Shown here: positions 1 through 64,000 of the stretch, in pieces
Numbering within the stretch: the first letter of the stretch is position 1
Layout: each line of letters opens with the position of its first letter
NCBI GenBank assembly: GCA_016214285.1
Contig: JACROV010000079.1
Coordinates: 6,855 to 70,854, forward strand
Direction of reading: 5' to 3'
DNA: 64,000 bases
Source: Candidatus Omnitrophota bacterium
GTDB taxonomy: Bacteria > Omnitrophota > Gorgyraeia > Zapsychrales > Zapsychraceae
The notes under the pieces: generated by a model
What the model was told of the DNA's origin: nothing
What the model saw: the letters and a program-made list of their open reading frames with translations, nothing else
Databases searched by the model: none
Program-made: the position numbers and the translations under genes

Positions 1-1800
1 CTGCTGGGAGAAGCCGGCGTCGGGAAAACGGCTATCGTTGAGGGACTTGCCCAATTGATCGTTAACGGCGATGTCCCGGAAGTGTTGCGCGACAAGACGA
101 TCGTCGTCCTGGACCTGGCCCTGATGATCGCGGGGACCAAATACCGCGGGCAGTTCGAAGAGCGCATTAAAGCGGTGATGGATGAGATCAAGCGGTCCGG
201 AAAACTTATTTTGTTCATCGATGAGTTGCATACCTTGGTCGGCGCAGGTGCCGCCGAGGGCGCTATCGACGCGGCCAATATCCTCAAACCCGCTCTCTCG
301 CGCGGGGAGATCCAGTGCATCGGCGCGACGACCCTGGATGAATACCGTAAACACATCGAGAAAGATGCCGCGCTCGAGCGCCGCTTCCAGACGATCATGG
401 TCGAACCTCCTTCAGTGGAGGAGGCCATTCAGATCCTTAAGGGCCTGCGTGATAAATACGAGGCGCATCACCGCGTGAAATTTTCCGATGAATCCCTCGA
501 CGCGTCCGTGCGGCTTTCGGACCGTTATATCTCCGGCCGGGCGCTGCCTGATAAGGCCGTGGATATTCTCGATGAGGCCGGGGCACGGGCGCGCTTGAAC
601 GTGATGGTCGTTCCCGACGGGATGAAAGAACTGGAAGAGAAGATCGAGTCGCTTAAAAAGGAAAAAGAATCGTATATCAAAAGTCAGGATTTCGAAAAGG
701 CCGCGCACATGCGTGATGTGGAGCGCGAAACGCGCACCAAGCTTGAAGAGATCAAAAAGAAATGGTCGGAGGAACGCGACAATGCGACACTTGTTATAGG
801 TTATGAAGAGGTGGCCAGGGTCGTTTCCCAGTGGACGAAAATACCGCTGATCCAGCTGGAAGAGGAAGAAACCAAGAAGCTGCTGAAAATGGAAGATCAT
901 CTGCGCAAGGTCGTCGTCGGGCAGGAAGAGCCGATCAGCGCGATCGCCCGCGCGGTGCGGCGTTCCCGCGCGGGGATCAAGAATCCGCGCCGGCCTATTG
1001 GTTCGTTCATCTTCCTGGGACCGACGGGGGTCGGAAAGACATTGCTGGCGCAGGCCTTGGCGGAATTCATGTTCGGCAGCAAGGATTCCCTCGTGCAGAT
1101 CGATATGTCCGAGTACATGGACAAGTTCAACGTGTCGCGTCTGATCGGCGCTCCGCCGGGGTACGTGGGATATGAAGAAGGGGGACAACTGACCGAGAAA
1201 GTGCGGCGCAAACCTTATTCGGTGGTTTTGCTCGACGAGATCGAAAAAGCGCATCCGGACGTTTTTAACATCCTCCTGCAGGTTTTCGAGGAGGGGCGCT
1301 TGACGGACAGCCTCAGCAGGAAGGTAGATTTTCGCAATACGATCATCCTGATGACCTCCAACGTCGGCGCGGATATGTTGCGTAAACAAGGATCGCTGGG
1401 ATTTGTTGCCCAGAAAGAGGAAGTCACTTACGAACACATGAAAGACCGCCTTTTGGAAGAGGTCAAGAAAACGTTTAAACCTGAATTCTTGAACCGGGTC
1501 GATGACATTATCGTCTTTAAGTCGCTGACCAAGGAGAATCTTCATGATATCGTTGAGCTGGAGATCGCCGATGTGGTCAAGCGTCTAAAGGACAGGCAGA
1601 TCGAAATGGAATTGACCAAAGACGCCATCGAGCTTCTCGTTGAAAAAGGTTTCGATCCGGTTTACGGGGCCAGACCGCTCAAAAGGACGATCCAGCGGCT
1701 TCTCGAAGACCCTATGGCGGAAGAGCTCCTTGTCGGTCGTTTTAAGGAAGGAAGCAAGGTTAAGGTCAGCCGTAAAGATGAGCAGTTTGTTTTTGTGTGA
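1..1800 (+). CDS. clpC: ATP-dependent Clp protease ATPase subunit ClpC (5' end lies outside the window)
   Basis: First AAA+ module ([16 protein letters not shown]), UVR-like middle motif, second AAA+ module (GPTGVGKT). The reading frame is open from base 1. Confidence 0.9.
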
Positions 1801-1827
1801 TGTGCCCATAGGAGAGGCAGGAGCTTC

Positions 1828-2823
1828 ATGAGAGCAAAAGTTTTGGTGGCGGGGTGTGTCTTTGCCCTGCTTTTTGTTCCTTGTGCTTTTGCCAATGTCG
1901 TGGCCACCTTTTACGGACAGGTCGATTTTGCTCAAAAACAGTTTGACGTTACTTTGGATTTTTCCCATCTCCCGGGAAGCCCGCCTTTGGAAAACAAACA
2001 GTCATCGGTTGCCATCAGCGGCGCGAAAGTTTCCGATAAAGATTATCGTTTTTCCCTCAACATCGATCACCTCCGAACGCCCATCTGGAACCTTTTAAGC
2101 AAGATCGAAAGTTCCATTGAAGTTGACCCGCAAGCCGTTGGTAAAAGCGCGCCTATGGTGCGCGGCGAGATCTGGAGCCAAAATTCTCTTATCGACTATA
2201 AGCCTGTCCGCGAATTGACCGGTCATTTCGAGATCAAGGACAGTCAATTATTGCTGGAATCTTTGTCTTTCGGGAACCTGAGCTGCCAGGGATCGCTGGA
2301 TCTGGTCTATCCTTACAAGATGGACATGAAGGTTTTGCTGCATGACGTCGCGATGGAAGATTTCCTGAATTTTTGGGCCGGGAATAAAGGATATAAATCT
2401 TCTGGCACCGTTTCCGGCGAGATCGGCGTCTCAGGCACGTGGAGCCGGATCGGCCTAAAGGGCAGTCTGGAAAGTCACGACGGATATGTTGAACAGTTGG
2501 AGTATAACAGCCTCCATCTTAACGTCCAGGGCGTTTATCCGCAGTTGAGCATCGGGCAATCTACGATCTCCAAGGCGGATGGGGTGAGTTTTGCCTTCAG
2601 CGGGCCCGTCGATCTAAGCGATCAGGAGAATTTTACAAGGCAGATCGGCGCGCTGGTCCTTTCGCCGCTGGTGAGCGATTCGTCCTCCGAAAGGGAATGG
2701 ACGATCAAACGATTGAATCAGCCTAATTCGGGGGCGACGGAGATCAAATATCTTTTGCGCAAAGAGGACAAATCCGACGGCGCCTCCGGTATGTTGGGCG
2801 TTCAACGAACAATGAGTTTTTAA
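1828..2823 (+). CDS. Secreted hypothetical protein (signal peptide) directly upstream of mlaE
   Basis: N-terminal signal peptide MRAKVLVAGCVFALLFVPCAFA. No recognised domain. It is co-directional with the mla genes and tightly spaced. Confidence 0.55.
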   Translation: MRAKVLVAGCVFALLFVPCAFANVVATFYGQVDFAQKQFDVTLDFSHLPGSPPLENKQSSVAISGAKVSDKDYRFSLNIDHLRTPIWNLLSKIESSIEVDPQAVGKSAPMVRGEIWSQNSLIDYKPVRELTGHFEIKDSQLLLESLSFGNLSCQGSLDLVYPYKMDMKVLLHDVAMEDFLNFWAGNKGYKSSGTVSGEIGVSGTWSRIGLKGSLESHDGYVEQLEYNSLHLNVQGVYPQLSIGQSTISKADGVSFAFSGPVDLSDQENFTRQIGALVLSPLVSDSSSEREWTIKRLNQPNSGATEIKYLLRKEDKSDGASGMLGVQRTMSF

Positions 2824-2838
2824 CTTTGGCTCTTCATT

Positions 2839-3627
2839 ATGTGGAATTATTTTAAATCATTTCCAGGGGGCGCGGTTTCCCGGCTGGTTCTTTATATCGG
2901 GGAGATCGCGGTTCTTTTCGGACAAACCGTTTATTTGTGTTTCGTCCCGCCGTTTAAGGGTGAACGGGTCCTTATTCAATCCAAACAGATAGGCCCGGGC
3001 AGCTTTTTTATTTCAGCGCTGGTCGCGTTTTTTATCGGAATGATCATGGCCCTGCAGATGGCGTACCAGATGACCAAGCTGTCCGCGGAGATCTATATCC
3101 CCAACGTCATCGCGGTCTCATTGACCCGGGAACTCGCCCCCGTTTTGACGGCGCTCATCGTCGCCGGCCGCGTCGGGGCCGGCATTACGGCGGAATTAGG
3201 ATCCATGACGGTCACTGAACAAGTCGAGGCCCTCAAGGCGTTTGCCGTCAACCCGATCAAATATCTCGTCGTGCCGCGATTTTTGGCGCTTATTGTGATG
3301 CTGCCGATGTTGAGCATTTTCGCGGACTTGATCGGGATCATGGGCGGATTCGTCATCTGTGTGACCAAGCTTTATATCAGTCCGGCATTGTATTTTACGA
3401 TGATCGCCGAATCACTGGCGATCAAGGATGTCATGACGGGGTTGTTCAAGACGATCTTCTTCGGCGCTATTATCGCGCTGGTGGGGTGCCACCAGGGATT
3501 GAACGTCAGAAGCGGCGCGGAAGGGGTGGGAAGGGCGACCACGATCTCGGTCGTGGCTTCGTTTATTTTGATCATCGTGGTCGATTGTTTGTTCACAACT
3601 TTTTTTTATTTCGTATTGCACGTATAA
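2839..3627 (+). CDS. mlaE: ABC transporter permease MlaE
   Basis: MlaE/Ttg2B-like multi-TM sequence. Its stop overlaps the start of the next gene (ATAATGA). Confidence 0.85.
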   Translation: MWNYFKSFPGGAVSRLVLYIGEIAVLFGQTVYLCFVPPFKGERVLIQSKQIGPGSFFISALVAFFIGMIMALQMAYQMTKLSAEIYIPNVIAVSLTRELAPVLTALIVAGRVGAGITAELGSMTVTEQVEALKAFAVNPIKYLVVPRFLALIVMLPMLSIFADLIGIMGGFVICVTKLYISPALYFTMIAESLAIKDVMTGLFKTIFFGAIIALVGCHQGLNVRSGAEGVGRATTISVVASFILIIVVDCLFTTFFYFVLHV

Positions 3628-4400
3628 TGATCGAGATAGCGCATTTGCACAAATCGTTCGGCAACCACGTCATCCTCAATGACTTGAATCTCACGATCAA
3701 GGAAGGGGAGACGAAGGTCATCATCGGCCGTTCGGGAACCGGGAAAAGCGTTCTTTTGAAGAACATCATCGGGATCCTGCGCCCCGATTTTGGCTCGATC
3801 AAAATCAGCGGCACGGAAGTCACAACCCTTAATGAGCGCGATTACAATAAGATCCGCATGCAGATGGGGATGGTGTTTCAGGGCGGGGCCCTGTTCGATT
3901 CGATGAACGTCGCCGAGAACGTGGCGTTCGTCCTGGATGAATTCATGAGCGTGGACAAAAAAACGGTCCGGGCGAAGGTTGAGCGGTGCTTGGGGATGGT
4001 GGGCTTATCCGGTATCGAAGAAATGATGCCGTCGGAATTAAGCGGCGGGATGAAAAAGCGTGTGAGTCTGGCAAGAGTTTTGTGCATGGAACCGCGGATC
4101 ATTTTTTATGACGAACCGACGACCGGAGTTGACCCCATCACATCTGATGTCATCAACAACTTGATCGTTGATCTGCGCCATAAGCTTAAAGTGACCTCGA
4201 TCGTGGTCACGCATGACATGAATTCGGCGTATAAAGTGGCCGATAACATCGCGATGCTCTATCACGGGCAGGTGGTGGCCGAAGGGACGCCGCAAGAAAT
4301 TCAGAGCACGAAACATCCGGTCGTCAAGCAGTTCATCAACGGCGAGGCTAGGGGCCCTATTACGGAAAACGAAAACCTGATTTTTGGATACACAGACTAA
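3627..4400 (+). CDS. mlaF: ABC transporter ATP-binding protein MlaF
   Basis: Walker A GRSGTGKS, signature LSGGMKKR, Walker B IFYDEPT. The ATG at 3627 overlaps the mlaE stop. Confidence 0.85.
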   Translation: MIEIAHLHKSFGNHVILNDLNLTIKEGETKVIIGRSGTGKSVLLKNIIGILRPDFGSIKISGTEVTTLNERDYNKIRMQMGMVFQGGALFDSMNVAENVAFVLDEFMSVDKKTVRAKVERCLGMVGLSGIEEMMPSELSGGMKKRVSLARVLCMEPRIIFYDEPTTGVDPITSDVINNLIVDLRHKLKVTSIVVTHDMNSAYKVADNIAMLYHGQVVAEGTPQEIQSTKHPVVKQFINGEARGPITENENLIFGYTD

Positions 4401-4424
4401 CAAACGTAACAAACGGAGATCTAT

Positions 4425-5111
4425 ATGCCCAAAGAAAAGAGTCTCGAATTCAAAGTTGGTTTTTTTGTCCTGCTTGCGTTGATCGGTTTGGCAGTTTTTA
4501 TATTTTCCATCACAGACTCCCCGATTTTTGAGGGGGGCAAGACGCTCAAGGCGGTTTTTAATTTCGCCAACGGCTTGAAAAAAAGCGCGCCGGTGCGTAT
4601 CGCCGGGGTGGATCAGGGGATCGTTAAAGAGATCAAATTGTTTTTTGACCCGCATGTCCGCAAGGCCAAGGCCGAGATCGTGCTTTGGGTGAAAAAAGAC
4701 GTCCAGATCCCCCAAGATTCTACCATTATGATCAACCAACTGGGGTTGATGGGTGAAAAGTACATCGAGATCACGCCGGGAGCGGACACCCGGGAATTCC
4801 TTCAGGAGGGACAGGTGATGGTGGGCATCGACCCCATCGCCCAGGAAGCGATCGCCCAGAAGGTCATGGAAGTTGCTTCCGGTCTCGATAAAATGATCAG
4901 CGATGAGAAAACAAAGAATTCGATCAGCGCCACTCTGGAGAACTTGAGCCTGGTGACCGGGAATTTAAGAGATATTACCTCAAGCGTCAAGGACGGTAAA
5001 GGGACCTTGGGCAGGATCCTTTACGACGAGCGGTTGTATGATGATCTGCAGGGGCTCACCGCGGATTTGAAAACGAATCCCTGGAAACTTTTATACCGGC
5101 CGAAGAAATAG
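4425..5111 (+). CDS. mlaD: MCE-domain protein MlaD
   Basis: N-terminal TM helix followed by an MCE domain. Third gene of the mla operon. Confidence 0.8.
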   Translation: MPKEKSLEFKVGFFVLLALIGLAVFIFSITDSPIFEGGKTLKAVFNFANGLKKSAPVRIAGVDQGIVKEIKLFFDPHVRKAKAEIVLWVKKDVQIPQDSTIMINQLGLMGEKYIEITPGADTREFLQEGQVMVGIDPIAQEAIAQKVMEVASGLDKMISDEKTKNSISATLENLSLVTGNLRDITSSVKDGKGTLGRILYDERLYDDLQGLTADLKTNPWKLLYRPKK

Positions 5112-5125
5112 GATTTTTTCGAAAA

Positions 5126-6487
5126 ATGAAGACCAAAACACTTTTTGTCTGCCAGAACTGCGGTACCCAATCTCCCAAGTGGGTCGGACGATGTCCGGGC
5201 TGCCAGACCTGGAATACGTTCGTCGAGGAAACCGCGCCTTCGGCTATCGAAGAAAGAACGGGGATCGTTTTTAAGGACGAGCCGGTCCTTCTCAATGAAA
5301 TTTCCACGGAACAAAAAGAGCGCTGGACGACGGGCATCAGCGAGTTCGACCGTGTTGTCGGCGGCGGCATCGTGCAGGGTTCGGTGACGCTCATCGGCGG
5401 CGATCCGGGAATAGGCAAGTCGACCCTTTCTCTGCAGGTCGCCTCGGCATTAAGTCAAAAGGGCCTCAAGATCCTTTATGTCAGCGGTGAGGAATCCGTC
5501 CAGCAAACCCGTCTGCGCGCCCAGCGTCTGGGAGCCGGGGCCAACAAATCTTTATATATCGTCAACCAGGTCGATCTCGATACAATTGTGGGTTATATCG
5601 AGAAAATGGCGCCGGAGGTCGTGGTTGTTGACTCCATCCAGGTTTTGTACAGCGCAGAGATCTCATCTTCCCCGGGAAGTGTTAGTCAGGTGCGGGATTG
5701 CGCGGCCATCTTGACCCATTTGGTCAAGATCAAAGGCATTTCCCTGTTTATTATCGGCCACGTCACCAAAGATGGAATGCTCGCCGGCCCGCGGGTGCTG
5801 GAGCATATCGTTGATACGGTCCTGTATTTTGAGGGCGAGCGGTATTCGATGTACCGGGTGCTGCGCGCGACCAAGAACAGGTTCGGGTCGACCAACGAGA
5901 TCGGCGTTTTCGAAATGGCCTCGGCCGGCTTGATCGAGGTTTCCAACCCGTCGGAAATATTTTTGTCCGAACGCCCGCACGATAGTTCAGGGTCGGTCGT
6001 GGTGCCTATTATCGAAGGAACGCGTCCGTTCCTGGTGGAGATCCAGGGACTGATCAGCCGTTCGAACTTCGGCATGGTCCGCCAAAAGGCGCAAGGGTTC
6101 GACGCCAACCGTTTGGCCATGCTCGTTGCTGTTTTAGAGAAACGCTTGGATCTTAATTTGCAGGATAAGGATATTTTTTTGAACGTCGTTGGCGGTGTCA
6201 GGCTGATGGACCCGGCGGCGGATCTGGGGGTCGTGATCGCGGTAGCTTCCGCTTTGCTGGATAAACCGGTCGCGTTCGATACGGTCATTCTGGGAGAAGT
6301 CGGGCTTTCGGCGGAGGTGCGCAGCGTCCCGCAGATGGCCGTGCGTGTCCAGGAAGCCCAGAAGCTGGGGTTCAAGCGCTGCATTGTTCCGCAAAACAAT
6401 TTGAAGATGAACAAGGAATTGGACGTCCGCGCGATAAAGATCATCGGTGTGGAAACGGTCAGGCAGGCGCTGGAGGAGCTGACATAA
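5126..6487 (+). CDS. radA: DNA repair protein RadA/Sms
   Basis: N-terminal C4 zinc finger CQNCGTQSPKWVGRCPGCQTW, RecA-like ATPase GGDPGIGKST, Lon-like C-terminal domain. Confidence 0.95.
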   Translation: MKTKTLFVCQNCGTQSPKWVGRCPGCQTWNTFVEETAPSAIEERTGIVFKDEPVLLNEISTEQKERWTTGISEFDRVVGGGIVQGSVTLIGGDPGIGKSTLSLQVASALSQKGLKILYVSGEESVQQTRLRAQRLGAGANKSLYIVNQVDLDTIVGYIEKMAPEVVVVDSIQVLYSAEISSSPGSVSQVRDCAAILTHLVKIKGISLFIIGHVTKDGMLAGPRVLEHIVDTVLYFEGERYSMYRVLRATKNRFGSTNEIGVFEMASAGLIEVSNPSEIFLSERPHDSSGSVVVPIIEGTRPFLVEIQGLISRSNFGMVRQKAQGFDANRLAMLVAVLEKRLDLNLQDKDIFLNVVGGVRLMDPAADLGVVIAVASALLDKPVAFDTVILGEVGLSAEVRSVPQMAVRVQEAQKLGFKRCIVPQNNLKMNKELDVRAIKIIGVETVRQALEELT

Positions 6488-6591
6488 TAATAGTTCGTTG
6501 GGTTTGCAGGGTTGATTGAGTTTGTTGGGTTGGTAAAACACAACAAACCCAATGGACACAATAAACCCAATCAACTTACCTGGAGTTCTTT

Positions 6592-7635
6592 ATGACATTA
6601 CTGTTCATCCGCAGCCTGTTCGTGATTATGAGCGGGGTCGTCGGGTATTACATTGGCATGCTCGTCCAGTATCCGCTTTTGGGAACGGAGCTGGGCTGTT
6701 TGGGCGGTTTGACCATTATTTTCATTGAGCACCGGTTGCAGCGCGTTTCGGTGAAGGGTTTATCGAGCATGGTTTTCGGCCTGCTCTTAGGTATCTTCAT
6801 GGCCAAATTGCTCTCTGATATTATTGCCTTGCTGCCGCTGGGGGAATTTGTCCATTCCATTTTACGGGTCGTGTTGACGCTGGTCTTTTCTTATTTCGGG
6901 GCGGTCATGGCGCTGCGCGGCAAGGATGAATTCAACGTGATCATCCCTTACGTGCGCTTCAAGCGCCAGGATGTGCGCGGCGAGGACGTCTTGCTCGACA
7001 CCAGCGCCATCATCGACGGCAGGGTTGTCGATATTTGCAAAACGAACTTTCTGACGGGGCGGCTCGTCGTGCCCCGCTGTGTCCTTCAGGAATTGCAAAA
7101 GATCTCCGATTCCGCCGATGACATCAAACGCGAACGCGGCCGGCGCGGCATGGAATTGCTGCGTCATATGCAAAAAGATTCCAGGATCGAGATCCATGTC
7201 CACGAAGAGGATTTGCCGGATATCGACAATGTGGATGAGAAGCTGGTCAAGCTCGCCCGGATGATGGATGCGCGTATTTGCACGACGGATTTTAATTTGG
7301 GCCGCATCGCCGTATTGCAGGGGGTTGAAGTTTTAAACATCCATGAACTGGTCAACGCGGTGAAATCCGTTGTCCTGACCGGGGAGAGGCTGGAGGTGAG
7401 GCTGGTGCGGGAAGGCAAAGAACCCGGCCAGGCCGTCGCCTTTCTGGAGGACGGCACGATGATCGTGGTCGGCGACGCCCAGAAATTGATCGGCAAAAAA
7501 GTCACCGTCGCCGTGACCTCGGTTTTACAGACGCAGGCCGGTAAAATGATCTTCGCCAGGCTTCCGATAGGCTCCCTTCGGCCAAAGGCTCCTCCCCCTC
7601 GGGGGACCTCTGGCCGCGGGGAGGAGGAGAAATGA
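6592..7635 (+). CDS. yacL: YacL-like membrane protein with PIN and TRAM domains
   Basis: N-terminal TM helices, a PIN domain and a C-terminal TRAM-like beta domain. Its position between radA and ispD matches Firmicutes. Confidence 0.75.
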   Translation: MTLLFIRSLFVIMSGVVGYYIGMLVQYPLLGTELGCLGGLTIIFIEHRLQRVSVKGLSSMVFGLLLGIFMAKLLSDIIALLPLGEFVHSILRVVLTLVFSYFGAVMALRGKDEFNVIIPYVRFKRQDVRGEDVLLDTSAIIDGRVVDICKTNFLTGRLVVPRCVLQELQKISDSADDIKRERGRRGMELLRHMQKDSRIEIHVHEEDLPDIDNVDEKLVKLARMMDARICTTDFNLGRIAVLQGVEVLNIHELVNAVKSVVLTGERLEVRLVREGKEPGQAVAFLEDGTMIVVGDAQKLIGKKVTVAVTSVLQTQAGKMIFARLPIGSLRPKAPPPRGTSGRGEEEK

Positions 7636-8327
7636 CAACAAAAGCCATTATTGCCGCGGGCGGTTTGGGAACGCGTTTAAAGACGATCCACCCAAAGCCG
7701 CTGGTCATGCTCAACGGTAAACCGCTTCTTGCCTACAGCGTTGAGGTCTTCGACAAATTCCCCTTGATCGACGGTATTATTATCGTTACGCATGAATACC
7801 ATGTCCTGGACGTGGAGGACGTGGTCCGGCATTATAACCTTCAGAAAATAGAGCGTATCGTCATCGGCGGCGAAACGCGTTCGGCCTCCGTTTATAACGG
7901 CCTGCGCGAAGCCGGGGAGAAGACGGATATCGTGGTCATCCACGACGGGGCCAGACCGCTCATCAAGGCCCAGACGATCCAGAAGGCCATTGAGCAATGT
8001 AAAATTCACGGGGCGGCCGTCGTCGGTGTTAAGGTCAAGCCCACGATCAAGAGGGTCGATCCTCTGAGTTTATTTGTGCGCGAGACATTGAACCGCGGCG
8101 AACTTTGGGAGATCCAGACTCCGCAGGTATTTAACCGTGAGCTTCTTTTAAAAGCTTATGCCCAAAAGGGTGCTGAAGATCCCACCGATGACGCTGGCCT
8201 GGTCGAGCGTATGGGTGTTCCGGTCAAGGTCGTTGAGGGCGATTATGAGAATATCAAGATCACGACCAATGAAGACCTGGTTTTGGCCGAAGCGTTCTTG
8301 AGCGCCCGCGCGAATATCCTAGTATAG
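7632..8327 (+). CDS. ispD: 2-C-methyl-D-erythritol 4-phosphate cytidylyltransferase
   Basis: N-terminal AIIAAGGLGTRL motif and IspD family similarity throughout. Confidence 0.9.
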   Translation: MTTKAIIAAGGLGTRLKTIHPKPLVMLNGKPLLAYSVEVFDKFPLIDGIIIVTHEYHVLDVEDVVRHYNLQKIERIVIGGETRSASVYNGLREAGEKTDIVVIHDGARPLIKAQTIQKAIEQCKIHGAAVVGVKVKPTIKRVDPLSLFVRETLNRGELWEIQTPQVFNRELLLKAYAQKGAEDPTDDAGLVERMGVPVKVVEGDYENIKITTNEDLVLAEAFLSARANILV

Positions 8328-8329
8328 CC

Positions 8330-8806
8330 ATGCATAGCAGAATAGGAATAGGTTACGACATCCATCGCTTCGTGAAGGGACGCAAGCTCATCCTGGGCGG
8401 TGTGGCGATCCCGCATCCGAAGGGGCTGGACGGACATTCGGATGCCGATGTTGTGTTGCACGCCGTCAGCGACGCGCTTTTGGGGGCCGCGGGCAAAGGC
8501 GATATCGGAGAGCATTTCCCCAACACGGACAAAAAATATAAAAACATCTCGAGCTTGGTCTTGCTGGACCAGGTTTGCGAGCTGATTGCCAAAGAAGGAT
8601 ACAGGGTGGGCAACGTTGATGTGGTCATCCAGGCCGAGGAGCCGAACCTTAAAGACTATAAACCGCGGATGAAGGCTGCAATCGCGAAAGCATTGCATAT
8701 TGACGGGAGCTTTGTTAATATTAAGGCCACCACCAGCGAAGGTTTGGGGGCGATTGGACAAGGGCAGGGGATTGCCGCGTTTGCGGTAGTTTTGTTGACT
8801 AAGTGA
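8330..8806 (+). CDS. ispF: 2-C-methyl-D-erythritol 2,4-cyclodiphosphate synthase
   Basis: IGIGYDIHRF and HSDADVVLHA motifs. Confidence 0.95.
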   Translation: MHSRIGIGYDIHRFVKGRKLILGGVAIPHPKGLDGHSDADVVLHAVSDALLGAAGKGDIGEHFPNTDKKYKNISSLVLLDQVCELIAKEGYRVGNVDVVIQAEEPNLKDYKPRMKAAIAKALHIDGSFVNIKATTSEGLGAIGQGQGIAAFAVVLLTK

Positions 8807-8819
8807 AGTATTGAGGCTA

Positions 8820-8970
8820 GTGGATTTTGAAGTTCGAAATTCGAAGCACGAAATACGAAACAAATCAAAAATCCTAAATTCTATTGTCCTAAACCAACTG
8901 TTTAGAATTTTAGATATTCGAATTTAAGTATTGTTTCGAATTTCGATATTCGTGCTTCGGATTTTAACAG
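8820..8970. repeat. Intergenic MITE-like palindromic element, family A copy 1
   Basis: Terminal inverted repeats ttcgaagcacgaaatacgaaacaa / ttgtttcgaatttcgatattcgtgcttcgg around an AT-rich core. Homologous copies at 25481-25650 and 31455-31632. Confidence 0.7.
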
Positions 8971-8996
8971 GTCATATTTAAGAGCCAGGAGCAGGT

Positions 8997-9677
8997 ATGA
9001 CGTTTCTTTTTACGCTGGTTTTGATTTTCTTCGCGTGGGCGCTGATCATTTTTGTCTTTTTCAAGGCGGAGATCCAGTCCACCAAAGAGAGGGATCCGGC
9101 CGCCCGCGGGATCGCGGAGATCGTGCTTTTATACCCGGGGCTTCACGCGGTCGTGGCTCATCGGATCAATCATTTCCTCTGGAAAATGAAGATACCGCTT
9201 TTACCCAGGGCATTGTCCCAGTTGACGCGTTTTTTTACCGGTATCGAGATCCACCCTGGAGCAGAGATCGGCAAGGGACTTTTTATCGACCACGGCATGG
9301 GTGTCGTCGTCGGCGAAACGGCCATTGTCGGGGATAACGTTACGCTGTTTCAGGGGGTCACCCTGGGAGGCACGGGCAAGGAAACCGGCAAGCGGCATCC
9401 GACGATCGGCAATAATGTGGTCATCGGCGCCGGCGCCAAGGTCTTGGGCAATATTACCGTCGGCGGCAACAGTTACGTCGGTGCCAACGCGGTCATTATC
9501 CGGGACGTTCCCTCCAACGCCACGGTGGTCGGTGTCCCGGGCCATGTCACCAAACAAGAAGGTAAAAAGATGGATCTGCTGATGGACCATGTCCATACTT
9601 CGGATCCGGTGATGCAGCATATGAAAGATCTGGTCCGGCGGGTCAAGACGCTCGAAGATAAAACCCCGGGGCAATAG
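8997..9677 (+). CDS. cysE: Serine O-acetyltransferase
   Basis: SATase N-terminal region plus a hexapeptide-repeat left-handed beta-helix. Confidence 0.85.
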
Positions 9678-9699
9678 ATCTGTTCTTCATTGATCCCTC

Positions 9700-11106
9700 A
9701 TGACGATTCGCATTGTTAATTCTCTTACCAGGAGAAAAGAAGAGCTTGTGCCGTGTGACGGCAAGATCATCCGCATGTACTCCTGCGGGGTGACGGTCTA
9801 TGACCGCTGCCATATCGGGCACGCCCGCAGTCTGTATGTCTTTGATGTTATCCGGCGCTATCTTAAGTATCGCGGCTTTGATGTCAAGTTTGTCCGCAAC
9901 ATCACCGATGTCGACGATAAAATCATCAATAAAGCCCGGGAAACCGGGAGAAAGTTCGTGGATGTCGTCGCGGAAAATATCGCGGCCTATCAGGCGGACT
10001 TGAAAAGCCTCGGTATCCCGCCGGCGGATATCGAGCCGCGCGCCACCGAAAATATCCCGGAGATGATCAAGGACATCCAGGGCTTGATCCAGAAAGGATT
10101 TGCTTATACGGCCAATGGCGAGGTGTATTACGATGTGCGCAAATTCAAGGATTACGGAAAGCTCTCCGGTCAGAGTGTTGATAAAATGATGGAAGCGGTA
10201 CGCATCGAGCAGGATCAGAAAAAAAAGGACCCGCTCGATTTCGCCCTTTGGAAGAAATCCAAGGAGGATGAACCGTTCTGGGAAAGTCCGTGGGGCCGCG
10301 GAAGGCCGGGCTGGCACATCGAATGTTCCTGCATGAGCCTAAAGCATCTTAAGTGCGAGACTTTGGACATTCACGCCGGCGGGCGCGATCTGATCTTTCC
10401 CCATCATGAAAACGAGATCGCCCAGGCGCAGCCGCTGACGAACAAACCTTTCGCCAGATGCTGGATCCATCACGGGCTTTTGACCATCCAGGGACAGAAA
10501 ATGGCCAAGTCGCTGGGGAATTTCATCACTGTGCAGGACGCGCTTAAAAAATACAGCGTCGACCAGCTGAAGATGTTCTTTCTTTCCTCGCATTACGCCA
10601 GCCCCATTGATTTTTCCGGGGAAAAAATGCGGGAAACGCAAAAGGCGCTGGACCGGTTCGATGTCCTGTTCTGGAAAGCGTATCAGATGCTCGAAGGCAA
10701 AAAGCCGGTCGATCCCATCGAGGCCGAATTCATCACCAAACACCGCAATGAATTTATCGTTGCGATGGACGATGATTTTAATACGCCGATGGCACTGGGG
10801 TGTTTGTTTAATTTTATTAATGATACCAATAAATTCATCGATACGGCGCCCAAAGACGGCAATTATTTCGAAATTATTTTTCGGGCGGTCGACACGATCG
10901 AGAGTTTGTCCCGGAATATCCTGGGGTTGTTTCTTAAAGAGAAAGACAACGATCTGACGCAAGAGCAAAAGACGCTCCTGCAGCAGCGCCTGGATGCCCG
11001 AAGACAGAAGAATTTTAAACGCTCGGATGAGATCCGTGATCTGTTGAAGGAAAATGGAGTGATTGTCGAGGATACCAAAGACGGGCAGGTGTGGCGGTGG
11101 GCATGA
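9700..11106 (+). CDS. cysS: Cysteine--tRNA ligase
   Basis: HIGH motif CHIGHARS, KMSKS variant KMAKS and cysteine ligands. Confidence 0.95.
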   Translation: MTIRIVNSLTRRKEELVPCDGKIIRMYSCGVTVYDRCHIGHARSLYVFDVIRRYLKYRGFDVKFVRNITDVDDKIINKARETGRKFVDVVAENIAAYQADLKSLGIPPADIEPRATENIPEMIKDIQGLIQKGFAYTANGEVYYDVRKFKDYGKLSGQSVDKMMEAVRIEQDQKKKDPLDFALWKKSKEDEPFWESPWGRGRPGWHIECSCMSLKHLKCETLDIHAGGRDLIFPHHENEIAQAQPLTNKPFARCWIHHGLLTIQGQKMAKSLGNFITVQDALKKYSVDQLKMFFLSSHYASPIDFSGEKMRETQKALDRFDVLFWKAYQMLEGKKPVDPIEAEFITKHRNEFIVAMDDDFNTPMALGCLFNFINDTNKFIDTAPKDGNYFEIIFRAVDTIESLSRNILGLFLKEKDNDLTQEQKTLLQQRLDARRQKNFKRSDEIRDLLKENGVIVEDTKDGQVWRWA

Positions 11107-11720
11107 AAGGAAGATTTATCACGTTTGAAGGTTCCGAAGGCTCGGGGAAAAGCACCCAGATCGAGCTGGTTTGCCGCTATTTGAAAAGAAAAAGACGGAA
11201 AGTCCTGTTCCTGCGGGAGCCGGGCGCGACCAGGATCAGCGAGCAGATCCGCCGCATCCTTTTGGACGTCGGCAGCGCGGGCATGAGCGACGAATGCGAG
11301 ACGCTTTTGTACATGGCGGCGCGGGCGCAACTGGTACGCGAGAAGATCATCCCGGCGTTGCGTAAAGGGAGGGTCGTTCTTTGCGACCGTTTTCTGGATT
11401 CCACACTCGCTTATCAAGGGTACGGCAATGGCGTGGATATCGCTTGGATCAAACAGCTTGGCCGGTTCGCGACCGGCGGCGTCACTCCGGATCTGACGCT
11501 TTTTTTTGACATCGACGCGAAGAAAGGCTTGGGGCGGATCGTCCGTCCCAAAGACCGCATCGAGCGCCGCAGTGTTCTGTATCATAACCGTGTGCGCGCG
11601 GGATATCGGGCTCTGGCCCGGCAGGAACCGAAGCGGATCAAGTTGATCAAAGTCAACGGCGGTAAGGCAGAGATCCATTTGGTCGTGCGCGATCACATCG
11701 ATGGTTTATTGGGTTTATAG
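11103..11720 (+). CDS. tmk: Thymidylate kinase
   Basis: P-loop FEGSEGSGKST and LID region. The ATG at 11103 overlaps the cysS stop (ATGA); the listed ORF begins at 11091. Confidence 0.9.
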   Translation: MKGRFITFEGSEGSGKSTQIELVCRYLKRKRRKVLFLREPGATRISEQIRRILLDVGSAGMSDECETLLYMAARAQLVREKIIPALRKGRVVLCDRFLDSTLAYQGYGNGVDIAWIKQLGRFATGGVTPDLTLFFDIDAKKGLGRIVRPKDRIERRSVLYHNRVRAGYRALARQEPKRIKLIKVNGGKAEIHLVVRDHIDGLLGL

Positions 11721-11724
11721 TTTG

Positions 11725-12068
11725 ATTTCGGCTGAACCTTTCACCGGAACGCTTGTCCCGCCCTCCCGCAGGGAGCCTACTCGGCCACCGAGGCGGGACT
11801 ACGCTCGACAAAAGCCCCTCGCTCGCCAAGGTGGTTGAGCGAAGGGCTCCATGGCCGCTCGTGGCTTTTAACGTCCGGCTCAAGGTTCATCCTCAATCCT
11901 TTTGTCAAGAAGTTGAGTAATGATAAGTTGCCCGAATTAAAGGTCACCGGTCAATATCCAATCCGAAGTGAACTTTGATGTGAACGAAGGATTGGATATT
12001 GACAACGACGGCGAATCATGTCGTAAGGGTTTAATCGCCGGAATGTTTATCTGTCTAACTTGGGTTAA
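11725..12068 (+). repeat. ~340-nt structured intergenic element, family C copy 1 (candidate ncRNA or repeat)
   Basis: Homologous to 36040-36350 at about 70% identity, with conserved blocks and a compensatory change in one hairpin (atatccaatcc/ggattggatat versus ataccaatcc/ggattggtat). Confidence 0.55.
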
Positions 12069-12070
12069 TC

Positions 12071-13051
12071 ATGATTACAAGTGCAATTGAAATTAATCAG
12101 TCGGTTTTAAAACGTTTCGCCGCCCTTGAGAAGAAGGGGTTTTTGGCGCACGCGTATCTTTTCACGGGCCCGGCGCATATCGGCAAGGCCGCCACCGCGT
12201 TTGCCGTTGCCAAGTTCTTGAACTGTGAGAACAAAAAAGAGGGCGGTGAGGGGTGTTCTTGCGACCGCTGCCCGTCGTGCCTGAGGATCAATTCGGGCAA
12301 CCACCCGGATATCCATGTCCTTAAAGTGGCGCCCGGCGAGTCGATCAAGATTGACGCGGTCCGTGAACTATTGGCCCGGATCAGGCTGCGGCCTTTTATG
12401 GCGGCAAAAAAGATCTTTATCGTTCATAACATTGAAGACCTCACCACCGAAGGGGCCAACGCTTTGTTGAAGACCCTGGAAGAGCCGTCGGTCAACAGTC
12501 TGCTCATTCTGACAACGGCGGTCCCTGAACGGGTTTTGGAAACGGTCAAATCCCGTTGTCACGTTATGCCATTTGTCCCGGTCTCCCAAGCAGCGCTTGC
12601 GGCCCGGCTGGTTCAGTACTATGATGAGGACAAAGACCAGGCTCACTTTCTGGCCTATTTTGCCGAAGGGTGCCTGGGCAAGGCGCGCCGGCTTAAAGAA
12701 GACGGTCTGTGCGCGGCCAAGGATGAGATCATTGACCGGTATATTTTGGGGCGCGAACGTGAGGCGCTCGTCAAAACAATTGGAGCCGACAAGGCGAAAA
12801 CAAGAGAATTTTTGGATGTCCTCTTAAGCTGGGTCAGGGACTGCCTGCTGATCCAGTCGGGAGTAGAGGATGCCCGGCTGGTGCATGCCGGACGGATCCG
12901 GGAACTACAGAACTTTCAACGGCGGTTTTCTTTCGAAGAGCTGGCCGGCATTCACCGTGAAACGATCAACGCGTGCCGGTTACTCGTCGAAAATCTTAAC
13001 GTGAAAATACCGCTGTCGATCCTGGGAGAAATGCTATACCGCGTTCCATAA
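12071..13051 (+). CDS. holB: DNA polymerase III delta' subunit
   Basis: AAA+ P-loop GPAHIGKA and zinc module CSCDRCPSC. Synteny with tmk and yaaT. Confidence 0.9.
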   Translation: MITSAIEINQSVLKRFAALEKKGFLAHAYLFTGPAHIGKAATAFAVAKFLNCENKKEGGEGCSCDRCPSCLRINSGNHPDIHVLKVAPGESIKIDAVRELLARIRLRPFMAAKKIFIVHNIEDLTTEGANALLKTLEEPSVNSLLILTTAVPERVLETVKSRCHVMPFVPVSQAALAARLVQYYDEDKDQAHFLAYFAEGCLGKARRLKEDGLCAAKDEIIDRYILGREREALVKTIGADKAKTREFLDVLLSWVRDCLLIQSGVEDARLVHAGRIRELQNFQRRFSFEELAGIHRETINACRLLVENLNVKIPLSILGEMLYRVP

Positions 13052-13114
13052 ATTTCTAATCAGGGGAACGCGGTATTATCCCGAGACCCTTGATGTTCAA
13101 GATCGAGGAGGCGA

Positions 13115-13924
13115 GTGGATATGGGCCAAATAATACAAGTCCAGTTGGGCGAATACCGCGACGCGGATTATTATGACCTTAATGGTGTTGCCTGTGACCG
13201 CGGGGATTATGTGATCGTGGAAGTCGACCGCGGATCGGAGTTCGGCCTGGTCGTCTCCCAGGTGAGCGCCGTGTGTCCCCCGAAAACGGAAAGCAAGTCC
13301 CAGGGGCGTATCTTGCGCAAGGCGACTGAAGGCGATTTGAAGCAAATTGCCAACAACCGCACGAAGGTGCAGGACGCCATCGATAACTGCGTGAGCAAGA
13401 TCAGCGACCGCAAACTTCATATGAATATCGTCAAGGCCGAGTATACTTTTGATGCCAGCAAGATCATCTTTTTCTTTCTGGCCGACGGGCGCGTTGATTT
13501 TCGCAATCTGGTCAAAGACCTGGCGAAGGTGTTCCGCGTGCGCATCGAGCTTAAGCAGATCGGCGTGCGCGACAAGGCCAAGATCGTCGGCGGTTACGGG
13601 ATTTGCGGCCGCGAGCTGTGCTGTTCGTCTTATATGAATGGTTTCCATACGCTTTCCATCAAGATGGCCAAAGAGCAGGGGCTGCCTTTGAACCCGTCGC
13701 GTATCTCGGGGGTGTGCGGCCGCATCAAGTGCTGCATGGCTTACGAATTTCAGGTGTATAAAGAATTTTCCAAAGGCCTGCCGTCGGTCGGCGAGAAGAT
13801 CACCACCGAAGAAGGCAAGGGCAAAGTGGTCGACGTCAACATCCTCAAGCGCCTGGTCACCGTCGATGTCGGCGAAGGCAAGGTCATCAAAACTGCTTTC
13901 CCGAAAGAAGTTGGGGCCGGTTGA
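13115..13924 (+). CDS. ricT: PSP1 C-terminal domain protein YaaT/RicT
   Basis: PSP1 domain with cysteine cluster (ICGRELCC, CGRIKCC). Conserved neighbour of holB. Confidence 0.85.
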   Translation: MDMGQIIQVQLGEYRDADYYDLNGVACDRGDYVIVEVDRGSEFGLVVSQVSAVCPPKTESKSQGRILRKATEGDLKQIANNRTKVQDAIDNCVSKISDRKLHMNIVKAEYTFDASKIIFFFLADGRVDFRNLVKDLAKVFRVRIELKQIGVRDKAKIVGGYGICGRELCCSSYMNGFHTLSIKMAKEQGLPLNPSRISGVCGRIKCCMAYEFQVYKEFSKGLPSVGEKITTEEGKGKVVDVNILKRLVTVDVGEGKVIKTAFPKEVGAG

Positions 13925-13961
13925 ATTGGTTCTTAAACGACTTTTATAAAAAGCCACAGGG

Positions 13962-13990
13962 CCCGCTCCGTGGCTTTCTCTTATTCGCCG
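13962..13990 (+). terminator. Rho-independent terminator after yaaT
   Basis: Hairpin gccacagggcccgctccgtggc followed by a T-rich tract. Confidence 0.6.
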
Positions 13991-14075
13991 CAGAGGCGGC
14001 GAATAACTCCAGCGTTTGATTCATTCCGAAATATCAATATTCCCGGGATGAATCAGCTGGAGTGACCACCCTTGT
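13990..14075 (+). repeat. Post-terminator repeat element, family B copy 1
   Basis: ttattcgccgcagaggcggcgaataa hairpin followed by a conserved ...ccgaaatatcaa...cccgggatgaatcagctgg block. A near-identical unit lies at 28707-28795. Confidence 0.6.
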
Positions 14076-14087
14076 TACACTTGTAAC
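14074..14087. promoter_or_regulatory. Conserved palindromic operator-like motif gttacacttgtaac (copy 1)
   Basis: Perfect 14-bp palindrome repeated at 16842-16855, where it overlaps a TTGACA-N16-TACACT promoter. Here it lies about 30 nt upstream of a small ORF with a good ribosome-binding site. Confidence 0.45.
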
Positions 14088-14113
14088 AAATTTGCTACAT
14101 GTAAGGAAGGTTA

Positions 14114-14281
14114 ATGGAAATTCTGAAGTGGTTTAAGATGTTTTTCCGTGAAAATAATAGGCGTCGATTATTGCGGCAGCAGTTAGAGAAAGAATCCAAG
14201 GTAACTCGGGCAGCCTCGCTGGAAGTACTCCACGAGATGGAAGAACTGGATGACGATTTGAACTGCGAATTCGGTCATTAA
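14114..14281 (+). CDS. Small hypothetical protein (56 aa)
   Basis: ATG with ribosome-binding site taaggaagg. Its 3' end overlaps the first GAATT hairpin. Below the 60-aa cutoff of the ORF track. Confidence 0.3.
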   Translation: MEILKWFKMFFRENNRRRLLRQQLEKESKVTRAASLEVLHEMEELDDDLNCEFGH

Positions 14282-14472
14282 TGACCGAATTTGAATTGCC
14301 CGGGCGACAGGTGAATTCAGTCGGTGCCGACTGAATTTGGACTGCCCAAGCGACAGGCAAATTCAACCGACATCGGCTGAATTCGAATTGCCCGAGACGT
14401 GAGATGAATTCCGCAGACGTCTGCGGAATTGCCCGCGGCAGGGACGCGGGGAAAAGCGGCGGAGGGAAAAGG
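14267..14472. repeat. Array D1: four GAATT-flanked 25-nt palindromic hairpins separated by (t)gaattgcccgggcgacag units, ending in a G-rich tract
   Basis: Hairpins gaattcggtcattaatgaccgaatt, gaattcagtcggtgccgactgaatt, aattcaaccgacatcggctgaatt and gaattccgcagacgtctgcggaatt. The terminal gaattgcccgcggcagggacgcggggaaaagcggcggagggaaaagg recurs at 16578 and 18011. Confidence 0.75.
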
Positions 14473-14559
14473 TGTGCGTCGCCGGAGAAACTGGCGCGCG
14501 GCCCGGCGGGATTTGGAAGAATTGGCAGGGAAAAGCATTTTCCGGGAAAGGAGAAACTT

Positions 14560-14760
14560 GTGGGCAAATATAAATTAAACAAAAAAATTGTAGTCATATC
14601 GTCTTTGGACGAAACCGATGAAAAGGATTATTGGAAGTCACGGACACCAACAGATAGATTGAAGGCCATTGAAATAAACAGGAGGATTGTATATGGATAT
14701 GCCCATACTTCCCCAAGATTTCAGAGTTTTTTTGAAGTTGCTCAACTCCAAAAGAATTGA
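14560..14760 (+). CDS. Small hypothetical protein (66 aa, GTG start), possible partner of the downstream nucleotidyltransferase
   Basis: Ribosome-binding site aaaggagaaacttGTG. The upstream portion of the listed ORF 14404..14760 covers repeats and is spurious. The 74-nt overlap with the next gene makes this call uncertain. Confidence 0.3.
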   Translation: MGKYKLNKKIVVISSLDETDEKDYWKSRTPTDRLKAIEINRRIVYGYAHTSPRFQSFFEVAQLQKN

Positions 14761-15142
14761 GTATCTGCTCATCGGCGGTTATGCCGTCGGCTATTACGGT
14801 TATCCACGCGCAACAGCTGATATGGATATATGGATCGCTATCAGCAAAGAGAACGCGAAGAAGATGACAGAAGCAATTAAGGATTTCGGCATGAAGGCTC
14901 CCGCTTTAAACGAGGGTATTTTTCTTGAGCCCGGGAAAATAATCAGGATGGGATATCCGCCGATAAGAATAGAAGTGCTGACAGAAATATCAGGAGTAAA
15001 TTTTAAACAATGCTATGCCCGGCGCGAAGAAATAAAAATTGATGGAATAAAAGTAAAAATGATATCATTGGGGGATCTTTTGAAAAATAAAAAGGCGAGT
15101 GGCCGGCATAAAGATCTAAATGATCTGGAAAATTTAAGATAA
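14687..15142 (+). CDS. Pol-beta superfamily nucleotidyltransferase (MNT/DUF6036-like), candidate TA component
   Basis: hG[GS]x9-13DxD NTase motif in LLIGGYAVGYYGYPRATADMDIWI. AT-rich relative to the genome. Confidence 0.6.
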   Translation: MYMDMPILPQDFRVFLKLLNSKRIEYLLIGGYAVGYYGYPRATADMDIWIAISKENAKKMTEAIKDFGMKAPALNEGIFLEPGKIIRMGYPPIRIEVLTEISGVNFKQCYARREEIKIDGIKVKMISLGDLLKNKKASGRHKDLNDLENLR

Positions 15143-15204
15143 CAAGCGGGTTGAGCGCTCAATTCAGACCAGGACGCTTCCGGAGTGTCCTGCGGCATTA
15201 ACAA

Positions 15205-15297
15205 GTGACGAAACTAAATGAGAAATATGTCTTCGAAATTTTACGTGACAACCCCGATTTACTACGTCAACGATAACCCGCGCATCGGGCACGCGTA
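15205..15297 (+). pseudogene. Displaced, diverged 5' fragment of metG ([26 protein letters not shown])
   Basis: About 85% nucleotide identity to the true metG start at 18634 ([26 protein letters not shown]). It ends in a stop after 30 codons. Confidence 0.7.
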
Positions 15298-15372
15298 ATG
15301 ATACCTGCCATCATCCTGTTTCTGCAAAAGAATGTTTGAGTTTTTTAAAGTGATAGTTTATAATTCTCAATA

Positions 15373-16605
15373 TGCGATTCGTTCATCGTCTCATCGAAAA
15401 TGAACTTTTAAAGGCCGCCCGCAATTTCCCGGCGATTCTCTTTGACCGGCCCGCGCCGGGCCGGGAAAACAACGCTTTTAAAAAAGTTGTTCCCCAAGGC
15501 CTCGTATTATCTCCTGGAAGACCCCGACATTGTTGCCCGCGTCCGGACTGATCCGCGTTCTTTTCTTGAAGAGATCAGGCTGCCGGTCATTCTCGATGAA
15601 ATCCAGAACGTCCCCGAACTGTTCAATTACGTGCGCGCGCGGATTGATAACGCTCCACAGAAGTTCGGACAGTGGTTTCTGACCGGGTCCCAGGAAGCCG
15701 GGCTCATGAAGGGGGTGACGGAGTCCATGGCTGGCCGCGTGGCCGTGTTTGAGCTTTTGCCGTTTTCGATAGGTGAGACATCCGGAGTTTCCATTTTTCG
15801 CGGAGGATTCCCGGAGGTTCTGGCCAGACCCCGGGCGGGCGATATCTGGTTCCGGTCGTACCTTCAGACGTATCTGGAAAGAGACGTGCGCGCGGTCAGC
15901 TCGATCAAGAGCGTGACGACATTCCGGCGTTTTTTGTCTCTGTTGGCCAGCCAGTGCGGGCAGATCCTGAACAAGACCGATCTCGCGGCCCCTTTGGGGG
16001 TGAGCGTGCCCACGTTGAGCGAATGGATCCATATCCTTGAGACCACGGGTCAGATCATCCTCGTGCCGCCTTTTTATGAAAATTTCGGCAAACGGATCAT
16101 CAAATCCCCAAAACTCTATTTTGTGGACTCCGGGTTGGCGTGTCATCTTTTGAATATCTCTTCCGAGAAAATGCTTTTTTCTTCGCCGTTTCTGGGAGCT
16201 GTCTTTGAAGGGTTCATCGCCGCGGAAATCATCAAATTCCAGATAAATACCGGCAAGAGAAAAGAGCTGTATTATTTTCGGGACCAGCAGGGCCTGGAAG
16301 TTGATTTTTTGATTCCGCAGGGGGACCGCCGGCTCATCCTTCTGGAGGCGGAGGCAACCAGGACGCTTCGGCCGCAGATGGCGGAACCCCTCAAACGGCT
16401 GGCGCACAATATCGCGCGTTACGAGGTTGAGCAGTGGGTTGTCTGTCCTGATTCCCAAAAAGGAGAACCCCTGCGCGCCTTAAGCCCGGGCACAAAGGCC
16501 CTTTCCGTGAAGGGGCTGTTGAGTGCTTTGAAGGGGCAGCTTTCCGGAACACCCGGTGCTGTCAAGGGCCGGACGGCGAATTCCACCGGCGCCGGTGGAA
16601 TTTGA
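15373..16605 (+). pseudogene. AAA_14/DUF4143-family ATPase, frameshifted near 15440
   Basis: Frame 1 from the ATG at 15373 gives MRFVHRLIENELLKAARNFPAILFDRPAPG. The P-loop TGPRRAGKTTLL continues in another frame (the listed ORF starts at TTG 15442). One extra base at about 15437-15440 separates the two frames. The C-terminus runs into the hairpin array. Confidence 0.6.
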
Positions 16606-16716
16606 ATTGCCCGGGCGACAGACGAATTGAGTCGGTGCCGACTGAATTGTAGTGTAAATTTGAATTCGTCCCGACGTATCGTCGGGACGAATTGCCCGCG
16701 GCAGGGGGGGGGGGAT
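16578..16716. repeat. Array D2: three GAATT-flanked palindromic hairpins plus a gaattgcccgcggcagg(g)n tract
   Basis: gaattccaccggcgccggtggaatt, gaattgagtcggtgccgactgaatt and gaattcgtcccgacgtatcgtcgggacgaatt, then gcccgcggcagggggggggg. Confidence 0.75.
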
Positions 16717-16821
16717 CCGACCAGAGGACACTTTGGGAGTGTCCGGCGGCGGGTGTTAAGTTGTGGTTGCCCCGGAGTTTGGTACGTCCCCGGAATCCCC
16801 TCGTTTTTAGCAGAAAATGAA

Positions 16822-16862
16822 TTGACATATGGCTGTGCCATGTTACACTTGTAACAGAATTG
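16822..16862 (+). promoter_or_regulatory. Sigma70-like promoter (TTGACA-N16-TACACT) overlapping palindrome gttacacttgtaac, upstream of the wHTH-MNT gene
   Basis: -35 TTGACA at 16822-16827 and -10 TACACT at 16844-16849. The palindrome at 16842-16855 is identical to 14074-14087. Confidence 0.5.
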
Positions 16863-16947
16863 TTACAAAGGCCGCCCTTTAATATTTCAAAGGCGAGCCT
16901 CGCCATTTCACCAAGAAAGGAAATGGCGAAAATAGCGGGAGCTTCTT

Positions 16948-17556
16948 ATGCGTTTTCATGAATCTTTTCTGAGTGTTTTAAGATCGGACTTGAAGCTGAA
17001 GATCGTCAGATTTCTGCTCGATCATCAGGCCTCCATGAGCGAGCGCGAGATCGCCGCCGTCTTGAAGATCTCCCACATGAGCGTCAACCGCACCATGCAG
17101 GAACTGGCCCAGGCGAACCTTGTCCATTACCTGACCGTGGGCAAGGCGCATCTTTGGCAAGTGAACCGCCGCAGTTTTGCTTACAAGGCCTTGCGCCGAT
17201 TGTTCATTAGTTTGGAAAAGTCCCCGGATCCCCTGGAAGAATTAAAACAGGTCCTTTTAAAGCACTTGCCGCGAGGGTTGGTCAAGAGGATCGTCTTGTT
17301 CGGTTCAGTGGCGAAGGCTTCGGAGGGACCCCAGAGCGATATTGACGTCTTTATACTGGTCAATGATGCCCAAGGTCAACAGAGGCTTGAGGCGGCTATT
17401 GAAAAACTTTCTAATGAATGCCTGGAGGTTTTTGGGAACAGGCTGTCCCCGTATATTCTCACCGAAGGGCAATATAAACAAAGGCGGGATTCAGGTATTA
17501 TTGCCCAGGTCGAACAGGGGATTCAGATCTATCCCAACGGCAAGGCCGTGTCATGA
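16948..17556 (+). CDS. Winged-helix DNA-binding domain fused to a minimal nucleotidyltransferase (MNT antitoxin-like)
   Basis: MarR/ArsR-like N-terminal HTH. C-terminal NTase motif LFGSVAKASEGPQSDIDVFILV. Its stop overlaps the start of the HEPN gene. Confidence 0.7.
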   Translation: MRFHESFLSVLRSDLKLKIVRFLLDHQASMSEREIAAVLKISHMSVNRTMQELAQANLVHYLTVGKAHLWQVNRRSFAYKALRRLFISLEKSPDPLEELKQVLLKHLPRGLVKRIVLFGSVAKASEGPQSDIDVFILVNDAQGQQRLEAAIEKLSNECLEVFGNRLSPYILTEGQYKQRRDSGIIAQVEQGIQIYPNGKAVS

Positions 17557-17963
17557 CGTCTAAATTCAAAACAAGGGATGTGGGTAAGGCCCATTACGCC
17601 AATTTTTTGAAAAAGGCGGAAGAGTGTTTTCACGCGGCGCGGAATTCCTTCGCGGCTCAGGAATGGAACGCCGCGGCCATCAACGCCATTCATTGCGCTA
17701 TTGCCGCCTGCGACGCGATGTGCGTTTATTTTTTGGGCAAGCGCCACTCGGGTGAAGACCATAATGACGCGGCAGGGTTGTTCAAGGCCATCCGCCACGA
17801 TGAAGAGATCAATACCAACGCGAACCGGATTTTGAGGATTTTACGCATGAAAAGTATGGCGGAATATGAAGAGCGGCTGGTCTATAAATCCGAGGCCGAG
17901 AAGGTCCTGAAGGACTGCGAACGGTTTTGGGAGTTTGTGCAGGAACAGCTGCCTAAAGGCTGA
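17553..17963 (+). CDS. HEPN domain protein (toxin-like partner of the MNT)
   Basis: Rx4-6H motif GKRHSGEDH in a ~136-aa alpha-helical protein. It overlaps the MNT gene by 4 nt. Confidence 0.65.
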   Translation: MTSKFKTRDVGKAHYANFLKKAEECFHAARNSFAAQEWNAAAINAIHCAIAACDAMCVYFLGKRHSGEDHNDAAGLFKAIRHDEEINTNANRILRILRMKSMAEYEERLVYKSEAEKVLKDCERFWEFVQEQLPKG

Positions 17964-17972
17964 TGCTTAACC

Positions 17973-17997
17973 CCCGGCAACACCGGGTGTTGCCGGG
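17973..17997. repeat. GGCAACACCGGGTGTTGCC palindromic element, family E copy 1 (intergenic)
   Basis: Perfect 25-bp palindrome cccggcaacaccgggtgttgccggg. Other copies at 24383-24403 (inside alr) and 61947-61975 (inside lnt). Confidence 0.8.
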
Positions 17998-18010
17998 GCC
18001 GGGCGGACAG

Positions 18011-18122
18011 CGAATTCAGTCGACGTCGACTGAATTTGAATTCGTCAGATATCTGACGAATTCGCCAGCTAGCTGGCGAATTGCCCGCGGCAGGGGTGCT
18101 GGAAAGCGGCAGAGGGGAAAGG
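18011..18122. repeat. Array D3: two GAATT-flanked palindromic hairpins plus a gaattgcccgcggcagggg... G-rich tract
   Basis: cgaattcagtcgacgtcgactgaatt and gaattcgtcagatatctgacgaattc, then gccagctagctggcgaattgcccgcggcaggggtgctggaaagcggcagaggggaaagg. Confidence 0.75.
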
Positions 18123-18169
18123 TACACGTTTACGGGGAATATCGGTACAGAAATACATTGGATATCCAG

Positions 18170-18637
18170 ATGAAGAAGCCAGTAATTCAGTTAGAGCGTA
18201 CAGGTTGTGGTATCGCGAGCGTGGCTGCGATCGTCGGTTTCTCTTACCTGAAAATGAAGTCGATCGCGAATTCTTTGGGTGTCTTTGCGCATGACGAGAC
18301 TTTGTGGTCGAACCCGTCTCACGTGCGGAAGTTGTTGAGGCGTTTCGGCGTGAGAGCTGGCTCACGTGAAATACCTTTCCGCTCTTGGGAGACGCTTCCT
18401 GATCTTGCACTGTTGTCGATCAAGTGGCATCTTGAGAAAGGCCGTCCTTATTGGCATTGGGTAGTGTTCGTTCGAGAAAATGGGCGATCCTATGTGCTGG
18501 ATTCAAAAAAGCGTCTGCGTAGCAACGTCAGAACGGACTTTGGGCGTATGAAGCCAAAATGGTATATCCCGGTCATTGATGTCCAGCAATGCGTTCAATG
18601 CGATCGCGCCGGCAATAATAGACAGATAGAATCATGA
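18170..18637 (+). CDS. Peptidase C39-like (papain-fold) domain protein
   Basis: Catalytic-Cys context QLERTGCGIASVAAI and His context WHWVVFV. The real start MKKPV is about codon 70 of listed ORF 17963..18637, whose N-terminus is repeat DNA. The coordinate may be off by one. Confidence 0.55.
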   Translation: MKKPVIQLERTGCGIASVAAIVGFSYLKMKSIANSLGVFAHDETLWSNPSHVRKLLRRFGVRAGSREIPFRSWETLPDLALLSIKWHLEKGRPYWHWVVFVRENGRSYVLDSKKRLRSNVRTDFGRMKPKWYIPVIDVQQCVQCDRAGNNRQIES

Positions 18638-20154
18638 AGACTCCATTTTACGTCACAACTCCTATCTATTACGTCAACGATAATCCACACATCGGGCACG
18701 CGTACACGACGATCCTTGCTGATGTTTTGGCGCGTTACCACCGTAACGAGGGCGATGAAGTCTTTTTCCTGACGGGTCTGGATGAGCACGGGCAAAAGGT
18801 CCAGCAGGCGGCGCAGAAGCGTGGAGTTCCCGAGCAGCAGCATTGCGACGAGCTCGCGCCGCGGTTTTCCGACCTTTGGAAGAAGCTCGAGATCCAGAAC
18901 GACGATTTTATCCGCACCACCGAGCCGCGGCATATCAAGGCCGTCCAGGCCGCGCTGCAGAAAGTGTATGACGCGGGGGACGTTTATACGGATGAATACG
19001 AAGGCTGGTACTCGGTCGCTGAGGAACGGTTCATCACCGATACCGAGAAAGATTCCGGACATTTCCGCGACGTTAAAAAACTAAAGGAGCGCAATTATTT
19101 CTTCAAGATGAGCAAATATCAGCAAAAGCTCATCGACTATATCAACGCCCATCCGGAATTTATCCAGCCCGAACATCGCAAGAATGAGGTCTTGGGATTT
19201 TTACGCCAGCCGCTGGGGGACCTGTGCATCTCGCGTCCCAAATCGCGCATGGGCTGGGGCATCGAGATTCCTTTTGATAAAGAGTATGTCACCTATGTCT
19301 GGTTCGACGCGCTGATCAATTACATCACGGCATCGGGATATTTGGTAGATGAGAAAGAATTCAAGAAGTGGTGGCCGGCGTCGGTCCATTTGATCGGCAA
19401 AGACATTTTGACGACCCACGCGGTGTACTGGCCGACGATGCTTTTTTCATTGGGGCTGCCGCTGCCGAAAACCATCTTTGCCCACGGCTGGTGGCTCATC
19501 GGCGAAACGAAAATGAGCAAGTCGTTGGGGAATGTCGTTGATCCTTTAAGTTTGGTTGACCAATACGGCGTTGACCCGGTGCGCTATTACCTGATGCGCG
19601 AGATGGTCCTGGGGCAGGACGCCAATTTCACCATGGAATCGTTCATCAAACGCTACAACAGCGACCTGGCGAATGATTTCGGGAATCTTTTGAATCGTGT
19701 CAGTGGTCTTATTGGAAAATATTTTGACGGCTGCGTTCCCAAAGAAGGTCAGGCGTGGGCGCCGGATAAGGAGATCAGGAAGGTTGCCGACGGGCTGGCC
19801 AAGAATATCGAAGAGTTGATCAATGGCATGCGCGTCCACGAGGCCCTTGAACAGGTTTTGGTGTTGATCCGCAACACCAACGTGTATATGGAACACCAGG
19901 CGCCTTGGAAAGAGGCGAAAGAGAATTTGGAACGGGCGGGAACGATCCTTTATACAGCAACGGAGGCGCTGCGCGTCAGCGCGATTCTGCTTCTTCCGGT
20001 TATGCCCGCGAAGGCGAATACGGTTTTAGAGATTTTAGGAGCGGTGGGGACAGAGCCGTGCTGGGGGCAGCTCAAGGCCGGGGCAAAATTACAAAGCCAC
20101 GACGCGCTTTTCCCGCGATTAGACGCTGAAGGCAAGGTTATAACTAAGAGTTGA
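18634..20154 (+). CDS. metG: Methionine--tRNA ligase (short form)
   Basis: HIGH motif (PHIGHAYT), KMSKS, connective-peptide zinc-knuckle region and an anticodon-binding domain. No C-terminal EMAP domain. Confidence 0.95.
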   Translation: [506 protein letters not shown]

Positions 20155-20232
20155 GGTCACAAAGTCACCCGGTCACAACGTCACCAGTATTTTTTACCTG
20201 TGACTTTGTGTCTTTGTGACATGGTGACCACT
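20155..20232. promoter_or_regulatory. Long imperfect palindrome built from GTCAC half-sites downstream of metG
   Basis: ggtcacaaagtcacccggtcacaacgtcacc ... cctgtgactttgtgtctttgtgacatggtgacc. It may act as a bidirectional terminator and/or an operator upstream of mtnA. Confidence 0.45.
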
Positions 20233-20246
20233 TCGAAAGTATTATT

Positions 20247-21329
20247 ATGTCTATTCAAACGATCAGTTGGGTCAACGGTCACGTCAAGCTCATCGACCAG
20301 ACCAAACTTCCCGGGAAATTGGTTTACATCCATTGCCGCGACGTCAAGACACTGTGGCAGGCGATCCGGCGTTTGAGTGTCCGCGGCGCGCCGGCCCTTG
20401 GCGTGGCGGCGGCGTTCGGAGTTTTACTGGGGATCAAATCTTTTTCCGGTTCCGGTTCCCGTTCCAGGAACCGGAACGACCGGAAACATTTTAGCAAGCA
20501 TGTGGATCAGATAAGCGATTATATCGCCGCCTCGCGCCCGACGGCGGTGAATCTTTTTAATGCTCTGGCGAGGATGAAACAGGTTGTCCATCGTCACCCT
20601 GACGCAAGCGTTGGCGGACTGAGAAATCTTTTGAAAAAAGAGGCGCTGGCCATTTATGAGGAAGACCGCAAGCTTTGCCGGCGGATGGGAACCTTTGGCG
20701 CGCGCCTTATCCCGTCGGGTGCCAACCTTTTGACCATCTGCAATGCCGGCGCGCTGGCGGCCGTCGATTACGGCACCGCGTTAGGTGTCATGTACAGCGC
20801 CAAGGCGAAGGGCAAGAAATTCCAGGTTTACGCGTGCGAAACGCGGCCGCTTTTGCAGGGCGCGCGGCTGACGGTGTGGGAACTCTTGCGTTCGGGCATT
20901 GATACGACGTTGATTTGCGACAACATGGCCGCAACGTTGATGAAGCAGGGCAAGGTTGACGGGGTTTTTACCGGCGCTGACCGCATCGCCGCTAACGGAG
21001 ACACGGCAAACAAAATCGGGACGTACAACCTGGCCGTTTTGGCCAAACATCACCGGATCCCTTTTTACGTGGTCGCTCCCCGGTCGAGTTTTGATCTCTC
21101 CATCAAAAACGGCCGGCAGATCCCGATCGAACAAAGAAGCAAGGAAGAGGTCCTGGGTTTTGGCGGCTGCCCGACGGCGCCGCGGCAGGTGAAGGTGTAC
21201 AATCCCGCCTTTGATGTGACGGACAACAGGTTGATTGCGGCGATTGTGACGGAGAAAGGAATCATCCGCCAGCCGTTTGTGAAAAATATAAAGAGGGTCT
21301 TTGAACGGAGAAACCATTCCGGCGAATAA
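20247..21329 (+). CDS. mtnA: S-methyl-5-thioribose-1-phosphate isomerase
   Basis: eIF-2B/MtnA family motifs (ETRPLLQGARLTVWEL, DRIAANGDTANKIGTY). Contains a low-complexity insert SGSGSRSRNRNDRK encoded by a palindrome at 20443-20486. Confidence 0.85.
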   Translation: MSIQTISWVNGHVKLIDQTKLPGKLVYIHCRDVKTLWQAIRRLSVRGAPALGVAAAFGVLLGIKSFSGSGSRSRNRNDRKHFSKHVDQISDYIAASRPTAVNLFNALARMKQVVHRHPDASVGGLRNLLKKEALAIYEEDRKLCRRMGTFGARLIPSGANLLTICNAGALAAVDYGTALGVMYSAKAKGKKFQVYACETRPLLQGARLTVWELLRSGIDTTLICDNMAATLMKQGKVDGVFTGADRIAANGDTANKIGTYNLAVLAKHHRIPFYVVAPRSSFDLSIKNGRQIPIEQRSKEEVLGFGGCPTAPRQVKVYNPAFDVTDNRLIAAIVTEKGIIRQPFVKNIKRVFERRNHSGE

Positions 21330-21557
21330 GCCTTTCCGCCCAGATCCGCCATCGTTGTCATCCCGATCTCTCGTTCACTAAAACGTTCACTCAAGATTGG
21401 GATGACCGGTAACCTTTTGTTCGGGACAGTTTAGGCGTGTGGTATCAGGCGGGTGACCCGGAAGCGGGTTCCCTGCCGCCCGCAGCGATAAGCGAGGACG
21501 GGAGGGTGCCGCAGGGGCAGGACCCGCCGGTGGATTGAGAATAGTTTTATTAAAATT

Positions 21558-22451
21558 ATGTCTCTACGACTTTCCCAACTCGGCGAGTTCGGCCTCATTG
21601 ATCTTCTCAGGAAATATAAGGGAAGCGGCGCGGGCGTCATCAAGGGCATCGGCGATGACACGGCCGTCGTGCCGCTGGACGCTAAACGGTATCTCTTGCT
21701 GACGACGGACATGCTGATGGAAGGCGTGCATTTCGAACGCAAGACGCCACCACGCTTGATTGGGCGCAAGGCCTTGGCATGCAGTATCAGCGATATCGCG
21801 GCGATGGGAGGCAGGCCGCGCTACGCGCTTGTGTCTTTGGGCGTCCCGGGGAGTTTGTCCTGGGCGTTTGTCCGTGATCTGTATAAAGGCATGGACGCGC
21901 TGGCGCGCAAATTCGGCGTTGCCGTCGTCGGCGGGGACACCGTTAAAAGCGCCAGGCTCGTGATCAATGTCGCTCTTACGGGTGAGGTTAACAAGACTGA
22001 CGTAGTTTATCGAAGCGGCGCCCGGCCGGGTGATCTGATCTTTGTAACAGGGCCGGTGGGAAAATCTTTGTCCACGGGCTGGCATCTGAAATTCGCCCCG
22101 CGCGTAAAACAAGCGCGGTATTTGGTTGAGCATATCAAACCGACATCCATGACCGATATCTCCGACGGGCTGGCGGCGGATCTGGGGCACATTCTGGAAG
22201 AGAGTAAGGTCGGCGCTGTTCTGGATGAGAAGAAAATCCCGCGGCGCGCCGGTGCTAATTTGCGCCAGGCGCTTTATGACGGGGAAGATTTCGAGCTTTT
22301 GTTTACAGTTCCTCGTCGCAAGGCCGCCTTATTAAGAAGGAACAAATTTTATCTCATTGGCGAGATCGTCCCATGGTCTAAGGGATTGTTATTACGGGAT
22401 AAAAACCAGCGGTTAACGAAGATTAATATTCAGGGATATACACACTTTTAA
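21558..22451 (+). CDS. thiL: Thiamine-monophosphate kinase
   Basis: AIR-synthase-related N- and C-terminal domains (GDDTAV, LLTTDMLMEGVHF). Confidence 0.85.
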   Translation: MSLRLSQLGEFGLIDLLRKYKGSGAGVIKGIGDDTAVVPLDAKRYLLLTTDMLMEGVHFERKTPPRLIGRKALACSISDIAAMGGRPRYALVSLGVPGSLSWAFVRDLYKGMDALARKFGVAVVGGDTVKSARLVINVALTGEVNKTDVVYRSGARPGDLIFVTGPVGKSLSTGWHLKFAPRVKQARYLVEHIKPTSMTDISDGLAADLGHILEESKVGAVLDEKKIPRRAGANLRQALYDGEDFELLFTVPRRKAALLRRNKFYLIGEIVPWSKGLLLRDKNQRLTKINIQGYTHF

Positions 22452-22921
22452 TGAAAAGCGTCGCTATATTGTCGAAGAGTACGGATCAGACCATCAAGGT
22501 GGGCGAGCGGCTGGCCAAGCATTTGAAAAAAGGGGACATCGTGTGCCTTCAGGGCGATCTGGGCGCGGGCAAGACGACCTTCATTAAAGGCGTTGCTAAA
22601 GGCTTAAAGATCGCTCCGTCCAAGGTCAACAGCCCGACGTTCGTTCTGATGAACGCGTATCATGGGCGCCTGCCGCTTTACCATTTTGATCTTTACCGTC
22701 TCGAAGATACGGGAGAGATCGGGGCCATCGGATATGAGGAATTTTTGTATGGCGACGGAGTGTCGGTCATCGAATGGGCTGAACGTCTGGGGCCGCTGAC
22801 CCCGAAGGAATATTTGCGCGTTGAATTAAAACATAAAAGCGAAAATGAACGTTCGATCAAACTTGCGGCGGTTGGAGAAAAGTATTGTCGAATTACGAGA
22901 GGACTGGTTAATGGTAAATAG
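22451..22921 (+). CDS. tsaE: tRNA threonylcarbamoyladenosine biosynthesis ATPase TsaE
   Basis: YjeE family. P-loop GDLGAGKTTFIKG. Confidence 0.9.
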   Translation: MKSVAILSKSTDQTIKVGERLAKHLKKGDIVCLQGDLGAGKTTFIKGVAKGLKIAPSKVNSPTFVLMNAYHGRLPLYHFDLYRLEDTGEIGAIGYEEFLYGDGVSVIEWAERLGPLTPKEYLRVELKHKSENERSIKLAAVGEKYCRITRGLVNGK

Positions 22922-22969
22922 TGAATGGTAAATGGGGCCATTTACTATCCACCATTAACTATTAACCGT
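22906..22969. repeat. TGGTAAA(T)-repeat inverted-repeat hairpin
   Basis: ggttaatggtaaatagtgaatggtaaatggggccatttactatccaccattaactattaacc. A similar architecture lies at 54123-54225. Confidence 0.55.
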
Positions 22970-22972
22970 TTT

Positions 22973-23716
22973 ATGAATATCTTAGCCATTGATACGTCCA
23001 GCAAGCATTTCAGCCTCGCGGTCGCGAAGGATGGGAAGACGCTGTGTTACCGCGGCATCTTGCTCAAAAAGGTTCTCTCCGATTCGATTATGCCCGCGAT
23101 TCAGGGGATATTAAAAAAGGCGGGGCTGACACTTGCCAAACTTGATGGGTTTGCCGTCGGGCTTGGGCCGGGGTCGTTTACCAGCCTGCGCGTCGGGCTT
23201 TCGACCGTCAAGGGGTCGGCCTTCGCGCTTAAAAAGCCGGTTGTGGGCGTTCCCAGCCTGGATGTCCTGGCGCTCGACATTACGGGTGACGGACAGGTTT
23301 GTGTTGTGTGCGATGCCAAACGAAATATGGTCTACGCCTGCCTTTATCAAAAGAAAGTAGACGTATTAAAAAGAAAGAGCAAATATTTGTTAACGGATAT
23401 TCAAAATGTGTTAAAACAAATAAAAGGCGATGTCACCTTTATCGGTGACGGCGTGCCGCTTTTTCGTGAGACAATTGAAAAGGCCGCTGGGATAAAAGCG
23501 CGCTTTGCCGGCGAAAAACAAATGTACCCGCAGGCCAAGCATCTGGCAGCCTTGACCTTGAAACGGTTTGAATCGAAAGAATACGACGCGGCGGAGAGTT
23601 TGGTTCCGTTGTACCTGTATCCCGAAGATTGCCAAGTGCAGAAGAGAAGTCCTTCGACAAGCTCAGGATCCCTCGAGAAGGAGTCCCGAGCGAAGTCGAG
23701 GAAAAAGTGGGAGTAG
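22973..23716 (+). CDS. tsaB: tRNA threonylcarbamoyladenosine biosynthesis protein TsaB (YeaZ)
   Basis: Start MNILAIDTSS. Inactive Kae1/YgjD-like fold. The listed ORF begins at 22925 inside the hairpin. Confidence 0.85.
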   Translation: MNILAIDTSSKHFSLAVAKDGKTLCYRGILLKKVLSDSIMPAIQGILKKAGLTLAKLDGFAVGLGPGSFTSLRVGLSTVKGSAFALKKPVVGVPSLDVLALDITGDGQVCVVCDAKRNMVYACLYQKKVDVLKRKSKYLLTDIQNVLKQIKGDVTFIGDGVPLFRETIEKAAGIKARFAGEKQMYPQAKHLAALTLKRFESKEYDAAESLVPLYLYPEDCQVQKRSPSTSSGSLEKESRAKSRKKWE

Positions 23717-23770
23717 AGAGTGGATAGTTATGATATACTTTGCTTAAGCAATTAAGAGCAAGGAGGAGCC

Positions 23771-23971
23771 ATGATAAAAATTAGAGAGTTGGAGAAGGGC
23801 GTGTTAAGCCTGCCGGATAAATACTTTGCCCGGTTCAGGGCCTGGTTTCATAAACTTGAGGCGGAAAGATGGGACAAGCAGTTTGAACAAGATGCCGCCT
23901 CCGGCAAACTGGAGCATCTGGCCGTCAAAGCACGCCAGGATTTCGCAAAAGGAAAATGTAAAGAGTTATGA
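23771..23971 (+). CDS. Putative antitoxin (66 aa) of the RelE/ParE module
   Basis: Small gene whose stop overlaps the start of the toxin gene by 4 nt. Confidence 0.5.
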   Translation: MIKIRELEKGVLSLPDKYFARFRAWFHKLEAERWDKQFEQDAASGKLEHLAVKARQDFAKGKCKEL

Positions 23972-24222
23972 GGCATTTTGCCGATCCTTCTTTTTGGAAT
24001 TGTTATCGTAGACTCCCCAAGCATATACGGCAACTGGCCGACAAGAATTTTGTACTCCTCAAAGAAAATCCTCACCATACGTCCCTGCACTTGAAAAAAG
24101 TCCGTAAGTACTGGTCGGTCAGAATCGGCATCAAATATCGGGCTTTGGGCGTTGAAGTCGCGGGAGGAGTGGTGTGGTCCTGGATAGGCACGCATGCGGA
24201 GTATGGCAAGCTGGTGAAATAG
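23968..24222 (+). CDS. RelE/ParE-family type II toxin
   Basis: ParE/RelE fold signature ...WSVRIGIKYRALGVEV..VVWSWIGTHAEY. Confidence 0.7.
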   Translation: MRHFADPSFWNCYRRLPKHIRQLADKNFVLLKENPHHTSLHLKKVRKYWSVRIGIKYRALGVEVAGGVVWSWIGTHAEYGKLVK

Positions 24223-24294
24223 CAATTCCCGCCCGTGGGCGGGAATTCGAATTAACGCCGGCCGATACCAATTGACAGAGGGCAAATTAAGAAA

Positions 24295-25446
24295 ATGAAT
24301 AAACATTTAACTTGGGCACAGATTGATTTAAGCGCCATCCGGCATAATTTTCGGGTGCTACAACGGCTGGCGGGAATACCCACGGCAACACCCGGTGTTG
24401 CCGCGGGTTCGGGGAAAGTGAAAATCCTCGCCGTCATCAAGGCGGACGCGTACGGCCACGGGATGCTGGTCGCGAAGGTTCTCGTTAAAGAGAAGGTGGA
24501 TTTTATCGGGCTATCGAATCTGACCGAAGGGATCGCTTTACGCGAGGCAGGCATCAAAACGCCGGTCCTTTTGTTTGAAACGACCCTCGCTGAACAAGCC
24601 CAAAATATTATTGACTACGAGCTGACCCCGACGATATGCACGCATGAATTGGCCGCGGCGTTGAACCGCTACGCGCAGAAACGTAAGCGCGTGGTGGATA
24701 TCCACGTCAAGGTCGATACCGGCATGGGGCGCCTGGGCGTCTGGCATGAAGAGGCTTTGGATTTTATAAAGAAATTAAGCCGTCTGCGGAATTTGCGGGT
24801 CCAGGGGATCTGCACCCATTTCCCGTCGGCGGATACGGACCAGGCGTTCACGCGCCGTCAGATCAGAGATCTGGAGAATTTAGTTTCGCGGCTTAAAGCC
24901 GGAGGGCTTCATGCTCTTTACGTCCACGCGGCCAACAGCATGGGGCTGGTTGGATATCCGAACAAGATTTTGAATCTCGCGCGGCCGGGATTGATGCTCT
25001 ACGGCCTGTATCCGCGTCCGGGATTGGAAGAGAAAGTCAATTTGCGCCCGGCGATGAGTATCCATTCGAAGATCATCTTTTTAAAGCGCATTGAAAAGGG
25101 AAGAAGCATCAGTTACGGCCGGACGTTTATCGCCTCGCGGCCTATGACGGTCGCGACCTTGCCGATCGGTTACAGCGATGGATATCTGCGCGGACTCTCC
25201 GGCAAGGCGGACGTTCTTGTCGGCGGCCAGCGTTGTCCGGTTCTGGGCCGTGTCACCATGGACCAGATCGTTGTTGATGTTTCCAAGATTAAAAATCCTC
25301 GGCTGGGGATGCCGGTTGTCATTTTAGGAAAGCAAGGGAAAGAGGAAGTCTGCGCTTATGAGCTCGCCCAACTCGTCCGTACGATCAATTACGAGATCGT
25401 CTGCAGCCTCGGGAGCCGCTTGCCGAGGTTGTATAAAAAAGCTTGA
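24295..25446 (+). CDS. alr: Alanine racemase
   Basis: PLP-lysine motif VIKADAYGHG and a C-terminal beta domain. Carries an in-frame 21-bp palindrome insertion (TATPGVA) at 24383-24403. Confidence 0.9.
   Translation: MNKHLTWAQIDLSAIRHNFRVLQRLAGIPTATPGVAAGSGKVKILAVIKADAYGHGMLVAKVLVKEKVDFIGLSNLTEGIALREAGIKTPVLLFETTLAEQAQNIIDYELTPTICTHELAAALNRYAQKRKRVVDIHVKVDTGMGRLGVWHEEALDFIKKLSRLRNLRVQGICTHFPSADTDQAFTRRQIRDLENLVSRLKAGGLHALYVHAANSMGLVGYPNKILNLARPGLMLYGLYPRPGLEEKVNLRPAMSIHSKIIFLKRIEKGRSISYGRTFIASRPMTVATLPIGYSDGYLRGLSGKADVLVGGQRCPVLGRVTMDQIVVDVSKIKNPRLGMPVVILGKQGKEEVCAYELAQLVRTINYEIVCSLGSRLPRLYKKA
24383..24403. repeat. Family E palindrome copy 2, in-frame inside alr
   Basis: cggcaacacccggtgttgccg encodes ..TATPGVA.. 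. The alr N-terminal linker is about 8 aa longer than in E. coli Alr at this position. Confidence 0.75.
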
Positions 25447-25480
25447 TATTTCGATAGTATGCTATAATCTCTCCCGTCAA

Positions 25481-27307
<1,827 letters not shown>

Positions 27308-27315
27308 ATGGCCTT

Positions 27316-27380
27316 AAGGGCAGTAAGGGGCAGTAAGGGCAGTAAGGGAACGGTGTGTTAGGAACGGTGTGTTAGGAACG
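27316..27380 (+). repeat. Tandem direct repeats (gggcagtaag x3, then aacggtgtgttagg x2 plus a partial unit)
   Basis: aagggcagtaaggggcagtaagggcagtaaggg aacggtgtgttagg aacggtgtgttagg aacggtgttgaca. The last unit overlaps the -35 box. Confidence 0.7.
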
Positions 27381-27383
27381 GTG

Positions 27384-27412
27384 TTGACAACGGGTAGCAG
27401 AGCGTATATACT
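27384..27412 (+). promoter_or_regulatory. Near-consensus sigma70 promoter (TTGACA-N17-TATACT)
   Basis: TTGACA at 27384-27389, a 17-nt spacer, TATACT at 27407-27412. Confidence 0.6.
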
Positions 27413-27418
27413 TATATT

Positions 27419-27508
27419 GTTTTAGTAAATATTTGAAAGTGGCGGCGTAGCTACTACAATTCAAAAGGCAATGGAGCCCTGAACCGGAAACGGTTCAGGG
27501 CTTTTTCT
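27419..27508 (+). ncRNA. Candidate ~90-nt sRNA or transcription attenuator, promoter to intrinsic terminator
   Basis: Predicted transcription start about 7 nt after the -10 box. Terminator hairpin agccctgaaccggaaacggttcagggct plus TTTTTCT at 27476-27508. The PAS-LuxR CDS begins about 35 nt downstream. Confidence 0.4.
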
Positions 27509-27542
27509 GCGTCTTTTGGCGCAGGCAGATAACTTTCAACCC

Positions 27543-28391
27543 ATGACGATGAACACACGACAAGATCTTTTGATGGCCGATGAAGCGTTCTTGCGGGATT
27601 TCTTCGAGAACTCGCCGGTTGGGTTTCATGTCTTCGGGCCGGATAAGATCATCAGGGCGGTCAACCAGGCCGAGCTGGATATCCTGGGATACCGACGCGA
27701 GGAGATCATCGGACGCAAGAAATGGTCGGATTTGATCGTCCCCGAACAGCGCGCGCAGTTCGAGCGGCATTGGAAGGACATATCCACCATCGGCAGGGTG
27801 ACCAATTTGCGTTATACGTTGCAGACCAAGACAGGTGCCAAGGTCGATGTGATCCTCAATGCCTCGGCGCGTTTTAACCGCGCCGGTGAATTGCTCAATA
27901 CCCGTGGGACCATTTTGGATGTCCGGCATCTGAAGCAGGCGCGCCGTTCCGGGAAATCCGGCGTGCGCGAGAAAACGGTGCTGGAACAACACAATCAGGC
28001 GCTTAGCGTCCTGCTGGCCAATATTGAAGTCGAGAAGGAAACCCTGAAGAAAAATATCATGACCAATTTGGAACAGCTGATCCTGCCGGTTCTAAGAAAA
28101 CTTAAACGCCGCGGGAGCCAGCTGGACCAGCGCTATTTGGAACTTTTGGAGCGGAATTTCCTGGGGCTGACTTCCTCGCTCGGCATGAAATTGGTCAATC
28201 CGCGGTGGAAGTTGACTGCACGCGAGATCGAGGTCTGCGGCATGATCAAAAACGGCCTGGCCACCAAAACGATCGCCGACATGCTGTGCGTGTCGCAGCG
28301 CACCGTCGAGCACCACCGCAACCATATCCGTAAAAAACTTGGGGTAACCCGAATCGGGATCAATCTTAACAGCTATTTACAATCATTGTGA
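27543..28391 (+). CDS. PAS domain / LuxR-type HTH transcriptional regulator
   Basis: N-terminal PAS domain and C-terminal LuxR HTH (LTAREIEVCGMIKNGLATKTIADMLCVSQRTVEHHRNHIRKKLG). The start is uncertain; the listed ORF begins at TTG 27516. Confidence 0.75.
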   Translation: MTMNTRQDLLMADEAFLRDFFENSPVGFHVFGPDKIIRAVNQAELDILGYRREEIIGRKKWSDLIVPEQRAQFERHWKDISTIGRVTNLRYTLQTKTGAKVDVILNASARFNRAGELLNTRGTILDVRHLKQARRSGKSGVREKTVLEQHNQALSVLLANIEVEKETLKKNIMTNLEQLILPVLRKLKRRGSQLDQRYLELLERNFLGLTSSLGMKLVNPRWKLTAREIEVCGMIKNGLATKTIADMLCVSQRTVEHHRNHIRKKLGVTRIGINLNSYLQSL

Positions 28392-28674
28392 AGGGCTACC
28401 TATGGAACTAAGTATTTTATACGTGGTTAGCCGGAAACGTAAATTGCAGCGGATGATCATCCTCGTCGAGACCGCGAGCGATCACAGGCCCCCGGTGGGC
28501 GATTGGGGGCGCAGGATCGTATTCCTGTCGACGGAGAACGTGAGATTTGTCGGCATCGAGAAATAGGTATTGACGCTCACGCGGGATGGGGTAAACTTGA
28601 AACGTAAGATCTTTGAGGGACGGCAAGGAAGCTTTCCTTCAAGAGAAGTTCGCCGGAGAAACTTTAGGACACAG

Positions 28675-28708
28675 AAGCCCTGAACCAGAACATGGTCCAG
28701 GGTTTTTT
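28675..28708 (+). terminator. Rho-independent terminator
   Basis: gccctgaaccagaacatggtccaggg followed by TTTTTT. Confidence 0.65.
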
Positions 28709-28795
28709 ATTCGCCGCAGTGGCGGCGAATAACCCCCCAGCGCTTGATTTATCCCGAAATATCAAGATCTCCGGGATGAATCAGCTGGGGTGAGC
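28707..28795 (+). repeat. Post-terminator repeat element, family B copy 2
   Basis: ttattcgccgcagtggcggcgaataacccccc agcgcttgatttatcccgaaatatcaagatctccgggatgaatcagctgggg. Matches 13990-14075. Confidence 0.6.
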
Positions 28796-28887
28796 ATATA
28801 GGCGCAGAAGCCCAACATCTGTAATCAGATGTCGGGCTTTTTTTGATCCATTTACCTTCATATCGCATAAACAGAAAAATGGATCAA

Positions 28888-28930
28888 CCCCCCGCGTTTC
28901 GTTTTGTCCTATCGGACAAAACGGCGGGGG
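28888..28930 (+). promoter_or_regulatory. Strong palindrome in the nirB leader (cccccgc..TTTTGTCCtatcGGACAAAA..gcggggg)
   Basis: 8-4-8 perfect inner palindrome with GC-rich outer arms. It ends about 20 nt before the nirB ATG and has no T-run. Confidence 0.45.
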
Positions 28931-28949
28931 TGACCGAGGGGGAATAAAG

Positions 28950-31448
28950 ATGCAAAAAAGACTGGTTGTCATCGGAAACGGTATGGCCGGAGCGCGGGTG
29001 GTCGAAGAGATCCTCAAGCGCGCGCCGGGGGTCTTTGAGATCGTCATGTTCGGCGCCGAGCCTTACGGCAATTACAACCGGATCCTGTTAAGTAACGTGC
29101 TCAATCAATCCCAAAAGCCGGAAGAGATCTTTCTCAATTCCCTAACGTGGTATCAGGGAAATAACATCCGTCTTCATGCCGGGGTCAAGGCGGTCAAGAT
29201 CGATGCCGGGCGCCGCTGTATCATCGGGTATCCTCTGCCGGCGGATGTCAATGCCTATGATTTTAGCGACGGCCTTTTTGACAAAGACGCCACCGTCATA
29301 GAGCCCTATGATAACGTTATTATTGCCACCGGATCGCGCCCTTTTGTCCCGCCGATCGAAGGCCAGGGCCTGCCCGGGGTGTTTTTGTTCCGCACCATCG
29401 ACGATTGCCGGCGTATCGCCGAATTCGCTCATGGCTGCCGCAAGGCCGCGGTCATCGGAGGAGGCTTGCTGGGGCTGGAAGCCGCGCGCGGATTATTGAC
29501 GCATAATGTGGACGTGACCGTCGTGGAAGCGGGCGGGCAGTTGATGAATGTCCAGCTTGATGAAGAATCCGGACAGATGCTCAGGCGCACCATGGAGGCG
29601 ATGGGGATCACGGTTGTCGTTAATGGCCGGACAAAGCGTATCCGTGAAGAGAATGGCAAGATCACCGGACTGGAATTTCAGGATGGCACTTCAATCGATG
29701 CCGATATGGTCGTCATCAGCGCCGGCATCCGGCCGATCACCGAGATCGCGCAGGTTTCCGGGATCACCGTCAACAAAGGTATTGTCTGCGACGACCACAT
29801 GCGCACCAATGTCCCGGAGATCTTCGCTTTGGGGGAATGCGTGGAGCATCGCGGGAAGATTTATGGCCTGGTGGACCCGATCTGGGAACAGGCCAGGGTG
29901 CTGGCGGATGTCATCACGGGGACCAACTCCCAGGCGCGCTATGAAGGATCGAAAACCGCGACGAAGCTGAAGGTCATGGGCGTCGAACTTGTTTCCATTG
30001 GCGCCAAAGACGCGGAAAAGCCCTCCGATGAACTGGTCGTTTATCGCGAACTCAAGCGTAATATTTACAAAAAAGTGGTCATCCGCGATGAGAAGATCCT
30101 TGGCGCGATCCTTTTGGGCGACACTGAATACGCGGACACGCTCATGCGGATGTTCCTGGCGGAGCAAAAGATCCCCGGGAACCCTTCGGAACTTTTGTTC
30201 GGCACCGTGACGGGAAGCGCTCTGGTCAACGCCGCGGACCTGCCCGACAACGCGCAGATCTGCAATTGTAACGGCGTGTGCAAAAAAGAGATCGTCGATG
30301 CCATCGTAAACGACAATTGCCAAAGTGTTTCCGCGGTCGGCGCCAAAACAAAGGCGGGCAAAGGCTGCGGTTCCTGCCGCAGCATGATCGCCCAGATCAT
30401 CGAATCGTGCGTGGGGAAGGTCTCTTATGACGCGTCGGAGCATTATTACGTGCCGGGGATCCCTCTAGAAAAATCCCAGCTGGTCGCGCAGATCCTGACG
30501 AAGAAATTGAGATCGGTCAGCGCCGTGTTCGCGGCCCTGGCCGACGGCAAAGAGGACGCGGACAGCAAGGTCGGTCTAGCGTCACTTTTGAAAACCCTTT
30601 GGCCGGGCGAGTATGAAGACGAGCGCGACGCGCGGTTCATCAACGACCGCGTGCACGCCAATATCCAAAGAGACGGGACGTTCTCCGTCATCCCCCGCGT
30701 TTACGCCGGCGTAACCACACCGGATGAACTGATGCGCATTGCCCAAGCCGCCGTTAAATATCAGGTCAAAATGGTCAAGATCACCGGCGGCCAGCGGATC
30801 GATTTGTTGGGGATCCAAAAGGCGGACCTGCCGGCGATCTGGAAAGATCTGGGGATGCCCAGCGGCCACGCGTACACGAAAGCCTTTCGCACCTGCAAGA
30901 GTTGCGTGGGCACGGATTTCTGCCGTTTTGGCCTGGGGGATTCCATCCAGCTCGCGCAAAACATTGAACGCCGTTTTCAGGGGATCGAATCGCCGCACAA
31001 GATGAAGCTGGCCACCGCGGGCTGTCCGCGGAATTGTTCGGAGGCCTATGTCAAAGACATCGGCGCGGTCGCCGTCGGCGAAGATAAATGGGAAATTTAT
31101 ATCGGCGGCGCGGCCGGTGGAACGGTGCGTAAAGGCGACTTTCTTTACACGGCGCAAGGCCATGAGGAAACCGTCAAGGTCGTCGGGAGGTTCATGCAAT
31201 ATTACCGCGAACATGCCAAATATCTGGAGCGTACTTACGGGTTCGTGGAGCGCGTGGGCATCGATGTTTTAAAGAACATTTTGGTGGAGGATTCCCTGGG
31301 GATCTGCGCCCGGCTCGATGCCAGAATTCAGGAGGCCGTGGACGCCTACCGGGATCCCTGGAAGGAAGCGGAGGTGCAGGCATATGAGCGCCAGTTTGAG
31401 GGGCCGCGCTTGGTGGAAGTCTTGAGGGAAGCGGAGAATAATGGTTAA
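28950..31448 (+). CDS. nirB: NAD(P)H-dependent nitrite reductase large subunit
   Basis: N-terminal FAD/NAD Rossmann fold (VVIGNGMAG), a BFD-like [2Fe-2S] module and a sirohaem/[4Fe-4S] domain. 832 aa. Confidence 0.9.
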   Translation: MQKRLVVIGNGMAGARVVEEILKRAPGVFEIVMFGAEPYGNYNRILLSNVLNQSQKPEEIFLNSLTWYQGNNIRLHAGVKAVKIDAGRRCIIGYPLPADVNAYDFSDGLFDKDATVIEPYDNVIIATGSRPFVPPIEGQGLPGVFLFRTIDDCRRIAEFAHGCRKAAVIGGGLLGLEAARGLLTHNVDVTVVEAGGQLMNVQLDEESGQMLRRTMEAMGITVVVNGRTKRIREENGKITGLEFQDGTSIDADMVVISAGIRPITEIAQVSGITVNKGIVCDDHMRTNVPEIFALGECVEHRGKIYGLVDPIWEQARVLADVITGTNSQARYEGSKTATKLKVMGVELVSIGAKDAEKPSDELVVYRELKRNIYKKVVIRDEKILGAILLGDTEYADTLMRMFLAEQKIPGNPSELLFGTVTGSALVNAADLPDNAQICNCNGVCKKEIVDAIVNDNCQSVSAVGAKTKAGKGCGSCRSMIAQIIESCVGKVSYDASEHYYVPGIPLEKSQLVAQILTKKLRSVSAVFAALADGKEDADSKVGLASLLKTLWPGEYEDERDARFINDRVHANIQRDGTFSVIPRVYAGVTTPDELMRIAQAAVKYQVKMVKITGGQRIDLLGIQKADLPAIWKDLGMPSGHAYTKAFRTCKSCVGTDFCRFGLGDSIQLAQNIERRFQGIESPHKMKLATAGCPRNCSEAYVKDIGAVAVGEDKWEIYIGGAAGGTVRKGDFLYTAQGHEETVKVVGRFMQYYREHAKYLERTYGFVERVGIDVLKNILVEDSLGICARLDARIQEAVDAYRDPWKEAEVQAYERQFEGPRLVEVLREAENNG

Positions 31449-31454
31449 ATCGCT

Positions 31455-31632
31455 TCAAAATTCGAAGCACGAAATCCGAAATTCGAAACAATACCAAAAC
31501 CCGAATGATCTAAATCTGAAACAGAGGGTTTCAATCGTTGTTGGAATTTAGCATTTAGAATTTGTTTCGTGTTTTCCGCCAAAGGCGGATCGGCCTCTGG
31601 CTGACGAGCTTCGGATTTCGAATTTAATTAAA
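31455..31632. repeat. MITE-like element, family A copy 3
   Basis: ttcgaagcacgaaatccgaaattcgaaacaa ... ttgtttcgtgttttccgccaaaggcggatcggcctctggctgacgagcttcggatttcgaattt. Confidence 0.7.
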
Positions 31633-31642
31633 GGGGTGATTT

Positions 31643-32005
31643 ATGAGGACATCGTATTTAGTCAATCTGGGGAATGTTAATGATATCCCTTTGGGGCAGG
31701 GCGCCTGTTATATCGTCAAAGGAGAAGAGATCGCGGTCTTTCGCGCGCGCGACGGCAAAGTTTCCGCTATCGCGAACAGATGCCCTCACCGTCAAGGCCC
31801 GTTATCGGAAGGTGTGGTCGGTAACGGCAAAGTCGTTTGTCCGTTGCATGGTCATAAGTTCGATCTTGCCTCGGGACAGGGCAGTGAAAAACATGAATGC
31901 GTCCGGGCCTTCGAGGCCTGGGAACAGTATGGGGAAATCATTTTAAGCTTTCCCTGTGAACTATTTAATAAAAACAAAAACGAAAGGAGCTCAGCATGTT
32001 TTTAA
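31643..32005 (+). CDS. nirD: Nitrite reductase small subunit (Rieske-like)
   Basis: CPH..GPL...CPLHG Rieske-type motifs. 120 aa. Confidence 0.85.
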
Positions 32006-33330
32006 AGAAATTTTTTGGGGTGATCGTCATTTTTGTAATTTTTTTGGCATTGGTCAGTACACCGGGTTTTGCCGCGCAACTGGAAAAAGATGAATTGACC
32101 CTCGGCTTTATCAAATTAACGGACTGCGCGCCAATCATTATCGCCAAGGAAAAAGGGTTTTTCGAACAGGAAGGGTTGTTCGTGACGCTCAAGGCCCAGG
32201 CGAACTGGAAGGTCTTGCTGGACGGGGTCATCAGCGGAGAATTGGACGGCGCCCATATGCTGGCGGGCCAGCCATTGGGCGCGACCATCGGGTTCGGAAC
32301 CAAAGGGAATGTCGTGACGGCCTTCAGCATGGATCTAAACGGCAACGCGACGACCGTTTCCAATGAAGTCTGGGCGCTGATGAAACCCGGCATCGCGCAG
32401 GAGGACGGCAAGCCCGTGCATCCGATCTCGGCCGAGGCGTTGAAACCGGCCATCGAGAAATACAAAAGCGAAGGGAAAAAATTTCAGATGGCCATGGTCT
32501 TTCCGGTATCGACCCATAATTATGAACTGCGTTATTGGCTGGCGGCGGCCGGCATCCACCCGGGATTTTATACTCCCACCGACATCACCGGAACCACCGA
32601 CGCCGACATCCTGATCTCCGTGACGCCTCCGCCGCAAATGCCCGCGACGCTGGAGGCGGGGACGATCTCCGGATATTCCGTCGGTGAGCCGTGGAACCAG
32701 CAGGCCGTGTTCAAAGGGATCGGCGTCCCGGTCATTACCGACTATGAGATCTGGAAAAACAACCCGGAGAAAGTGTTCGGGGTGACCAGGCAATGGGCCG
32801 AAAAGTATCCCAATACGCATGTGGCTGTCGTCAAGGCGCTCATCCGCGCCGGGCAATGGCTGGACGCGGACAACGGCAAAAACCGGGCGGAGGCGGCCAG
32901 GATCCTTTCAAAGCCCGAATATGTGGGGGCTGATTATGAAGTCATCGCCAATAGTATGACGGGCACGTTTGAATATGAAAAAGGTGACAAACGCTCCCTG
33001 CCGGATTTTAATGTCTTTTTCCGTTATTACGCGACGTACCCTTATTACAGCGACGCCATCTGGTACTTGACGCAGATGCGCCGCTGGGGGCAGATCCCGG
33101 AACCGAAGCCGGACAGCTGGTACACAGAAACGGCCAGGAAGGTTTATCTGCCGGAGGTTTGGCTTAAAGCGGCCAAGGCGCTCGTCGCGGAGGGCAAGAT
33201 GTCCGAATCGGATATCCCGCAGACCGATGGGTATAAGCCGGCGACCGGGGATTTTATCGACGGGGTCGTTTATGACGGGCGAAAACCGAACGAGTATTTG
33301 GCGAAATTTCCGATCGGCAACAAGAATTGA
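31996..33330 (+). CDS. nrtA: Nitrate/nitrite ABC transporter substrate-binding protein (NrtA/CmpA family)
   Basis: Signal peptide and NMT1/NrtA-like periplasmic-binding-protein fold. Its position after nirBD supports the call. Confidence 0.8.
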
Positions 33331-33347
33331 AAAGACGAGAGAAAATC

Positions 33348-34355
33348 ATGAGCGATAGAATGATCAAGAATAAAAAAGGACAGGTGTCCCTGGGCGCGAC
33401 GGCGTTTCCCCCAAACGGACTCAGCTTAAAAGCGGGAGATATCCTTTTGAAACTTTGGGTCTCGCTGGGGATCCCGGTCGCGGCTTTTAGCATTTTTATC
33501 TGGCTGTGGTCGGCCGGCGCCGCCAGTGTCCAGACGAGCTTGGGGACACTCCCTGGGCCTCAAGCGGTATTTGCGCAGGCCGGAACATTATGGCAGGAAC
33601 ATTGGGAAGAAAAAGGAAAAGAAAAAGAATTCTATTTTAAGCAGCGGGAACAGAACGCACAAAAGCTGGCGCAGGATCCAGCTTATCAGGTGAAGGCACG
33701 CAAATATACCGGCAAACCGACGTATCTTGACCAGATCATCACCAGTCTTATTACGGTCTTTACCGGTTTTGTCATCGCGTCCCTGGTCGCCATCCCCATC
33801 GGTATTCTTTGCGGATTGAATCGCATCATCATGATCGCGTTTAATCCTTTCATTCAGATCTTCAAACCTGTTTCCCCGCTGGCTTGGCTGCCTTTGGTCA
33901 CGATGATCGTCAGTGCGGTTTATACGACGCAAAACGGCGGCATCGAGAAATGTTTTATCATCTCGGCGATCACGGTTTCGTTATGTTCTTTATGGCCGAC
34001 GCTGATCAACACGGCGCAGGGGGTATCTTCCATTGATAAGGATATCATCAACGTTTCCCGCGTCTTGAACCTCGGGTGGTTCACCCATGTTTTCAAGATC
34101 GTTTTGCCGTCATCATTGCCGCTGATATTTACCGGCTTAAGGATCTCTTTGGGTGTCGGGTGGATGGTCCTGATCGCGTCCGAAATGCTGGCCCAGAATC
34201 CGGGGCTGGGAAAATTTGTCTGGGACGAATTCCAGAACGGGAGCAGTAATTCGCTGGCCCGAATTATGGTGGCGGTCTTGACGATCGGGGTCCTCGGTTT
34301 TATTTTAGACCGCCTGATGGTCTTATTGCAGAAAACGGTCAACTTTCAAAAATAG
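33348..34355 (+). CDS. nrtB: Nitrate ABC transporter permease
   Basis: BPD_transp_1 permease with an EAA-like loop. The ATG at 33348 is preferred over the listed TTG at 33327. Confidence 0.8.
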
Positions 34356-34366
34356 GATATAGCTTT

Positions 34367-35230
34367 ATGGCTTTTCTGGAATTAAATAATGTTTCGAAAT
34401 CGTACGTGAGCGGCCCTGGGGGCAAGCGGCTTCCGGTCCTTGAGAACATCAACCTCAAGGTCGAGGAAGGGGAATTCATCGCTATCGTTGGATTTTCCGG
34501 GAGCGGAAAGACGACGCTGATCTCTTTGATCGCCGGGCTGCTGAACCCTGATGAGGGGGAGATCCTTTTGCGTGGTCAACCCGTTTTAAGCCCAGGTCCT
34601 GACCGTGGGGTTGTTTTTCAGAATTACTCTCTTCTGCCGTGGCTGTCGGTCTACGGCAATGTCCGTTTGGCCGTCGGGAAGGCTTTTCCCTCGTGGTTGC
34701 CGCGGCAAAAAGACCGGCAGACGCACAAGTTCATTGATCTGGTCAAATTGACCCCGGCCGTCGCCAAATATCCGCGTGAATTGTCCGGAGGGATGCGTCA
34801 GCGCGTTGCCGTGGCCCGCGCTTTGGCGATGAATCCGCAAATGCTTTTGCTGGATGAGCCGCTAAGCGCGCTCGATGCCCTGACGCGCGCGACCCTGCAG
34901 GATGAGATCGAAAAGATCTGGGAAAAAGAACGCAAGACGGTCATCCTGATCACCAATGACGTTGATGAAGGTATCCTTTTGGCGGACCGGATTATTCCGC
35001 TCAACCCTGGCCCATCCGCGACGCTGGGGCCGGAATTTCCCATAACCCTGCCCCGGCCGCGCAACCGTCAGCAGTTGAACCATGACGCGCGTTACAAAAT
35101 GATCCGCAACCAGATCATCGAATATCTGATGGACGTGCGCGGGGATGTCGCCGGGTTCCGTGTCCCTGAAGATCTGGTTTTGCCTGATCTGGAGCCGCGA
35201 TATGTCAGCTCCGACTCGCTGAAAGGATGA
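34367..35230 (+). CDS. nrtC: Nitrate ABC transporter ATP-binding protein
   Basis: Walker [10 protein letters not shown], signature [14 protein letters not shown], Walker B LLLDEP. Confidence 0.85.
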
Positions 35231-36036
35231 TCTTGATGGAATCGTCGGTATTGCAGTTTGAACGGATCTCCAAGGTTTACCCGGTTCCTAAAGGCGGGGA
35301 ATACGTTGTGCTGGAGCAATTCGATCTGAACATTGCCAAGGGAGAATTCGTCGCGGTCATCGGGCATTCGGGCTGCGGGAAATCGACGGCGTTGATGATC
35401 GCCGCGGGGCTTCTTCCCATGAGTGGTGGATATGTCTTTTTGAAAAGCCGCGAGATCGTCGGGCCGGGGCCGGACCGGGGGGTCGTGTTCCAAGGGCCGA
35501 GTCTTCTGCCATGGTTAAGCGCCCTGGAGAACGTGATGCTGGGCGTGAATCAGGTCTTTCCCAACGCGCCCGGGAAGCAAAAGGAAGATGTCGCGCGATA
35601 CTATCTTCACCGCGTCGGGTTATCCGAGAGCATGAAGAAAAAGGCCGCGGACCTCTCCAGCTGGATGAAATAGCGGGTGGCCATCGCCCGGGCGTTCGCT
35701 TTAAAGCCGAAAGTTTTGCTGCTCGATGAGCCTTTCGGCATGCTGGATTCCATGACGCGCTTCGAACTGCAGGAAGTTTTGATGGAGGTCTGGTCGCGGG
35801 AACAGATCACCGCCATGCTGGTCACGCACGATATTGACGAAGCGTTATTTTTGTCCGACCGTGTCGTGATGATGACCAACGGCCCCCGCGCCAAAGTCGG
35901 CGATATTCTGGAAGTGCCCTTCGCCCGGCCGCGGCTGCGCAAGGACGTCATCGAGCACCCGGATTATTACCGGTACCGGGGATATTTGACGGATTTTTTG
36001 GAGAATGCGGATAAAAATGTTACAAACACAAAATAA
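35227..36036 (+). pseudogene. nrtD: Second nitrate ABC ATPase (nrtD-like), interrupted by an in-frame TAG at 35671-35673 within a degenerate signature motif
   Basis: Walker A GHSGCGKST is intact. The signature reads LSSWMK*RVAIARA where LSGGMKQR is expected. The downstream frame (Walker [13 protein letters not shown]-loop TH) continues as listed ORF 35677..36036. Confidence 0.6.
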
Positions 36037-36039
36037 TAA

Positions 36040-36350
36040 TATGTTTGCCTCTCTGCTCGCATGGACGTTTATTTTTCCCTCCCGAAGGGAGCCTATCGGC
36101 CAGCGAGGAAAAATAAACTCGACATTCGGCCTCGCTCTCCCGGGGAGTCAGAGCGCGGGGGAACCATGCCCGCTCGGCCTCATGACGCCATGCTCACAGA
36201 GAGTCAAACATGTCCCGAACAAAAGGTCACTGGTCGATACCAATCCGCAGTGAGCGTGCTAGCGAACGGAGGATTGGTATCGACAACGATGGCGAATCTG
36301 GGCGCAAAGGTTTAATCGCCGGAATGGTTATCCGTTAACTATCATAAAAG
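36040..36350 (+). repeat. Structured intergenic element, family C copy 2
   Basis: Collinear with 11725-12068. Shared blocks: ccctcccg.agggagccta, aaaggtcac.ggtc.ata.ccaatccg, ggattgg.at.gacaacga.ggcgaatc, ggtttaatcgccggaatg.ttatc. Confidence 0.55.
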
Positions 36351-36363
36351 AGGAGAGAGGAAT

Positions 36364-37698
36364 ATGAAAAAACACGTTCTGGTATGTCTTTCATTAATGT
36401 TGGCTGGTTTTGCTCAACCCGCCCACGCGGGGGAATTGTTGAACAAGCATCTGCCGTCGTATCTGAAGGCGGACATCGAGTTTCGCCACCGGATGGAGTA
36501 CCGGCAGAATTTCGATTTTAACGACAACGCGGACGACGAGGACGCGTTCGATCTTCTGCGCAGCCGCCTGACCCTGCAATGGATCCCGGTCAAAACGGTC
36601 AAATTGTTCACGCAATGGCAGGATTCGCGCATCGCCAATGATGAATTCGCCAACAAAACGACCTTCGAGAATTTCATGGACCTGCGCCAGCTCTATGTCG
36701 ATTACGAGGACGCCATTTTGATCGACGCGATCAATATGAATAAATTATCCCTGCGCGCCGGGCGTCAGGAATTTTCTTACGGGGCGCAGCGGTTGTTGGG
36801 CGGGTTCAACTGGTCGAACATTGCCCAGACCTTCGACGGCGGGAAGCTGGGCGCGCATTTTTCCACGTTTCATACGCAATTGGACATTTTCGCCGGAGAG
36901 AAGACCAACAATAAAAGTCCCCGGCAGGCCGACGATCTTTTCGACGGTTCCAACAAGGACAGGATCTGGGCGTATTACGCGACGGCCAAGGCCTTTGGTG
37001 AAACGTTGATCGAGAACTATCTTATCCGGCGTGCCACGTATAAAAACATCTCTTTCGGTCCCGGCGGTTCCAGCGAGATCGATGATTATACTTTCGGCGG
37101 CCGGCTGAAGAAGTCTTTCTCCAATGGCGTTGATTATGAGTTGGAGGCGGCTGGCCAGTGGGGGGATTTTCGCGACCAAGACGTCGCCGCCATGATGGCG
37201 GTTGGCATCCTGGGGTATACTTTCCAGGCGCCCTGGCAGCCGCGTGTCGCTTTTGAGTTTGATTACGGCTCGGGCGATTCGGATCCCACGGACGGCAAAC
37301 TGACAACTTTCGATAACTTGTATCCGACCAATCATCTTTTTTACGGATTCATGGATTTTATCAGTTTGCAGAACCTCAATGATTATCGTTTTCAGGTCAG
37401 CGCCAAGCCTCACAAGAAACTGAAATTGCAGGCGGATCTTCACCTGATCTCCCTGGACACCCCGAAGGATTCCTTTTATTCGGCGGGCCGCGCGGTGACC
37501 CGCACGGCGGCGGCGAGCCTTTCGGGCGTCAGTCCGCACGTGGGCAACGAGATCGATCTGACGGCCGATTATAAGATAAATAATTACGTGAATGTGCACG
37601 CGGGGTATTCGCGCTTTTTCGCCGGAAAATATCTCCAGGAAACGGGAGCCAACGATGACGCTGATTTTGCCTATGTCCAGACGACGCTTTCGTTATGA
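36364..37698 (+). CDS. Outer-membrane beta-barrel porin (alginate-export/AlgE-like family)
   Basis: Signal peptide. Alginate_exp-like sequence with alternating amphipathic beta-strands. It directly follows the nitrate-uptake operon. Confidence 0.65.
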   Translation: MKKHVLVCLSLMLAGFAQPAHAGELLNKHLPSYLKADIEFRHRMEYRQNFDFNDNADDEDAFDLLRSRLTLQWIPVKTVKLFTQWQDSRIANDEFANKTTFENFMDLRQLYVDYEDAILIDAINMNKLSLRAGRQEFSYGAQRLLGGFNWSNIAQTFDGGKLGAHFSTFHTQLDIFAGEKTNNKSPRQADDLFDGSNKDRIWAYYATAKAFGETLIENYLIRRATYKNISFGPGGSSEIDDYTFGGRLKKSFSNGVDYELEAAGQWGDFRDQDVAAMMAVGILGYTFQAPWQPRVAFEFDYGSGDSDPTDGKLTTFDNLYPTNHLFYGFMDFISLQNLNDYRFQVSAKPHKKLKLQADLHLISLDTPKDSFYSAGRAVTRTAAASLSGVSPHVGNEIDLTADYKINNYVNVHAGYSRFFAGKYLQETGANDDADFAYVQTTLSL

Positions 37699-37747
37699 CC
37701 GCCGAAGGTATTAGAGATAAACGGAAGTAAACGAGGAGATAAACGTT

Positions 37748-38860
37748 TTAGTTTAGCGAGCGGGTTTCGATAATGGTCATGGCCATGGCCGCGAAGATGA
37801 CCGGCGTTATCCAGGCCGCCAGGATCGGCGGGAAAAATCCACCCTTGCCGAAGGCAAGGCTCACCGCGTTGACCACGTAGTACAAAAATCCCACGCATAC
37901 CGCCAGCCCCAGCGCCGTGAAGGTCGCCCCTTTGCGGCTTTTGAACATGAGGGCGAAGGGAAGTCCCGCCAGAACGATCACCACATTTCCGACAGGGAAA
38001 GCGATGCGCTGATGCATATCCACGCGCAGGCTCTGCAGGGCTTTGTGCGCGCCGCTGGAGGCGAATTTGGCGATGTATTCGTTTAACTGCCGGATGTTCA
38101 TCGACGAGACATTGAGCCGCTGCTTAAGAAAATCCTCCGGTGTTTCCTTGATATCCATCAGCTTTTCCTTGTAGACCTTGATCTTGACCGGGCTGGTGAG
38201 ATTAACGGGATTAAATATCGTAATCTGGCACTGGTAGAATTTCCAGGCGATCCCCGTCCAGGCGCCTTTGAGGGCGACGATCTTTTGCTGGATGTTCTGG
38301 TCCTGGTCATGCTCGATGATGGTGATCCCTTCGAGCGTTTGTTCGCGCGGGTTGTAGCGATCGATGAAATAGAGCCGGTTCTTGAGCCCGTAAAAGGTCA
38401 GGTTGCGGATGACTTCGGTGTTTTTGCGCATTTTGTCGGCCTGCAGGATGATGTTTTCATCGCGGATCTTCTCGGTCGTAGCGGCGGCGCCGGGGACGAT
38501 CCGTTCATTGACGAAAAAGACCGCGGCCGCGACCAAAAGGCTGAAAACAATGGCGGGGCGGGTGATCTGCCAGAAATTTAACCCGCTGGAGCGCATGGCG
38601 ATGATCTCGTTATGGTTGTTGAGAGTGCTGAAGGTCAGCAGGACCCCGATCAAACAGGCGATGGAAGAAGTCTGCACCAGGATGACGGGGAAAAAGGACA
38701 TGTAATACTTGCTCAGAATGTCCATGGAAAGCTTGCGGTTGATGATCTCATCAAGGTTGCTCGTAATATCGATGAGGATATACAAGAAGCAAAAGATCAG
38801 GACCGTCAGGCAGAAGATCTTGACGATGGATCTGGTGATATGGCGTTCTAGGATACGCAT
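37748..38860 (-). CDS. lptG: LPS export permease LptG/LptF family (YjgP/YjgQ)
   Basis: Six-TM YjgP/YjgQ family with a periplasmic beta-jellyroll insert. Start MRILERH; the listed ORF runs to 38920. Confidence 0.8.
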   Translation of the reverse strand: MRILERHITRSIVKIFCLTVLIFCFLYILIDITSNLDEIINRKLSMDILSKYYMSFFPVILVQTSSIACLIGVLLTFSTLNNHNEIIAMRSSGLNFWQITRPAIVFSLLVAAAVFFVNERIVPGAAATTEKIRDENIILQADKMRKNTEVIRNLTFYGLKNRLYFIDRYNPREQTLEGITIIEHDQDQNIQQKIVALKGAWTGIAWKFYQCQITIFNPVNLTSPVKIKVYKEKLMDIKETPEDFLKQRLNVSSMNIRQLNEYIAKFASSGAHKALQSLRVDMHQRIAFPVGNVVIVLAGLPFALMFKSRKGATFTALGLAVCVGFLYYVVNAVSLAFGKGGFFPPILAAWITPVIFAAMAMTIIETRSLN

Positions 38861-39933
38861 TTTTGATTCAGGATAAAGGCCCCGATCCCGGCCAGGACAT
38901 TGGGTGTCCACATGACCCATGCCGCGGGGGCGATATTCTGGATGCTCAACGCCTCACAGCCCAGCGACAACAGATAATACAGCGCGGCGAACGCGACCGC
39001 GATGACGATGTTGGCGGATTTTTCCCGCCGGTGGGTGATCACGGCGGCCGGAAATCCCAGCAGGATAAAGATCAGCGAGGCGAACGACCAGGTGATCTTG
39101 CGGTGATACTCCGTGCGCAGCTGGACGGTATCGATCAGCAGCCGTTCATGTTCTTCGATCTGCGCGCGCAGTTCCTTGAGCGTCATCCCTCTGGGTTTTT
39201 TTTCGACTTCTTTCTTTTCTTTGGACAGGTCCAGGGTGATGAAATAATTCTTAAAATTCAGTTTATAGAAATTTTCCGGGTTCTCCAGGTTCGGCTCGTC
39301 GGAGGTGCCATCCATGAGCTTGAGTTTGACCTGGTCTTTGCCCGGCACGGCGGTAAATTCCCCGCGTTTGGCGATGATGGTACGCGTCGGCCGGTCGGGC
39401 TGCGGCTGGTAAATGGTGACGTTGTACATTTTATTGTCTTCGATCTTGTGGATGAAGAGGATCTGGTTTTCGAAGGCGTGGATAAAAAGCCCCGGCTCTA
39501 AAAGCGCGGCCGGGTTTTCGGTGCCGAGATTTTTCAGGAGCTTGCGTTGCTCGTAATAGGCGTAGGGAATGATGCGTTCGTTCAAGACGACCGCCAGAAG
39601 GCTGATCACGATTCCGACGACGCATAGCGATATCAGGATCCCTCCCAAATGGACGCCGCTGGAGCGTATGGCCAGGATCTCATTATCGACCGATAACCGG
39701 CTGAAGGTGAAGATGACGCTCACCAGGCACGCGATGGGAAGCGTGTAGCCTAAAAGGACGGGAATATAAAGTAAAAATACGTGCCCGATGGTCGCCGGGT
39801 TTATTCCTTTATTGATCACGAGGTTAGCCATCTGGATAAGATTGCCCAGAAGAAAAACGCAGGTCAAGACGACCAGAGACAGGAGGAAGGGGATGATGCA
39901 TTCTTTCAAGATGTAGGAGCGGAGGATTTTCAT
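38848..39933 (-). CDS. lptF: LPS export permease LptF/LptG family (YjgP/YjgQ)
   Basis: Paralogue of the downstream gene. Start MKILRSY; the listed ORF runs to 40035. Confidence 0.8.
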   Translation of the reverse strand: MKILRSYILKECIIPFLLSLVVLTCVFLLGNLIQMANLVINKGINPATIGHVFLLYIPVLLGYTLPIACLVSVIFTFSRLSVDNEILAIRSSGVHLGGILISLCVVGIVISLLAVVLNERIIPYAYYEQRKLLKNLGTENPAALLEPGLFIHAFENQILFIHKIEDNKMYNVTIYQPQPDRPTRTIIAKRGEFTAVPGKDQVKLKLMDGTSDEPNLENPENFYKLNFKNYFITLDLSKEKKEVEKKPRGMTLKELRAQIEEHERLLIDTVQLRTEYHRKITWSFASLIFILLGFPAAVITHRREKSANIVIAVAFAALYYLLSLGCEALSIQNIAPAAWVMWTPNVLAGIGAFILNQKCVS

Positions 39934-39939
39934 AAAAGA

Positions 39940-40045
39940 AAATTGGGAATGGTTATCCGGAAATCCGGTTATCCGTAACTTGGAGATCCGGCTACCCGGA
40001 TATCCGGATGCCCCAGTCCCGGATTCCCGGATCATCGGATATCCC
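39940..40045. promoter_or_regulatory. Cluster of GGTTATCCGG / CCGGATATCCGG-type repeats in the lptF upstream region
   Basis: gggaatggttatccggaaatccggttatccgtaacttggagatccggctacccggatatccggatgccccagtcccggattcccggatcatcggatatcccg. A related perfect palindrome ccggttatccggataaccgg lies at 52971-52990. Confidence 0.5.
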
Positions 40046-40054
40046 GACTTTTTA

Positions 40055-40867
40055 TTACGTCCGTTCAGCGGTAATGGCCAGTGTCAGCACACCCACGGTC
40101 CCCGCCCCGGCGTCTTTGAGCACGCGTGCCGCTTCGGAGGCGGTCGCCCCGGTCGTCAACAGATCGTCGATGAGCAGTATGTTCTTGTGCTTGAGGTTGT
40201 TAAGTTTTCTTATTGTAAAAGCGCCCTTTATATTTGTCCAGCGTTGTTTTTCGTCCAGAAAGCTCTGGGGACCGGTATGGCGGACGCGCCGCAAATGATT
40301 CCCCTCCGGGGCCAGAGGAATCGAGAATTCCCTGGCGAGCTCTTGCGCCAGCAACTGGGCCTGGTTGTAGCCGCGTTCACGCGATCGGGTTGAAGATAAA
40401 GGGATAGGGACGATTGCGTCAAACTGCCCCGTATCGAGGCCGTATTCCTTAATAAAAGAGATCATCACTTCCGCGAAAAGGCGGCGCAATTGTGTTTTTT
40501 GGCCGTATTTGAACCGGTGGAGGAGGTCTTTAATCGGGTCTTCATAGAGACACGCGCTCCAGGCGAAATCGAACGAGGGTCCGGCTTTGCGGCATTCTTT
40601 GCAGATGTTTGTGGCAGATATTCCAAGATGCCGGGAACATTTGCGGCAAAATGGCGGGCGGTTGAACACGATTGCGGCGCGGCACGGCGGACAGACTCCG
40701 GACCCAGGGGGATGCGCGGTATAGTGGGTCGAACAGACAAGACAGTGCGGGGGATAGACCAGATGACCCAGACCTTGTACGAGGTCCTTGAACACGGGCG
40801 TATCGTAACATCTCAAGCCACAAGTGTCAAACCGGATTTTTTGTTGGCCATAGGTTATGGCCAACAA
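40055..40867 (-). CDS. comF: ComF-family phosphoribosyltransferase (competence protein ComFC-like)
   Basis: N-terminal Cys4 zinc finger and a C-terminal PRTase motif LLIDDLLTTGATA. Confidence 0.8.
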   Translation of the reverse strand: MLAITYGQQKIRFDTCGLRCYDTPVFKDLVQGLGHLVYPPHCLVCSTHYTAHPPGSGVCPPCRAAIVFNRPPFCRKCSRHLGISATNICKECRKAGPSFDFAWSACLYEDPIKDLLHRFKYGQKTQLRRLFAEVMISFIKEYGLDTGQFDAIVPIPLSSTRSRERGYNQAQLLAQELAREFSIPLAPEGNHLRRVRHTGPQSFLDEKQRWTNIKGAFTIRKLNNLKHKNILLIDDLLTTGATASEAARVLKDAGAGTVGVLTLAITAERT

Positions 40868-41085
40868 CCCTCACGTTTGTTTCGTTTTGTTCATCAAAAA
40901 CTCAAAACGAAACAGTGAGGGTAGTCATCCCCCGATCGATGTTCTATAAAAGTTGAAAGGGGGATTTCTTAAGGGGTATTTTTTAGGGTATTTTTTATGA
41001 TTTGAACAAAATTGTTTTTCGTGTAGAATATGGGCAAGAATTTATCCTCCCCCGCCGATTCCCCCTCCAGCAGAAAGGGAAGACT

Positions 41086-41793
41086 ATGCATCCGCCGCAA
41101 AAATATCCGACGGCCATTTGCCATTGGCCAAAAGAAGACCGCCCGCGGGAAAAAATGATGCAATATGGAGAGCAGGCCTTAAGCAATTCCGAACTCCTCG
41201 CCATCTTGCTCCGCACCGGCACCAAAGGCCAAAGCGCGCTGGACCTCGCCCGAAAAGTCATACACAAATTTCAAACCTTCCGGAACATGAGCCACACCGA
41301 CACGCGCGATTGGCTGGAGTTTAAGGGCGTCGGAACCGCCAAAATCGCCCAGATCAAAGCCGCGCTTGAAATCGGCCGCCGTTTTCGTGAAGACGAAACC
41401 CGTCTCGAGCGCCCGCAAATCAAATCCGCGAAAGACGTCGTTGAAATCCTGATGCCCCAGATGCGAGATCTTAAAAAGGAAGTCTTCAAAGTCGCATTCC
41501 TCAATTCCCAAAACCGTATCATTGCCATCGAAGATATGGAGGAAGGCACCGTCAACCACGCCGCGCCCATCATCCGCGAAATCTTCCAGCACGCCCTGCA
41601 GCATTTTGCGGTGTCGATTATCTGTGTTCACAATCATCCTTCCGGAGACACGAAGCCAAGCCCAGAGGATCAAATGTTCACCCAGAAATTAATGGAATCT
41701 GGCCAAGCATTAGATGTCAAAATTACGGACCACATTATCCTCGGCAATGGTCGATACTTTGCTTTTGTGGACGATCTGAACGCCATAGTATAG
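41086..41793 (+). CDS. radC: RadC-family JAB/MPN domain protein
   Basis: UPF0758 N-terminal helix-hairpin-helix and JAMM motif HNHPSG. Confidence 0.85.
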   Translation: MHPPQKYPTAICHWPKEDRPREKMMQYGEQALSNSELLAILLRTGTKGQSALDLARKVIHKFQTFRNMSHTDTRDWLEFKGVGTAKIAQIKAALEIGRRFREDETRLERPQIKSAKDVVEILMPQMRDLKKEVFKVAFLNSQNRIIAIEDMEEGTVNHAAPIIREIFQHALQHFAVSIICVHNHPSGDTKPSPEDQMFTQKLMESGQALDVKITDHIILGNGRYFAFVDDLNAIV

Positions 41794-41842
41794 TAGGTAA
41801 AATATTGACTCTTTACCTACTTTATGATATATTTTACCCACT

Positions 41843-44623
41843 ATGAATGAATCGCAAACCCGTAAAGAATATATTAACAAAGCCTTGGCCAGGGCCCAAT
41901 GGACCCCCAATGGGTCCTGCCGGTACACCGAAGAATTTGAAATGGACAAGGTTTGGAGTTCCGGCATTGCCGAACCAACGACACCCTATGGCGCAAGCCA
42001 TGAATATGCCGATTATTTATTGCTTGGACGTGATGAACAACCGCTCGCCATTGTTGAAGCTAAAAGAACCACTAAAAATGCGCGCATAGGCCAGCAGCAA
42101 GCCAAGGGCTACGCCGAAAATATCAAAGCCAAATTCGGCATCGAACCATTTATATTTCTGACCAACGGAGAAGATATTTTATTTTGGGACCGCCAGCGAT
42201 ATCCTCCCCGCCTTGTTTACGGATTTTTTGAACGAAGGGATTTAGAGCGGCTCTATTTCCAACGACAGGAAGCCGCCCAAAATTTTTCCGGCATCAAAAT
42301 CAATCCCGAGATCGCTGATCGCGATTATCAAGCTGAAGCCATCCGTACCGTATTAACGGGAATACAAAACGGCCGCCGCAAGTTTCTATTAGTCATGGCC
42401 ACGGGTACCGGAAAAACGCGTACGACCATGGCCATCATCGATTGTCTTTTAAGAGCCAAGCGCATTAATACCGTTTTATTCTTAACAGACCGTAAAGTCC
42501 TTCGTGATCAGGCCTACGGTAAAAAAGGATATCAGGGATTTTTCAGCGAAAGTTGCGGTAGAATTACATCCGGAAAATTTAACGCGGAAAAGCGTCTTTA
42601 CGCGGCCACCATCCAGACGATGATGGAGTGTTACAAAGACATTTCGCCGGGTTTCTTTGATCTGGTGATTGCGGATGAGTGCCATCGCTCCATTTACAAC
42701 AAATGGAAAGATGTTTTATCCTATTTTGATGCCCTTCAGATTGGCCTGACCGCCACACCTGCCCAGTTTATTGAAAGAGATACCTTCCGTTATTTTGAAG
42801 TGGACTTAAAAAATCCTAAAGACAACCTTTTTAATTATTCGTATGAAAAGGCTGTTGATGAAAAACATTTACTTCCCTTTGTTCCCTACCACGCCAAAAC
42901 GTCTTTTCAGATCAAGGGGCTGCGAGAAGACGAAATCCCTCTGGCAGTTAAAAAGAAATTAGTAGAAGAGGGCAAAACCCTCGATGAATTAAACTTCGAA
43001 GGAACCGAGTTTGAAAAACGCTTTACCAATACCGGCACCCACGAGGCCATGGTCCGGGAATTTATGGAGGTTTGTTATAAAGACGATACCGGAACGTTGC
43101 CCGGTAAAACCATCATCTTTGCGATGACGAAGAATCACGCTTACCGCTTATTGGATGCCTTTGATCAGCTCTATCCCCAGTATAAGGGAAGACTCGCCGA
43201 GGTTATCGTTTCCGAAGATTCGCGGGCGGATAATTTTCTTGGGCGTTTTGAAAATGACAGCTATCCCAGGATCGCTATCTCGGTGGACATGCTCGACACG
43301 GGTATCGATATCAGAGAAGTTACCAATTTGGTCTTTGCCAAACCGGTCTTCAGCAAGATCAAATTCTGGCAGATGATCGGCCGCGGGACACGCACCCTCG
43401 ACAAGAACAATATGAAGCTCTGGTGCCCGCAGAAAGAGAATTTTTTGATCATCGATCACTGGAATAATTTCGAATATTTCGGCGAGAAACCGGAAGGAGA
43501 AGTCCCTCCCATGGAGGACGCCGTTACCTCGCGCGTGTTTAAAGTCAAAGTTAACCGTTTACGGTTTTACCTTCATCGCTTGGATCAGAAAGAAATCGAA
43601 GGCGTCAAAAAAGAGCTGCGAGATATGATCGCAAAACTCCCCCAGGATTCCATCAGCGTTAAAGAAAGAAAAGATGTCCTACAAAGACTGGCGAGTCCTC
43701 AATTCTGGACCAATGTGGATACCGACTATTTGTATGATCACGTGGCCCCTTTGATGCGTTTTTTGGAAGATATCAATTACAACGAATATTCCTTTATTCT
43801 GAAGTGTGAACAGCTTGAACTGGCATTTCTTAATAAAGATGAGCGCAGAATTCTTGATCTCAAAGACGCTGTTAAAGACGATTTGCAATTGTTGCCCATG
43901 ACGCTTCAAGTCGTCAAGCGTGAACAAGAAACGGTCTTCAAGACCGCCTCTGACGCCTTTTGGAGTGGTCTTTCGATCGAAGGCATCCGTGAGGCCAAAC
44001 AAAAATTGTCGCCAATTATGAAATATAAACGCCAGAATCCGCGTGAAATCATTCAATTCGATCTGGATGACCAGATCATTGAGCGCAAATGGATCGAGTT
44101 CGGGCCCAACGGCGAAGGGGCGTATGTCCACATTTATAAAGAAAAGGTCGAAAGGCGGGTCAAAGAATTGGCGGATAAAGAGTCGGCCATTATTAAGATC
44201 TGTAATGATGAACCGGTCAATGACCATGACCTGGAGGCCCTCGAAAATACTTTGAACGGGCCGGAGCTGTATATCACGGAAGATAAATTACGTGAGGCCT
44301 ACAGCCAGCCGTCGGGGACTTTGGTTCAATTTATTAAATCAATTTTCGGCAAATACAAATTTAAAAGTCAGGAAGACCAGATCGCCGAAAGCTTTGACGC
44401 GTTTATCATTGCGCACAATTACAATACCGACCAGACGCGTTTTTTGCGCGTCATCAAAAGTGTATTCCTGGCCAAGATCCGCCGCCATGAATTGCTGGAA
44501 ATCGACGATTTCTACGAAGGGCCGGTGAAGGAATTAGGCGGAGACATCGCCGACCACCTTTTTTCGAAGCAACAAATGGATGAAGTTATTGAATTCTGCA
44601 ATGAGCGGGTACTGGTGAAATGA
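41843..44623 (+). CDS. hsdR: Type I restriction enzyme R subunit
   Basis: HSDR_N nuclease domain, SF2 helicase motifs (MATGTGKT, DECHRS) and a C-terminal domain. AT-rich. Confidence 0.85.
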   Translation: MNESQTRKEYINKALARAQWTPNGSCRYTEEFEMDKVWSSGIAEPTTPYGASHEYADYLLLGRDEQPLAIVEAKRTTKNARIGQQQAKGYAENIKAKFGIEPFIFLTNGEDILFWDRQRYPPRLVYGFFERRDLERLYFQRQEAAQNFSGIKINPEIADRDYQAEAIRTVLTGIQNGRRKFLLVMATGTGKTRTTMAIIDCLLRAKRINTVLFLTDRKVLRDQAYGKKGYQGFFSESCGRITSGKFNAEKRLYAATIQTMMECYKDISPGFFDLVIADECHRSIYNKWKDVLSYFDALQIGLTATPAQFIERDTFRYFEVDLKNPKDNLFNYSYEKAVDEKHLLPFVPYHAKTSFQIKGLREDEIPLAVKKKLVEEGKTLDELNFEGTEFEKRFTNTGTHEAMVREFMEVCYKDDTGTLPGKTIIFAMTKNHAYRLLDAFDQLYPQYKGRLAEVIVSEDSRADNFLGRFENDSYPRIAISVDMLDTGIDIREVTNLVFAKPVFSKIKFWQMIGRGTRTLDKNNMKLWCPQKENFLIIDHWNNFEYFGEKPEGEVPPMEDAVTSRVFKVKVNRLRFYLHRLDQKEIEGVKKELRDMIAKLPQDSISVKERKDVLQRLASPQFWTNVDTDYLYDHVAPLMRFLEDINYNEYSFILKCEQLELAFLNKDERRILDLKDAVKDDLQLLPMTLQVVKREQETVFKTASDAFWSGLSIEGIREAKQKLSPIMKYKRQNPREIIQFDLDDQIIERKWIEFGPNGEGAYVHIYKEKVERRVKELADKESAIIKICNDEPVNDHDLEALENTLNGPELYITEDKLREAYSQPSGTLVQFIKSIFGKYKFKSQEDQIAESFDAFIIAHNYNTDQTRFLRVIKSVFLAKIRRHELLEIDDFYEGPVKELGGDIADHLFSKQQMDEVIEFCNERVLVK

Positions 44624-45660
44624 AATCTTTTTCCGATCAATATTTAAACAGAATACGTATCACGCCGCAATTGTTGAGCCTCACGAACGCCTTGTCAGAG
44701 TATAAGGGGAAGGAGGTGTTATATACGCGGCAATCTCCCGATGTCTTGGAGAAGCTCGTCGAGCGGGCTAAAGTGGAAAGCGTCGAATCATCCAATCGTA
44801 TAGAGGGAATTAACGTGAAACACGATCGTGTCGTTGATATCGTCGAACAGCAATCAACGCCGCGCAATCGTCCTGAAGAAGAGGTGGCTGGTTATCGGGA
44901 CGCCCTGGAGTACATTCATGAGAATCACAAGGCCATCCCGGTTGCGCTCAATACGGTATCTTTGTTTCACCAGTTTTTATACAAGAACACCAATCAGACC
45001 GGAGGTGAGTTTAAGTGGGAGGATAATTTGATTATCGACCGGCTCAAGGATGGAACCGAGCGGGTACGTTTCCGTCCGCCTCCGGCCAGCCAAACATATC
45101 TTTATGTACATGAGCTGATGAACGCCTACAAATTTGTATCCAGCCAGCGTAATCTTTCGCCCTTGATATCGATTCCGCTTTTTATCCTGGATTATTTATG
45201 CATCCACCCTTTTAAGGACGGCAATGGGCGCACGGCGCGTTTGTGGGCGCTTTTGCTTTTGTATCACGCCGGTTACAGTGTCGGCAAGTACATCAGTCTG
45301 GAAAGGATTATTGAGCAAAGCAAGGAAACGTACTATGAGTCATTGGAGCGATCATCGCAAGGCTGGCATGACGAGAAGCATAATGTTGAGCCGTGGCTGC
45401 ATTATTTTTGCGGGGTATTGATCGCGGCGTACAAGGAGTTTGAGTCGCGGGTTGGGGTATTCCGCGAAGAGAGCACAAAAACCGGCCAGATTAAAACATA
45501 CGTCAATAAAGCGGTCATTCCTTTTTCTATTTCTGATGTTGAGCAGGCATGCCCCAATATCAGCCGGGATATGATCCGTTTGGTGTTGCGTGAGTTGCGC
45601 AATTCAGGAACAATTTATACTACGGGAAAAGGTCGTGGGGCAAAATGGGTAAAGAAATAG
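44620..45660 (+). CDS. Fic/DOC family protein embedded in the type I RM operon
   Basis: Fic motif HPFKDGNGRTARL and a C-terminal wHTH. 4-nt overlap with hsdR. Confidence 0.8.
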   Translation: MKSFSDQYLNRIRITPQLLSLTNALSEYKGKEVLYTRQSPDVLEKLVERAKVESVESSNRIEGINVKHDRVVDIVEQQSTPRNRPEEEVAGYRDALEYIHENHKAIPVALNTVSLFHQFLYKNTNQTGGEFKWEDNLIIDRLKDGTERVRFRPPPASQTYLYVHELMNAYKFVSSQRNLSPLISIPLFILDYLCIHPFKDGNGRTARLWALLLLYHAGYSVGKYISLERIIEQSKETYYESLERSSQGWHDEKHNVEPWLHYFCGVLIAAYKEFESRVGVFREESTKTGQIKTYVNKAVIPFSISDVEQACPNISRDMIRLVLRELRNSGTIYTTGKGRGAKWVKK

Positions 45661-45723
45661 GGTAAAAAGCCTATTAAGTAGGTAATTTTATATATAAATA
45701 CCCTATTTTTATGGAGGATATTC

Positions 45724-47223
45724 ATGTTAAATCCTGAACTCAAGTCACAAATCCGCCGTTTATGGAACAAATTCTGGGAAGGGGGAATTGCCAATCCCCT
45801 GACCGCCATCGAGCAGATGTCCTATCTGATATTTATGAAGCGCTTGGAAGACATGGACTTCCAGCACAAAAAGGCGGCCGATCGGCGCAATGAAAAATAT
45901 GTTTCCATTTATAAAGGGCAGGAAAACTGCCGCTGGTCTTACTGGATCAATATGCCGGCCGAAGAAATGATCGCCCACGTGCGCGACAAGGTATTTCCCT
46001 TTATCAAGACATTAAAAGACGACGATCATCATTTCAGTCAGTCTATGAAAGACGCGGTCTTTATGATTCCCCGGCCTTCCCTGTTGCAGGAATCCGTGCG
46101 CATCATTGATGAGCTCAATATTACCCAGCAAAATCAGGATACCCAGGGAGATCTTTATGAATATCTTTTAAGCGAACTGAAAACCTCCGGCAAGAACGGC
46201 CAATTCCGCACGCCGCGGCATATTATCCGGATGATCGTGGAATTGGTCAATCCCGTCTTGGGTGACCGGATCTGTGACCCGGCCTGTGGCACCGCCGGAT
46301 TTTTGATCAACGCCTACCAGCATATCCTCAAAGAAAATACCTCGCCCGATGTTCTGGAAGTGGATGAAGACGGCGTACCGCACCATCTGGTGGGGGATAA
46401 GATCACGGATAAGAAACAGCGCGCGTTCTTGAAGGAAAAAGCCCTGCACGGGTTTGATTTTGACACGACCATGGTGCGGATCGCCTTGATGAACGCCGTC
46501 TTGCACGGCATCGACAAACCCAATATCCGCTACACGGATACGCTGTCTAAGACTTACGAAGAAAAAGAAAAATATGAGATCGTGCTGGCCAATCCGCCGT
46601 TTAAAGGCAGTATCGACAAAAGCGATATCTCCGATCGGCTGAAGCTCAAGACCACCAAGACCGAGCTTTTGTTCATGAATCTTTTTGTGGAATTGCTGGT
46701 TACCGGCGGCAAATGCGGGGTCATTGTCCCGGACGGTGTTTTGTTCGGCTCCTCCAACGCGCACAAAGAGGCCCGTACAATGCTGGTCGAGGAAAACGAA
46801 CTGCAGGGCATCATCAAAATGCCCTCCGGCGTCTTCAAACCTTACGCCGGTGTTTCGACCGCGGTGGTGATCTTCGCCAAAGGCGGCACAACTGATAAGG
46901 TCTGGTTCTACGACATGCAGGCCGACGGCTTTTCGCTGGATGACAAACGTACCAAAACCCCGGACAAAAACGACATCCCCGACATCATTGCCCAGTGGAA
47001 CGCCCGTGACAAAAAGAAATCACCCTGCAAAGGCGAGAAGTGGTTCTGGGTGGATGCGAAAGAAATCCGTGAAAACAAATATGACCTCTCCATCTCCCGC
47101 TACAAACCGGTGGAGTATGAGGAAGTGCAGTATGACTCGCCCCAAGCGATCCTAGCCAAAACCACAGCCCTCGAGGCTGAAATCGCGGGGGAAATTAAAG
47201 AAATTGAGGCATTGTTGAAATGA
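45724..47223 (+). CDS. hsdM: Type I restriction-modification N6-adenine DNA methyltransferase M subunit
   Basis: HsdM N-terminal domain, AdoMet site (DPACGTAGFL) and catalytic NPPF motif. Confidence 0.9.
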   Translation: MLNPELKSQIRRLWNKFWEGGIANPLTAIEQMSYLIFMKRLEDMDFQHKKAADRRNEKYVSIYKGQENCRWSYWINMPAEEMIAHVRDKVFPFIKTLKDDDHHFSQSMKDAVFMIPRPSLLQESVRIIDELNITQQNQDTQGDLYEYLLSELKTSGKNGQFRTPRHIIRMIVELVNPVLGDRICDPACGTAGFLINAYQHILKENTSPDVLEVDEDGVPHHLVGDKITDKKQRAFLKEKALHGFDFDTTMVRIALMNAVLHGIDKPNIRYTDTLSKTYEEKEKYEIVLANPPFKGSIDKSDISDRLKLKTTKTELLFMNLFVELLVTGGKCGVIVPDGVLFGSSNAHKEARTMLVEENELQGIIKMPSGVFKPYAGVSTAVVIFAKGGTTDKVWFYDMQADGFSLDDKRTKTPDKNDIPDIIAQWNARDKKKSPCKGEKWFWVDAKEIRENKYDLSISRYKPVEYEEVQYDSPQAILAKTTALEAEIAGEIKEIEALLK

Positions 47224-47302
47224 AGCTGACTTCATGAAAAAAGAATGAGAATGCGAGATCGGTTCAGGGAGCAGATGAGAAGATAAATGTCTTATATTTT
47301 AC

Positions 47303-48619
47303 CAGTACTGTCCGGTTATAAGTTGAACATTGTCAATTGTTTATCGTTCTCAACGTTCTGGCCGTCGATATTAGTTTCTGTAAGTGCTTGCAATATAGGC
47401 GTTTTGTCGAAAATGGTCACGCTCAAAATTTGTAAAATTGTGTAAAGACTCGGTTTGAGGTTGAGACGTTTTTTGATAATGGCTACGAGCACGTAAACCG
47501 AGATTGCGATCCAGACCTGCGTCTTGACGGCGTTTTGCGATGTCCCGAAGAAAGCCTTGATGCGCAAATGCTGTTTGATCCAACGGAAAAAGAGTTCGAC
47601 TTTCCAACGGCATTTGTAAAGTTGTGCTACGGTAATCGCGTCGACATCGAAATTGTTGGTCAGGAAGGTAAAACGTTTTTTGGTCTCGGAATCGAAAAAT
47701 TTGATCAGACGAAGCTGTTCCGGATAATCTTTGGCTGATTGCACACCGGTTAAAAGAATTGTTTGATCGCACCGTAATCCTGTTGCTTTGTTGACTGGGC
47801 GCGAATAAAGACGCCGGTATTGTGTGTTGGATTTGATCCGGGTAATAAATGTCGCGCGCGCCTGATGTATAGTATACAAACGCGCAAAGTCGAGATACCC
47901 GCGGTCCATGATGTAGAACGATCCGGCTTCGAGGAACAGGATGTCCAGAACGTTTACATCCGCGACTTTTCCGTCGGTGATATTGATAAATGACGGGATT
48001 GGCCCGCGTAGATCCAAAAGCGTGTGAAGCTTGATCGCGCCCTTGCTCTTTCGAAAATGCGCCCATGGAAAAAGCGACAGACACAGGTCGATGGTTGTTG
48101 AGTCCAGCGCATAAACTGTATTTTCCAAATCGACCCCGAACGAATCTTCGCGATAAAGTTCGCGGGCTTGATGGATCAGAACCTGCGCGAAGTCTGCGTA
48201 AATGTGCCAGTCGCGATTCTCGTTGGCATCGGCCAATGTGCTTTTGGATATTGAGCCGCGAATGCCCATGTGATAAAGTTTCGGCTGCATGAATCGCAAG
48301 CACGCGGTGATGTCGCGCAAACTCTCGCGATAAGTCAATTGCGCAAAGCTCATGCACAAAAATTGATCCATGCACGAAAAATTCTTGATCCTGTAGTCGC
48401 CTTGATGCCGCGCAACACATTTGCGGAATTCGTGCAGTGGCAAGAATTCCATGACTTGAGAAAAGATTGTTTTTCCCGTGTTCATTGGACGCTCCTTTGT
48501 TGGTAGGAGCGCCAAAATAACACGCATTTGAATTCAAATCGATTAAAAGGTTTTTATGCATAACATAATAAAAATTATAGAGTTACAAAATTCAATTAAA
48601 AGTTAACCGGACACTACTG
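47303..48619 (-). mobile_element. Intact IS4-family insertion sequence (~1.32 kb) with imperfect terminal IRs and a 9-bp target-site duplication ATATTTTAC
   Basis: Left end CAGTACTGTCCGGTTA.., right end ..TAACCGGACACTACTG. Direct repeats atattttac at 47294-47302 and 48620-48628. Single DDE transposase ORF. Confidence 0.85.
47316..48527 (-). CDS. IS4-family DDE transposase
   Basis: IS4-type N-terminus (MNTGKTIFSQVMEFLP..FSCMDQFLCMSFAQLTYRESLRDI) and DDE residues (LDSTTID, IMDRGY, KVELFFRWIKQ). The alternative start M15 gives a 48485 end. Confidence 0.85.
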   Translation of the reverse strand: MRVILALLPTKERPMNTGKTIFSQVMEFLPLHEFRKCVARHQGDYRIKNFSCMDQFLCMSFAQLTYRESLRDITACLRFMQPKLYHMGIRGSISKSTLADANENRDWHIYADFAQVLIHQARELYREDSFGVDLENTVYALDSTTIDLCLSLFPWAHFRKSKGAIKLHTLLDLRGPIPSFINITDGKVADVNVLDILFLEAGSFYIMDRGYLDFARLYTIHQARATFITRIKSNTQYRRLYSRPVNKATGLRCDQTILLTGVQSAKDYPEQLRLIKFFDSETKKRFTFLTNNFDVDAITVAQLYKCRWKVELFFRWIKQHLRIKAFFGTSQNAVKTQVWIAISVYVLVAIIKKRLNLKPSLYTILQILSVTIFDKTPILQALTETNIDGQNVENDKQLTMFNL

Positions 48620-49276
48620 ATATTTTACTGGATGAATCTGGAGACTTGGGCTTCGATTTTAGTCGAAAAGGGACGACAAATTATTTTCTTGTCACTTTCC
48701 TTAAATTATGTGACAAATATTCTGCTGGACAGGATATTTACCAGAAAGCTGGTCCCGGTCGATCAAGAAATTGTGTTTATTGCTTCCAAGAGGGAGACAA
48801 ACGCGTTCTTAAACGAGAATTTTAGAAACTACCTCAAAGGTCAAGCGCTCAATACCCATAAGGTTAGATTGCACATTGAGATTAAGACGCCTTCAGAGGA
48901 GAAGGCGTTACAGGCGGTAGATTTTATTAGTTGGGCGGTTTTTAGAAAACACGAGTATCAGGACGGGTCTTATTACGACATGGTAAAAAAGAAAATCGTT
49001 GAAGAAAATCCTTTGTTCCCTTAGAAATGGTAAAGCCTCATTCGCTATTTACGAGGTGCCATTCCGGTACCCCACGAATGAGGACTTACTTACCACAGTA
49101 ACAATCAAAATTTTTGACCGCCCCGACTACTCTTGCGAGAGGGCCCCATGGGCCCTTGTCATTAAGGCGGAACCTTTAAATTTGCGACCGGGGAAACCCC
49201 GATCCACCTCCAATTGCTTGAATTGCTTTAAGTATAGTTTATGTGTGTGTATGTGTCAAGGTTTCATTCAAAGAAG

Positions 49277-49310
49277 AGCCCTCGAGGCTGAAATCGCGGG
49301 GAAATTAAGG
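49277..49310 (+). repeat. Duplicate of the hsdM 3'-end sequence (agccctcgaggctgaaatcgcgggg.aaattaa) immediately upstream of hsdS
   Basis: 34/36 identity with 47166-47201 (hsdM codons ...ALEAEIAGEIKE). Both hsdM and hsdS junctions also share ttgaaATGAAG. Confidence 0.6.
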
Positions 49311-49419
49311 AATAGGGTTATGCCTTTGATGAACAGTGCAACAGGATTTCGTGCCCATCGTATGCTGGAAGTGGTAGTCAAGGGCATAACCCTATTAAGG
49401 AAAATGAGAAATTATTGAA

Positions 49420-50607
49420 ATGAAGAATCGGACCGTGGCCATTAGTGACCTTTGTCAACAAATTCGAGGAGTCTCCTATAAAGGAGGGGAAGCAATCGAT
49501 ACTCCCCGAGATGGTTATTTGCCAATTTTAAGAGCGAATAATATTTGCGATGGAGAAATCTCTTATGATGATTTAGTGTTCGTGCCTCAAAAGTATGTTA
49601 GCAAGACGCAGGTTTTACAGAAGAACGATGTTGTTATCGCGGCATCGAGCGGAAGTCTCGAAATTGTCGGTAAAGCTGCTCAAATTAAAGGTGAATTCAA
49701 AGGAAGTTTTGGGGCTTTCTGTAAAGTTTTAAGGCCCAATTCAGATGTTGACTCTGCGTATTTCTCCTATTTTTTCAAAACGCCGTTTTATAGACATACA
49801 ATTTCACATCTTGCGGCAGGGGCAAATATTAATAATCTTAGGAATGAACATCTTGATAATTTGAAGATTCCTTTACCTTCTTTTGAAATTCAAAGAAAGA
49901 ATGTGGCATTTTTGTCGAAGGCTGAATCCGCTCTCGAAAAACGCCGCCAGACCCTGCGCCTGGCCGACGAATTCCTCAAATCCGTGTTTTTGGAGATGTT
50001 CGGGGAGCCGGGAGCCAATTTAAAGGATTTTAAAACCAGTCCCATTAGAGATTTGGTTAAAAAAGTTATTAACGAGGACCCCCCGCGATACCCGGCCAAG
50101 AGTTATTCTTACGTGGATATTTCATCTATAGATAATCAATTAAAGAAGATAACTGAAACTAAGCAGATTCTAGGGGAGGATGCGCCTGGCAGGGCAAGAC
50201 AACTTTTACAAGCACAAGATATTCTGGTTTCAACAGTGCGCCCGAATCTAAATGCTGTTGGCGTTTTACCAGATGGGTTAAGCAACCCTATAGGATCAAC
50301 GGGGTTCTGCGTATTGCGGGCCAATAGGGAGCTTGTCCTGCCAGAGTATTTATTTGAAATTTGTAAGACGTCTTTTTTTATTAAATCTTTAGTCAATGTT
50401 GCAAAAGGAGCCAGTTATCCGGCTGTCAGCGATAATGATATTTTAAGACTATCAATACCAGTGCCGTCTTTGCCTGAACAGCAAAAATTCGCCGAGCTTG
50501 TCCAGAAAGTCGAGAAACTCAAAGAAAAACAAAAACAATCCGAAACCCAACTCCAAAACCTCTTTAACTCCCTCATGCAAAGGGCGTTTAGGGGGGACAT
50601 ATTATGA
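49420..50607 (+). CDS. hsdS: Type I restriction-modification specificity subunit
   Basis: Two target-recognition domains separated and followed by conserved coiled-coil repeats (TLRLADEFLKSVFLEMFG; LPEQQKFAELVQKVEKLKEKQ). Confidence 0.85.
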   Translation: MKNRTVAISDLCQQIRGVSYKGGEAIDTPRDGYLPILRANNICDGEISYDDLVFVPQKYVSKTQVLQKNDVVIAASSGSLEIVGKAAQIKGEFKGSFGAFCKVLRPNSDVDSAYFSYFFKTPFYRHTISHLAAGANINNLRNEHLDNLKIPLPSFEIQRKNVAFLSKAESALEKRRQTLRLADEFLKSVFLEMFGEPGANLKDFKTSPIRDLVKKVINEDPPRYPAKSYSYVDISSIDNQLKKITETKQILGEDAPGRARQLLQAQDILVSTVRPNLNAVGVLPDGLSNPIGSTGFCVLRANRELVLPEYLFEICKTSFFIKSLVNVAKGASYPAVSDNDILRLSIPVPSLPEQQKFAELVQKVEKLKEKQKQSETQLQNLFNSLMQRAFRGDIL

Positions 50608-51614
50608 AAAAAGTGTTTGTATTGGGGGCTGGTACAAGTCGTGATTTTGGGTTCCCATCGGGCATTGAGTTGATGAAGGAAATACATTCGTCCTGGGAGC
50701 ATCCCGATGAGATTGCTATTAATAATTATGTAAATATTATGGAGAAGTTAAAAAAAGAATTTCGATCTCATCCGAATCGAATCGCTGTGGAGAAAATCAA
50801 GAAATTATCGTATAGGTTTTATTTATCGGGTGCCGATTCTGACTTTTTAAGTCAATGCAAAGATGAGGTTGACCTTCAATTTGGAAGACTGACCATTTTG
50901 AATGCAATTCTTAAAAAGGAACAAAAGACGAAACAGTTTGGCGATGGTACACTTTTCAAGTGGGAAGAGAACTGGTTGAGGGTTTTGTTTGGAGAGGAGT
51001 TTCGTTTCGAAAATGTTGAACAATTAAAAAAGAAGTTAGAAACAGAGCAATTTTATTTTGTGATATTCAATTACGATCGCTGTGTGGAACATTTTTTATA
51101 TACGGCCATTCAAAATTATTACGATTTAAAAGGTGAAGACACAAAAGACATTATTAATAAAATGCGCTTTTATCATGTGTATGGACAGCTGGCTCCTTTG
51201 GAGTGGCAGCCAGAAGGCAATCCTATTAGATTCGGGGATGCTTTTGAAGGTGTATTCGATGACTTGTATCGTTTCGTTCCCAATATTAAGATTGTCAATG
51301 AAGACAGAGGTGACGTCGAGGACATCAGACATAAAATTGGCGCGCAAATCAGAGATGCCGGGAAAGTATATATTTTGGGGTTTGGTTTTCAGGATCCAAA
51401 TTGGAAGCTGCTCGGGATTGATGAATATAAAAAACATCGTGCCAATGGATTGCCTTGGTCAGCCGGCAAGTTTCACTACACGAATTTTGGTTTAAGCAAA
51501 CGACGTAGGGAACATATTCGGGGAAAACTATTTGGTCTCATATCCAATGGCACCGATTCGGCGAGATCATACGATTCGACGGTTTATGAATTCATGCATC
51601 ACGATTATACGTGA
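50604..51614 (+). CDS. SIR2-like (SIR2_2 family) protein, candidate NAD+-depleting defence effector or sensor
   Basis: N-terminal VLGAGTSRDFGFPSGIEL (GAGxS...GxP), catalytic-region FNYDRCVEH (T/NYD motif), FYHVYGQL (lHG-like). Overlaps the hsdS stop by 4 nt. Confidence 0.65.
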   Translation: MKKVFVLGAGTSRDFGFPSGIELMKEIHSSWEHPDEIAINNYVNIMEKLKKEFRSHPNRIAVEKIKKLSYRFYLSGADSDFLSQCKDEVDLQFGRLTILNAILKKEQKTKQFGDGTLFKWEENWLRVLFGEEFRFENVEQLKKKLETEQFYFVIFNYDRCVEHFLYTAIQNYYDLKGEDTKDIINKMRFYHVYGQLAPLEWQPEGNPIRFGDAFEGVFDDLYRFVPNIKIVNEDRGDVEDIRHKIGAQIRDAGKVYILGFGFQDPNWKLLGIDEYKKHRANGLPWSAGKFHYTNFGLSKRRREHIRGKLFGLISNGTDSARSYDSTVYEFMHHDYT

Positions 51615-51662
51615 TATTCAGGTCAGACCTCATACAAAGGGCGTTTAGGGGAGAAATATAAG

Positions 51663-52430
51663 ATGACTCTTCTGATTAGCCGAATCATTTTAACGCTGGT
51701 AATAGTCTATGTTACATATTTAATATGGACTTCGAATGTCGATCTGGTTTTGTGGTCTAAGAATGCGATTCGCGGGTGGTTGCCAATCAATAAGGAATTC
51801 CCAGAGAGTGTAAAAACAGAGCAAAGCCCCGAGATGATTAAAACATTAAGGGATAATGCAATGTGGTCTGTGGAAGGGTTTCAACAAGGGGATCGAAGGA
51901 GTTACCTAACATTGTTATCATGGGCAAGTAACCCAAAGGATACTGTAACAAAGAATTTGATTATATCTGCAATAGAAGAAATTAAAGACGTTTACGGGCA
52001 AACTGATGTTATGAGACAGCATATTGAACCAGTCCGCAACCCCCATCGTTGGTGGATTTGTAAAGAAAGCATCCCTTCTTGCCATGATGGATTTGAAGAA
52101 CCAACAGGTTACAAAGCACAAAATATAATTAACCACCTTGCAAGAAAGTTGTGGCAAGAACGCGGAAGGGCCGCCAGTATTTTAAGAAATATCAAGACGG
52201 CTTCGGATAAAGATCGGATTAATGAGGATGCCACTATTAAAGAACAACTTTTCGATAAGCTTATAGAGCGTCTGAATCTCGAGAAGGAAAATAGCCTGTT
52301 TGTTGCTAAAATGGCGTTTGAGACATATAAAGATTTGACCGGATTTTCGTCGGACGGCGTTTTTGATTTCGCGGGCGCGATCAAAGACTGGGAAACGCGA
52401 AAAGAGAAAATTTTAAGAATGAATTTTTGA
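51663..52430 (+). CDS. Hypothetical protein with a single N-terminal TM helix (255 aa)
   Basis: TM helix at residues ~4-22, then a ~230-aa soluble domain with no recognised motif. About 48 nt after the SIR2 gene. Confidence 0.55.
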   Translation: MTLLISRIILTLVIVYVTYLIWTSNVDLVLWSKNAIRGWLPINKEFPESVKTEQSPEMIKTLRDNAMWSVEGFQQGDRRSYLTLLSWASNPKDTVTKNLIISAIEEIKDVYGQTDVMRQHIEPVRNPHRWWICKESIPSCHDGFEEPTGYKAQNIINHLARKLWQERGRAASILRNIKTASDKDRINEDATIKEQLFDKLIERLNLEKENSLFVAKMAFETYKDLTGFSSDGVFDFAGAIKDWETRKEKILRMNF

Positions 52431-52897
52431 AAATATTTATTATGGAAGATAAATCTGGGAAAATCATCATCACGCGCAGGATGTGGCAGCTTTTGGCCGC
52501 CGCGGGGGTTGTCCTGTTGACCATTTTGGTCACGTATTATCCCTTGAACCCGCGTTACGGGCTGTGGGTGGGCGGGCAAATCTTCTTTATAGTTTTTGCC
52601 CTGGCCTATTTGCGAGAAGAAAGGAGGGCGACGCGATCGCCGGATTCCAACGCGGTCATCAACTGGAATCTGATCGAAGCGGGTTTGCTTTTAGCGAGCA
52701 TCTTAGGATATTCTGTTCTGGCTTATGTCTGTCACTTTAGCAGGGAAGTTTTTTATGCCTATTTTTATACCGGCGCGTTGGGATTGCTGGGCGGAGTGGC
52801 GCTGGGCGAATGGTTGTGGCAGAATACCAGGTTAAAGGAACTTGATGAGACTTGCCGCCAACGGTATTGGGCAAATTATAAGGATTCAATTCTTTGA
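52427..52897 (+). CDS. Small integral membrane protein (4 predicted TM helices, 156 aa)
   Basis: Four hydrophobic segments. The start overlaps the stop of the upstream gene (ATGA). Confidence 0.55.
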   Translation: MKIFIMEDKSGKIIITRRMWQLLAAAGVVLLTILVTYYPLNPRYGLWVGGQIFFIVFALAYLREERRATRSPDSNAVINWNLIEAGLLLASILGYSVLAYVCHFSREVFYAYFYTGALGLLGGVALGEWLWQNTRLKELDETCRQRYWANYKDSIL

Positions 52898-52970
52898 TCG
52901 TCCACGATAGTGTTCCATTATTGCAATTGTATCGACGTATGATACAATGAGAAACATTTAAGAGGAGTTT

Positions 52971-52990
52971 CCGGTTATCCGGATAACCGG
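52971..52990. promoter_or_regulatory. Perfect 20-bp palindrome ccggttatccggataaccgg upstream of prfB
   Basis: About 50 nt upstream of the prfB ATG. Related to the GGTTATCCGG repeats at 39940-40045 and to the family C 3' ends. Confidence 0.5.
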
Positions 52991-53041
52991 TTACCCGGAT
53001 CTCCGGAGCGGGTGGGAAAACAGTCACTATGTCCGACGATA

Positions 53042-54124
53042 TTACCAGAAGAATTGACGCGATAGATGCGCAGCTCAAGCATCTGAGGGGGTTTCTTTGA
53101 CCTGCCGCAGAAGGAGGAGTCCATCCGTTCCATCCAGGAGCGGATGTCGGAGGCGAATTTTTGGGACAATCCCGGCCAGGCCAACAAGATCATGCGCGAG
53201 TTGAAGTACCTGAAAAGCTGCGTTGAACCCTTCGATCAGAGCACCAAACGGCTGGAAGATATCCGTGAATTAACCGTTCTTTCCAAGGATGACCCGGAAT
53301 TTTTGAATCATGTGCAGGAAGAATTGGCCCAGCTAGAATCCGAGGTCAACAAGCTTGAACTTCAGAGTATCCTTTCGGGACAGTTCGACGCCAATAACGC
53401 GATCCTGAGCATCAACGCGGGCGCGGGCGGGACCGAATCCTGTGACTGGGCGAATATGCTGCTGCGCATGTACACCCGCTGGGCGGAAGACAACAACTGC
53501 AAGGTCAAAGTGCTGGATATCCTCGCCGGTGAAGGGGCAGGGATCAAAAACGCGACGTTGAGCATCGAAGGCGAGATGGTCTATGGTTATTTAAAGGGTG
53601 AAAAAGGCGTGCACCGTCTGGTGCGTATTTCGCCTTTTGATGCCAACAAAAGACGGCATACCTCGTTCGCTTCCGTGGATGTCATTCCTGAGATCGAAGA
53701 AGACATTGACATCGAAATAAACCCGGGCGACCTGCGCATTGATATCTTTCGTTCCTCCGGACCCGGCGGGCAAAGTGTCAACACGACCGACTCCGCGGTG
53801 CGCATGACGCATTTACCGACGGGAATTGTCGTCCAATGCCAGAATGAACGCTCGCAGTTGCAAAACCGGCAAGTGGCCATGAAAATTTTGCGGGCCAGAT
53901 TGTATGAATTAAAGCGCCGCGAGCAGGACGAGCGCATGGCCCAGGAATACGGCGAGAAACAAAAGATCGAATGGGGCAGCCAGATCCGTTCCTACGTCAT
54001 GCATCCCTACACGATGGTCAAAGACCACCGCACCGACGTGGAAACCGGGAACGTCACCAAAGTGATGGATGGGGATTTGAGGATTTTTATAGAGGCGTAT
54101 TTGAAGGTGAAACCGGAGAAATAG
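53042..54124 (+). CDS. prfB: Peptide chain release factor 2, with a programmed +1 ribosomal frameshift at CUU UGA C (53108-53114)
   Basis: ORF0 MSDDITRRIDAIDAQLKHLRGFL stops at TGA 53111-53113. It is preceded by the SD-like AGGGGG and continues in the +1 frame from 53112 (DLPQKEESIRSIQERMSEANFWDNPG...). GGQ and SPF motifs lie downstream. Confidence 0.9.
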
Positions 54125-54225
54125 TGGTAATAGTGGTAAAGTGATAAAGTGGTAAATGGTAAAAAAATAATTGGCTGAATTTTTTCCGTACTTTTTACCA
54201 CACTACCACTTTTACCACTTTACCG
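54123..54225. repeat. TGGTAAA-repeat long inverted-repeat hairpin between prfB and secA
   Basis: agtggtaatagtggtaaagtgataaagtggtaaatggtaaaaaaa ... ttttaccacactaccacttttaccactttaccgc. Confidence 0.6.
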
Positions 54226-54237
54226 CTGAGCAATGTT

Positions 54238-57200
54238 ATGTTTGATTTCTTAATCCGCAAACAAGTTATCCCCAGCGCCCAGCGGTTTATCGACCGTCTG
54301 GAGCCGAAGGTCGCGGTCCACGTGCCCATCGACCTGCCTTTGCCCTCCCTTAAAGTTCTCAAAACATTTTCCGCCACAGTTGCCAAAATAAACGCGCTGG
54401 AGAATCAGATGGCCGCGCTCACTTCCGAACAGTTGCGCGCCAAAACGGATGAATTCCGCGGCCGGTATCAGCAGATGATCACAAAGGAAAAAGAGGATCT
54501 GCGGCGGCTTGAAGATCTTTACTGGAAAGCTGTCACACCTGAAGAGAAAAATGATCTGCAGAATCAGGTCGACGCCGCCCGCAAGGGATTCCGTACCGCC
54601 AGAAAGAAAGTCCTGGATGGTATTTTGCCGGAAGCCTTCGCCGTGGCGCGCGAGACCGGCAAGCGCGTCTTGAACATGCGGCATTTTGACGTTCAGCTCA
54701 TCGGGGGGATGGTCCTCAACGAAGGCAATATCGCGGAAATGGCGACCGGTGAAGGGAAAACTCTGGTGGCAACGCTCCCCGCGTATTTGAACGCCTTGAC
54801 CGGCGACGGCGTCCACGTGGTGACGGTCAATGATTATCTGGCCGGCCGCGACCGCGCCTGGATGGGGCCGATCTACGAATTTTTGGGACTGACCGTCGGG
54901 GTCATTGAGCATGATATGGACCCCGCCAGCCGCCAGCAGGCCTACGGCTGTGATATCACTTACGGTACCAACAACGAATTCGGGTTCGATTATTTGCGCG
55001 ACAACATGGTCATCAGCCGCCAGGCCATGGTCCAGCGCGGGCATTATTTCGCTATCGTTGACGAGGTCGACAGCATCCTCATCGATGAGGCGCGCACGCC
55101 GCTTATCATCTCCGGCCCCGCGGAGGAATCCACGGACAAATATTACCGCGCCCATGAGATCAGCCGCCAGCTCCAGGGCAAACGCATCGCGGATGAAAGC
55201 CAGGAAAAGCTCAACGCGAAATACCGCGGCGAGGAAGAGGACCTGACCAAAGGGGTCGATTATGTGGCCGACGAGAAAACAAAAGCGGTCTCTCTTTCCG
55301 AAGCCGGTGAGGAAAAAGTGGCCAAACTTTTCGGCATCGCGAATATCCATGATATGGAAACCATCGAATACCGCCACCATATCCTGCAAGCGTTAAAGGC
55401 CAAAGAATTCTTTGCCAAGGACGTCGAATACGTCGTGCGCGACGGTGAGGTCCTCATCGTCGATGAATTTACCGGACGATTGATGCCCGGACGCCGCTGG
55501 TCCGACGGGCTGCACCAGGCCGTTGAGGCCAAGGAAGGCATCAAAATCGAGCGCGAGAACCAGACGCTGGCGACGATCACCTTCCAGAATTATTTTCGCA
55601 TGTATGAGAAACTCTCCGGCATGACCGGTACCGCGTACACCGAGGCCAACGAGTTCAAGCAGATCTATAGCCTCGATGTGGTGGCCATGCCCGCCAACCG
55701 TAAATTGCAGCGCGTCAATCACGCCGATTGCATCTATAAAACGATCAAGGAAAAGTTCAATGCCGTTGTCACCGAGATCGAAGAATTCCATAGGCGCGGC
55801 CAGCCGGTTCTGGTGGGTACCATCTCCATCGAGAAATCCGAAATGCTTTCGAAAATGCTCAAGCAAAAGGGGATCGCCCATCAGGTCTTGAACGCCAAAT
55901 ATCATGAGCGTGAAGCGCACATCATCGCGCAGGCCGGGCGGTACCAGGCCGTGACGATTGCCACCAATATGGCCGGACGCGGAACGGACATCATGCTCGG
56001 CGGCAATGCCGAACATCTGGCGAAAAGTCTGGCGGAAGAAAAGCTTGAAGATAAAGATGATCACGCGCAAAGGGACGAATTGACGCGCAAATTCATCGAG
56101 CAATTCCGTCAGCAGGTCAAGGACGAACATGAAAAGGTGGTGGCGACAGGAGGACTGCACGTCCTGGGCACCGAACGCCATGAGTCGCGCCGCATCGACA
56201 ACCAGCTGCGCGGCCGCCAGGGCCGCCAGGGCGATCCGGGTTCCTCACGATTTTATGTTTCCCTTGAAGATGATCTGATGCGGCTTTTTGCTTCAGACAA
56301 GATCATGGGGATCATGGATAAATTGGGCATGGAGGAAGGCCAGGTGCTCGAGCATCCGTGGCTGACCATGGCCATCGAGAACGCGCAAAAAAGGGTGGAG
56401 GCGCACAACTTCGAGATCCGCAAGCACCTGCTGGAATTCGACGATGTCATGAACCGTCAGCGCGAAGCGATCTACTCGATCCGCCGTTACGTCCTGGAAA
56501 GCAATGACGTCAAGCACCTGATGCTCGAATCCATCGAACAGATGGCCGCCGGTGTCGTCGCCGGCTATGTGGTCGCCGGAGAAGATGCCGGCTTCGACGC
56601 GGAAGGGTTGGATATTTATCTTAAAACGAAATTCCATTATGACCTGGGCGAACAAAAGAGCGCTCTGGCCGGGATGCCCCAGGAACAGATCCGGGGGTCG
56701 ATCTCCGAGGGTTTGCTGGCGTTGTATGAAACAAAAGAGAAAGACATCGGCGCGGAACAATTGCGCCAGATGGAACGGATGCTGTTGTTGCAGACCATCG
56801 ATACCAAATGGAAGGACCATCTCTACGCGATGGACCAGTTAAAGGAAGGCATCGGACTGCGTTCTTTCGCCCAGCGCGACCCGATCATTGAATATAAGCG
56901 CGAAGGCTTCGAGATGTTCCAGACGATGTATGATTCCATCCATCAGGAAGTCACGGAGATGATCTTCAGGATCCAGAAGGTCGATCCATCGGCGCGGATG
57001 AGAAGTGTTTTTGGTTCCGTCCCTCAAAAATTAGTCCACGATGAGGTTTCCAGCCTGTCTGCCGGGCAGGTCCTGTCAAAGGCGAAGCCTTATACGGGAC
57101 AGGCAGGTCTCCCGGGACAACGGCCGCCTGTTCCCTTCTCGATGCCGACGGGTCAGAATATTCCGGGAGAAAGACCTCCGCGGCCCCCGGCCCCGGCGCC

Positions 57201-57294
57201 CATCCATAAAACCGGGCCGAAGGTCGGGCGCAACGACCCGTGCCCTTGCGGCAGCGGCAAGAAATACAAAAAATGCTGCGGGCAGTCCGTCTAA
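54238..57294 (+). CDS. secA: Preprotein translocase ATPase SecA
   Basis: DEAD-like motor domains, preprotein cross-linking domain and C-terminal zinc finger [14 protein letters not shown]. The N-terminus is about 30 aa longer than usual; an internal start (e.g. GTG near 54320) is possible. Confidence 0.9.
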
Positions 57295-57392
57295 ATTTTT
57301 CGAAGTATAAAAATTTTTCTTGACATATTTATTATTTTATGTAAATTAAATATAAAAGCTAATTTTATATCAATTCATAAATAGTACTAAAA

Positions 57393-58628
57393 ATGAATTC
57401 CCAGCAAATCAATCGTAAATTCGCCAATCCGTTCCGTCCAGGCGCAGGCCATATGCCGCCACATTTAGCTGGACGCGAAAAGGAAAAAGAAGAGTTTTTA
57501 AGGCTTATCGCACAAAGTACAATACTTGAAAATATGGTACTTACCGGATTGCGAGGTGTCGGTAAAACGGTACTACTTGATGAATTTAAACCAATGGCCA
57601 TTAACCAAGGTTGGTTTTGGGTTGGGACCGATCTTTCAGAGTCAGCCAGTATTAGTGAAGCTAATCTTGCTACACGGGTTCTGGCTGATTTGTCCGTTCT
57701 GACATCAAATATTATTATAGGCAAGAAACAGATTCCTCAGATGGGTTTTTCAAATCTTTCTACAGAGGTTGATACCAGAATGGGGTTCGATTTTTTATCC
57801 GCCCTATTTAACAGTACTCCGGGATTGATATCGGATAAATTAAAAAATGTTTTAGAAACAGTATGGAGTGTTTTAAAACAGACAAGCACAAAAGGATTAA
57901 TTTTCGCTTATGATGAGGCCCAAAATTTATCCGACCAACCCGCGAAAGATCAATATCCTCTTGGGATATTGCTGGATGTTTTTCAGTCTATACAAAAAAA
58001 GGATATCCCGTTTTTACTGGTTTTAACAGGTTTGCCAACATTATTTCCTAAGCTTGTGGAGTCCAGAACTTTTACGGAACGGATGTTTAGAGTGGTAGTC
58101 CTGAAACGTTTAAATGAAAAAGACAGCAAGGATGCTATATTAAAACCTGTCCAGAGCGCCCAATGTCCGATTAAATTGAGTGATGAATCTGTCAATTTAA
58201 TTGTGAAGCATTCGGGGGGGTATCCTTATTTTATACAGTTTATCTGCCGGGAAACATATGATGTTTTTCTCTCCAAAATTGCTTCGGGTGAGACACCCAC
58301 AGTTCCTGTTAATGAGATCACCCGAAAATTAGATACGGATTTTTTTGCTGGAAGGTGGGCGCGCGTAACTGATCGACAAAAAGAACTTCTATTCATTATT
58401 GCAAAACTTCCCAATAGCGAGGAGGAATTCTCTGTTCAGGATGTAGCTGAGAAGTCCAAAGAGATGATGGAACATCCATTTAGTCCAAGCCATGTTAACC
58501 AAATGCTTAGTTCCCTGAGCGACAATGGTTTAGTATATAAAAATCGTCATGGTAAATACTCATTAGCTGTTCCTCTTCTTAGTCAGTTTATATTACGGCA
58601 ACATGAACAGTCAGGAAGCGTAATATAG
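57393..58628 (+). CDS. AAA ATPase (PF01637/Arch_ATPase-like), AT-rich and probably horizontally acquired
   Basis: Conserved N-terminus NPFRPGAGHMPPHLAGREKE..., P-loop LTGLRGVGKTVLL, Walker B FAYDEAQ. The gene is roughly 40% GC against a ~55% genome. Confidence 0.65.
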   Translation: MNSQQINRKFANPFRPGAGHMPPHLAGREKEKEEFLRLIAQSTILENMVLTGLRGVGKTVLLDEFKPMAINQGWFWVGTDLSESASISEANLATRVLADLSVLTSNIIIGKKQIPQMGFSNLSTEVDTRMGFDFLSALFNSTPGLISDKLKNVLETVWSVLKQTSTKGLIFAYDEAQNLSDQPAKDQYPLGILLDVFQSIQKKDIPFLLVLTGLPTLFPKLVESRTFTERMFRVVVLKRLNEKDSKDAILKPVQSAQCPIKLSDESVNLIVKHSGGYPYFIQFICRETYDVFLSKIASGETPTVPVNEITRKLDTDFFAGRWARVTDRQKELLFIIAKLPNSEEEFSVQDVAEKSKEMMEHPFSPSHVNQMLSSLSDNGLVYKNRHGKYSLAVPLLSQFILRQHEQSGSVI

Positions 58629-58686
58629 TTTTTGAATGATTCCATACCCGTTGTTACGAATTTTAAAAGACAGCCGAGGTTTTTGA

Positions 58687-59013
58687 ATGGTTAGAAAATT
58701 CTCTGAAATAAAACGGATTCTGCGCGATTATAAAGCCGAACTCCGGGCGCATGGGATCCGCGTCAGGAAAATGGTCCTGTACGGTTCTTGCGCCAGAGGC
58801 AATCCCAGGTCTTATAGCGATATTGACGTGGTTGTTATTTCGCCGGATCTCGCCAAATTTTCCGCATTAAAACGTCAGGAATTCCTGGCGAAACATACCA
58901 TCCCGGTGGACGCGCCCCTTGAGGTCATCGGCTATACGCCCGCGGAACTCAATAAAGCAAAAGACAGCATATTCGGTCAAATTATCCGCGAGACGGGGAT
59001 TGTTTTCAATTAG
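58687..59013 (+). CDS. Minimal nucleotidyltransferase (MNT antitoxin-like), with no HEPN partner in the window
   Basis: LYGSCARGNPRSYSDIDVVVIS NTase motif. 108 aa. Confidence 0.7.
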   Translation: MVRKFSEIKRILRDYKAELRAHGIRVRKMVLYGSCARGNPRSYSDIDVVVISPDLAKFSALKRQEFLAKHTIPVDAPLEVIGYTPAELNKAKDSIFGQIIRETGIVFN

Positions 59014-59058
59014 TAGTACGCTCAATCCTTCAATGTGTTGCATCCTTAACCTCTGAAT

Positions 59059-61287
59059 TTGAACCTTCTTAAATACAAAGTTTTGGCTTTCCCAATGATC
59101 GACCTCTGGCTTCTGAGGGCCGTTACCGGCATCAGCGCCTTTTTGTTATTTCAGATAGAATTGATCATCGCCAAAATATTTTTGCCGTATTATGGGGGCA
59201 GTTATCTGGTGTGGGGGGCCTGTGTCGTGTTCTTCCAGGCGGCGTTGTTGGCCGGGTATCTTTTCGCCCATGGGCTTATTCAAAAATATGGCATGCGGCG
59301 GTACCGTTGGGTGCATCTTTTTTTGATCTTTTTACCGTTGTTATTTTTCCCGGGGCGGCCGCTGGCCGCGGGGCCCTCGGGATATTCTCTGCCGCTGGCC
59401 CTGGATGTTTTTTTGCGGCTGTGCGCGACGATCGGCCCGGTCTTTTTCGTCCTCTCGACGGTCAGCATCACCTCTCAAATGTGGCTTTCCTCGTCCTCGC
59501 TTTCTTCAAAGTTTAATCCTTATGCGCTGTATTCGGTATCCAACTTCGGGTCCTTCGCGGCCTTATTGAGTTATCCCTTTGTCTTCGAGGCATATTGGGA
59601 CATTTCCCAGCAACTGCAGTTCTGGTCCGTCCTTTATCTTGTGTTCGCTGGATTGAGTGTCTGGGCAGGGCAAAAAATAAGAATAAAAGAAAAGGTGGTT
59701 GCTCCAGACCAAGCTGATGGAGAGACAGGACCATCCCGGAAAGTCCAATGGTTCTTGCTGGGGTTAGCGGGGGTGATGGTGTTCCTTTCCGTTAACAACA
59801 TCATCACCAACGAGATCGTCCCTGTGCCGTTGTTATGGATCATGCCGCTGGGGTTATATTTGTTGTCCTTTGTCCTTAATTTCCGCGAAAGGGCCTGGTG
59901 CCCGGCGTGGATCGTCCGGTATATCCCGTTCTGGCTGGGCATCGCGGCGGTCATGTTTTTTCTTGTGGAAGAAAAAATATTCCCCATACCCGTCTCTTTA
60001 ATTTTGTTGTGCGGTATCCAGTTCATTTTGTGCATGTATTGCCAGAACCGGCTGATTTCGTTAAGGCCGCGCGACGACCGGCACCTGACATTCTTTTATG
60101 TCATGTTCTCTTTCGGAGGGTTTGTCGGCGGGGTATTGACTGCCTGGTTCATCCCGGTAGTCTCTTATTCGATTATCGAATATCTGATCGGGCTTGTGGT
60201 CATAGCCGCGACGCTGGTATTCGAGGAGAGAAGGTTTTCGTTGCGCTGGCGGCACATCCTGTGGACCGTCGCTTTGGTCGCCGCCGTCATAACGTGGCCG
60301 ACATGGTATCCCCGGTATAACTTTTGGTGTTTGTTGATGGTGTTGATGTTGTTCCGGCTTGTGTTCTGTTCTGCCTTTAAAGGCGCTCCCGCGGCGGTGG
60401 TTTTGAGCCTGGTCCTCTTGGGGGGAATCGCGTATTATCCGCTGGACCAGTTCAACACATCCAGGATCGTGCAGATCAAAAGAAATTACTATGGCATAAG
60501 CAAGGTCCTTGACTCCAATGGCATCCGCAGCCTGGTTCACGGCGAGACCCTGCACGGCGCCCAGTATCTCGCGCCAGACGAGAGGAATCATCCGCTCACA
60601 TATTACAGTCTCCCGATGCCGATAGGAGAGATCCTCTCTTCAGATGTTTTTTTCTTCTCGCGCATCGGTCTTGTCGGGTTAGGGACGGGGGCGTTATCCG
60701 CGTACGGGAAGCCGCACCAAACCCTGGATTTTTACGAGCTGGACCCGGACATATATATCATTGCCAACCAGTACTTCACGTATTTACGGGATTCCGCGGC
60801 CAAGATCAATTTTATTATCGGAGACGCCCGTCTCTCGCTGGAAAAAGATAAAATGGCGCGTTATGACCTGCTGATCGTGGATGCTTTCGGGGGCGACAGC
60901 ATCCCTTTTCATCTTCTGACGAAGGAAGCGATATCCCTTTACCGCGAGCGCCTTAGCAGCGCCGGGATTTTGATGTTCCATGTCAGTAATCGTTATTTGG
61001 AGCTAAGGAGCGTCCTGGCGAATGCAGGCGCTTCGCTGGACGCTCATGTCGGGTTTAAGGTCGGCAAAGACTCATCTTTGATCGACATCGTGTCCACCTG
61101 GGTCGTGATCACCTGGGATGACGCTTCGTTCGCGACCTTGCGCTCCGGGTTCGGTTGGAAAGAACTGACCCCGGGCGCCTTTGGCAAGACGCGCCTTTGG
61201 ACCGACCGTTATATCAATATCCTCCCCACGATAAAACTTCAGCAGTTTTTGGAATCCATTAAATCTTTTACGCCGTTTAGCTGGTAG
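59059..61287 (+). CDS. Fused polytopic membrane domain / spermidine-synthase-like (AdoMet MTase fold) protein
   Basis: About 450 aa of TM helices, then GLGTGAL...DLLIVDAF (spermidine synthase family). Confidence 0.7.
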   Translation: MNLLKYKVLAFPMIDLWLLRAVTGISAFLLFQIELIIAKIFLPYYGGSYLVWGACVVFFQAALLAGYLFAHGLIQKYGMRRYRWVHLFLIFLPLLFFPGRPLAAGPSGYSLPLALDVFLRLCATIGPVFFVLSTVSITSQMWLSSSSLSSKFNPYALYSVSNFGSFAALLSYPFVFEAYWDISQQLQFWSVLYLVFAGLSVWAGQKIRIKEKVVAPDQADGETGPSRKVQWFLLGLAGVMVFLSVNNIITNEIVPVPLLWIMPLGLYLLSFVLNFRERAWCPAWIVRYIPFWLGIAAVMFFLVEEKIFPIPVSLILLCGIQFILCMYCQNRLISLRPRDDRHLTFFYVMFSFGGFVGGVLTAWFIPVVSYSIIEYLIGLVVIAATLVFEERRFSLRWRHILWTVALVAAVITWPTWYPRYNFWCLLMVLMLFRLVFCSAFKGAPAAVVLSLVLLGGIAYYPLDQFNTSRIVQIKRNYYGISKVLDSNGIRSLVHGETLHGAQYLAPDERNHPLTYYSLPMPIGEILSSDVFFFSRIGLVGLGTGALSAYGKPHQTLDFYELDPDIYIIANQYFTYLRDSAAKINFIIGDARLSLEKDKMARYDLLIVDAFGGDSIPFHLLTKEAISLYRERLSSAGILMFHVSNRYLELRSVLANAGASLDAHVGFKVGKDSSLIDIVSTWVVITWDDASFATLRSGFGWKELTPGAFGKTRLWTDRYINILPTIKLQQFLESIKSFTPFSW

Positions 61288-61301
61288 GCAGGAGTGATCT
61301 G

Positions 61302-62870
61302 TTGTTCTCTGGAAAATATCCATTGGTACGAATACTTTTCTTGAACGCTTTGTCCGCGGGGCTGCTCATTTTGGCGTTCCCCCAAACGGATATCTGGCCC
61401 TTGGCCTGGATCGGGCTTGTTCCTTTGTTGCGCGGTCTGGACGGGCAAACGCCGGCGCGCGCGTTCGCTCGCGCGTATTTGTGCGGCATCCTTTTTTTTG
61501 CCGGGACGCTTTACTGGCTGATCCATGTGACGTTACCGGGAATGGTTTTGCTGGCCGCGTACCTTGCCGTCTATTTCGGCCTCTTCGGGGCTGGATATAA
61601 TTTTCTTGCCGGATCAAAAACAGCCTGGAAACCCTTCGGTATCGCCGGCCTGTGGACGCTTTTGGAATTCACCCGGGCGCATTTCTTGACCGGGTTTGGG
61701 TGGGCCAGCCTGGGGTATTCGCAATACAAAAATCTTTTGTTCATTCAGATCGCGGACTTGACGGGCGTTTACGGGGTGTCGTTTTTGGTCGTGCTGATCA
61801 ATTGTTTCTTGAAAGAAATTCTTGAACTTGTTCTTGCTCAAAAACGTTTCGGCAAAAGCGTGTTAGTTTTATCGTTGCGCGTTCCTGTCATCGTGCTGGT
61901 GCTGGTGTCGGGATACGGTATATCGCGGTTAACGCAGTTGCGTCAGACCACGGCAACACCGGGTGTTGCCGTGGTTCCCCAGGCCTCGATCGCGGTCATC
62001 CAGGCGAACATCCCGCAGTCGATGAAATGGTATGAACCCGCCTGGCCGGACATCATGGCGCGTTACAAGATCCTTACCGGGGCCGCGGCAAAAGAGAAGC
62101 CGGATCTGATCATCTGGCCGGAAACATCTTATCCCGGGATATTATGGGAAGATAAGAAATTATTTGACGAGCTGCGGGGTTTCGTCGCGCGGCTGGGTGT
62201 CCCGCTTTTGGTCGGCTCGATCGTGCGCGAGAACGGCCATTACTATAATACCGCCATTTTGTTATCAAAAGACGGGGAGATCCTTCAGCAATATAAAAAG
62301 ATCCATCTGGTGCCCTTCGGAGAATATATTCCGTTACGTCCTTTATTTCCCTTTTTAGAACATATTGTGCCCATCGCGGATTTTACGGCCGGCGGAGAGT
62401 ACACCGTTTTTGATTTTCCGCAAAAGGAGGGCGCCAAAGCCAAGGGTGGCGGGAGATCTTTTTCCGTTCTGATCTGTTTTGAGGATACGCTCGCGGGGCT
62501 CACGCGGCAATTCGTCCGGCAGGGGGCGGGACTTTTGGTCAACATGACCAACGACGCCTGGTTTAAGGATACCAAAGAGCCGTTCATGCACGCGCAGGCG
62601 TCGGTTTTCCGAAGCGTAGAGAACCGGCGGTCGCTGGTACGCGCCGCCAACACGGGGGTGAGCTGTTCTATCGACGCCTCCGGGCGTGTGGTCCAGGCCG
62701 TAGCGGATGAGCGCGGCAAGAAAACCTATGTGGCGGGATACGCGATCATGAAGGTCCGGTTTGACCGGCAAAAAACTTTTTATACGCGCTACGGAGATGT
62801 TTTTATAATGGGTTGTTGCGCGTGTCTGTTATGGGCGGCCGTCCGCAGGAGAAGGATCTTCAAACGGTAA
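61302..62870 (+). CDS. lnt: Apolipoprotein N-acyltransferase
   Basis: N-terminal TM domain and C-terminal CN-hydrolase domain (WPETS.., VLICFED). Contains an in-frame family E palindrome (TTATPGVAVV) at 61947-61975. Confidence 0.85.
   Translation: MFSGKYPLVRILFLNALSAGLLILAFPQTDIWPLAWIGLVPLLRGLDGQTPARAFARAYLCGILFFAGTLYWLIHVTLPGMVLLAAYLAVYFGLFGAGYNFLAGSKTAWKPFGIAGLWTLLEFTRAHFLTGFGWASLGYSQYKNLLFIQIADLTGVYGVSFLVVLINCFLKEILELVLAQKRFGKSVLVLSLRVPVIVLVLVSGYGISRLTQLRQTTATPGVAVVPQASIAVIQANIPQSMKWYEPAWPDIMARYKILTGAAAKEKPDLIIWPETSYPGILWEDKKLFDELRGFVARLGVPLLVGSIVRENGHYYNTAILLSKDGEILQQYKKIHLVPFGEYIPLRPLFPFLEHIVPIADFTAGGEYTVFDFPQKEGAKAKGGGRSFSVLICFEDTLAGLTRQFVRQGAGLLVNMTNDAWFKDTKEPFMHAQASVFRSVENRRSLVRAANTGVSCSIDASGRVVQAVADERGKKTYVAGYAIMKVRFDRQKTFYTRYGDVFIMGCCACLLWAAVRRRRIFKR
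61947..61975. repeat. Family E palindrome copy 3, in-frame inside lnt
   Basis: accacggcaacaccgggtgttgccgtggt is a perfect 29-bp palindrome. It encodes TATPGVA in the same frame as the alr copy. Confidence 0.75.
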
Positions 62871-63115
62871 AGAATCCGGCAGTGTTTTTGTTGTTCCTCA
62901 AGATGGCTGATGAGCAGAGGCTGGCCGCCGATCAAAAAGCCTTCGTTAATTCCGACTTCGACAGGCTATTTTGAAACGTGCTTTTGAAGGAAATTGAGCT
63001 ATATGAGGACTAATTTGGAATAATATTGCAGTTAGTGTAAATATAAATTAGCACTATTTATAATAAAATGTGAACTGCTATTGACATAATTAAATTATCC
63101 TGTTATTCTTAAATC

Positions 63116-64000
63116 ATGAAGAAAGACTCAATTCTCCCAACCGAGGCCGAGATATTACATGCTCTGCGAGACATCAATCCTTTTTGGATCAATAAGGATT
63201 GGCCAGATCTTCCTGCAATTCGTCGATATCCATTTTACAGTGCCATTAGCTATCTACAGGAACTTGGCTCGCAGAGAGCTATATTTTTTAGAGGATTTAG
63301 AGGCGTTGGAAAATCAACGTTGTTGCGACAGATGGGAGTTTGGCTTAGAAATGAACAAGAAATTAAAGCCTGGAATATTGTTTATGTCGATTTTGAAAAA
63401 CGGCCTTTGCGGCAGATCCCGTGGAACGTTTGGTTTAATACTTGGGAAAAGGAACTCAAGCCTTCTGAAGGCTTGGTTTATTTTCTTCTGGACGAAATTC
63501 AATACGCGGATGGCTGGGTCCAGGAAGTGCGGTCGTTGCTCGTTAACCCTCGATATCGAATTGTTGCCACCGGGAGCGCGGCGGCGGAAATCCAGACCGC
63601 GCTGGATCAGGAAGTCCGTCGCTGGATATCCCTTCATGTGCCGGCTCTGCTTTTTCATGAGTACCTGCTTATTTTTCATCCTCAAGAATACGCAAAAATC
63701 GAAAATGATATCCTTAAAGGACAGGTGTTTTTTGAGAAAGGGATTTTTGACGCGGCAGAGATGGGCCGTGTTTTTGATACATTAAAGGACCTTTTTAAAA
63801 ACTATCTTTTGCGCGGAGGTTTTCCAGAAGTTGCAAAAACAAAATTGAGCCTTCCGGAGGTCCAGCGAGTTCTCACCGATGTCGTCGACAAAGCGCTTTA
63901 CCAGGATATGAGAACCCAGTTCTCCCGGCAGGACATTGAAAATCTTGAGCGACTTCTTGAGTATGTTTGTCGGAACCCCGGCGTTTTACTGGATAAATCC
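63116..64000 (+). CDS. AAA_14/DUF4143-family ATPase (3' end beyond the window). Missed by the ORF track, which lists a spurious ORF in another frame.
   Basis: Manual translation from the ATG at 63116: MKKDSILPTEAEILHALRDINPFW...FRGFRGVGKSTLL...YFLLDEIQY...YLLRGGFPE..., open to the window end. Paralogous to the frameshifted ATPase at 15373. AT-rich. Confidence 0.7.
   Translation, partial: MKKDSILPTEAEILHALRDINPFWINKDWPDLPAIRRYPFYSAISYLQELGSQRAIFFRGFRGVGKSTLLRQMGVWLRNEQEIKAWNIVYVDFEKRPLRQIPWNVWFNTWEKELKPSEGLVYFLLDEIQYADGWVQEVRSLLVNPRYRIVATGSAAAEIQTALDQEVRRWISLHVPALLFHEYLLIFHPQEYAKIENDILKGQVFFEKGIFDAAEMGRVFDTLKDLFKNYLLRGGFPEVAKTKLSLPEVQRVLTDVVDKALYQDMRTQFSRQDIENLERLLEYVCRNPGVLLDKS

Follow-up and report, generated by a model that had tools for sequence, protein, structure and literature searches.

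How do accessory genes come to lie inside a type I RM operon? The question is raised by a 64-kb stretch of DNA (hereafter the window) from a Candidatus Omnitrophica MAG, which holds a type I RM island arranged as radC followed by hsdR-fic-hsdM-hsdS, with further genes at the 3' ends of both hsdM and hsdS.

The RM island and its relatives

The backbone of the island is made up of the following features:

41002-41793, plus strand: radC (RadC-like JAB), left flank (Pfam RadC, E=6e-40)
41790-41844: palindromic 'AGTAGGTAA' boxes around a promoter-like TTGACT-N17-TATATT (IR I15; sequence)
41843-44623, plus strand: hsdR, 926 aa (ResIII, EcoEI_R_C and HSDR_N domains)
44620-45660, plus strand: fic (Pfam Fic_N and Fic; PADLOC SoFic, E=9e-40)
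45655-45712: fic-hsdM spacer, with box palindromes as upstream of hsdR (ATAGGGTAAAAA, AGTAGGTAATTT, AATACCCTATTT)
45724-47223, plus strand: hsdM, 499 aa, full length (N6_Mtase, E=2e-61; HsdM_N)
49420-50607, plus strand: hsdS, 395 aa, full length, two TRDs (Methylase_S in two stretches)
51663-52897, plus strand: ORF255 (N-terminal TM) and ORF156 (membrane), original downstream partners of hsdS
53030-54124, plus strand: prfB, right flank (core gene), with a +1 frameshift site (sequence and ORF)

The position of fic between hsdR and hsdM, noted in the original prediction, was borne out: fic overlaps hsdR by ATGA, its product carries the Fic motif HPFKDGNGRTARLW at residue 196, and the gene is a conserved member of an R-fic-M-S family found in L001-L004, L009, L013, L016, L017 and L123 among the comparator loci, nearly all of which are MAG or metagenome contigs. 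The NCBIfam EcoAI/FtnUII-type R model matches hsdR in part, PADLOC Specificity_I covers hsdS residues 1-393, and the radC-hsdR synteny is shared with L001-L004 (tblastn). The GC content of the island is 0.39-0.50, compared to 0.52-0.54 for core genes and 0.54 for prfB. A ComF-like gene adjoins the island. ORF255 and ORF156 had no family match in Pfam, PADLOC and NCBIfam scans; an ORF255 homologue (42% aa) lies directly 3' of hsdS in L002, and related C-termini were found in L122 and L081. The third half-site of the AGTAGGTAA boxes overlaps the hsdR ATG and the boxes are also present in L001, L002 and L123, with a putative regulatory, operator-like role.

The nearest hsdM relatives are those of L001 (93% aa), L002 (89%) and L123. 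All three loci show the order radC-hsdR-fic-hsdM-ATGA-hsdS with a single junction copy and without insert, in agreement with the predicted insertion and junction duplication between hsdM and hsdS, and a further locus, L126, shares the hsdM-end/ATGAAG/spacer/DUF3800 junction of the window with an intact DUF3800 gene (212 aa). In principle, 'empty' relatives could also arise by loss of an insert through recombination between the repeats.

Duplicated gene ends at two junctions

The region between hsdM and hsdS contains the following features:

47166-47225, plus strand: junction copy 1, the last 58 nt of hsdM including the stop codon, plus AG, ending in ATGAAG
47220-47237, plus strand: 5-codon mini-ORF MKLTS* at the former hsdS start position (MKFSS* in L126)
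47287-49024, plus strand: DUF3800 pseudogene (5' part 47287-47302, 3' part 48629-49024)
47303-48619, minus strand: IS4-family IS, 1317 bp (transposase 47316-48527; NCBIfam IS4, 282 bits, cut-off 115)
49025-49095, plus strand: conserved hairpin-forming (RNA-like) element directly 3' of DUF3800 (conserved in L124, L125 and L127)
49096-49276: unconserved rest of the insert, with a minus-strand promoter-like site at 49259-49231
49277-49425, plus strand: junction copy 2 (hsdM 3' stub), 49277-49310 plus 49397-49425, ending in the hsdS ATGAAG
49311-49396: 86-bp palindromic element splitting junction copy 2, with 4-bp AAGG flanking repeats

Two copies of the hsdM end (~60 bp, plus ATGAAG) thus enclose a segment of 2,051 bp (47226-49276). 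The 34-bp repeat of the hsdM 3' end that had been predicted at 49277-49310 is real, but it continues past 49310: positions 47166-47190 match 49277-49301 over exactly 25 nt, followed by a 1-nt deletion (GGGGG to GGGG), and the second half of the junction (47194-47225, ending in ATGAAG) recurs at 49394-49425 with 84% identity. As both halves of the hsdM end recur, the whole ~60-bp junction was duplicated. The copies are ~55/59 identical, at least as similar to each other as either is to the orthologous junctions of L001 (80%) and L126 (88-92%). The 34-mer is not a common motif, with only two copies in the 64-kb window, and a 29-mer of the hsdM end searched with up to 4 mismatches also found only two sites there. 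The insert ends in GAAG, like copy 1, which amounts to 4 nt of microhomology.

The first inserted gene has decayed. DUF3800 homologues are 212 aa long, and the window copy is short of 228 nt through a deletion with frameshift at ~48703; the ORF as present has no Pfam match, and PF12686 is matched (E=6e-7) once the IS is removed and the frameshift bridged. The sequence, with this 228-bp deletion/frameshift and the IS4-family IS, indicates that the gene is now dead. The IS occurs once in the window and is bounded by terminal inverted repeats and a perfect 9-bp TSD (ATATTTTAC, 47294-47302 and 48620-48628); because its own TSD lies inside the DUF3800 reading frame, the IS arrived later, as originally proposed. 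In turn, the DUF3800 insertion is older than the decay, since the L126 junction carries an intact gene and the IS has its own TSD.

The 'hairpin-rich spacer' first described as one unit was found to consist of a conserved DUF3800-associated element, an unconserved spacer and a palindrome inserted in copy 2. The hairpin element is 52/52 identical to that of L126 and none of the Rfam models matches it, the available sequences being too few for a covariation test. DUF3800 genes, for which an RNase H-like fold has been predicted (PMC10910872), are known with associated structured RNAs (Weinberg et al. 2017, PMC5737381); here too the gene is immediately followed by a conserved hairpin-forming element, although this one is without Rfam match and the gene is a pseudogene. 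The predicted 14-bp inverted repeat is present, with its arm starting at 49311 instead of 49312 (arms 49311-49324 and 49383-49396, or 19 bp at 95% complementarity; two matches found vs. 0.02 expected by chance), and the termini of the 86-bp palindrome resemble the operator-like boxes. With 24 nt between the palindrome and the hsdS ATG downstream of it, and with GAGA in copy 2 in place of the SD-like GAGG of copy 1, the present-day function of the stub is uncertain.

A second junction duplication, absent from the original prediction, was detected at the hsdS end:

50571-50607, plus strand: hsdS 3' end copy 1 (..LMQRAFRGDIL*), overlapping the ORF336 start by ATGA
50604-51614, plus strand: ORF336, a divergent defence-type SIR2-like protein, second inserted cassette
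51628-51662, plus strand: hsdS 3' stub (LIQRAFRGEI*), ending 1 nt before the ORF255 ATG

The 336-aa ORF of the SIR2-like gene is bracketed by a pair of ~35-bp copies of the hsdS 3' end, of which the one at 51628-51659 is 91% identical to 50571-50602; at this position no SIR2-like gene was found in L002. ORF336 gave weak SIR2 matches in PADLOC, no model of which reached significance with either DUF3800 or ORF336. PF13289 was matched by 21 of its 48 homologues, and the top 17 PDB matches of its AF2 model (pLDDT 89.8) are all defence SIR2 proteins.

We therefore read the locus, with a probability of about 0.6, as an R-fic-M-S operon into which at least two single-gene cassettes were inserted exactly at translationally coupled junctions, each with a direct duplication of 35-60 bp.

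Recurrence of the footprint in other loci

The stub footprint was also found in other phyla and on a RefSeq plasmid. The genes that it surrounds are of the YhcG, SIR2-like and nucleotidyltransferase types or unknown, the independent cases being L034, L122, L023, L040, L086, L083 and an Iodobacter plasmid. At the hsdM end, L034 has a YhcG/DUF1016 gene that overlaps both neighbours by ATGA and whose last 35 nt repeat the hsdM end in frame at 97% identity, ORF262 is followed by a ~40-nt hsdM stub (L122), and a plasmid-borne YhcG gene (NZ_CP025783.1) carries a 22/24 hsdM-junction stub (p=0.002), with stubs nested as a 10-nt copy and then a 24-nt copy. Stubs of hsdS occur twice each in L122 and L040, flank the SIR2-like ORF369 on both sides in L023, accompany a nucleotidyltransferase gene in L086 and, again as two, surround an ORF336 homologue in L083. 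Start codons lie at equal offsets from copy 1 and copy 2 in the window, L034, L122 and L128 (ATGA or GTGA overlap, or 1-8 nt). The paired copies are 84-97% identical across cases, never fully identical, and stubs were detectable in only 3/12 metagenomic and 1/4 plasmid M-X-S arrangements. ORF336 homologues outside RM loci (L130, L131) had no stubs. Along with the SIR2-like duplication, the independent loci strengthen the suggestion of a hotspot inside RM operons.

When the last 63 nt of hsdS were used as query, they recurred on the same strand downstream in 10/71 loci, compared to 1/71 on the opposite strand, 2/64 upstream and 0/71 with a shuffled query. As explanations of the repeats, remnants of phase-variable hsdS shuffling, matches by chance and artefacts of assembly are hardly credible. 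Some loci (L032, L036, L055, L057 and L058) do carry additional partial copies of hsdS, but the stubs are without TRD, in direct orientation and without recombinase, and the hsdM end is affected as well as that of hsdS; chance is contradicted by the near-zero shuffled and strand controls, and an artefact by the same junctions in independent assemblies (L081/L082, L083/L084, L126) and in a finished plasmid. The likeness to hsdS invertons and domain movement (PMC7672463, PMC3077401) lies in conserved hsdS segments repeated as recombination landmarks; those systems shuffle TRDs via inverted or flanking repeats, often with an invertase, whereas the TRD-free stubs bracket unrelated genes.

Site-specific integration by a tyrosine or serine recombinase, integron-like or acting in trans, would target a site at the 3' end of hsdM or hsdS, with the repeats as attL/attR. 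Direct repeats that restore the 3' end of the target gene are typical of integrase integration (PMC2853133), and the inserts are ORF-sized, apparently without own promoter. This route is nevertheless very improbable, given that no recombinase was found among all ORFs between radC and prfB (domain/family scans) or detected in the window, where one tyrosine recombinase probe gave no match over the 64 kb, that repeat length (24-119 nt) and sequence vary from case to case, that the left boundary of the stub has no fixed position, and that the stubs, on inspection of their sequences, are not attC-like palindromes. Like integron gene cassettes, the inserts are ORF-sized, apparently promoterless units in one orientation with a repeat between units; they differ in having no integrase and no attC-like structure, and in that what is repeated is the end of the resident gene, which varies between operon families. 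The proposed 'cassette exchange' is not supported in the integron sense, as neither a recombinase nor a recognition motif was found.

Possible routes of entry into the operon

The pattern is that of 'insertion with long target duplication', the closest known phenomenon, here acting on single genes inside an operon. The group of Furuta, Abe and Kobayashi is reported to have described such insertion first in H. pylori. In its published form for RM gene complexes (Furuta, Abe and Kobayashi 2010, PMC2853133), direct repeats of >30 bp also flank an insert without mobility gene, are RM-linked, align to one copy in an insert-free genome and may cover an adjacent gene's 3' end. In that case a whole RM system enters a chromosome. 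Here, by contrast, the inserts are single accessory genes and the targets are the precise stop/start overlaps of an RM operon; what is duplicated is the context in which translation of the following gene starts, and an operon can accumulate several such events, as in L122 and L040.

According to the preferred reading, the DUF3800 gene and its 3' RNA-like element would have entered the hsdM/hsdS ATGA overlap, copy 1 preserving the hsdM C-terminus and stop codon and copy 2 the sequence just upstream of the hsdS start codon. The SIR2-like gene would have entered the hsdS/ORF255 junction likewise, starting on the ATGA that overlaps the hsdS stop. The first cassette later decayed through the 228-bp deletion/frameshift, the IS4-family IS with its 9-bp TSD and the 86-bp palindrome in copy 2. 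The duplication may stem from an illegitimate join aided by microhomology, or from template switching, at the junction, with subsequent spread among related operons by ordinary homologous exchange. Stubs may persist because they give the displaced downstream gene its context for ribosome binding and stop/start coupling; only insertions duplicating this context would leave both neighbours expressed.

With the copies at 84-97% identity, one of them may come from a donor allele. An unlikely alternative involves no duplication: copy 1 would be the donor's and copy 2 a leftover of the displaced resident allele, after a donor hsdM-DUF3800 or hsdS-SIR2 operon recombined homologously on the left, within hsdM or hsdS, and was joined illegitimately on the right, a few tens of bp short of the recipient gene's end (allelic substitution or homology-facilitated illegitimate recombination). 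The divergence of the copies fits this, as does L083, where the resident hsdS is without the stub motif, so that stub 1 resembles a remnant. Substitution, not duplication, must be the origin of a stub in L081: there an ORF336-type cassette has its upstream hsdS stub behind a type III-like Res gene, and the hsdS sequence that precedes ORF337 breaks off 44 nt short of the ATG; moreover, the ComF-like gene beside the island would make natural transformation plausible. On the other hand, copy 1 of the window and of L126 keeps ATGAAG, the first two hsdS codons, so that the original donor junction itself must have formed inside the M/S junction. The two copies are also no less alike than orthologous junctions, and a pre-existing M-X donor would be required for each cassette type.

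It is rather improbable, too, that host homologous recombination moves stub-flanked cassettes, releasing a circle (gene plus one stub) by recombination between the direct copies and regenerating the duplication when the circle re-enters, by a single Campbell-type crossover, any hsd gene whose 3' end is similar. L081 and L082 match the unit of gene plus stubs (50560-51654) at 89% identity, but L081 also shares downstream ORF255-like DNA and is better read as substitution of the upstream region. Likewise, window and L126 are 90-100% identical over DUF3800 and the RNA element and ~80% in the adjacent hsdM 3' region, yet this gradient has no sharp break at the junction. The nested stubs of the Iodobacter plasmid and the exact 25-nt block shared by the hsdM copies, with diverged sequence after it, would also suit a circle; against it, diverged stubs of 24-120 nt are poor RecA substrates, and those of different hsdS families (window vs. 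L083) are too dissimilar for homologous transfer.

Insertion with junction duplication bears on 'guilt-by-embedding', the presence of defence genes inside type I RM, BREX, DISARM and Hma systems (Payne et al. 2024, bioRxiv 10.1101/2024.01.29.577857), further cases being PrrC in EcoprrI and DarTG2 in an EPEC RM island (PMC12255303). The accessory genes described here are likewise on the same strand and between hsd genes, and PADLOC families cover the embedded Fic (SoFic, PDC-S04), YhcG (PDC-S02) and nucleotidyltransferase (PDC-M05A) genes. Embedding studies catalogue genes, whereas junction duplication as a footprint of insertion is the new element here: the text of the Payne preprint does not contain 'recombination', 'remnant' or 'hsdS', and its one 'duplicat' refers to the removal of duplicate protein sequences. 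The junction-end footprint, which recurs in unrelated microbes, hints at the route by which such "embedded" defence genes arrive.

The type I RM operon and its surroundings

The operon under study encodes an HsdR with a helicase/ResIII core and both N- and C-terminal domains, an HsdM methyltransferase and an HsdS with two TRDs, as in type I RM systems. An exact-protein look-up with HsdM returned no record.

Genes and elements of the island in the window
41843-44623, plus strand: hsdR (ResIII, E=3e-37; EcoEI_R_C, E=5e-24; HSDR_N)
44620-45660, plus strand: fic, with an ATGA overlap with hsdR
45724-47223, plus strand: hsdM (N6_Mtase, E=2e-61; HsdM_N, E=8e-15)
47303-48619, antisense: IS of the IS4 family (NF033592 at 282 bits vs. 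a cut-off of 115)
49420-50607, plus strand: hsdS (two Methylase_S stretches; PADLOC Specificity_I over residues 1-393 of 395)
50604-51614, plus strand: ORF336, with an ATGA overlap with hsdS
51663-52897, plus strand: ORF255 and ORF156, the last genes of the island, after ORF336

The island is bounded by core genes, with lptF/G, a ComF-like gene and radC on the left and prfB with its frameshift site on the right, and its GC content (0.39-0.50) was lower than that of the flanks (0.52-0.54). The ComF-like gene (40055-40867, a double zinc ribbon plus a phosphoribosyltransferase domain) and radC (41002-41793) directly adjoin the island, and radC, which travels with hsdR in four comparison loci (L001-L004), may be part of the mobile unit. 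On the other side, prfB carries a classic +1 programmed frameshift site (CTT TGA C) at ~53090-53100, upstream of the main RF2 ORF (53144-54124). ORF255 has an N-terminal TM helix and a conserved C-terminal domain and ORF156 is a membrane protein; neither of them matched any family. As relatives of ORF255 come after hsdS in related operons (L002, 6947-7777; L122, 6255-7418), it could represent an accessory module, so far uncharacterised, within the R-fic-M-S family of RM systems.

The R-fic-M-S order was found to be widespread (L003, L004, L009, L013, L016 and L017), and therefore fic appears as an old conserved member of the family and not as a recent insert. Upstream of hsdM nothing was detected that derives from the 3' end of hsdR (best local score 14), so that the insertion of fic, if it followed the same route as the genes described below, is traceless today.

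Palindromes built on the boxes AGTAGGTAA/ATAGGGTAA are located upstream of hsdR (41790-41844) and of hsdM (45655-45712), and are conserved at equivalent positions in L001, L002, L122 and L123, all of the R-fic-M-S family. In the hsdR set, the boxes lie around a promoter-like TTGACT-N17-TATATT and also overlap with the ATG. These palindromes are probably operators for a regulator. A further palindrome, of 86 bp, lies upstream of hsdS, with termini (AATAGGGTTA) similar to the box; as the 9-mer ATAGGGTWA was not enriched across the window (9 matches at 1 mismatch vs. 13 expected), the similarity between this palindrome and the operator-like boxes is supported by context only.

Other repeats were also detected in the window. 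An intergenic element of ~170 nt, MITE/REP-like and without any Rfam match, is present in two copies (25479-25645 and 31458-31627) that are 84% identical and contain many internal palindromes (CCGCCAAAGGCGG, CAGCCTCTGGCTG). Two pairs of direct repeats of 50-60 nt (14287-14337 and 16598-16648, 94%; 15238-15297 and 18645-18704, 87%) belong to an unrelated gene cluster, with the copies of each pair 2.3-3.4 kb apart.

Duplicated gene ends and the decay of the first insert

The original prediction held that a DUF3800 segment had been inserted between hsdM and hsdS with duplication of the junction. The 3' end of hsdM is in fact duplicated: the sequence at 47166-47190 recurs exactly at 49277-49301, followed by a 1-base deletion, and the remaining hsdM end through the stop codon and two further bases (47194-47225, ending in ATGAAG) is found again at 49394-49425 with 84% identity, in such a way that the ATGAAG closing the second copy is the start of hsdS. 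Since both halves of the hsdM end recur, the whole ~60-bp junction is present in two copies, on both sides of the segment 47226-49276. The repeat is not a common motif, with just two copies in the window, and empty relatives are available (L001, L002 and L123), thus supporting insertion with junction duplication. L001 and L002, detected in a genome scan with HsdM (93% and 89% aa identity, respectively), and L123, obtained by looking up an ORF336 homologue, share the order radC-hsdR-fic-hsdM-hsdS, in which hsdM overlaps hsdS without any insert. Microhomology of 4 nt (GAAG) was found at the border of the insert. The second copy is interrupted by the 86-bp palindrome (49311-49396), whose 19-bp arms lie between 4-bp AAGG repeats and whose fold is strongly stable (z = -3.9); no further copy of this palindrome was detected in the window or in ~130 comparison loci.

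The segment was also predicted to have been hit by an IS after its entry. The element shows a DDE transposase, terminal inverted repeats (CAGTACTGTCCGGTTA and CAGTAGTGTCCGGTTA) and a target site duplication, as expected for the IS4 family; the latter is a perfect 9-bp repeat (ATATTTTAC) that places the insertion point after codon 5 of the gene starting at 47287. As this duplication is inside the DUF3800 gene and the IS is missing from L126, a relative with an intact DUF3800 gene, the prediction is supported. No second copy of the IS was detected in the window or in ~130 comparison loci, and its transposase is the sole mobility gene of the island.

When the IS was removed and a frameshift bridged, the stitched product matched DUF3800 (PF12686) with 30.6 bits (cut-off 21). 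Homologues have 212 aa, and the window copy is short by 228 nt (76 codons). Thus, the window DUF3800 gene is a pseudogene of the family, interrupted by the IS, shortened by 76 codons and frameshifted. In the 907-nt contig L126, the hsdM end is followed by an ATGAAG mini-ORF and, past a spacer of 60 nt, by an intact DUF3800 gene, 92% identical to the window. As both share the junction, the insertion is older than the split of these two lineages, with the decay (deletion, IS and palindrome) coming later.

The ~75 nt directly after the DUF3800 stop codon (49025-49095) were identical to L126 over 52 of 52 positions (856-907 in the latter), and this 3' element is also kept after DUF3800 genes in non-RM contexts (L124, 2494-2564; L127, 6637-6706; and L125). 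The alignment of four sequences showed almost no variation, and the rest of the insert spacer was unconserved. The element forms a hairpin (GCCTCATTCG..CGAATGAGG) and matched no Rfam model in searches of the spacer (E<=10) and of the whole window (gathering threshold); a minus-strand DUF2815 Rfam match (E=0.17) was discarded as weak. An association of DUF3800 genes with structured RNAs is known (PMC5737381), and an RNase H-like fold has been predicted for DUF3800 (PMC10910872). A near-consensus promoter-like site on the minus strand (49259-49231, TTGACA-17-TATACT, 11/12) is directed into the unconserved spacer and could mark an antisense or small-RNA transcript. The gap between hsdM and hsdS is now 2.2 kb including the antisense IS, and outside the IS neither a canonical terminator nor a promoter was detected on its plus strand.

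A second duplication was found at the other end of hsdS, whose 3' end (50571-50602, encoding ..LMQRAFRGDIL*) is present again at 51628-51659 (LIQRAFRGEI*). This second copy stops one base before the start of ORF255, and ORF336 lies between both copies, whereas L002 has a single hsdS end with the ORF255 homologue directly after hsdS.

ORF336 is a divergent defence-type SIR2-like protein. The protein itself gave no Pfam hit at E<1, SIR2_2 (PF13289) included, and PADLOC SIR2 hits were weak (E=4e-4); SIR2_2 was matched by 21 of its 48 aligned homologues, among which N156 is invariant and H191 nearly so. The AF2 model (pLDDT 89.8) gave SIR2-HerA (E=1e-5), KomC, SPARSA, DSR2 and ThsA as best Foldseek matches in the PDB, with TM-scores of only 0.36-0.53. 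No stubs, as we call these short copies of a gene end beside an inserted gene, were found with ORF336 homologues outside RM loci, so the target operon, rather than the cassette, is the source of the stubs.

Recurrence of the stubs in other loci

Similar stubs were detected at both positions in other loci, mostly metagenomic contigs.

Loci with stubs of the hsdM or hsdS end
L034, hsdM junction: YhcG/DUF1016 gene (PADLOC PDC-S02); insert ending in 35 nt that copy the hsdM end in frame (97%), with ATGA overlaps on both sides
L122, hsdM junction: ORF262; hsdM stub of ~40 nt
L128 (Iodobacter fluviatilis plasmid NZ_CP025783.1), hsdM junction: YhcG gene; stub (22/24, p=0.002) that ends on the hsdS start
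L122, hsdS end: hsdS, SIR2-like ORF340, stub, ORF336 homologue, stub, ORF255-like gene
L023, hsdS end: SIR2-like ORF369 with a stub on each side
L040, hsdS end: PRiA4_ORF3 gene, stub, ORF119, stub
L086, hsdS end: 119-nt stub after a nucleotidyltransferase gene and a second ORF
L083, hsdS end: two 33-nt hsdS-type stubs of another sequence family, around an ORF336 homologue

When the last 63 nt of hsdS were used as query, same-strand downstream copies were detected in 10 of 71 loci, three of the ten being second hsdS genes or assembly duplicates, compared to 1/71 for the opposite strand, 2/64 for the upstream side and 0/71 for a shuffled query. Regarding the other junction, hsdM and hsdS were adjacent in 55 of the 67 loci in which hsdS follows hsdM and separated by a gap in 12; a significant hsdM stub was present in three of these 12 metagenomic loci and none was found in nine. 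Among four plasmid loci with the M-YhcG-S order only L128 had a stub, none being detectable in L129, L136 and L137; four further YhcG plasmid hits were located outside RM loci.

Other repeats were noted in these loci. In L128 (6990-7070), the hsdM-stop/YhcG-start sequence recurs as a 10-nt copy (ATGAATAAAC) at the end of the YhcG gene, and the 24-nt hsdM-junction stub follows 6 nt past it; this nesting suggests serial insertion events. In L083, non-coding direct repeats of 73 nt (9420-9492 and 10603-10669, 86% identical) that are not hsd-derived enclose a DUF4238 gene, which is a further defence-type gene with flanking repeats in this island. The archaeal locus L015 is a mirror-image case, in which 132 nt of the 5' end of hsdM, instead of the 3' end, are duplicated ~1 kb upstream (9012-9143 and 10001-10132, 95% identical).

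Origin of the duplications and relation to known systems

The reading ranked first, to which we assign a probability of about 60%, is that the genes would have entered by illegitimate insertion with duplication and would then have spread by homologous recombination. The observations bearing on the mechanism are the GAAG microhomology, the nearby ComF-like gene and the arrangement of L081, in which the same SIR2-like cassette with both stubs is found downstream of a type III-like Res gene. The latter arrangement shows that stubs also arise by substitution when the breakpoint falls within the end of hsdS, which speaks for the reading ranked second, namely that the stubs are remnants of donor and recipient; we regard this as rather unlikely. 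Shuttling of cassettes by homologous recombination comes third and appears improbable; a sharp break in identity between the window and L126 across the insertion junction was sought as a sign of separate cassette transfer, but a gradient was found, which is not decisive. Site-specific recombination, ranked fourth, is very improbable, given that recombinase domains are absent from the island ORFs and that probing the window for a tyrosine recombinase gave no hit (single-query tblastn, of limited sensitivity). Returning to illegitimate insertion with duplication, the start codons of inserted and displaced genes are at equal offsets from their respective repeat copies in the R-fic-M-S family, L034 and L128, from which we infer that events duplicating the coupling and ribosome-binding context may have been kept by selection.

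Insertion with long target duplication has been described for whole RM systems (Furuta et al., 2010, PMC2853133). Common to both cases are direct repeats of more than 30 bp (here ~60 bp at the hsdM junction and 32-37 bp at the hsdS end), their alignment to one copy in loci without the insert (L001, L002 and L123 for M/S; L002 for S/ORF255) and an insert without its own mobility gene. In contrast to the search in that work, which looked for R and M genes in the insert, the inserts here are a DUF3800 gene and a SIR2-like gene, and single accessory genes enter the RM operon itself, exactly at stop/start overlaps. Compared to integron cassette arrays, no IntI-type tyrosine recombinase was found in the island ORFs or with the window probe, of limited sensitivity, and the stubs are copies of coding 3' ends without inverted-repeat structure, hence without an attC palindrome. 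The locus also differs from hsdS invertons or shufflons, as the stubs comprise only the last 10-40 codons, in direct orientation and with no recombinase nearby.

Defence genes embedded in type I RM operons are well documented, as for PrrC, DarTG2 (PMC12255303) and guilt-by-embedding (Payne et al., 2024, bioRxiv 10.1101/2024.01.29.577857), and the latter preprint does not discuss junction duplication or recombination. In the literature on RM embedding and junction duplication, of which our coverage is incomplete so that an earlier description is possible, this footprint inside operons was not found described.

A broader and doubtful reading would regard type I RM operons as recombinase-free, integron-like capture platforms, in which the short, conserved 3' ends of hsdM and hsdS serve as portable homology by which cassettes enter and leave, and as reusable translation-initiation modules. 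If this were true, any ORF flanked by two copies would share the expression of the operon and might be transferred among operons of the same family, and the L122 array (M-X-stub-S-X-stub-X-stub), L040 and the nested stubs of the Iodobacter plasmid would be its products.

The window locus is a partly decayed example, and its value is in the recurring footprint. Many anti-phage genes are embedded in RM, BREX and similar operons, a context now used for the discovery of defence genes, and how they enter without wrecking the host operon has so far been unexplained. The duplicate of the upstream gene end beside the insert is a simple footprint that polarises insertions and marks cassette boundaries to the base, and systematic searches for it can reveal embedded cassettes together with their empty ancestral sites. 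The footprint also carries the concept of insertion with long target duplication over from whole RM systems to single genes within operons, and suggests as a rule that an insertion would survive only if it duplicates the stop/start coupling region.

Follow-up and report, generated by a model that had tools for sequence, protein, structure and literature searches.

A stand-alone SIR2-fold gene between direct repeats of the hsdS 3' end in a type I restriction-modification island of Candidatus Omnitrophota

This work examines the genes behind hsdS in a type I restriction-modification island, within a 64,000-nt stretch of Candidatus Omnitrophota DNA (contig JACROV010000079.1; hereafter the window). 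They do not form one operon-encoded system; behind hsdS stand two independent single-gene modules, namely ORF1, a portable unit framed by direct repeats of the hsdS 3' end, and ORF2, usually the terminal gene of the island. ORF3 belongs to the chromosomal backbone. We regard this architecture as very probable, and put a probability of roughly 0.6 on the architecture combined with ORF1 being island cargo in the form of a SIR2-fold gene that stands alone. A sequence-only reading had previously taken the three genes for one candidate undescribed system of a SIR2-like protein with two membrane partners; with the trio now shown to be no system, a false ‘new system’ stays out of the catalogues. The features are as follows.

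41843 to 47223, plus strand: hsdR (Pfam HSDR_N, ResIII and EcoEI_R_C), fic (Pfam Fic) and hsdM.
47300 to 48622, minus strand: IS element between hsdM and hsdS (Pfam DUF4372 and DDE_Tnp_1).
49420 to 50607, plus strand: hsdS specificity subunit (Pfam Methylase_S, two stretches; C-terminus ...LMQRAFRGDIL).
50571 to 50602, plus strand: direct repeat copy 1 (repeat family D2), the hsdS 3' end, CCTCATGCAAAGGGCGTTTAGGGGGGACATAT.
50604 to 51614, plus strand: ORF1, stand-alone SIR2-fold protein of 336 aa, its start overlapping the hsdS stop (ATGA).
51628 to 51659, plus strand: direct repeat copy 2, a displaced hsdS 3'-end relic, 29/32 identical to copy 1.
51663 to 52430, plus strand: ORF2, single-pass membrane protein of 255 aa with a helical, probably periplasmic C-terminal domain.
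52431 to 52441, no strand: island/backbone junction (Bro-N insertion point in the related locus L010; GC3 step).
52442 to 52897, plus strand: ORF3, four-TM protein of 151 aa, a backbone gene next to prfB-secA and outside the island.

A type I restriction-modification island, hsdR-fic-hsdM-(IS)-hsdS, has inserted upstream of the backbone genes ORF3-prfB-secA, and the region considered here forms its tail. The hsdR, hsdM and hsdS of the island have the characteristic type I domains; hsdM was identified via homologues that are ~90% identical to its product at the aa level and are recorded as N6_Mtase/HsdM_N. The hsdR-fic-hsdM stretch shows 77-80% nucleotide identity to its counterparts in the relatives L004, L007 and L003. 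The IS comprises 19-nt terminal inverted repeats (I4; 47300-47318 and 48604-48622) and a DDE transposase ORF (47316-48527), and because it lies between hsdM and hsdS it may affect hsdS expression; no nucleotide or translated match to 47224-49420 (the IS and remnants) was found in the related islands. The GC content of the island is 0.39-0.46 versus 0.50-0.57 for its surroundings, and GC3 is 0.39 for hsdS, ORF1 and ORF2 versus 0.59-0.70 for ORF3, prfB and secA. Composition and gene content bear out the AT-rich defence island with a type I RM system, fic and an IS described earlier; the DUF3800 remnant also placed in it is weakly supported (E=0.0016, 19.6 bits versus a cut-off of 21). An Rfam search of the interval from 41 to 54.5 kb came back without an RNA family.

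All three ORFs exist on the plus strand as previously read (50604-51614, 336 aa; 51663-52430, 255 aa; 52427-52897, 156 aa). Their shared strand, short gaps and lack of an intervening plus-strand terminator-like site (scans for promoters and terminators gave results close to shuffle expectation and are not informative) would suit a three-gene abortive-infection operon of a SIR2 and two membrane proteins. ORF3, whose four hydrophobic segments are indeed read directly from the sequence, speaks against such an operon. The reported ATGA overlap of ORF2 and ORF3 is absent, the sole overlapping start being TTG (TTGA); since in 38 of 38 ORF3 homologues the alignment begins at residue 6, and the majority have a length of 151 aa, the start is the ATG at 52442, 11 nt after the ORF2 stop. 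GC3 rises across this junction from 0.395 for ORF2 to 0.592 for ORF3, a composition that marks ORF3 as backbone, and seven relatives lose their homology to ORF2 between 52426 and 52432. L010 matches the window at 96% identity on either side of the junction, with a 1-kb Bro-N gene inserted exactly there; a 94% identical ORF3 remains upstream of prfB-secA there, beside a truncated ORF2, on a contig that begins about 1.4 kb upstream of ORF3 and holds no ORF1. ORF3 homologues elsewhere (L011-L013) have unrelated neighbours. Apart from the window, no locus with all three genes was found, and each gene occurs without the others. The backbone status of ORF3, ORF2 without ORF1 and ORF1 without intact ORF2 (both below) contradict a single operon-encoded system with membrane partners, and we consider the three-gene operon extremely unlikely. 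The sequence-only reading had proposed a neighbourhood survey and had named membrane genes that never co-occur with SIR2 genes as evidence against itself; that outcome is largely what was obtained, as the membrane-gene homologues mostly occur without the SIR2 gene.

The direct repeats define ORF1 as a unit of its own. A 32-nt repeat has a chance expectation of 0.00 (100 shuffles), and the cassette between the two copies measures about 1.06 kb. Copy 1 includes a G-rich Shine-Dalgarno-like run ahead of ORF1, whose ATG overlaps the hsdS TGA as ATGA, in agreement with the earlier observation; copy 2 ends 3 nt before the ORF2 ATG and forms the right edge of the cassette. Nucleotide homology between the window and L001 spans the ORF1 unit exactly (50560-51654, 88.6%), and the matches to L001, L003 and L004 all break off at 51654/51655. 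The hsdS-end motif is found at gene junctions behind hsdS in L001 (2811, 3873), L003 (4053, 5149, 6217), L004 (5969), L007 (4975) and L097/L098, with 0 matches in 2.55 Mb of control loci and 0 in viral contigs. The ORF1 homologue of L005/L006 lies between another, distinct pair of hsdS-3' relics (33 nt, 1 mismatch), and the L108 cassette, a 153-aa gene, has no relic after the gene. Relic length ranges from about 23 to about 66 nt, which fits homologous recombination; no recombinase adjoins the cassettes. ORF1 would have entered between hsdS and ORF2 via recombination at the conserved hsdS 3' end, through excision-reintegration or an unequal crossover that would have duplicated this end.

Several other origins were considered and rejected. 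A fixed-length attachment site or target-site duplication is ruled out by the variation in relic length. Assembly chimerism at the repeat is ruled out because the copies differ at 3/32 positions and the structure is common to independent JGI, ENA and Logan assemblies. An integron-type cassette (attC plus integrase) was discarded, since the borders are variable-length direct copies of hsdS coding sequence; no integrase is present in the gene lists of the window or its relatives.

The repeated hsdS end could alternatively have been retained for a function before each gene (ribosome binding, translational coupling or an mRNA signal) and not represent a recombination scar. In every copy the last stretch is a G-rich Shine-Dalgarno-like run, which precedes the next start codon by a few to about 15 nt. 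The window and L003 agree at 24/27 positions of the non-coding copy ahead of ORF2, although their ORF1 units are only 71.5% identical. However, a copy can include as much as about 66 nt of hsdS coding sequence in frame, far more than a ribosome-binding site (L003, 5149), and the L005 relics encode ...LEQSILAKAFRGELV. Moreover, relics persist where hsdS is gone (L097/L098, L001), and two nucleotide versions exist, each as a pair around ORF1 homologues. We judge retention for function to be improbable. The two explanations are not mutually exclusive.

Once ORF3 is set apart, ORF1 and ORF2 might still constitute a two-gene system, in which a SIR2 effector works with a membrane-anchored sensor or partner. 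ORF2 follows ORF1 on the same strand after a gap of ~50 nt in the window and L003, an arrangement that persisted despite divergence of ORF1 to 64% identity; L001 holds a truncated copy of the pair, and the ORF1 homologue of L106 also precedes a TM protein, yet a different one. These two genes are nevertheless kept apart by a recombination scar, the copy of the hsdS 3' end at which nucleotide homology breaks. The order ORF1-ORF2 occurs in three related islands (window, L003 and L001), and in L001 ORF2 is truncated and ORF1 intact; ORF1 homologues in L005/L006 and L106 likewise lack an intact ORF2. Conversely, ORF2 homologues without ORF1 were found in at least eight different contexts (L007, L108, L097/98, L008, L099, L102, L103 and L109). 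ORF2 is the usual last island gene (8/9 related arrangements, mostly without ORF1), and in simpler relatives it stands directly behind hsdS. The presumed locations also differ, ORF1 being cytoplasmic and the ORF2 domain probably periplasmic. We consider the two-gene system quite improbable and attribute the adjacency of the two independent modules to both genes targeting the same slot behind hsdS.

ORF2 was correctly read as single-pass, with one N-terminal TM helix. Its homologues are K/R-rich on the N-terminal side, and a Cys pair covaries. The protein probably adopts an N-in/C-out topology with a disulfide-bonded helical domain directed toward the periplasm; one may speculate about a role in the envelope, e.g. 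the exclusion of incoming DNA.

ORF1 has a SIR2 fold, an assignment that holds at the profile and structure level only. Pfam gave no ORF1 match even at E ≤ 10, so that the gathering score of SIR2_2 (PF13289) is not reached; a PDB search with the single sequence returned noise only, and Pfam, NCBIfam and PHROGs yielded nothing significant for ORF1, ORF2 or ORF3. PADLOC SIR2 profiles match weakly and N-terminally (E about 4e-4), and 17/40 relatives match Pfam SIR2_2 at E ≤ 0.01 (lowest E 3.2e-8). In structure and profile comparisons ORF1 is closest to the defence SIR2 proteins PsSIR2, KomC, Nezha Sir2 and ThsA, and it resembles solved SIR2 domains in three dimensions. Of the proposed SIR2_2-type identity, the fold thus stands by profile and structure, while a Pfam SIR2_2 match of ORF1 itself does not.

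The SIR2-type motifs noted earlier (G8-A9-G10-x-S12, P18, N156-Y157-D158 and H191-x-Y193-G194) exist and are kept in 40 relatives. In the family alignment G8, A9, G10, N156 and Y157 do not vary, and 39/40 relatives have D158; the NAD-binding GAGxS loop and the N-x-D motif are intact and colinear with KomC in the profile match. The ORF is intact and 16 invariant positions are conserved across phyla. Tyr193 aligns with H146 of KomC, the canonical SIR2 catalytic His (xHG); among the 40 relatives this position is Tyr in 28, His in 11 and Phe in 1, and H191, two residues upstream, is conserved in 39. A family-specific helical insert of ~130 aa has its own invariant residues (S79, G94 and W124). The window ORF1 lacks two residues of the family motif S-I-D-x-F-L and may therefore be impaired.

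Across about 186,000 species-representative genomes, 421 loci belong to the wider ORF1 family. This widespread family is uncharacterised and absent from Pfam and PADLOC, so a single assay would annotate many genes. In the 80 wider-family loci examined, no neighbour family recurred in more than 6 and no conserved partner gene was found. Members of the wider family show no linkage to restriction genes, and housekeeping genes account for many of their neighbours; the defence genes PARIS, pAgo-SIR2, Lamassu, MADS and Septu recur beside them. The close clade (window, L001, L003, L004, L005/L006 and L107) is linked to restriction genes. ORF1 with similar flanks recurs in five other loci, with differing neighbours. 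ORF1 or its homologue stands behind hsdS in the window, L003 and L004, overlapping the hsdS stop as GTGA in L004 (ATGA in the window), and behind a ResIII helicase that carries an hsdS relic in L001. As the window, L001, L003 and L004 are homologous islands, these observations are not fully independent. The homologue in L005 adjoins a split DSR1, clearly distinct from ORF1, and that in L106 is the one followed by the different TM protein. L003 holds a second SIR2-like gene in the same slot behind hsdS; it has just the N-terminal GAGAS motif in common with the ORF1 family and therefore represents a separate, unrelated family.

ORF1 differs from ThsA, DSR1/DSR2, SIR2-HerA (Nezha), SIR2-APAZ/pAgo (SPARSA), KomC of Kongming and Avs5 in having neither a fused sensor domain nor a conserved partner gene. 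It departs from the defence SIR2 NADases in having Tyr where the canonical catalytic His would be and a conserved His two residues before it, in the helical insert and in missing the Pfam SIR2_2 threshold. Thoeris (ThsA/ThsB) combines a SLOG/ligand-binding domain with a TIR gene, whereas ORF1-3 showed no TIR or ThsA/ThsB match in PADLOC or Pfam. DSR1/DSR2 are about 1000 aa or more with a C-terminal sensor, in contrast to the 336 aa of ORF1, which has no Dsr match. The HerA, pAgo or KomA/KomB partners of SIR2-HerA, SPARSA and Kongming are not beside ORF1 in the window or close relatives, nor a conserved neighbour in the 80 wider-family loci. The absence of a SLOG, TIR, HerA or Ago partner claimed earlier is confirmed by the single 336-aa domain and by the gene content of the window and close relatives; the impression that no described system is involved agrees with PADLOC v2, in which no catalogued system matched.

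Our best, though tentative, reading is that ORF1 is a candidate abortive-infection effector akin to AbiH, which would act alone and consume NAD+. AbiH of Lactococcus is a single-gene abortive-infection protein reported to resemble sirtuins, with NAD depletion as the proposed mechanism (PMC13064643). ORF1 is alike in being a single, sirtuin-like gene whose mechanism, as for AbiH, is a proposal. Pfam AbiH (PF14253) marginally matches 1/40 relatives (E=0.0014) and not ORF1 itself, and AbiH has no reported link to restriction genes, unlike the ORF1 close clade. Alternatively, ORF1 would be no immune NADase but a sirtuin-like enzyme with other chemistry (a protein deacylase, ADP-ribosyltransferase or modifier of the restriction enzyme) or a decayed, inactive hitch-hiker. 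This is somewhat unlikely in view of the defence SIR2 proteins among the best matches, the intact ORF with its invariant positions, the constant placement of the close clade among restriction or defence genes, including split DSR1, and the defence genes recurring beside the wider family.

A linked type I enzyme keeps the PrrC anticodon nuclease silent, and a phage anti-restriction peptide activates it (PMC1484252, PMC3458546). Like PrrC in the type Ic EcoprrI locus, ORF1 lies inside or behind hsd genes, here with a start/stop overlap with hsdS; PrrC is an ABC-ATPase plus RNase, to which the SIR2-fold ORF1 is unrelated. Given this translational coupling and the linkage of the close clade to restriction genes, the restriction complex may keep ORF1 silent and could release it upon inhibition of the complex by phage, following PrrC-EcoprrI logic. 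That ORF1 guards the restriction enzyme in this manner is, by analogy, a doubtful proposition. If the cassette is active and coupled to hsdS, it would be a second example, with different chemistry, of the PrrC paradigm, in which phage anti-restriction proteins are countered by a suicide enzyme that guards the restriction system.

A broader model, which we consider unlikely, sees the hsdS 3' end in these Omnitrophota as a homology-guided docking site that stacks interchangeable single-gene immune effectors, with SIR2 cargo as a PrrC-like NAD+-depletion guard. The candidates seen in the slot are ORF2, small membrane proteins and two SIR2-like families that are unrelated to each other. On arrival, a gene would be coupled to hsdS in translation and would move the earlier hsdS end downstream, and the SIR2-like cargo would be a second line that fires once the restriction complex is disabled. 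Direct repeats likewise guide the excision of circular intermediates and their reintegration at the tvr/SpnIV hsdS locus of Streptococcus pneumoniae (PMC6265443), comparable to the gene units behind the window hsdS, which lie between direct copies of its 3' end. At tvr, however, the shuffled units are hsdS fragments served by a dedicated recombinase, whereas the window has unrelated cargo genes, no adjacent recombinase and variable relics. The stacking of repeat-bounded cargo behind hsdS offers a rule, simple and open to testing, by which new defence genes could be sought in uncultivated phyla. PrrC-type linkage to a restriction locus is confined to the ORF1 close clade; the wider family, with no such linkage, resembles RloC more than PrrC.

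The three ORFs behind hsdS lie in a Candidatus Omnitrophica MAG at the positions assigned to them by the sequence-only reading, which was largely correct in its observations:

ORF1, SIR2-fold gene, 50604-51614, 336 aa, HZC18_06945
ORF2, single-pass membrane-protein gene, 51663-52430, 255 aa, HZC18_06950
ORF3, four-TM protein gene, as first placed, 52427-52897, 156 aa

The ATG of ORF1 does overlap the hsdS stop codon (ATGA), and ORF1 is surrounded by a type I hsdR, fic, hsdM, an IS with a DDE transposase and hsdS, all within a low-GC stretch (GC 0.39-0.46 vs 0.50-0.57 in the flanks). A DUF3800 remnant had also been placed in this island, for which the match is weak (E=0.0016). The reported ATGA overlap between ORF2 and ORF3 was not found, the overlapping start being TTG. 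Alignments with all 38 ORF3 homologues begin at residue 6, and the majority of these proteins have 151 aa, so the ORF3 start is placed at the ATG at 52442, 11 nt past the ORF2 stop.

The three genes had been proposed as one undescribed defence system. Comparative evidence does not support such a system: ORF3 belongs to the chromosomal backbone, ORF1 is a separate cassette, ORF2 occurs mostly without ORF1, and the wider ORF1 family is stand-alone. What is left is a widespread, uncharacterised, stand-alone SIR2-like family that in Omnitrophota takes the form of a cassette between repeats, coupled to hsdS.

ORF1 is flanked by a 32-nt direct repeat (50571-50602 and 51628-51659, 29/32 identical; chance expectation 0.00), the first copy of which is the hsdS 3' end, coding ...LMQRAFRGD. 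Loci with homologues of these genes in other genomes (handles L001 onward) carry the same hsdS-end motif: on both sides of the ORF1 homologue in L001, at the end of hsdS in L004 and L007, and in L003 as three copies that part hsdS, a second SIR2-like gene, the ORF1 homologue and the ORF2 homologue. An orphan relic, i.e. a displaced copy of the hsdS 3' end, precedes the ORF2 homologue in L097 (7872-8690) and L098 (96-914). In control loci, the motif gave 0 matches in 2.55 Mb. A 71%-identical ORF1 homologue in L005/L006 lies between a different pair of hsdS-3' relics, coding ...SILAKAFRGELV (33 nt, 1 mismatch). Nucleotide identity to the window over the ORF1 unit is 88.6% for L001 and 71% for L003 and L004; in all three, homology stops at 51654/5, and the L001 flanks outside the unit differ from those of the window. 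Judged from these boundaries, ORF1 is a discrete cassette.

Several other genes adjoin such cassettes. The second SIR2-like gene of L003 (4079-5101, 340 aa, motifs LLGAGASRA, TFNWDP, FLHGN and IFGYSGP) is unrelated to ORF1, occupies the first slot behind hsdS, also between hsdS-end repeats, and has no match in Pfam or PADLOC. Directly 3' of the ORF1 homologue in L005 (5269-9422), and likewise in L006, lies a split DSR1, both parts of which match PADLOC Dsr1 (303-aa SIR2 part, E=1e-73; 1081-aa C-terminal part, E=6e-100). In L001, a gene for an 880-aa ResIII/DEAD helicase dissimilar to the window HsdR (185-2833) terminates in an hsdS-3' relic immediately 5' of the ORF1 homologue, so that the cassette can follow a different restriction-type gene.

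The most likely history of this architecture is an ancestral order hsdS|ORF2 into which ORF1 was inserted later. Recombination at the 3' end of hsdS, which is conserved, would have brought ORF1 in between hsdS and ORF2, and likewise the other SIR2-like gene into the same slot of L003. Such an insertion would duplicate the hsdS end and leave the old copy before ORF2, where it would still provide the G-rich ribosome-binding run of ORF2. The relics differ in length, the shortest having about 23 nt and the longest about 66 nt, a spread that favours homology-driven events over a fixed attachment site. Repeat-guided excision and reintegration at an hsdS locus is known from the pneumococcal tvr locus (PMC6265443); the likeness to the ORF1 locus lies in the repeats at hsdS, whereas tvr encodes a dedicated recombinase (PMC6265443).

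The island also holds a second duplication. The junction of the hsdM 3' end and the hsdS start is present twice (47200-47225 and 49400-49425; repeat family D3, 85% identical), with an 'ALEAEIAG' relic of the hsdM C-terminus just 5' of hsdS (49270-49420), placing the IS and the DUF3800 fragment between two hsdM-end copies. This duplicated end is presumably a second recombination scar.

ORF2 is found in various contexts, most of them without ORF1. Its homologue follows hsdS directly in L007 (ATGA overlap), a gene for a 153-aa membrane protein in L108 and a DNA methyltransferase gene in L103. Conversely, the ORF1 homologue occurs without ORF2 in L005/L006 and L106, and in L001 ORF1 is intact while the downstream ORF2 homologue is cut to 116 codons. 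As a rule, ORF2 is the last gene of the island. The L097/L098 homologue has no adjoining restriction genes (in L098, a weak HsdM-like match appears only some 6 kb further downstream) and sits among menaquinone-biosynthesis-like ORFs, judged by eye from the first 60 residues. Bro-N genes lie 3' of the ORF2 homologue in L098 (955-1806), L108 (3619-4008), L010 (484-1329) and L105 (8118-8960), where only the last ~31 codons of ORF2 are left. This recurrence behind ORF2 or its remnants indicates that Bro-N travels with an ORF2 3'-end relic, a parallel to ORF1 with its hsdS 3'-end relics.

The ORF2 family, with 120 representatives among 1.84 billion, is small and contains no known domain. A single TM helix, an N-terminal side that is rich in K/R in the homologues, a helical domain with only generic matches to repeat proteins, and a Cys pair (both present in 16 members, neither in 5, one in 0) together point to an N-in/C-out topology and a periplasmic domain that would be disulfide-bonded. 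An envelope role is a guess.

At the fold level, the SIR2 assignment of ORF1 stands. ORF1 alone has no match in Pfam or NCBIfam, and its PADLOC SIR2 matches are weak and N-terminal (E about 4e-4). Across 40 aligned homologues, 16 positions are invariant, among them G8-A9-G10, P18, S79, G94, W124, N156-Y157, R159, E162, G194 and G259. Against the KomC SIR2 NADase, the family profile scores E=8.7e-6, with the GAG loop, the NYD strand and the C-terminal G-Y-S strand as three colinear matching segments; Pfam SIR2_2 is matched by 17 of the 40 relatives, and AlphaFold gives a confident model (pLDDT 89.9, pTM 0.90). The canonical catalytic His (KomC H146) aligns with Tyr193, a Tyr in 28/40 relatives; His191 is kept in 39/40. 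Within the S-I-D-x-F-L motif, nearly invariant across the 40 relatives, the window ORF1 is two residues short at residues 79-82 (50835-50845; ADS--DFL vs ADSIDDFL in an 87%-identical relative), which may mean that the allele is impaired or that the assembly is in error here.

Species-representative genomes contain 421 loci of the wider ORF1 family. For the 80 of these that were fetched (24-32% identity), no conserved neighbour was found, the largest neighbour cluster covering 6/80; immediate neighbours are housekeeping genes mixed with scattered defence genes (PARIS, pAgo-SIR2, Lamassu, MADS, Septu, AbiL).

ORF1 is best read as a putative stand-alone SIR2-fold effector. The nearest precedent is lactococcal AbiH, a single-gene protein of abortive infection that is reported to resemble sirtuins and for which NAD depletion is a proposed mechanism (PMC13064643). 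The anticodon nuclease PrrC is kept inactive by the type I enzyme to which it is linked, until a phage anti-restriction factor sets it free (PMC1484252, PMC3458546). The start/stop overlap with hsdS and the linkage of the close ORF1 clade to restriction genes (6/7 loci) suggest a similar logic, by which we infer that ORF1 might be an effector kept silent by the type I enzyme and freed by a phage anti-restriction factor. The locus combines known themes (defence SIR2, restriction-linked effectors and shuffling at hsdS loci), and the cassette is readily testable.

ORF3 differs in composition (GC3 0.59, with prfB 0.68 and secA 0.70, vs 0.39 for hsdS, ORF1 and ORF2). Another Omnitrophica MAG (L010) shares 96% identity with the window, both from 52442 on (ORF3-prfB-secA) and across the 3'-terminal 307 nt of ORF2; its ORF2 is 5'-truncated, and a 1-kb Bro-N gene is inserted precisely at the ORF2|ORF3 junction. 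Neighbourhoods of more distant ORF3 homologues are unrelated. Composition and synteny thus mark ORF3 as a backbone gene.

The adjoining prfB (53029-54124) shows programmed +1 frameshifting of the classical type. A first, short frame opens with the ATG at 53029 and closes with ...L-R-G-F-L-stop, where CTT TGA C occupies 53095-53101 and has AGGGGG in front of it; the long frame runs on to 54124, and the ORF list has only its downstream part from 53144. Between ORF3 and prfB, a 24-nt palindrome (TCCGGTTATCCGGATAACCGGTTA; 52970-53007) adjoins a promoter-like site (52921-52948). Directly after secA, a second low-GC patch (57393-58628; GC 0.40, GC3 0.34) codes for a 411-aa AAA_16/ATPase_2-type ATPase, and related ATPase_2 genes lie near the ORF3 homologues in L011-L013.
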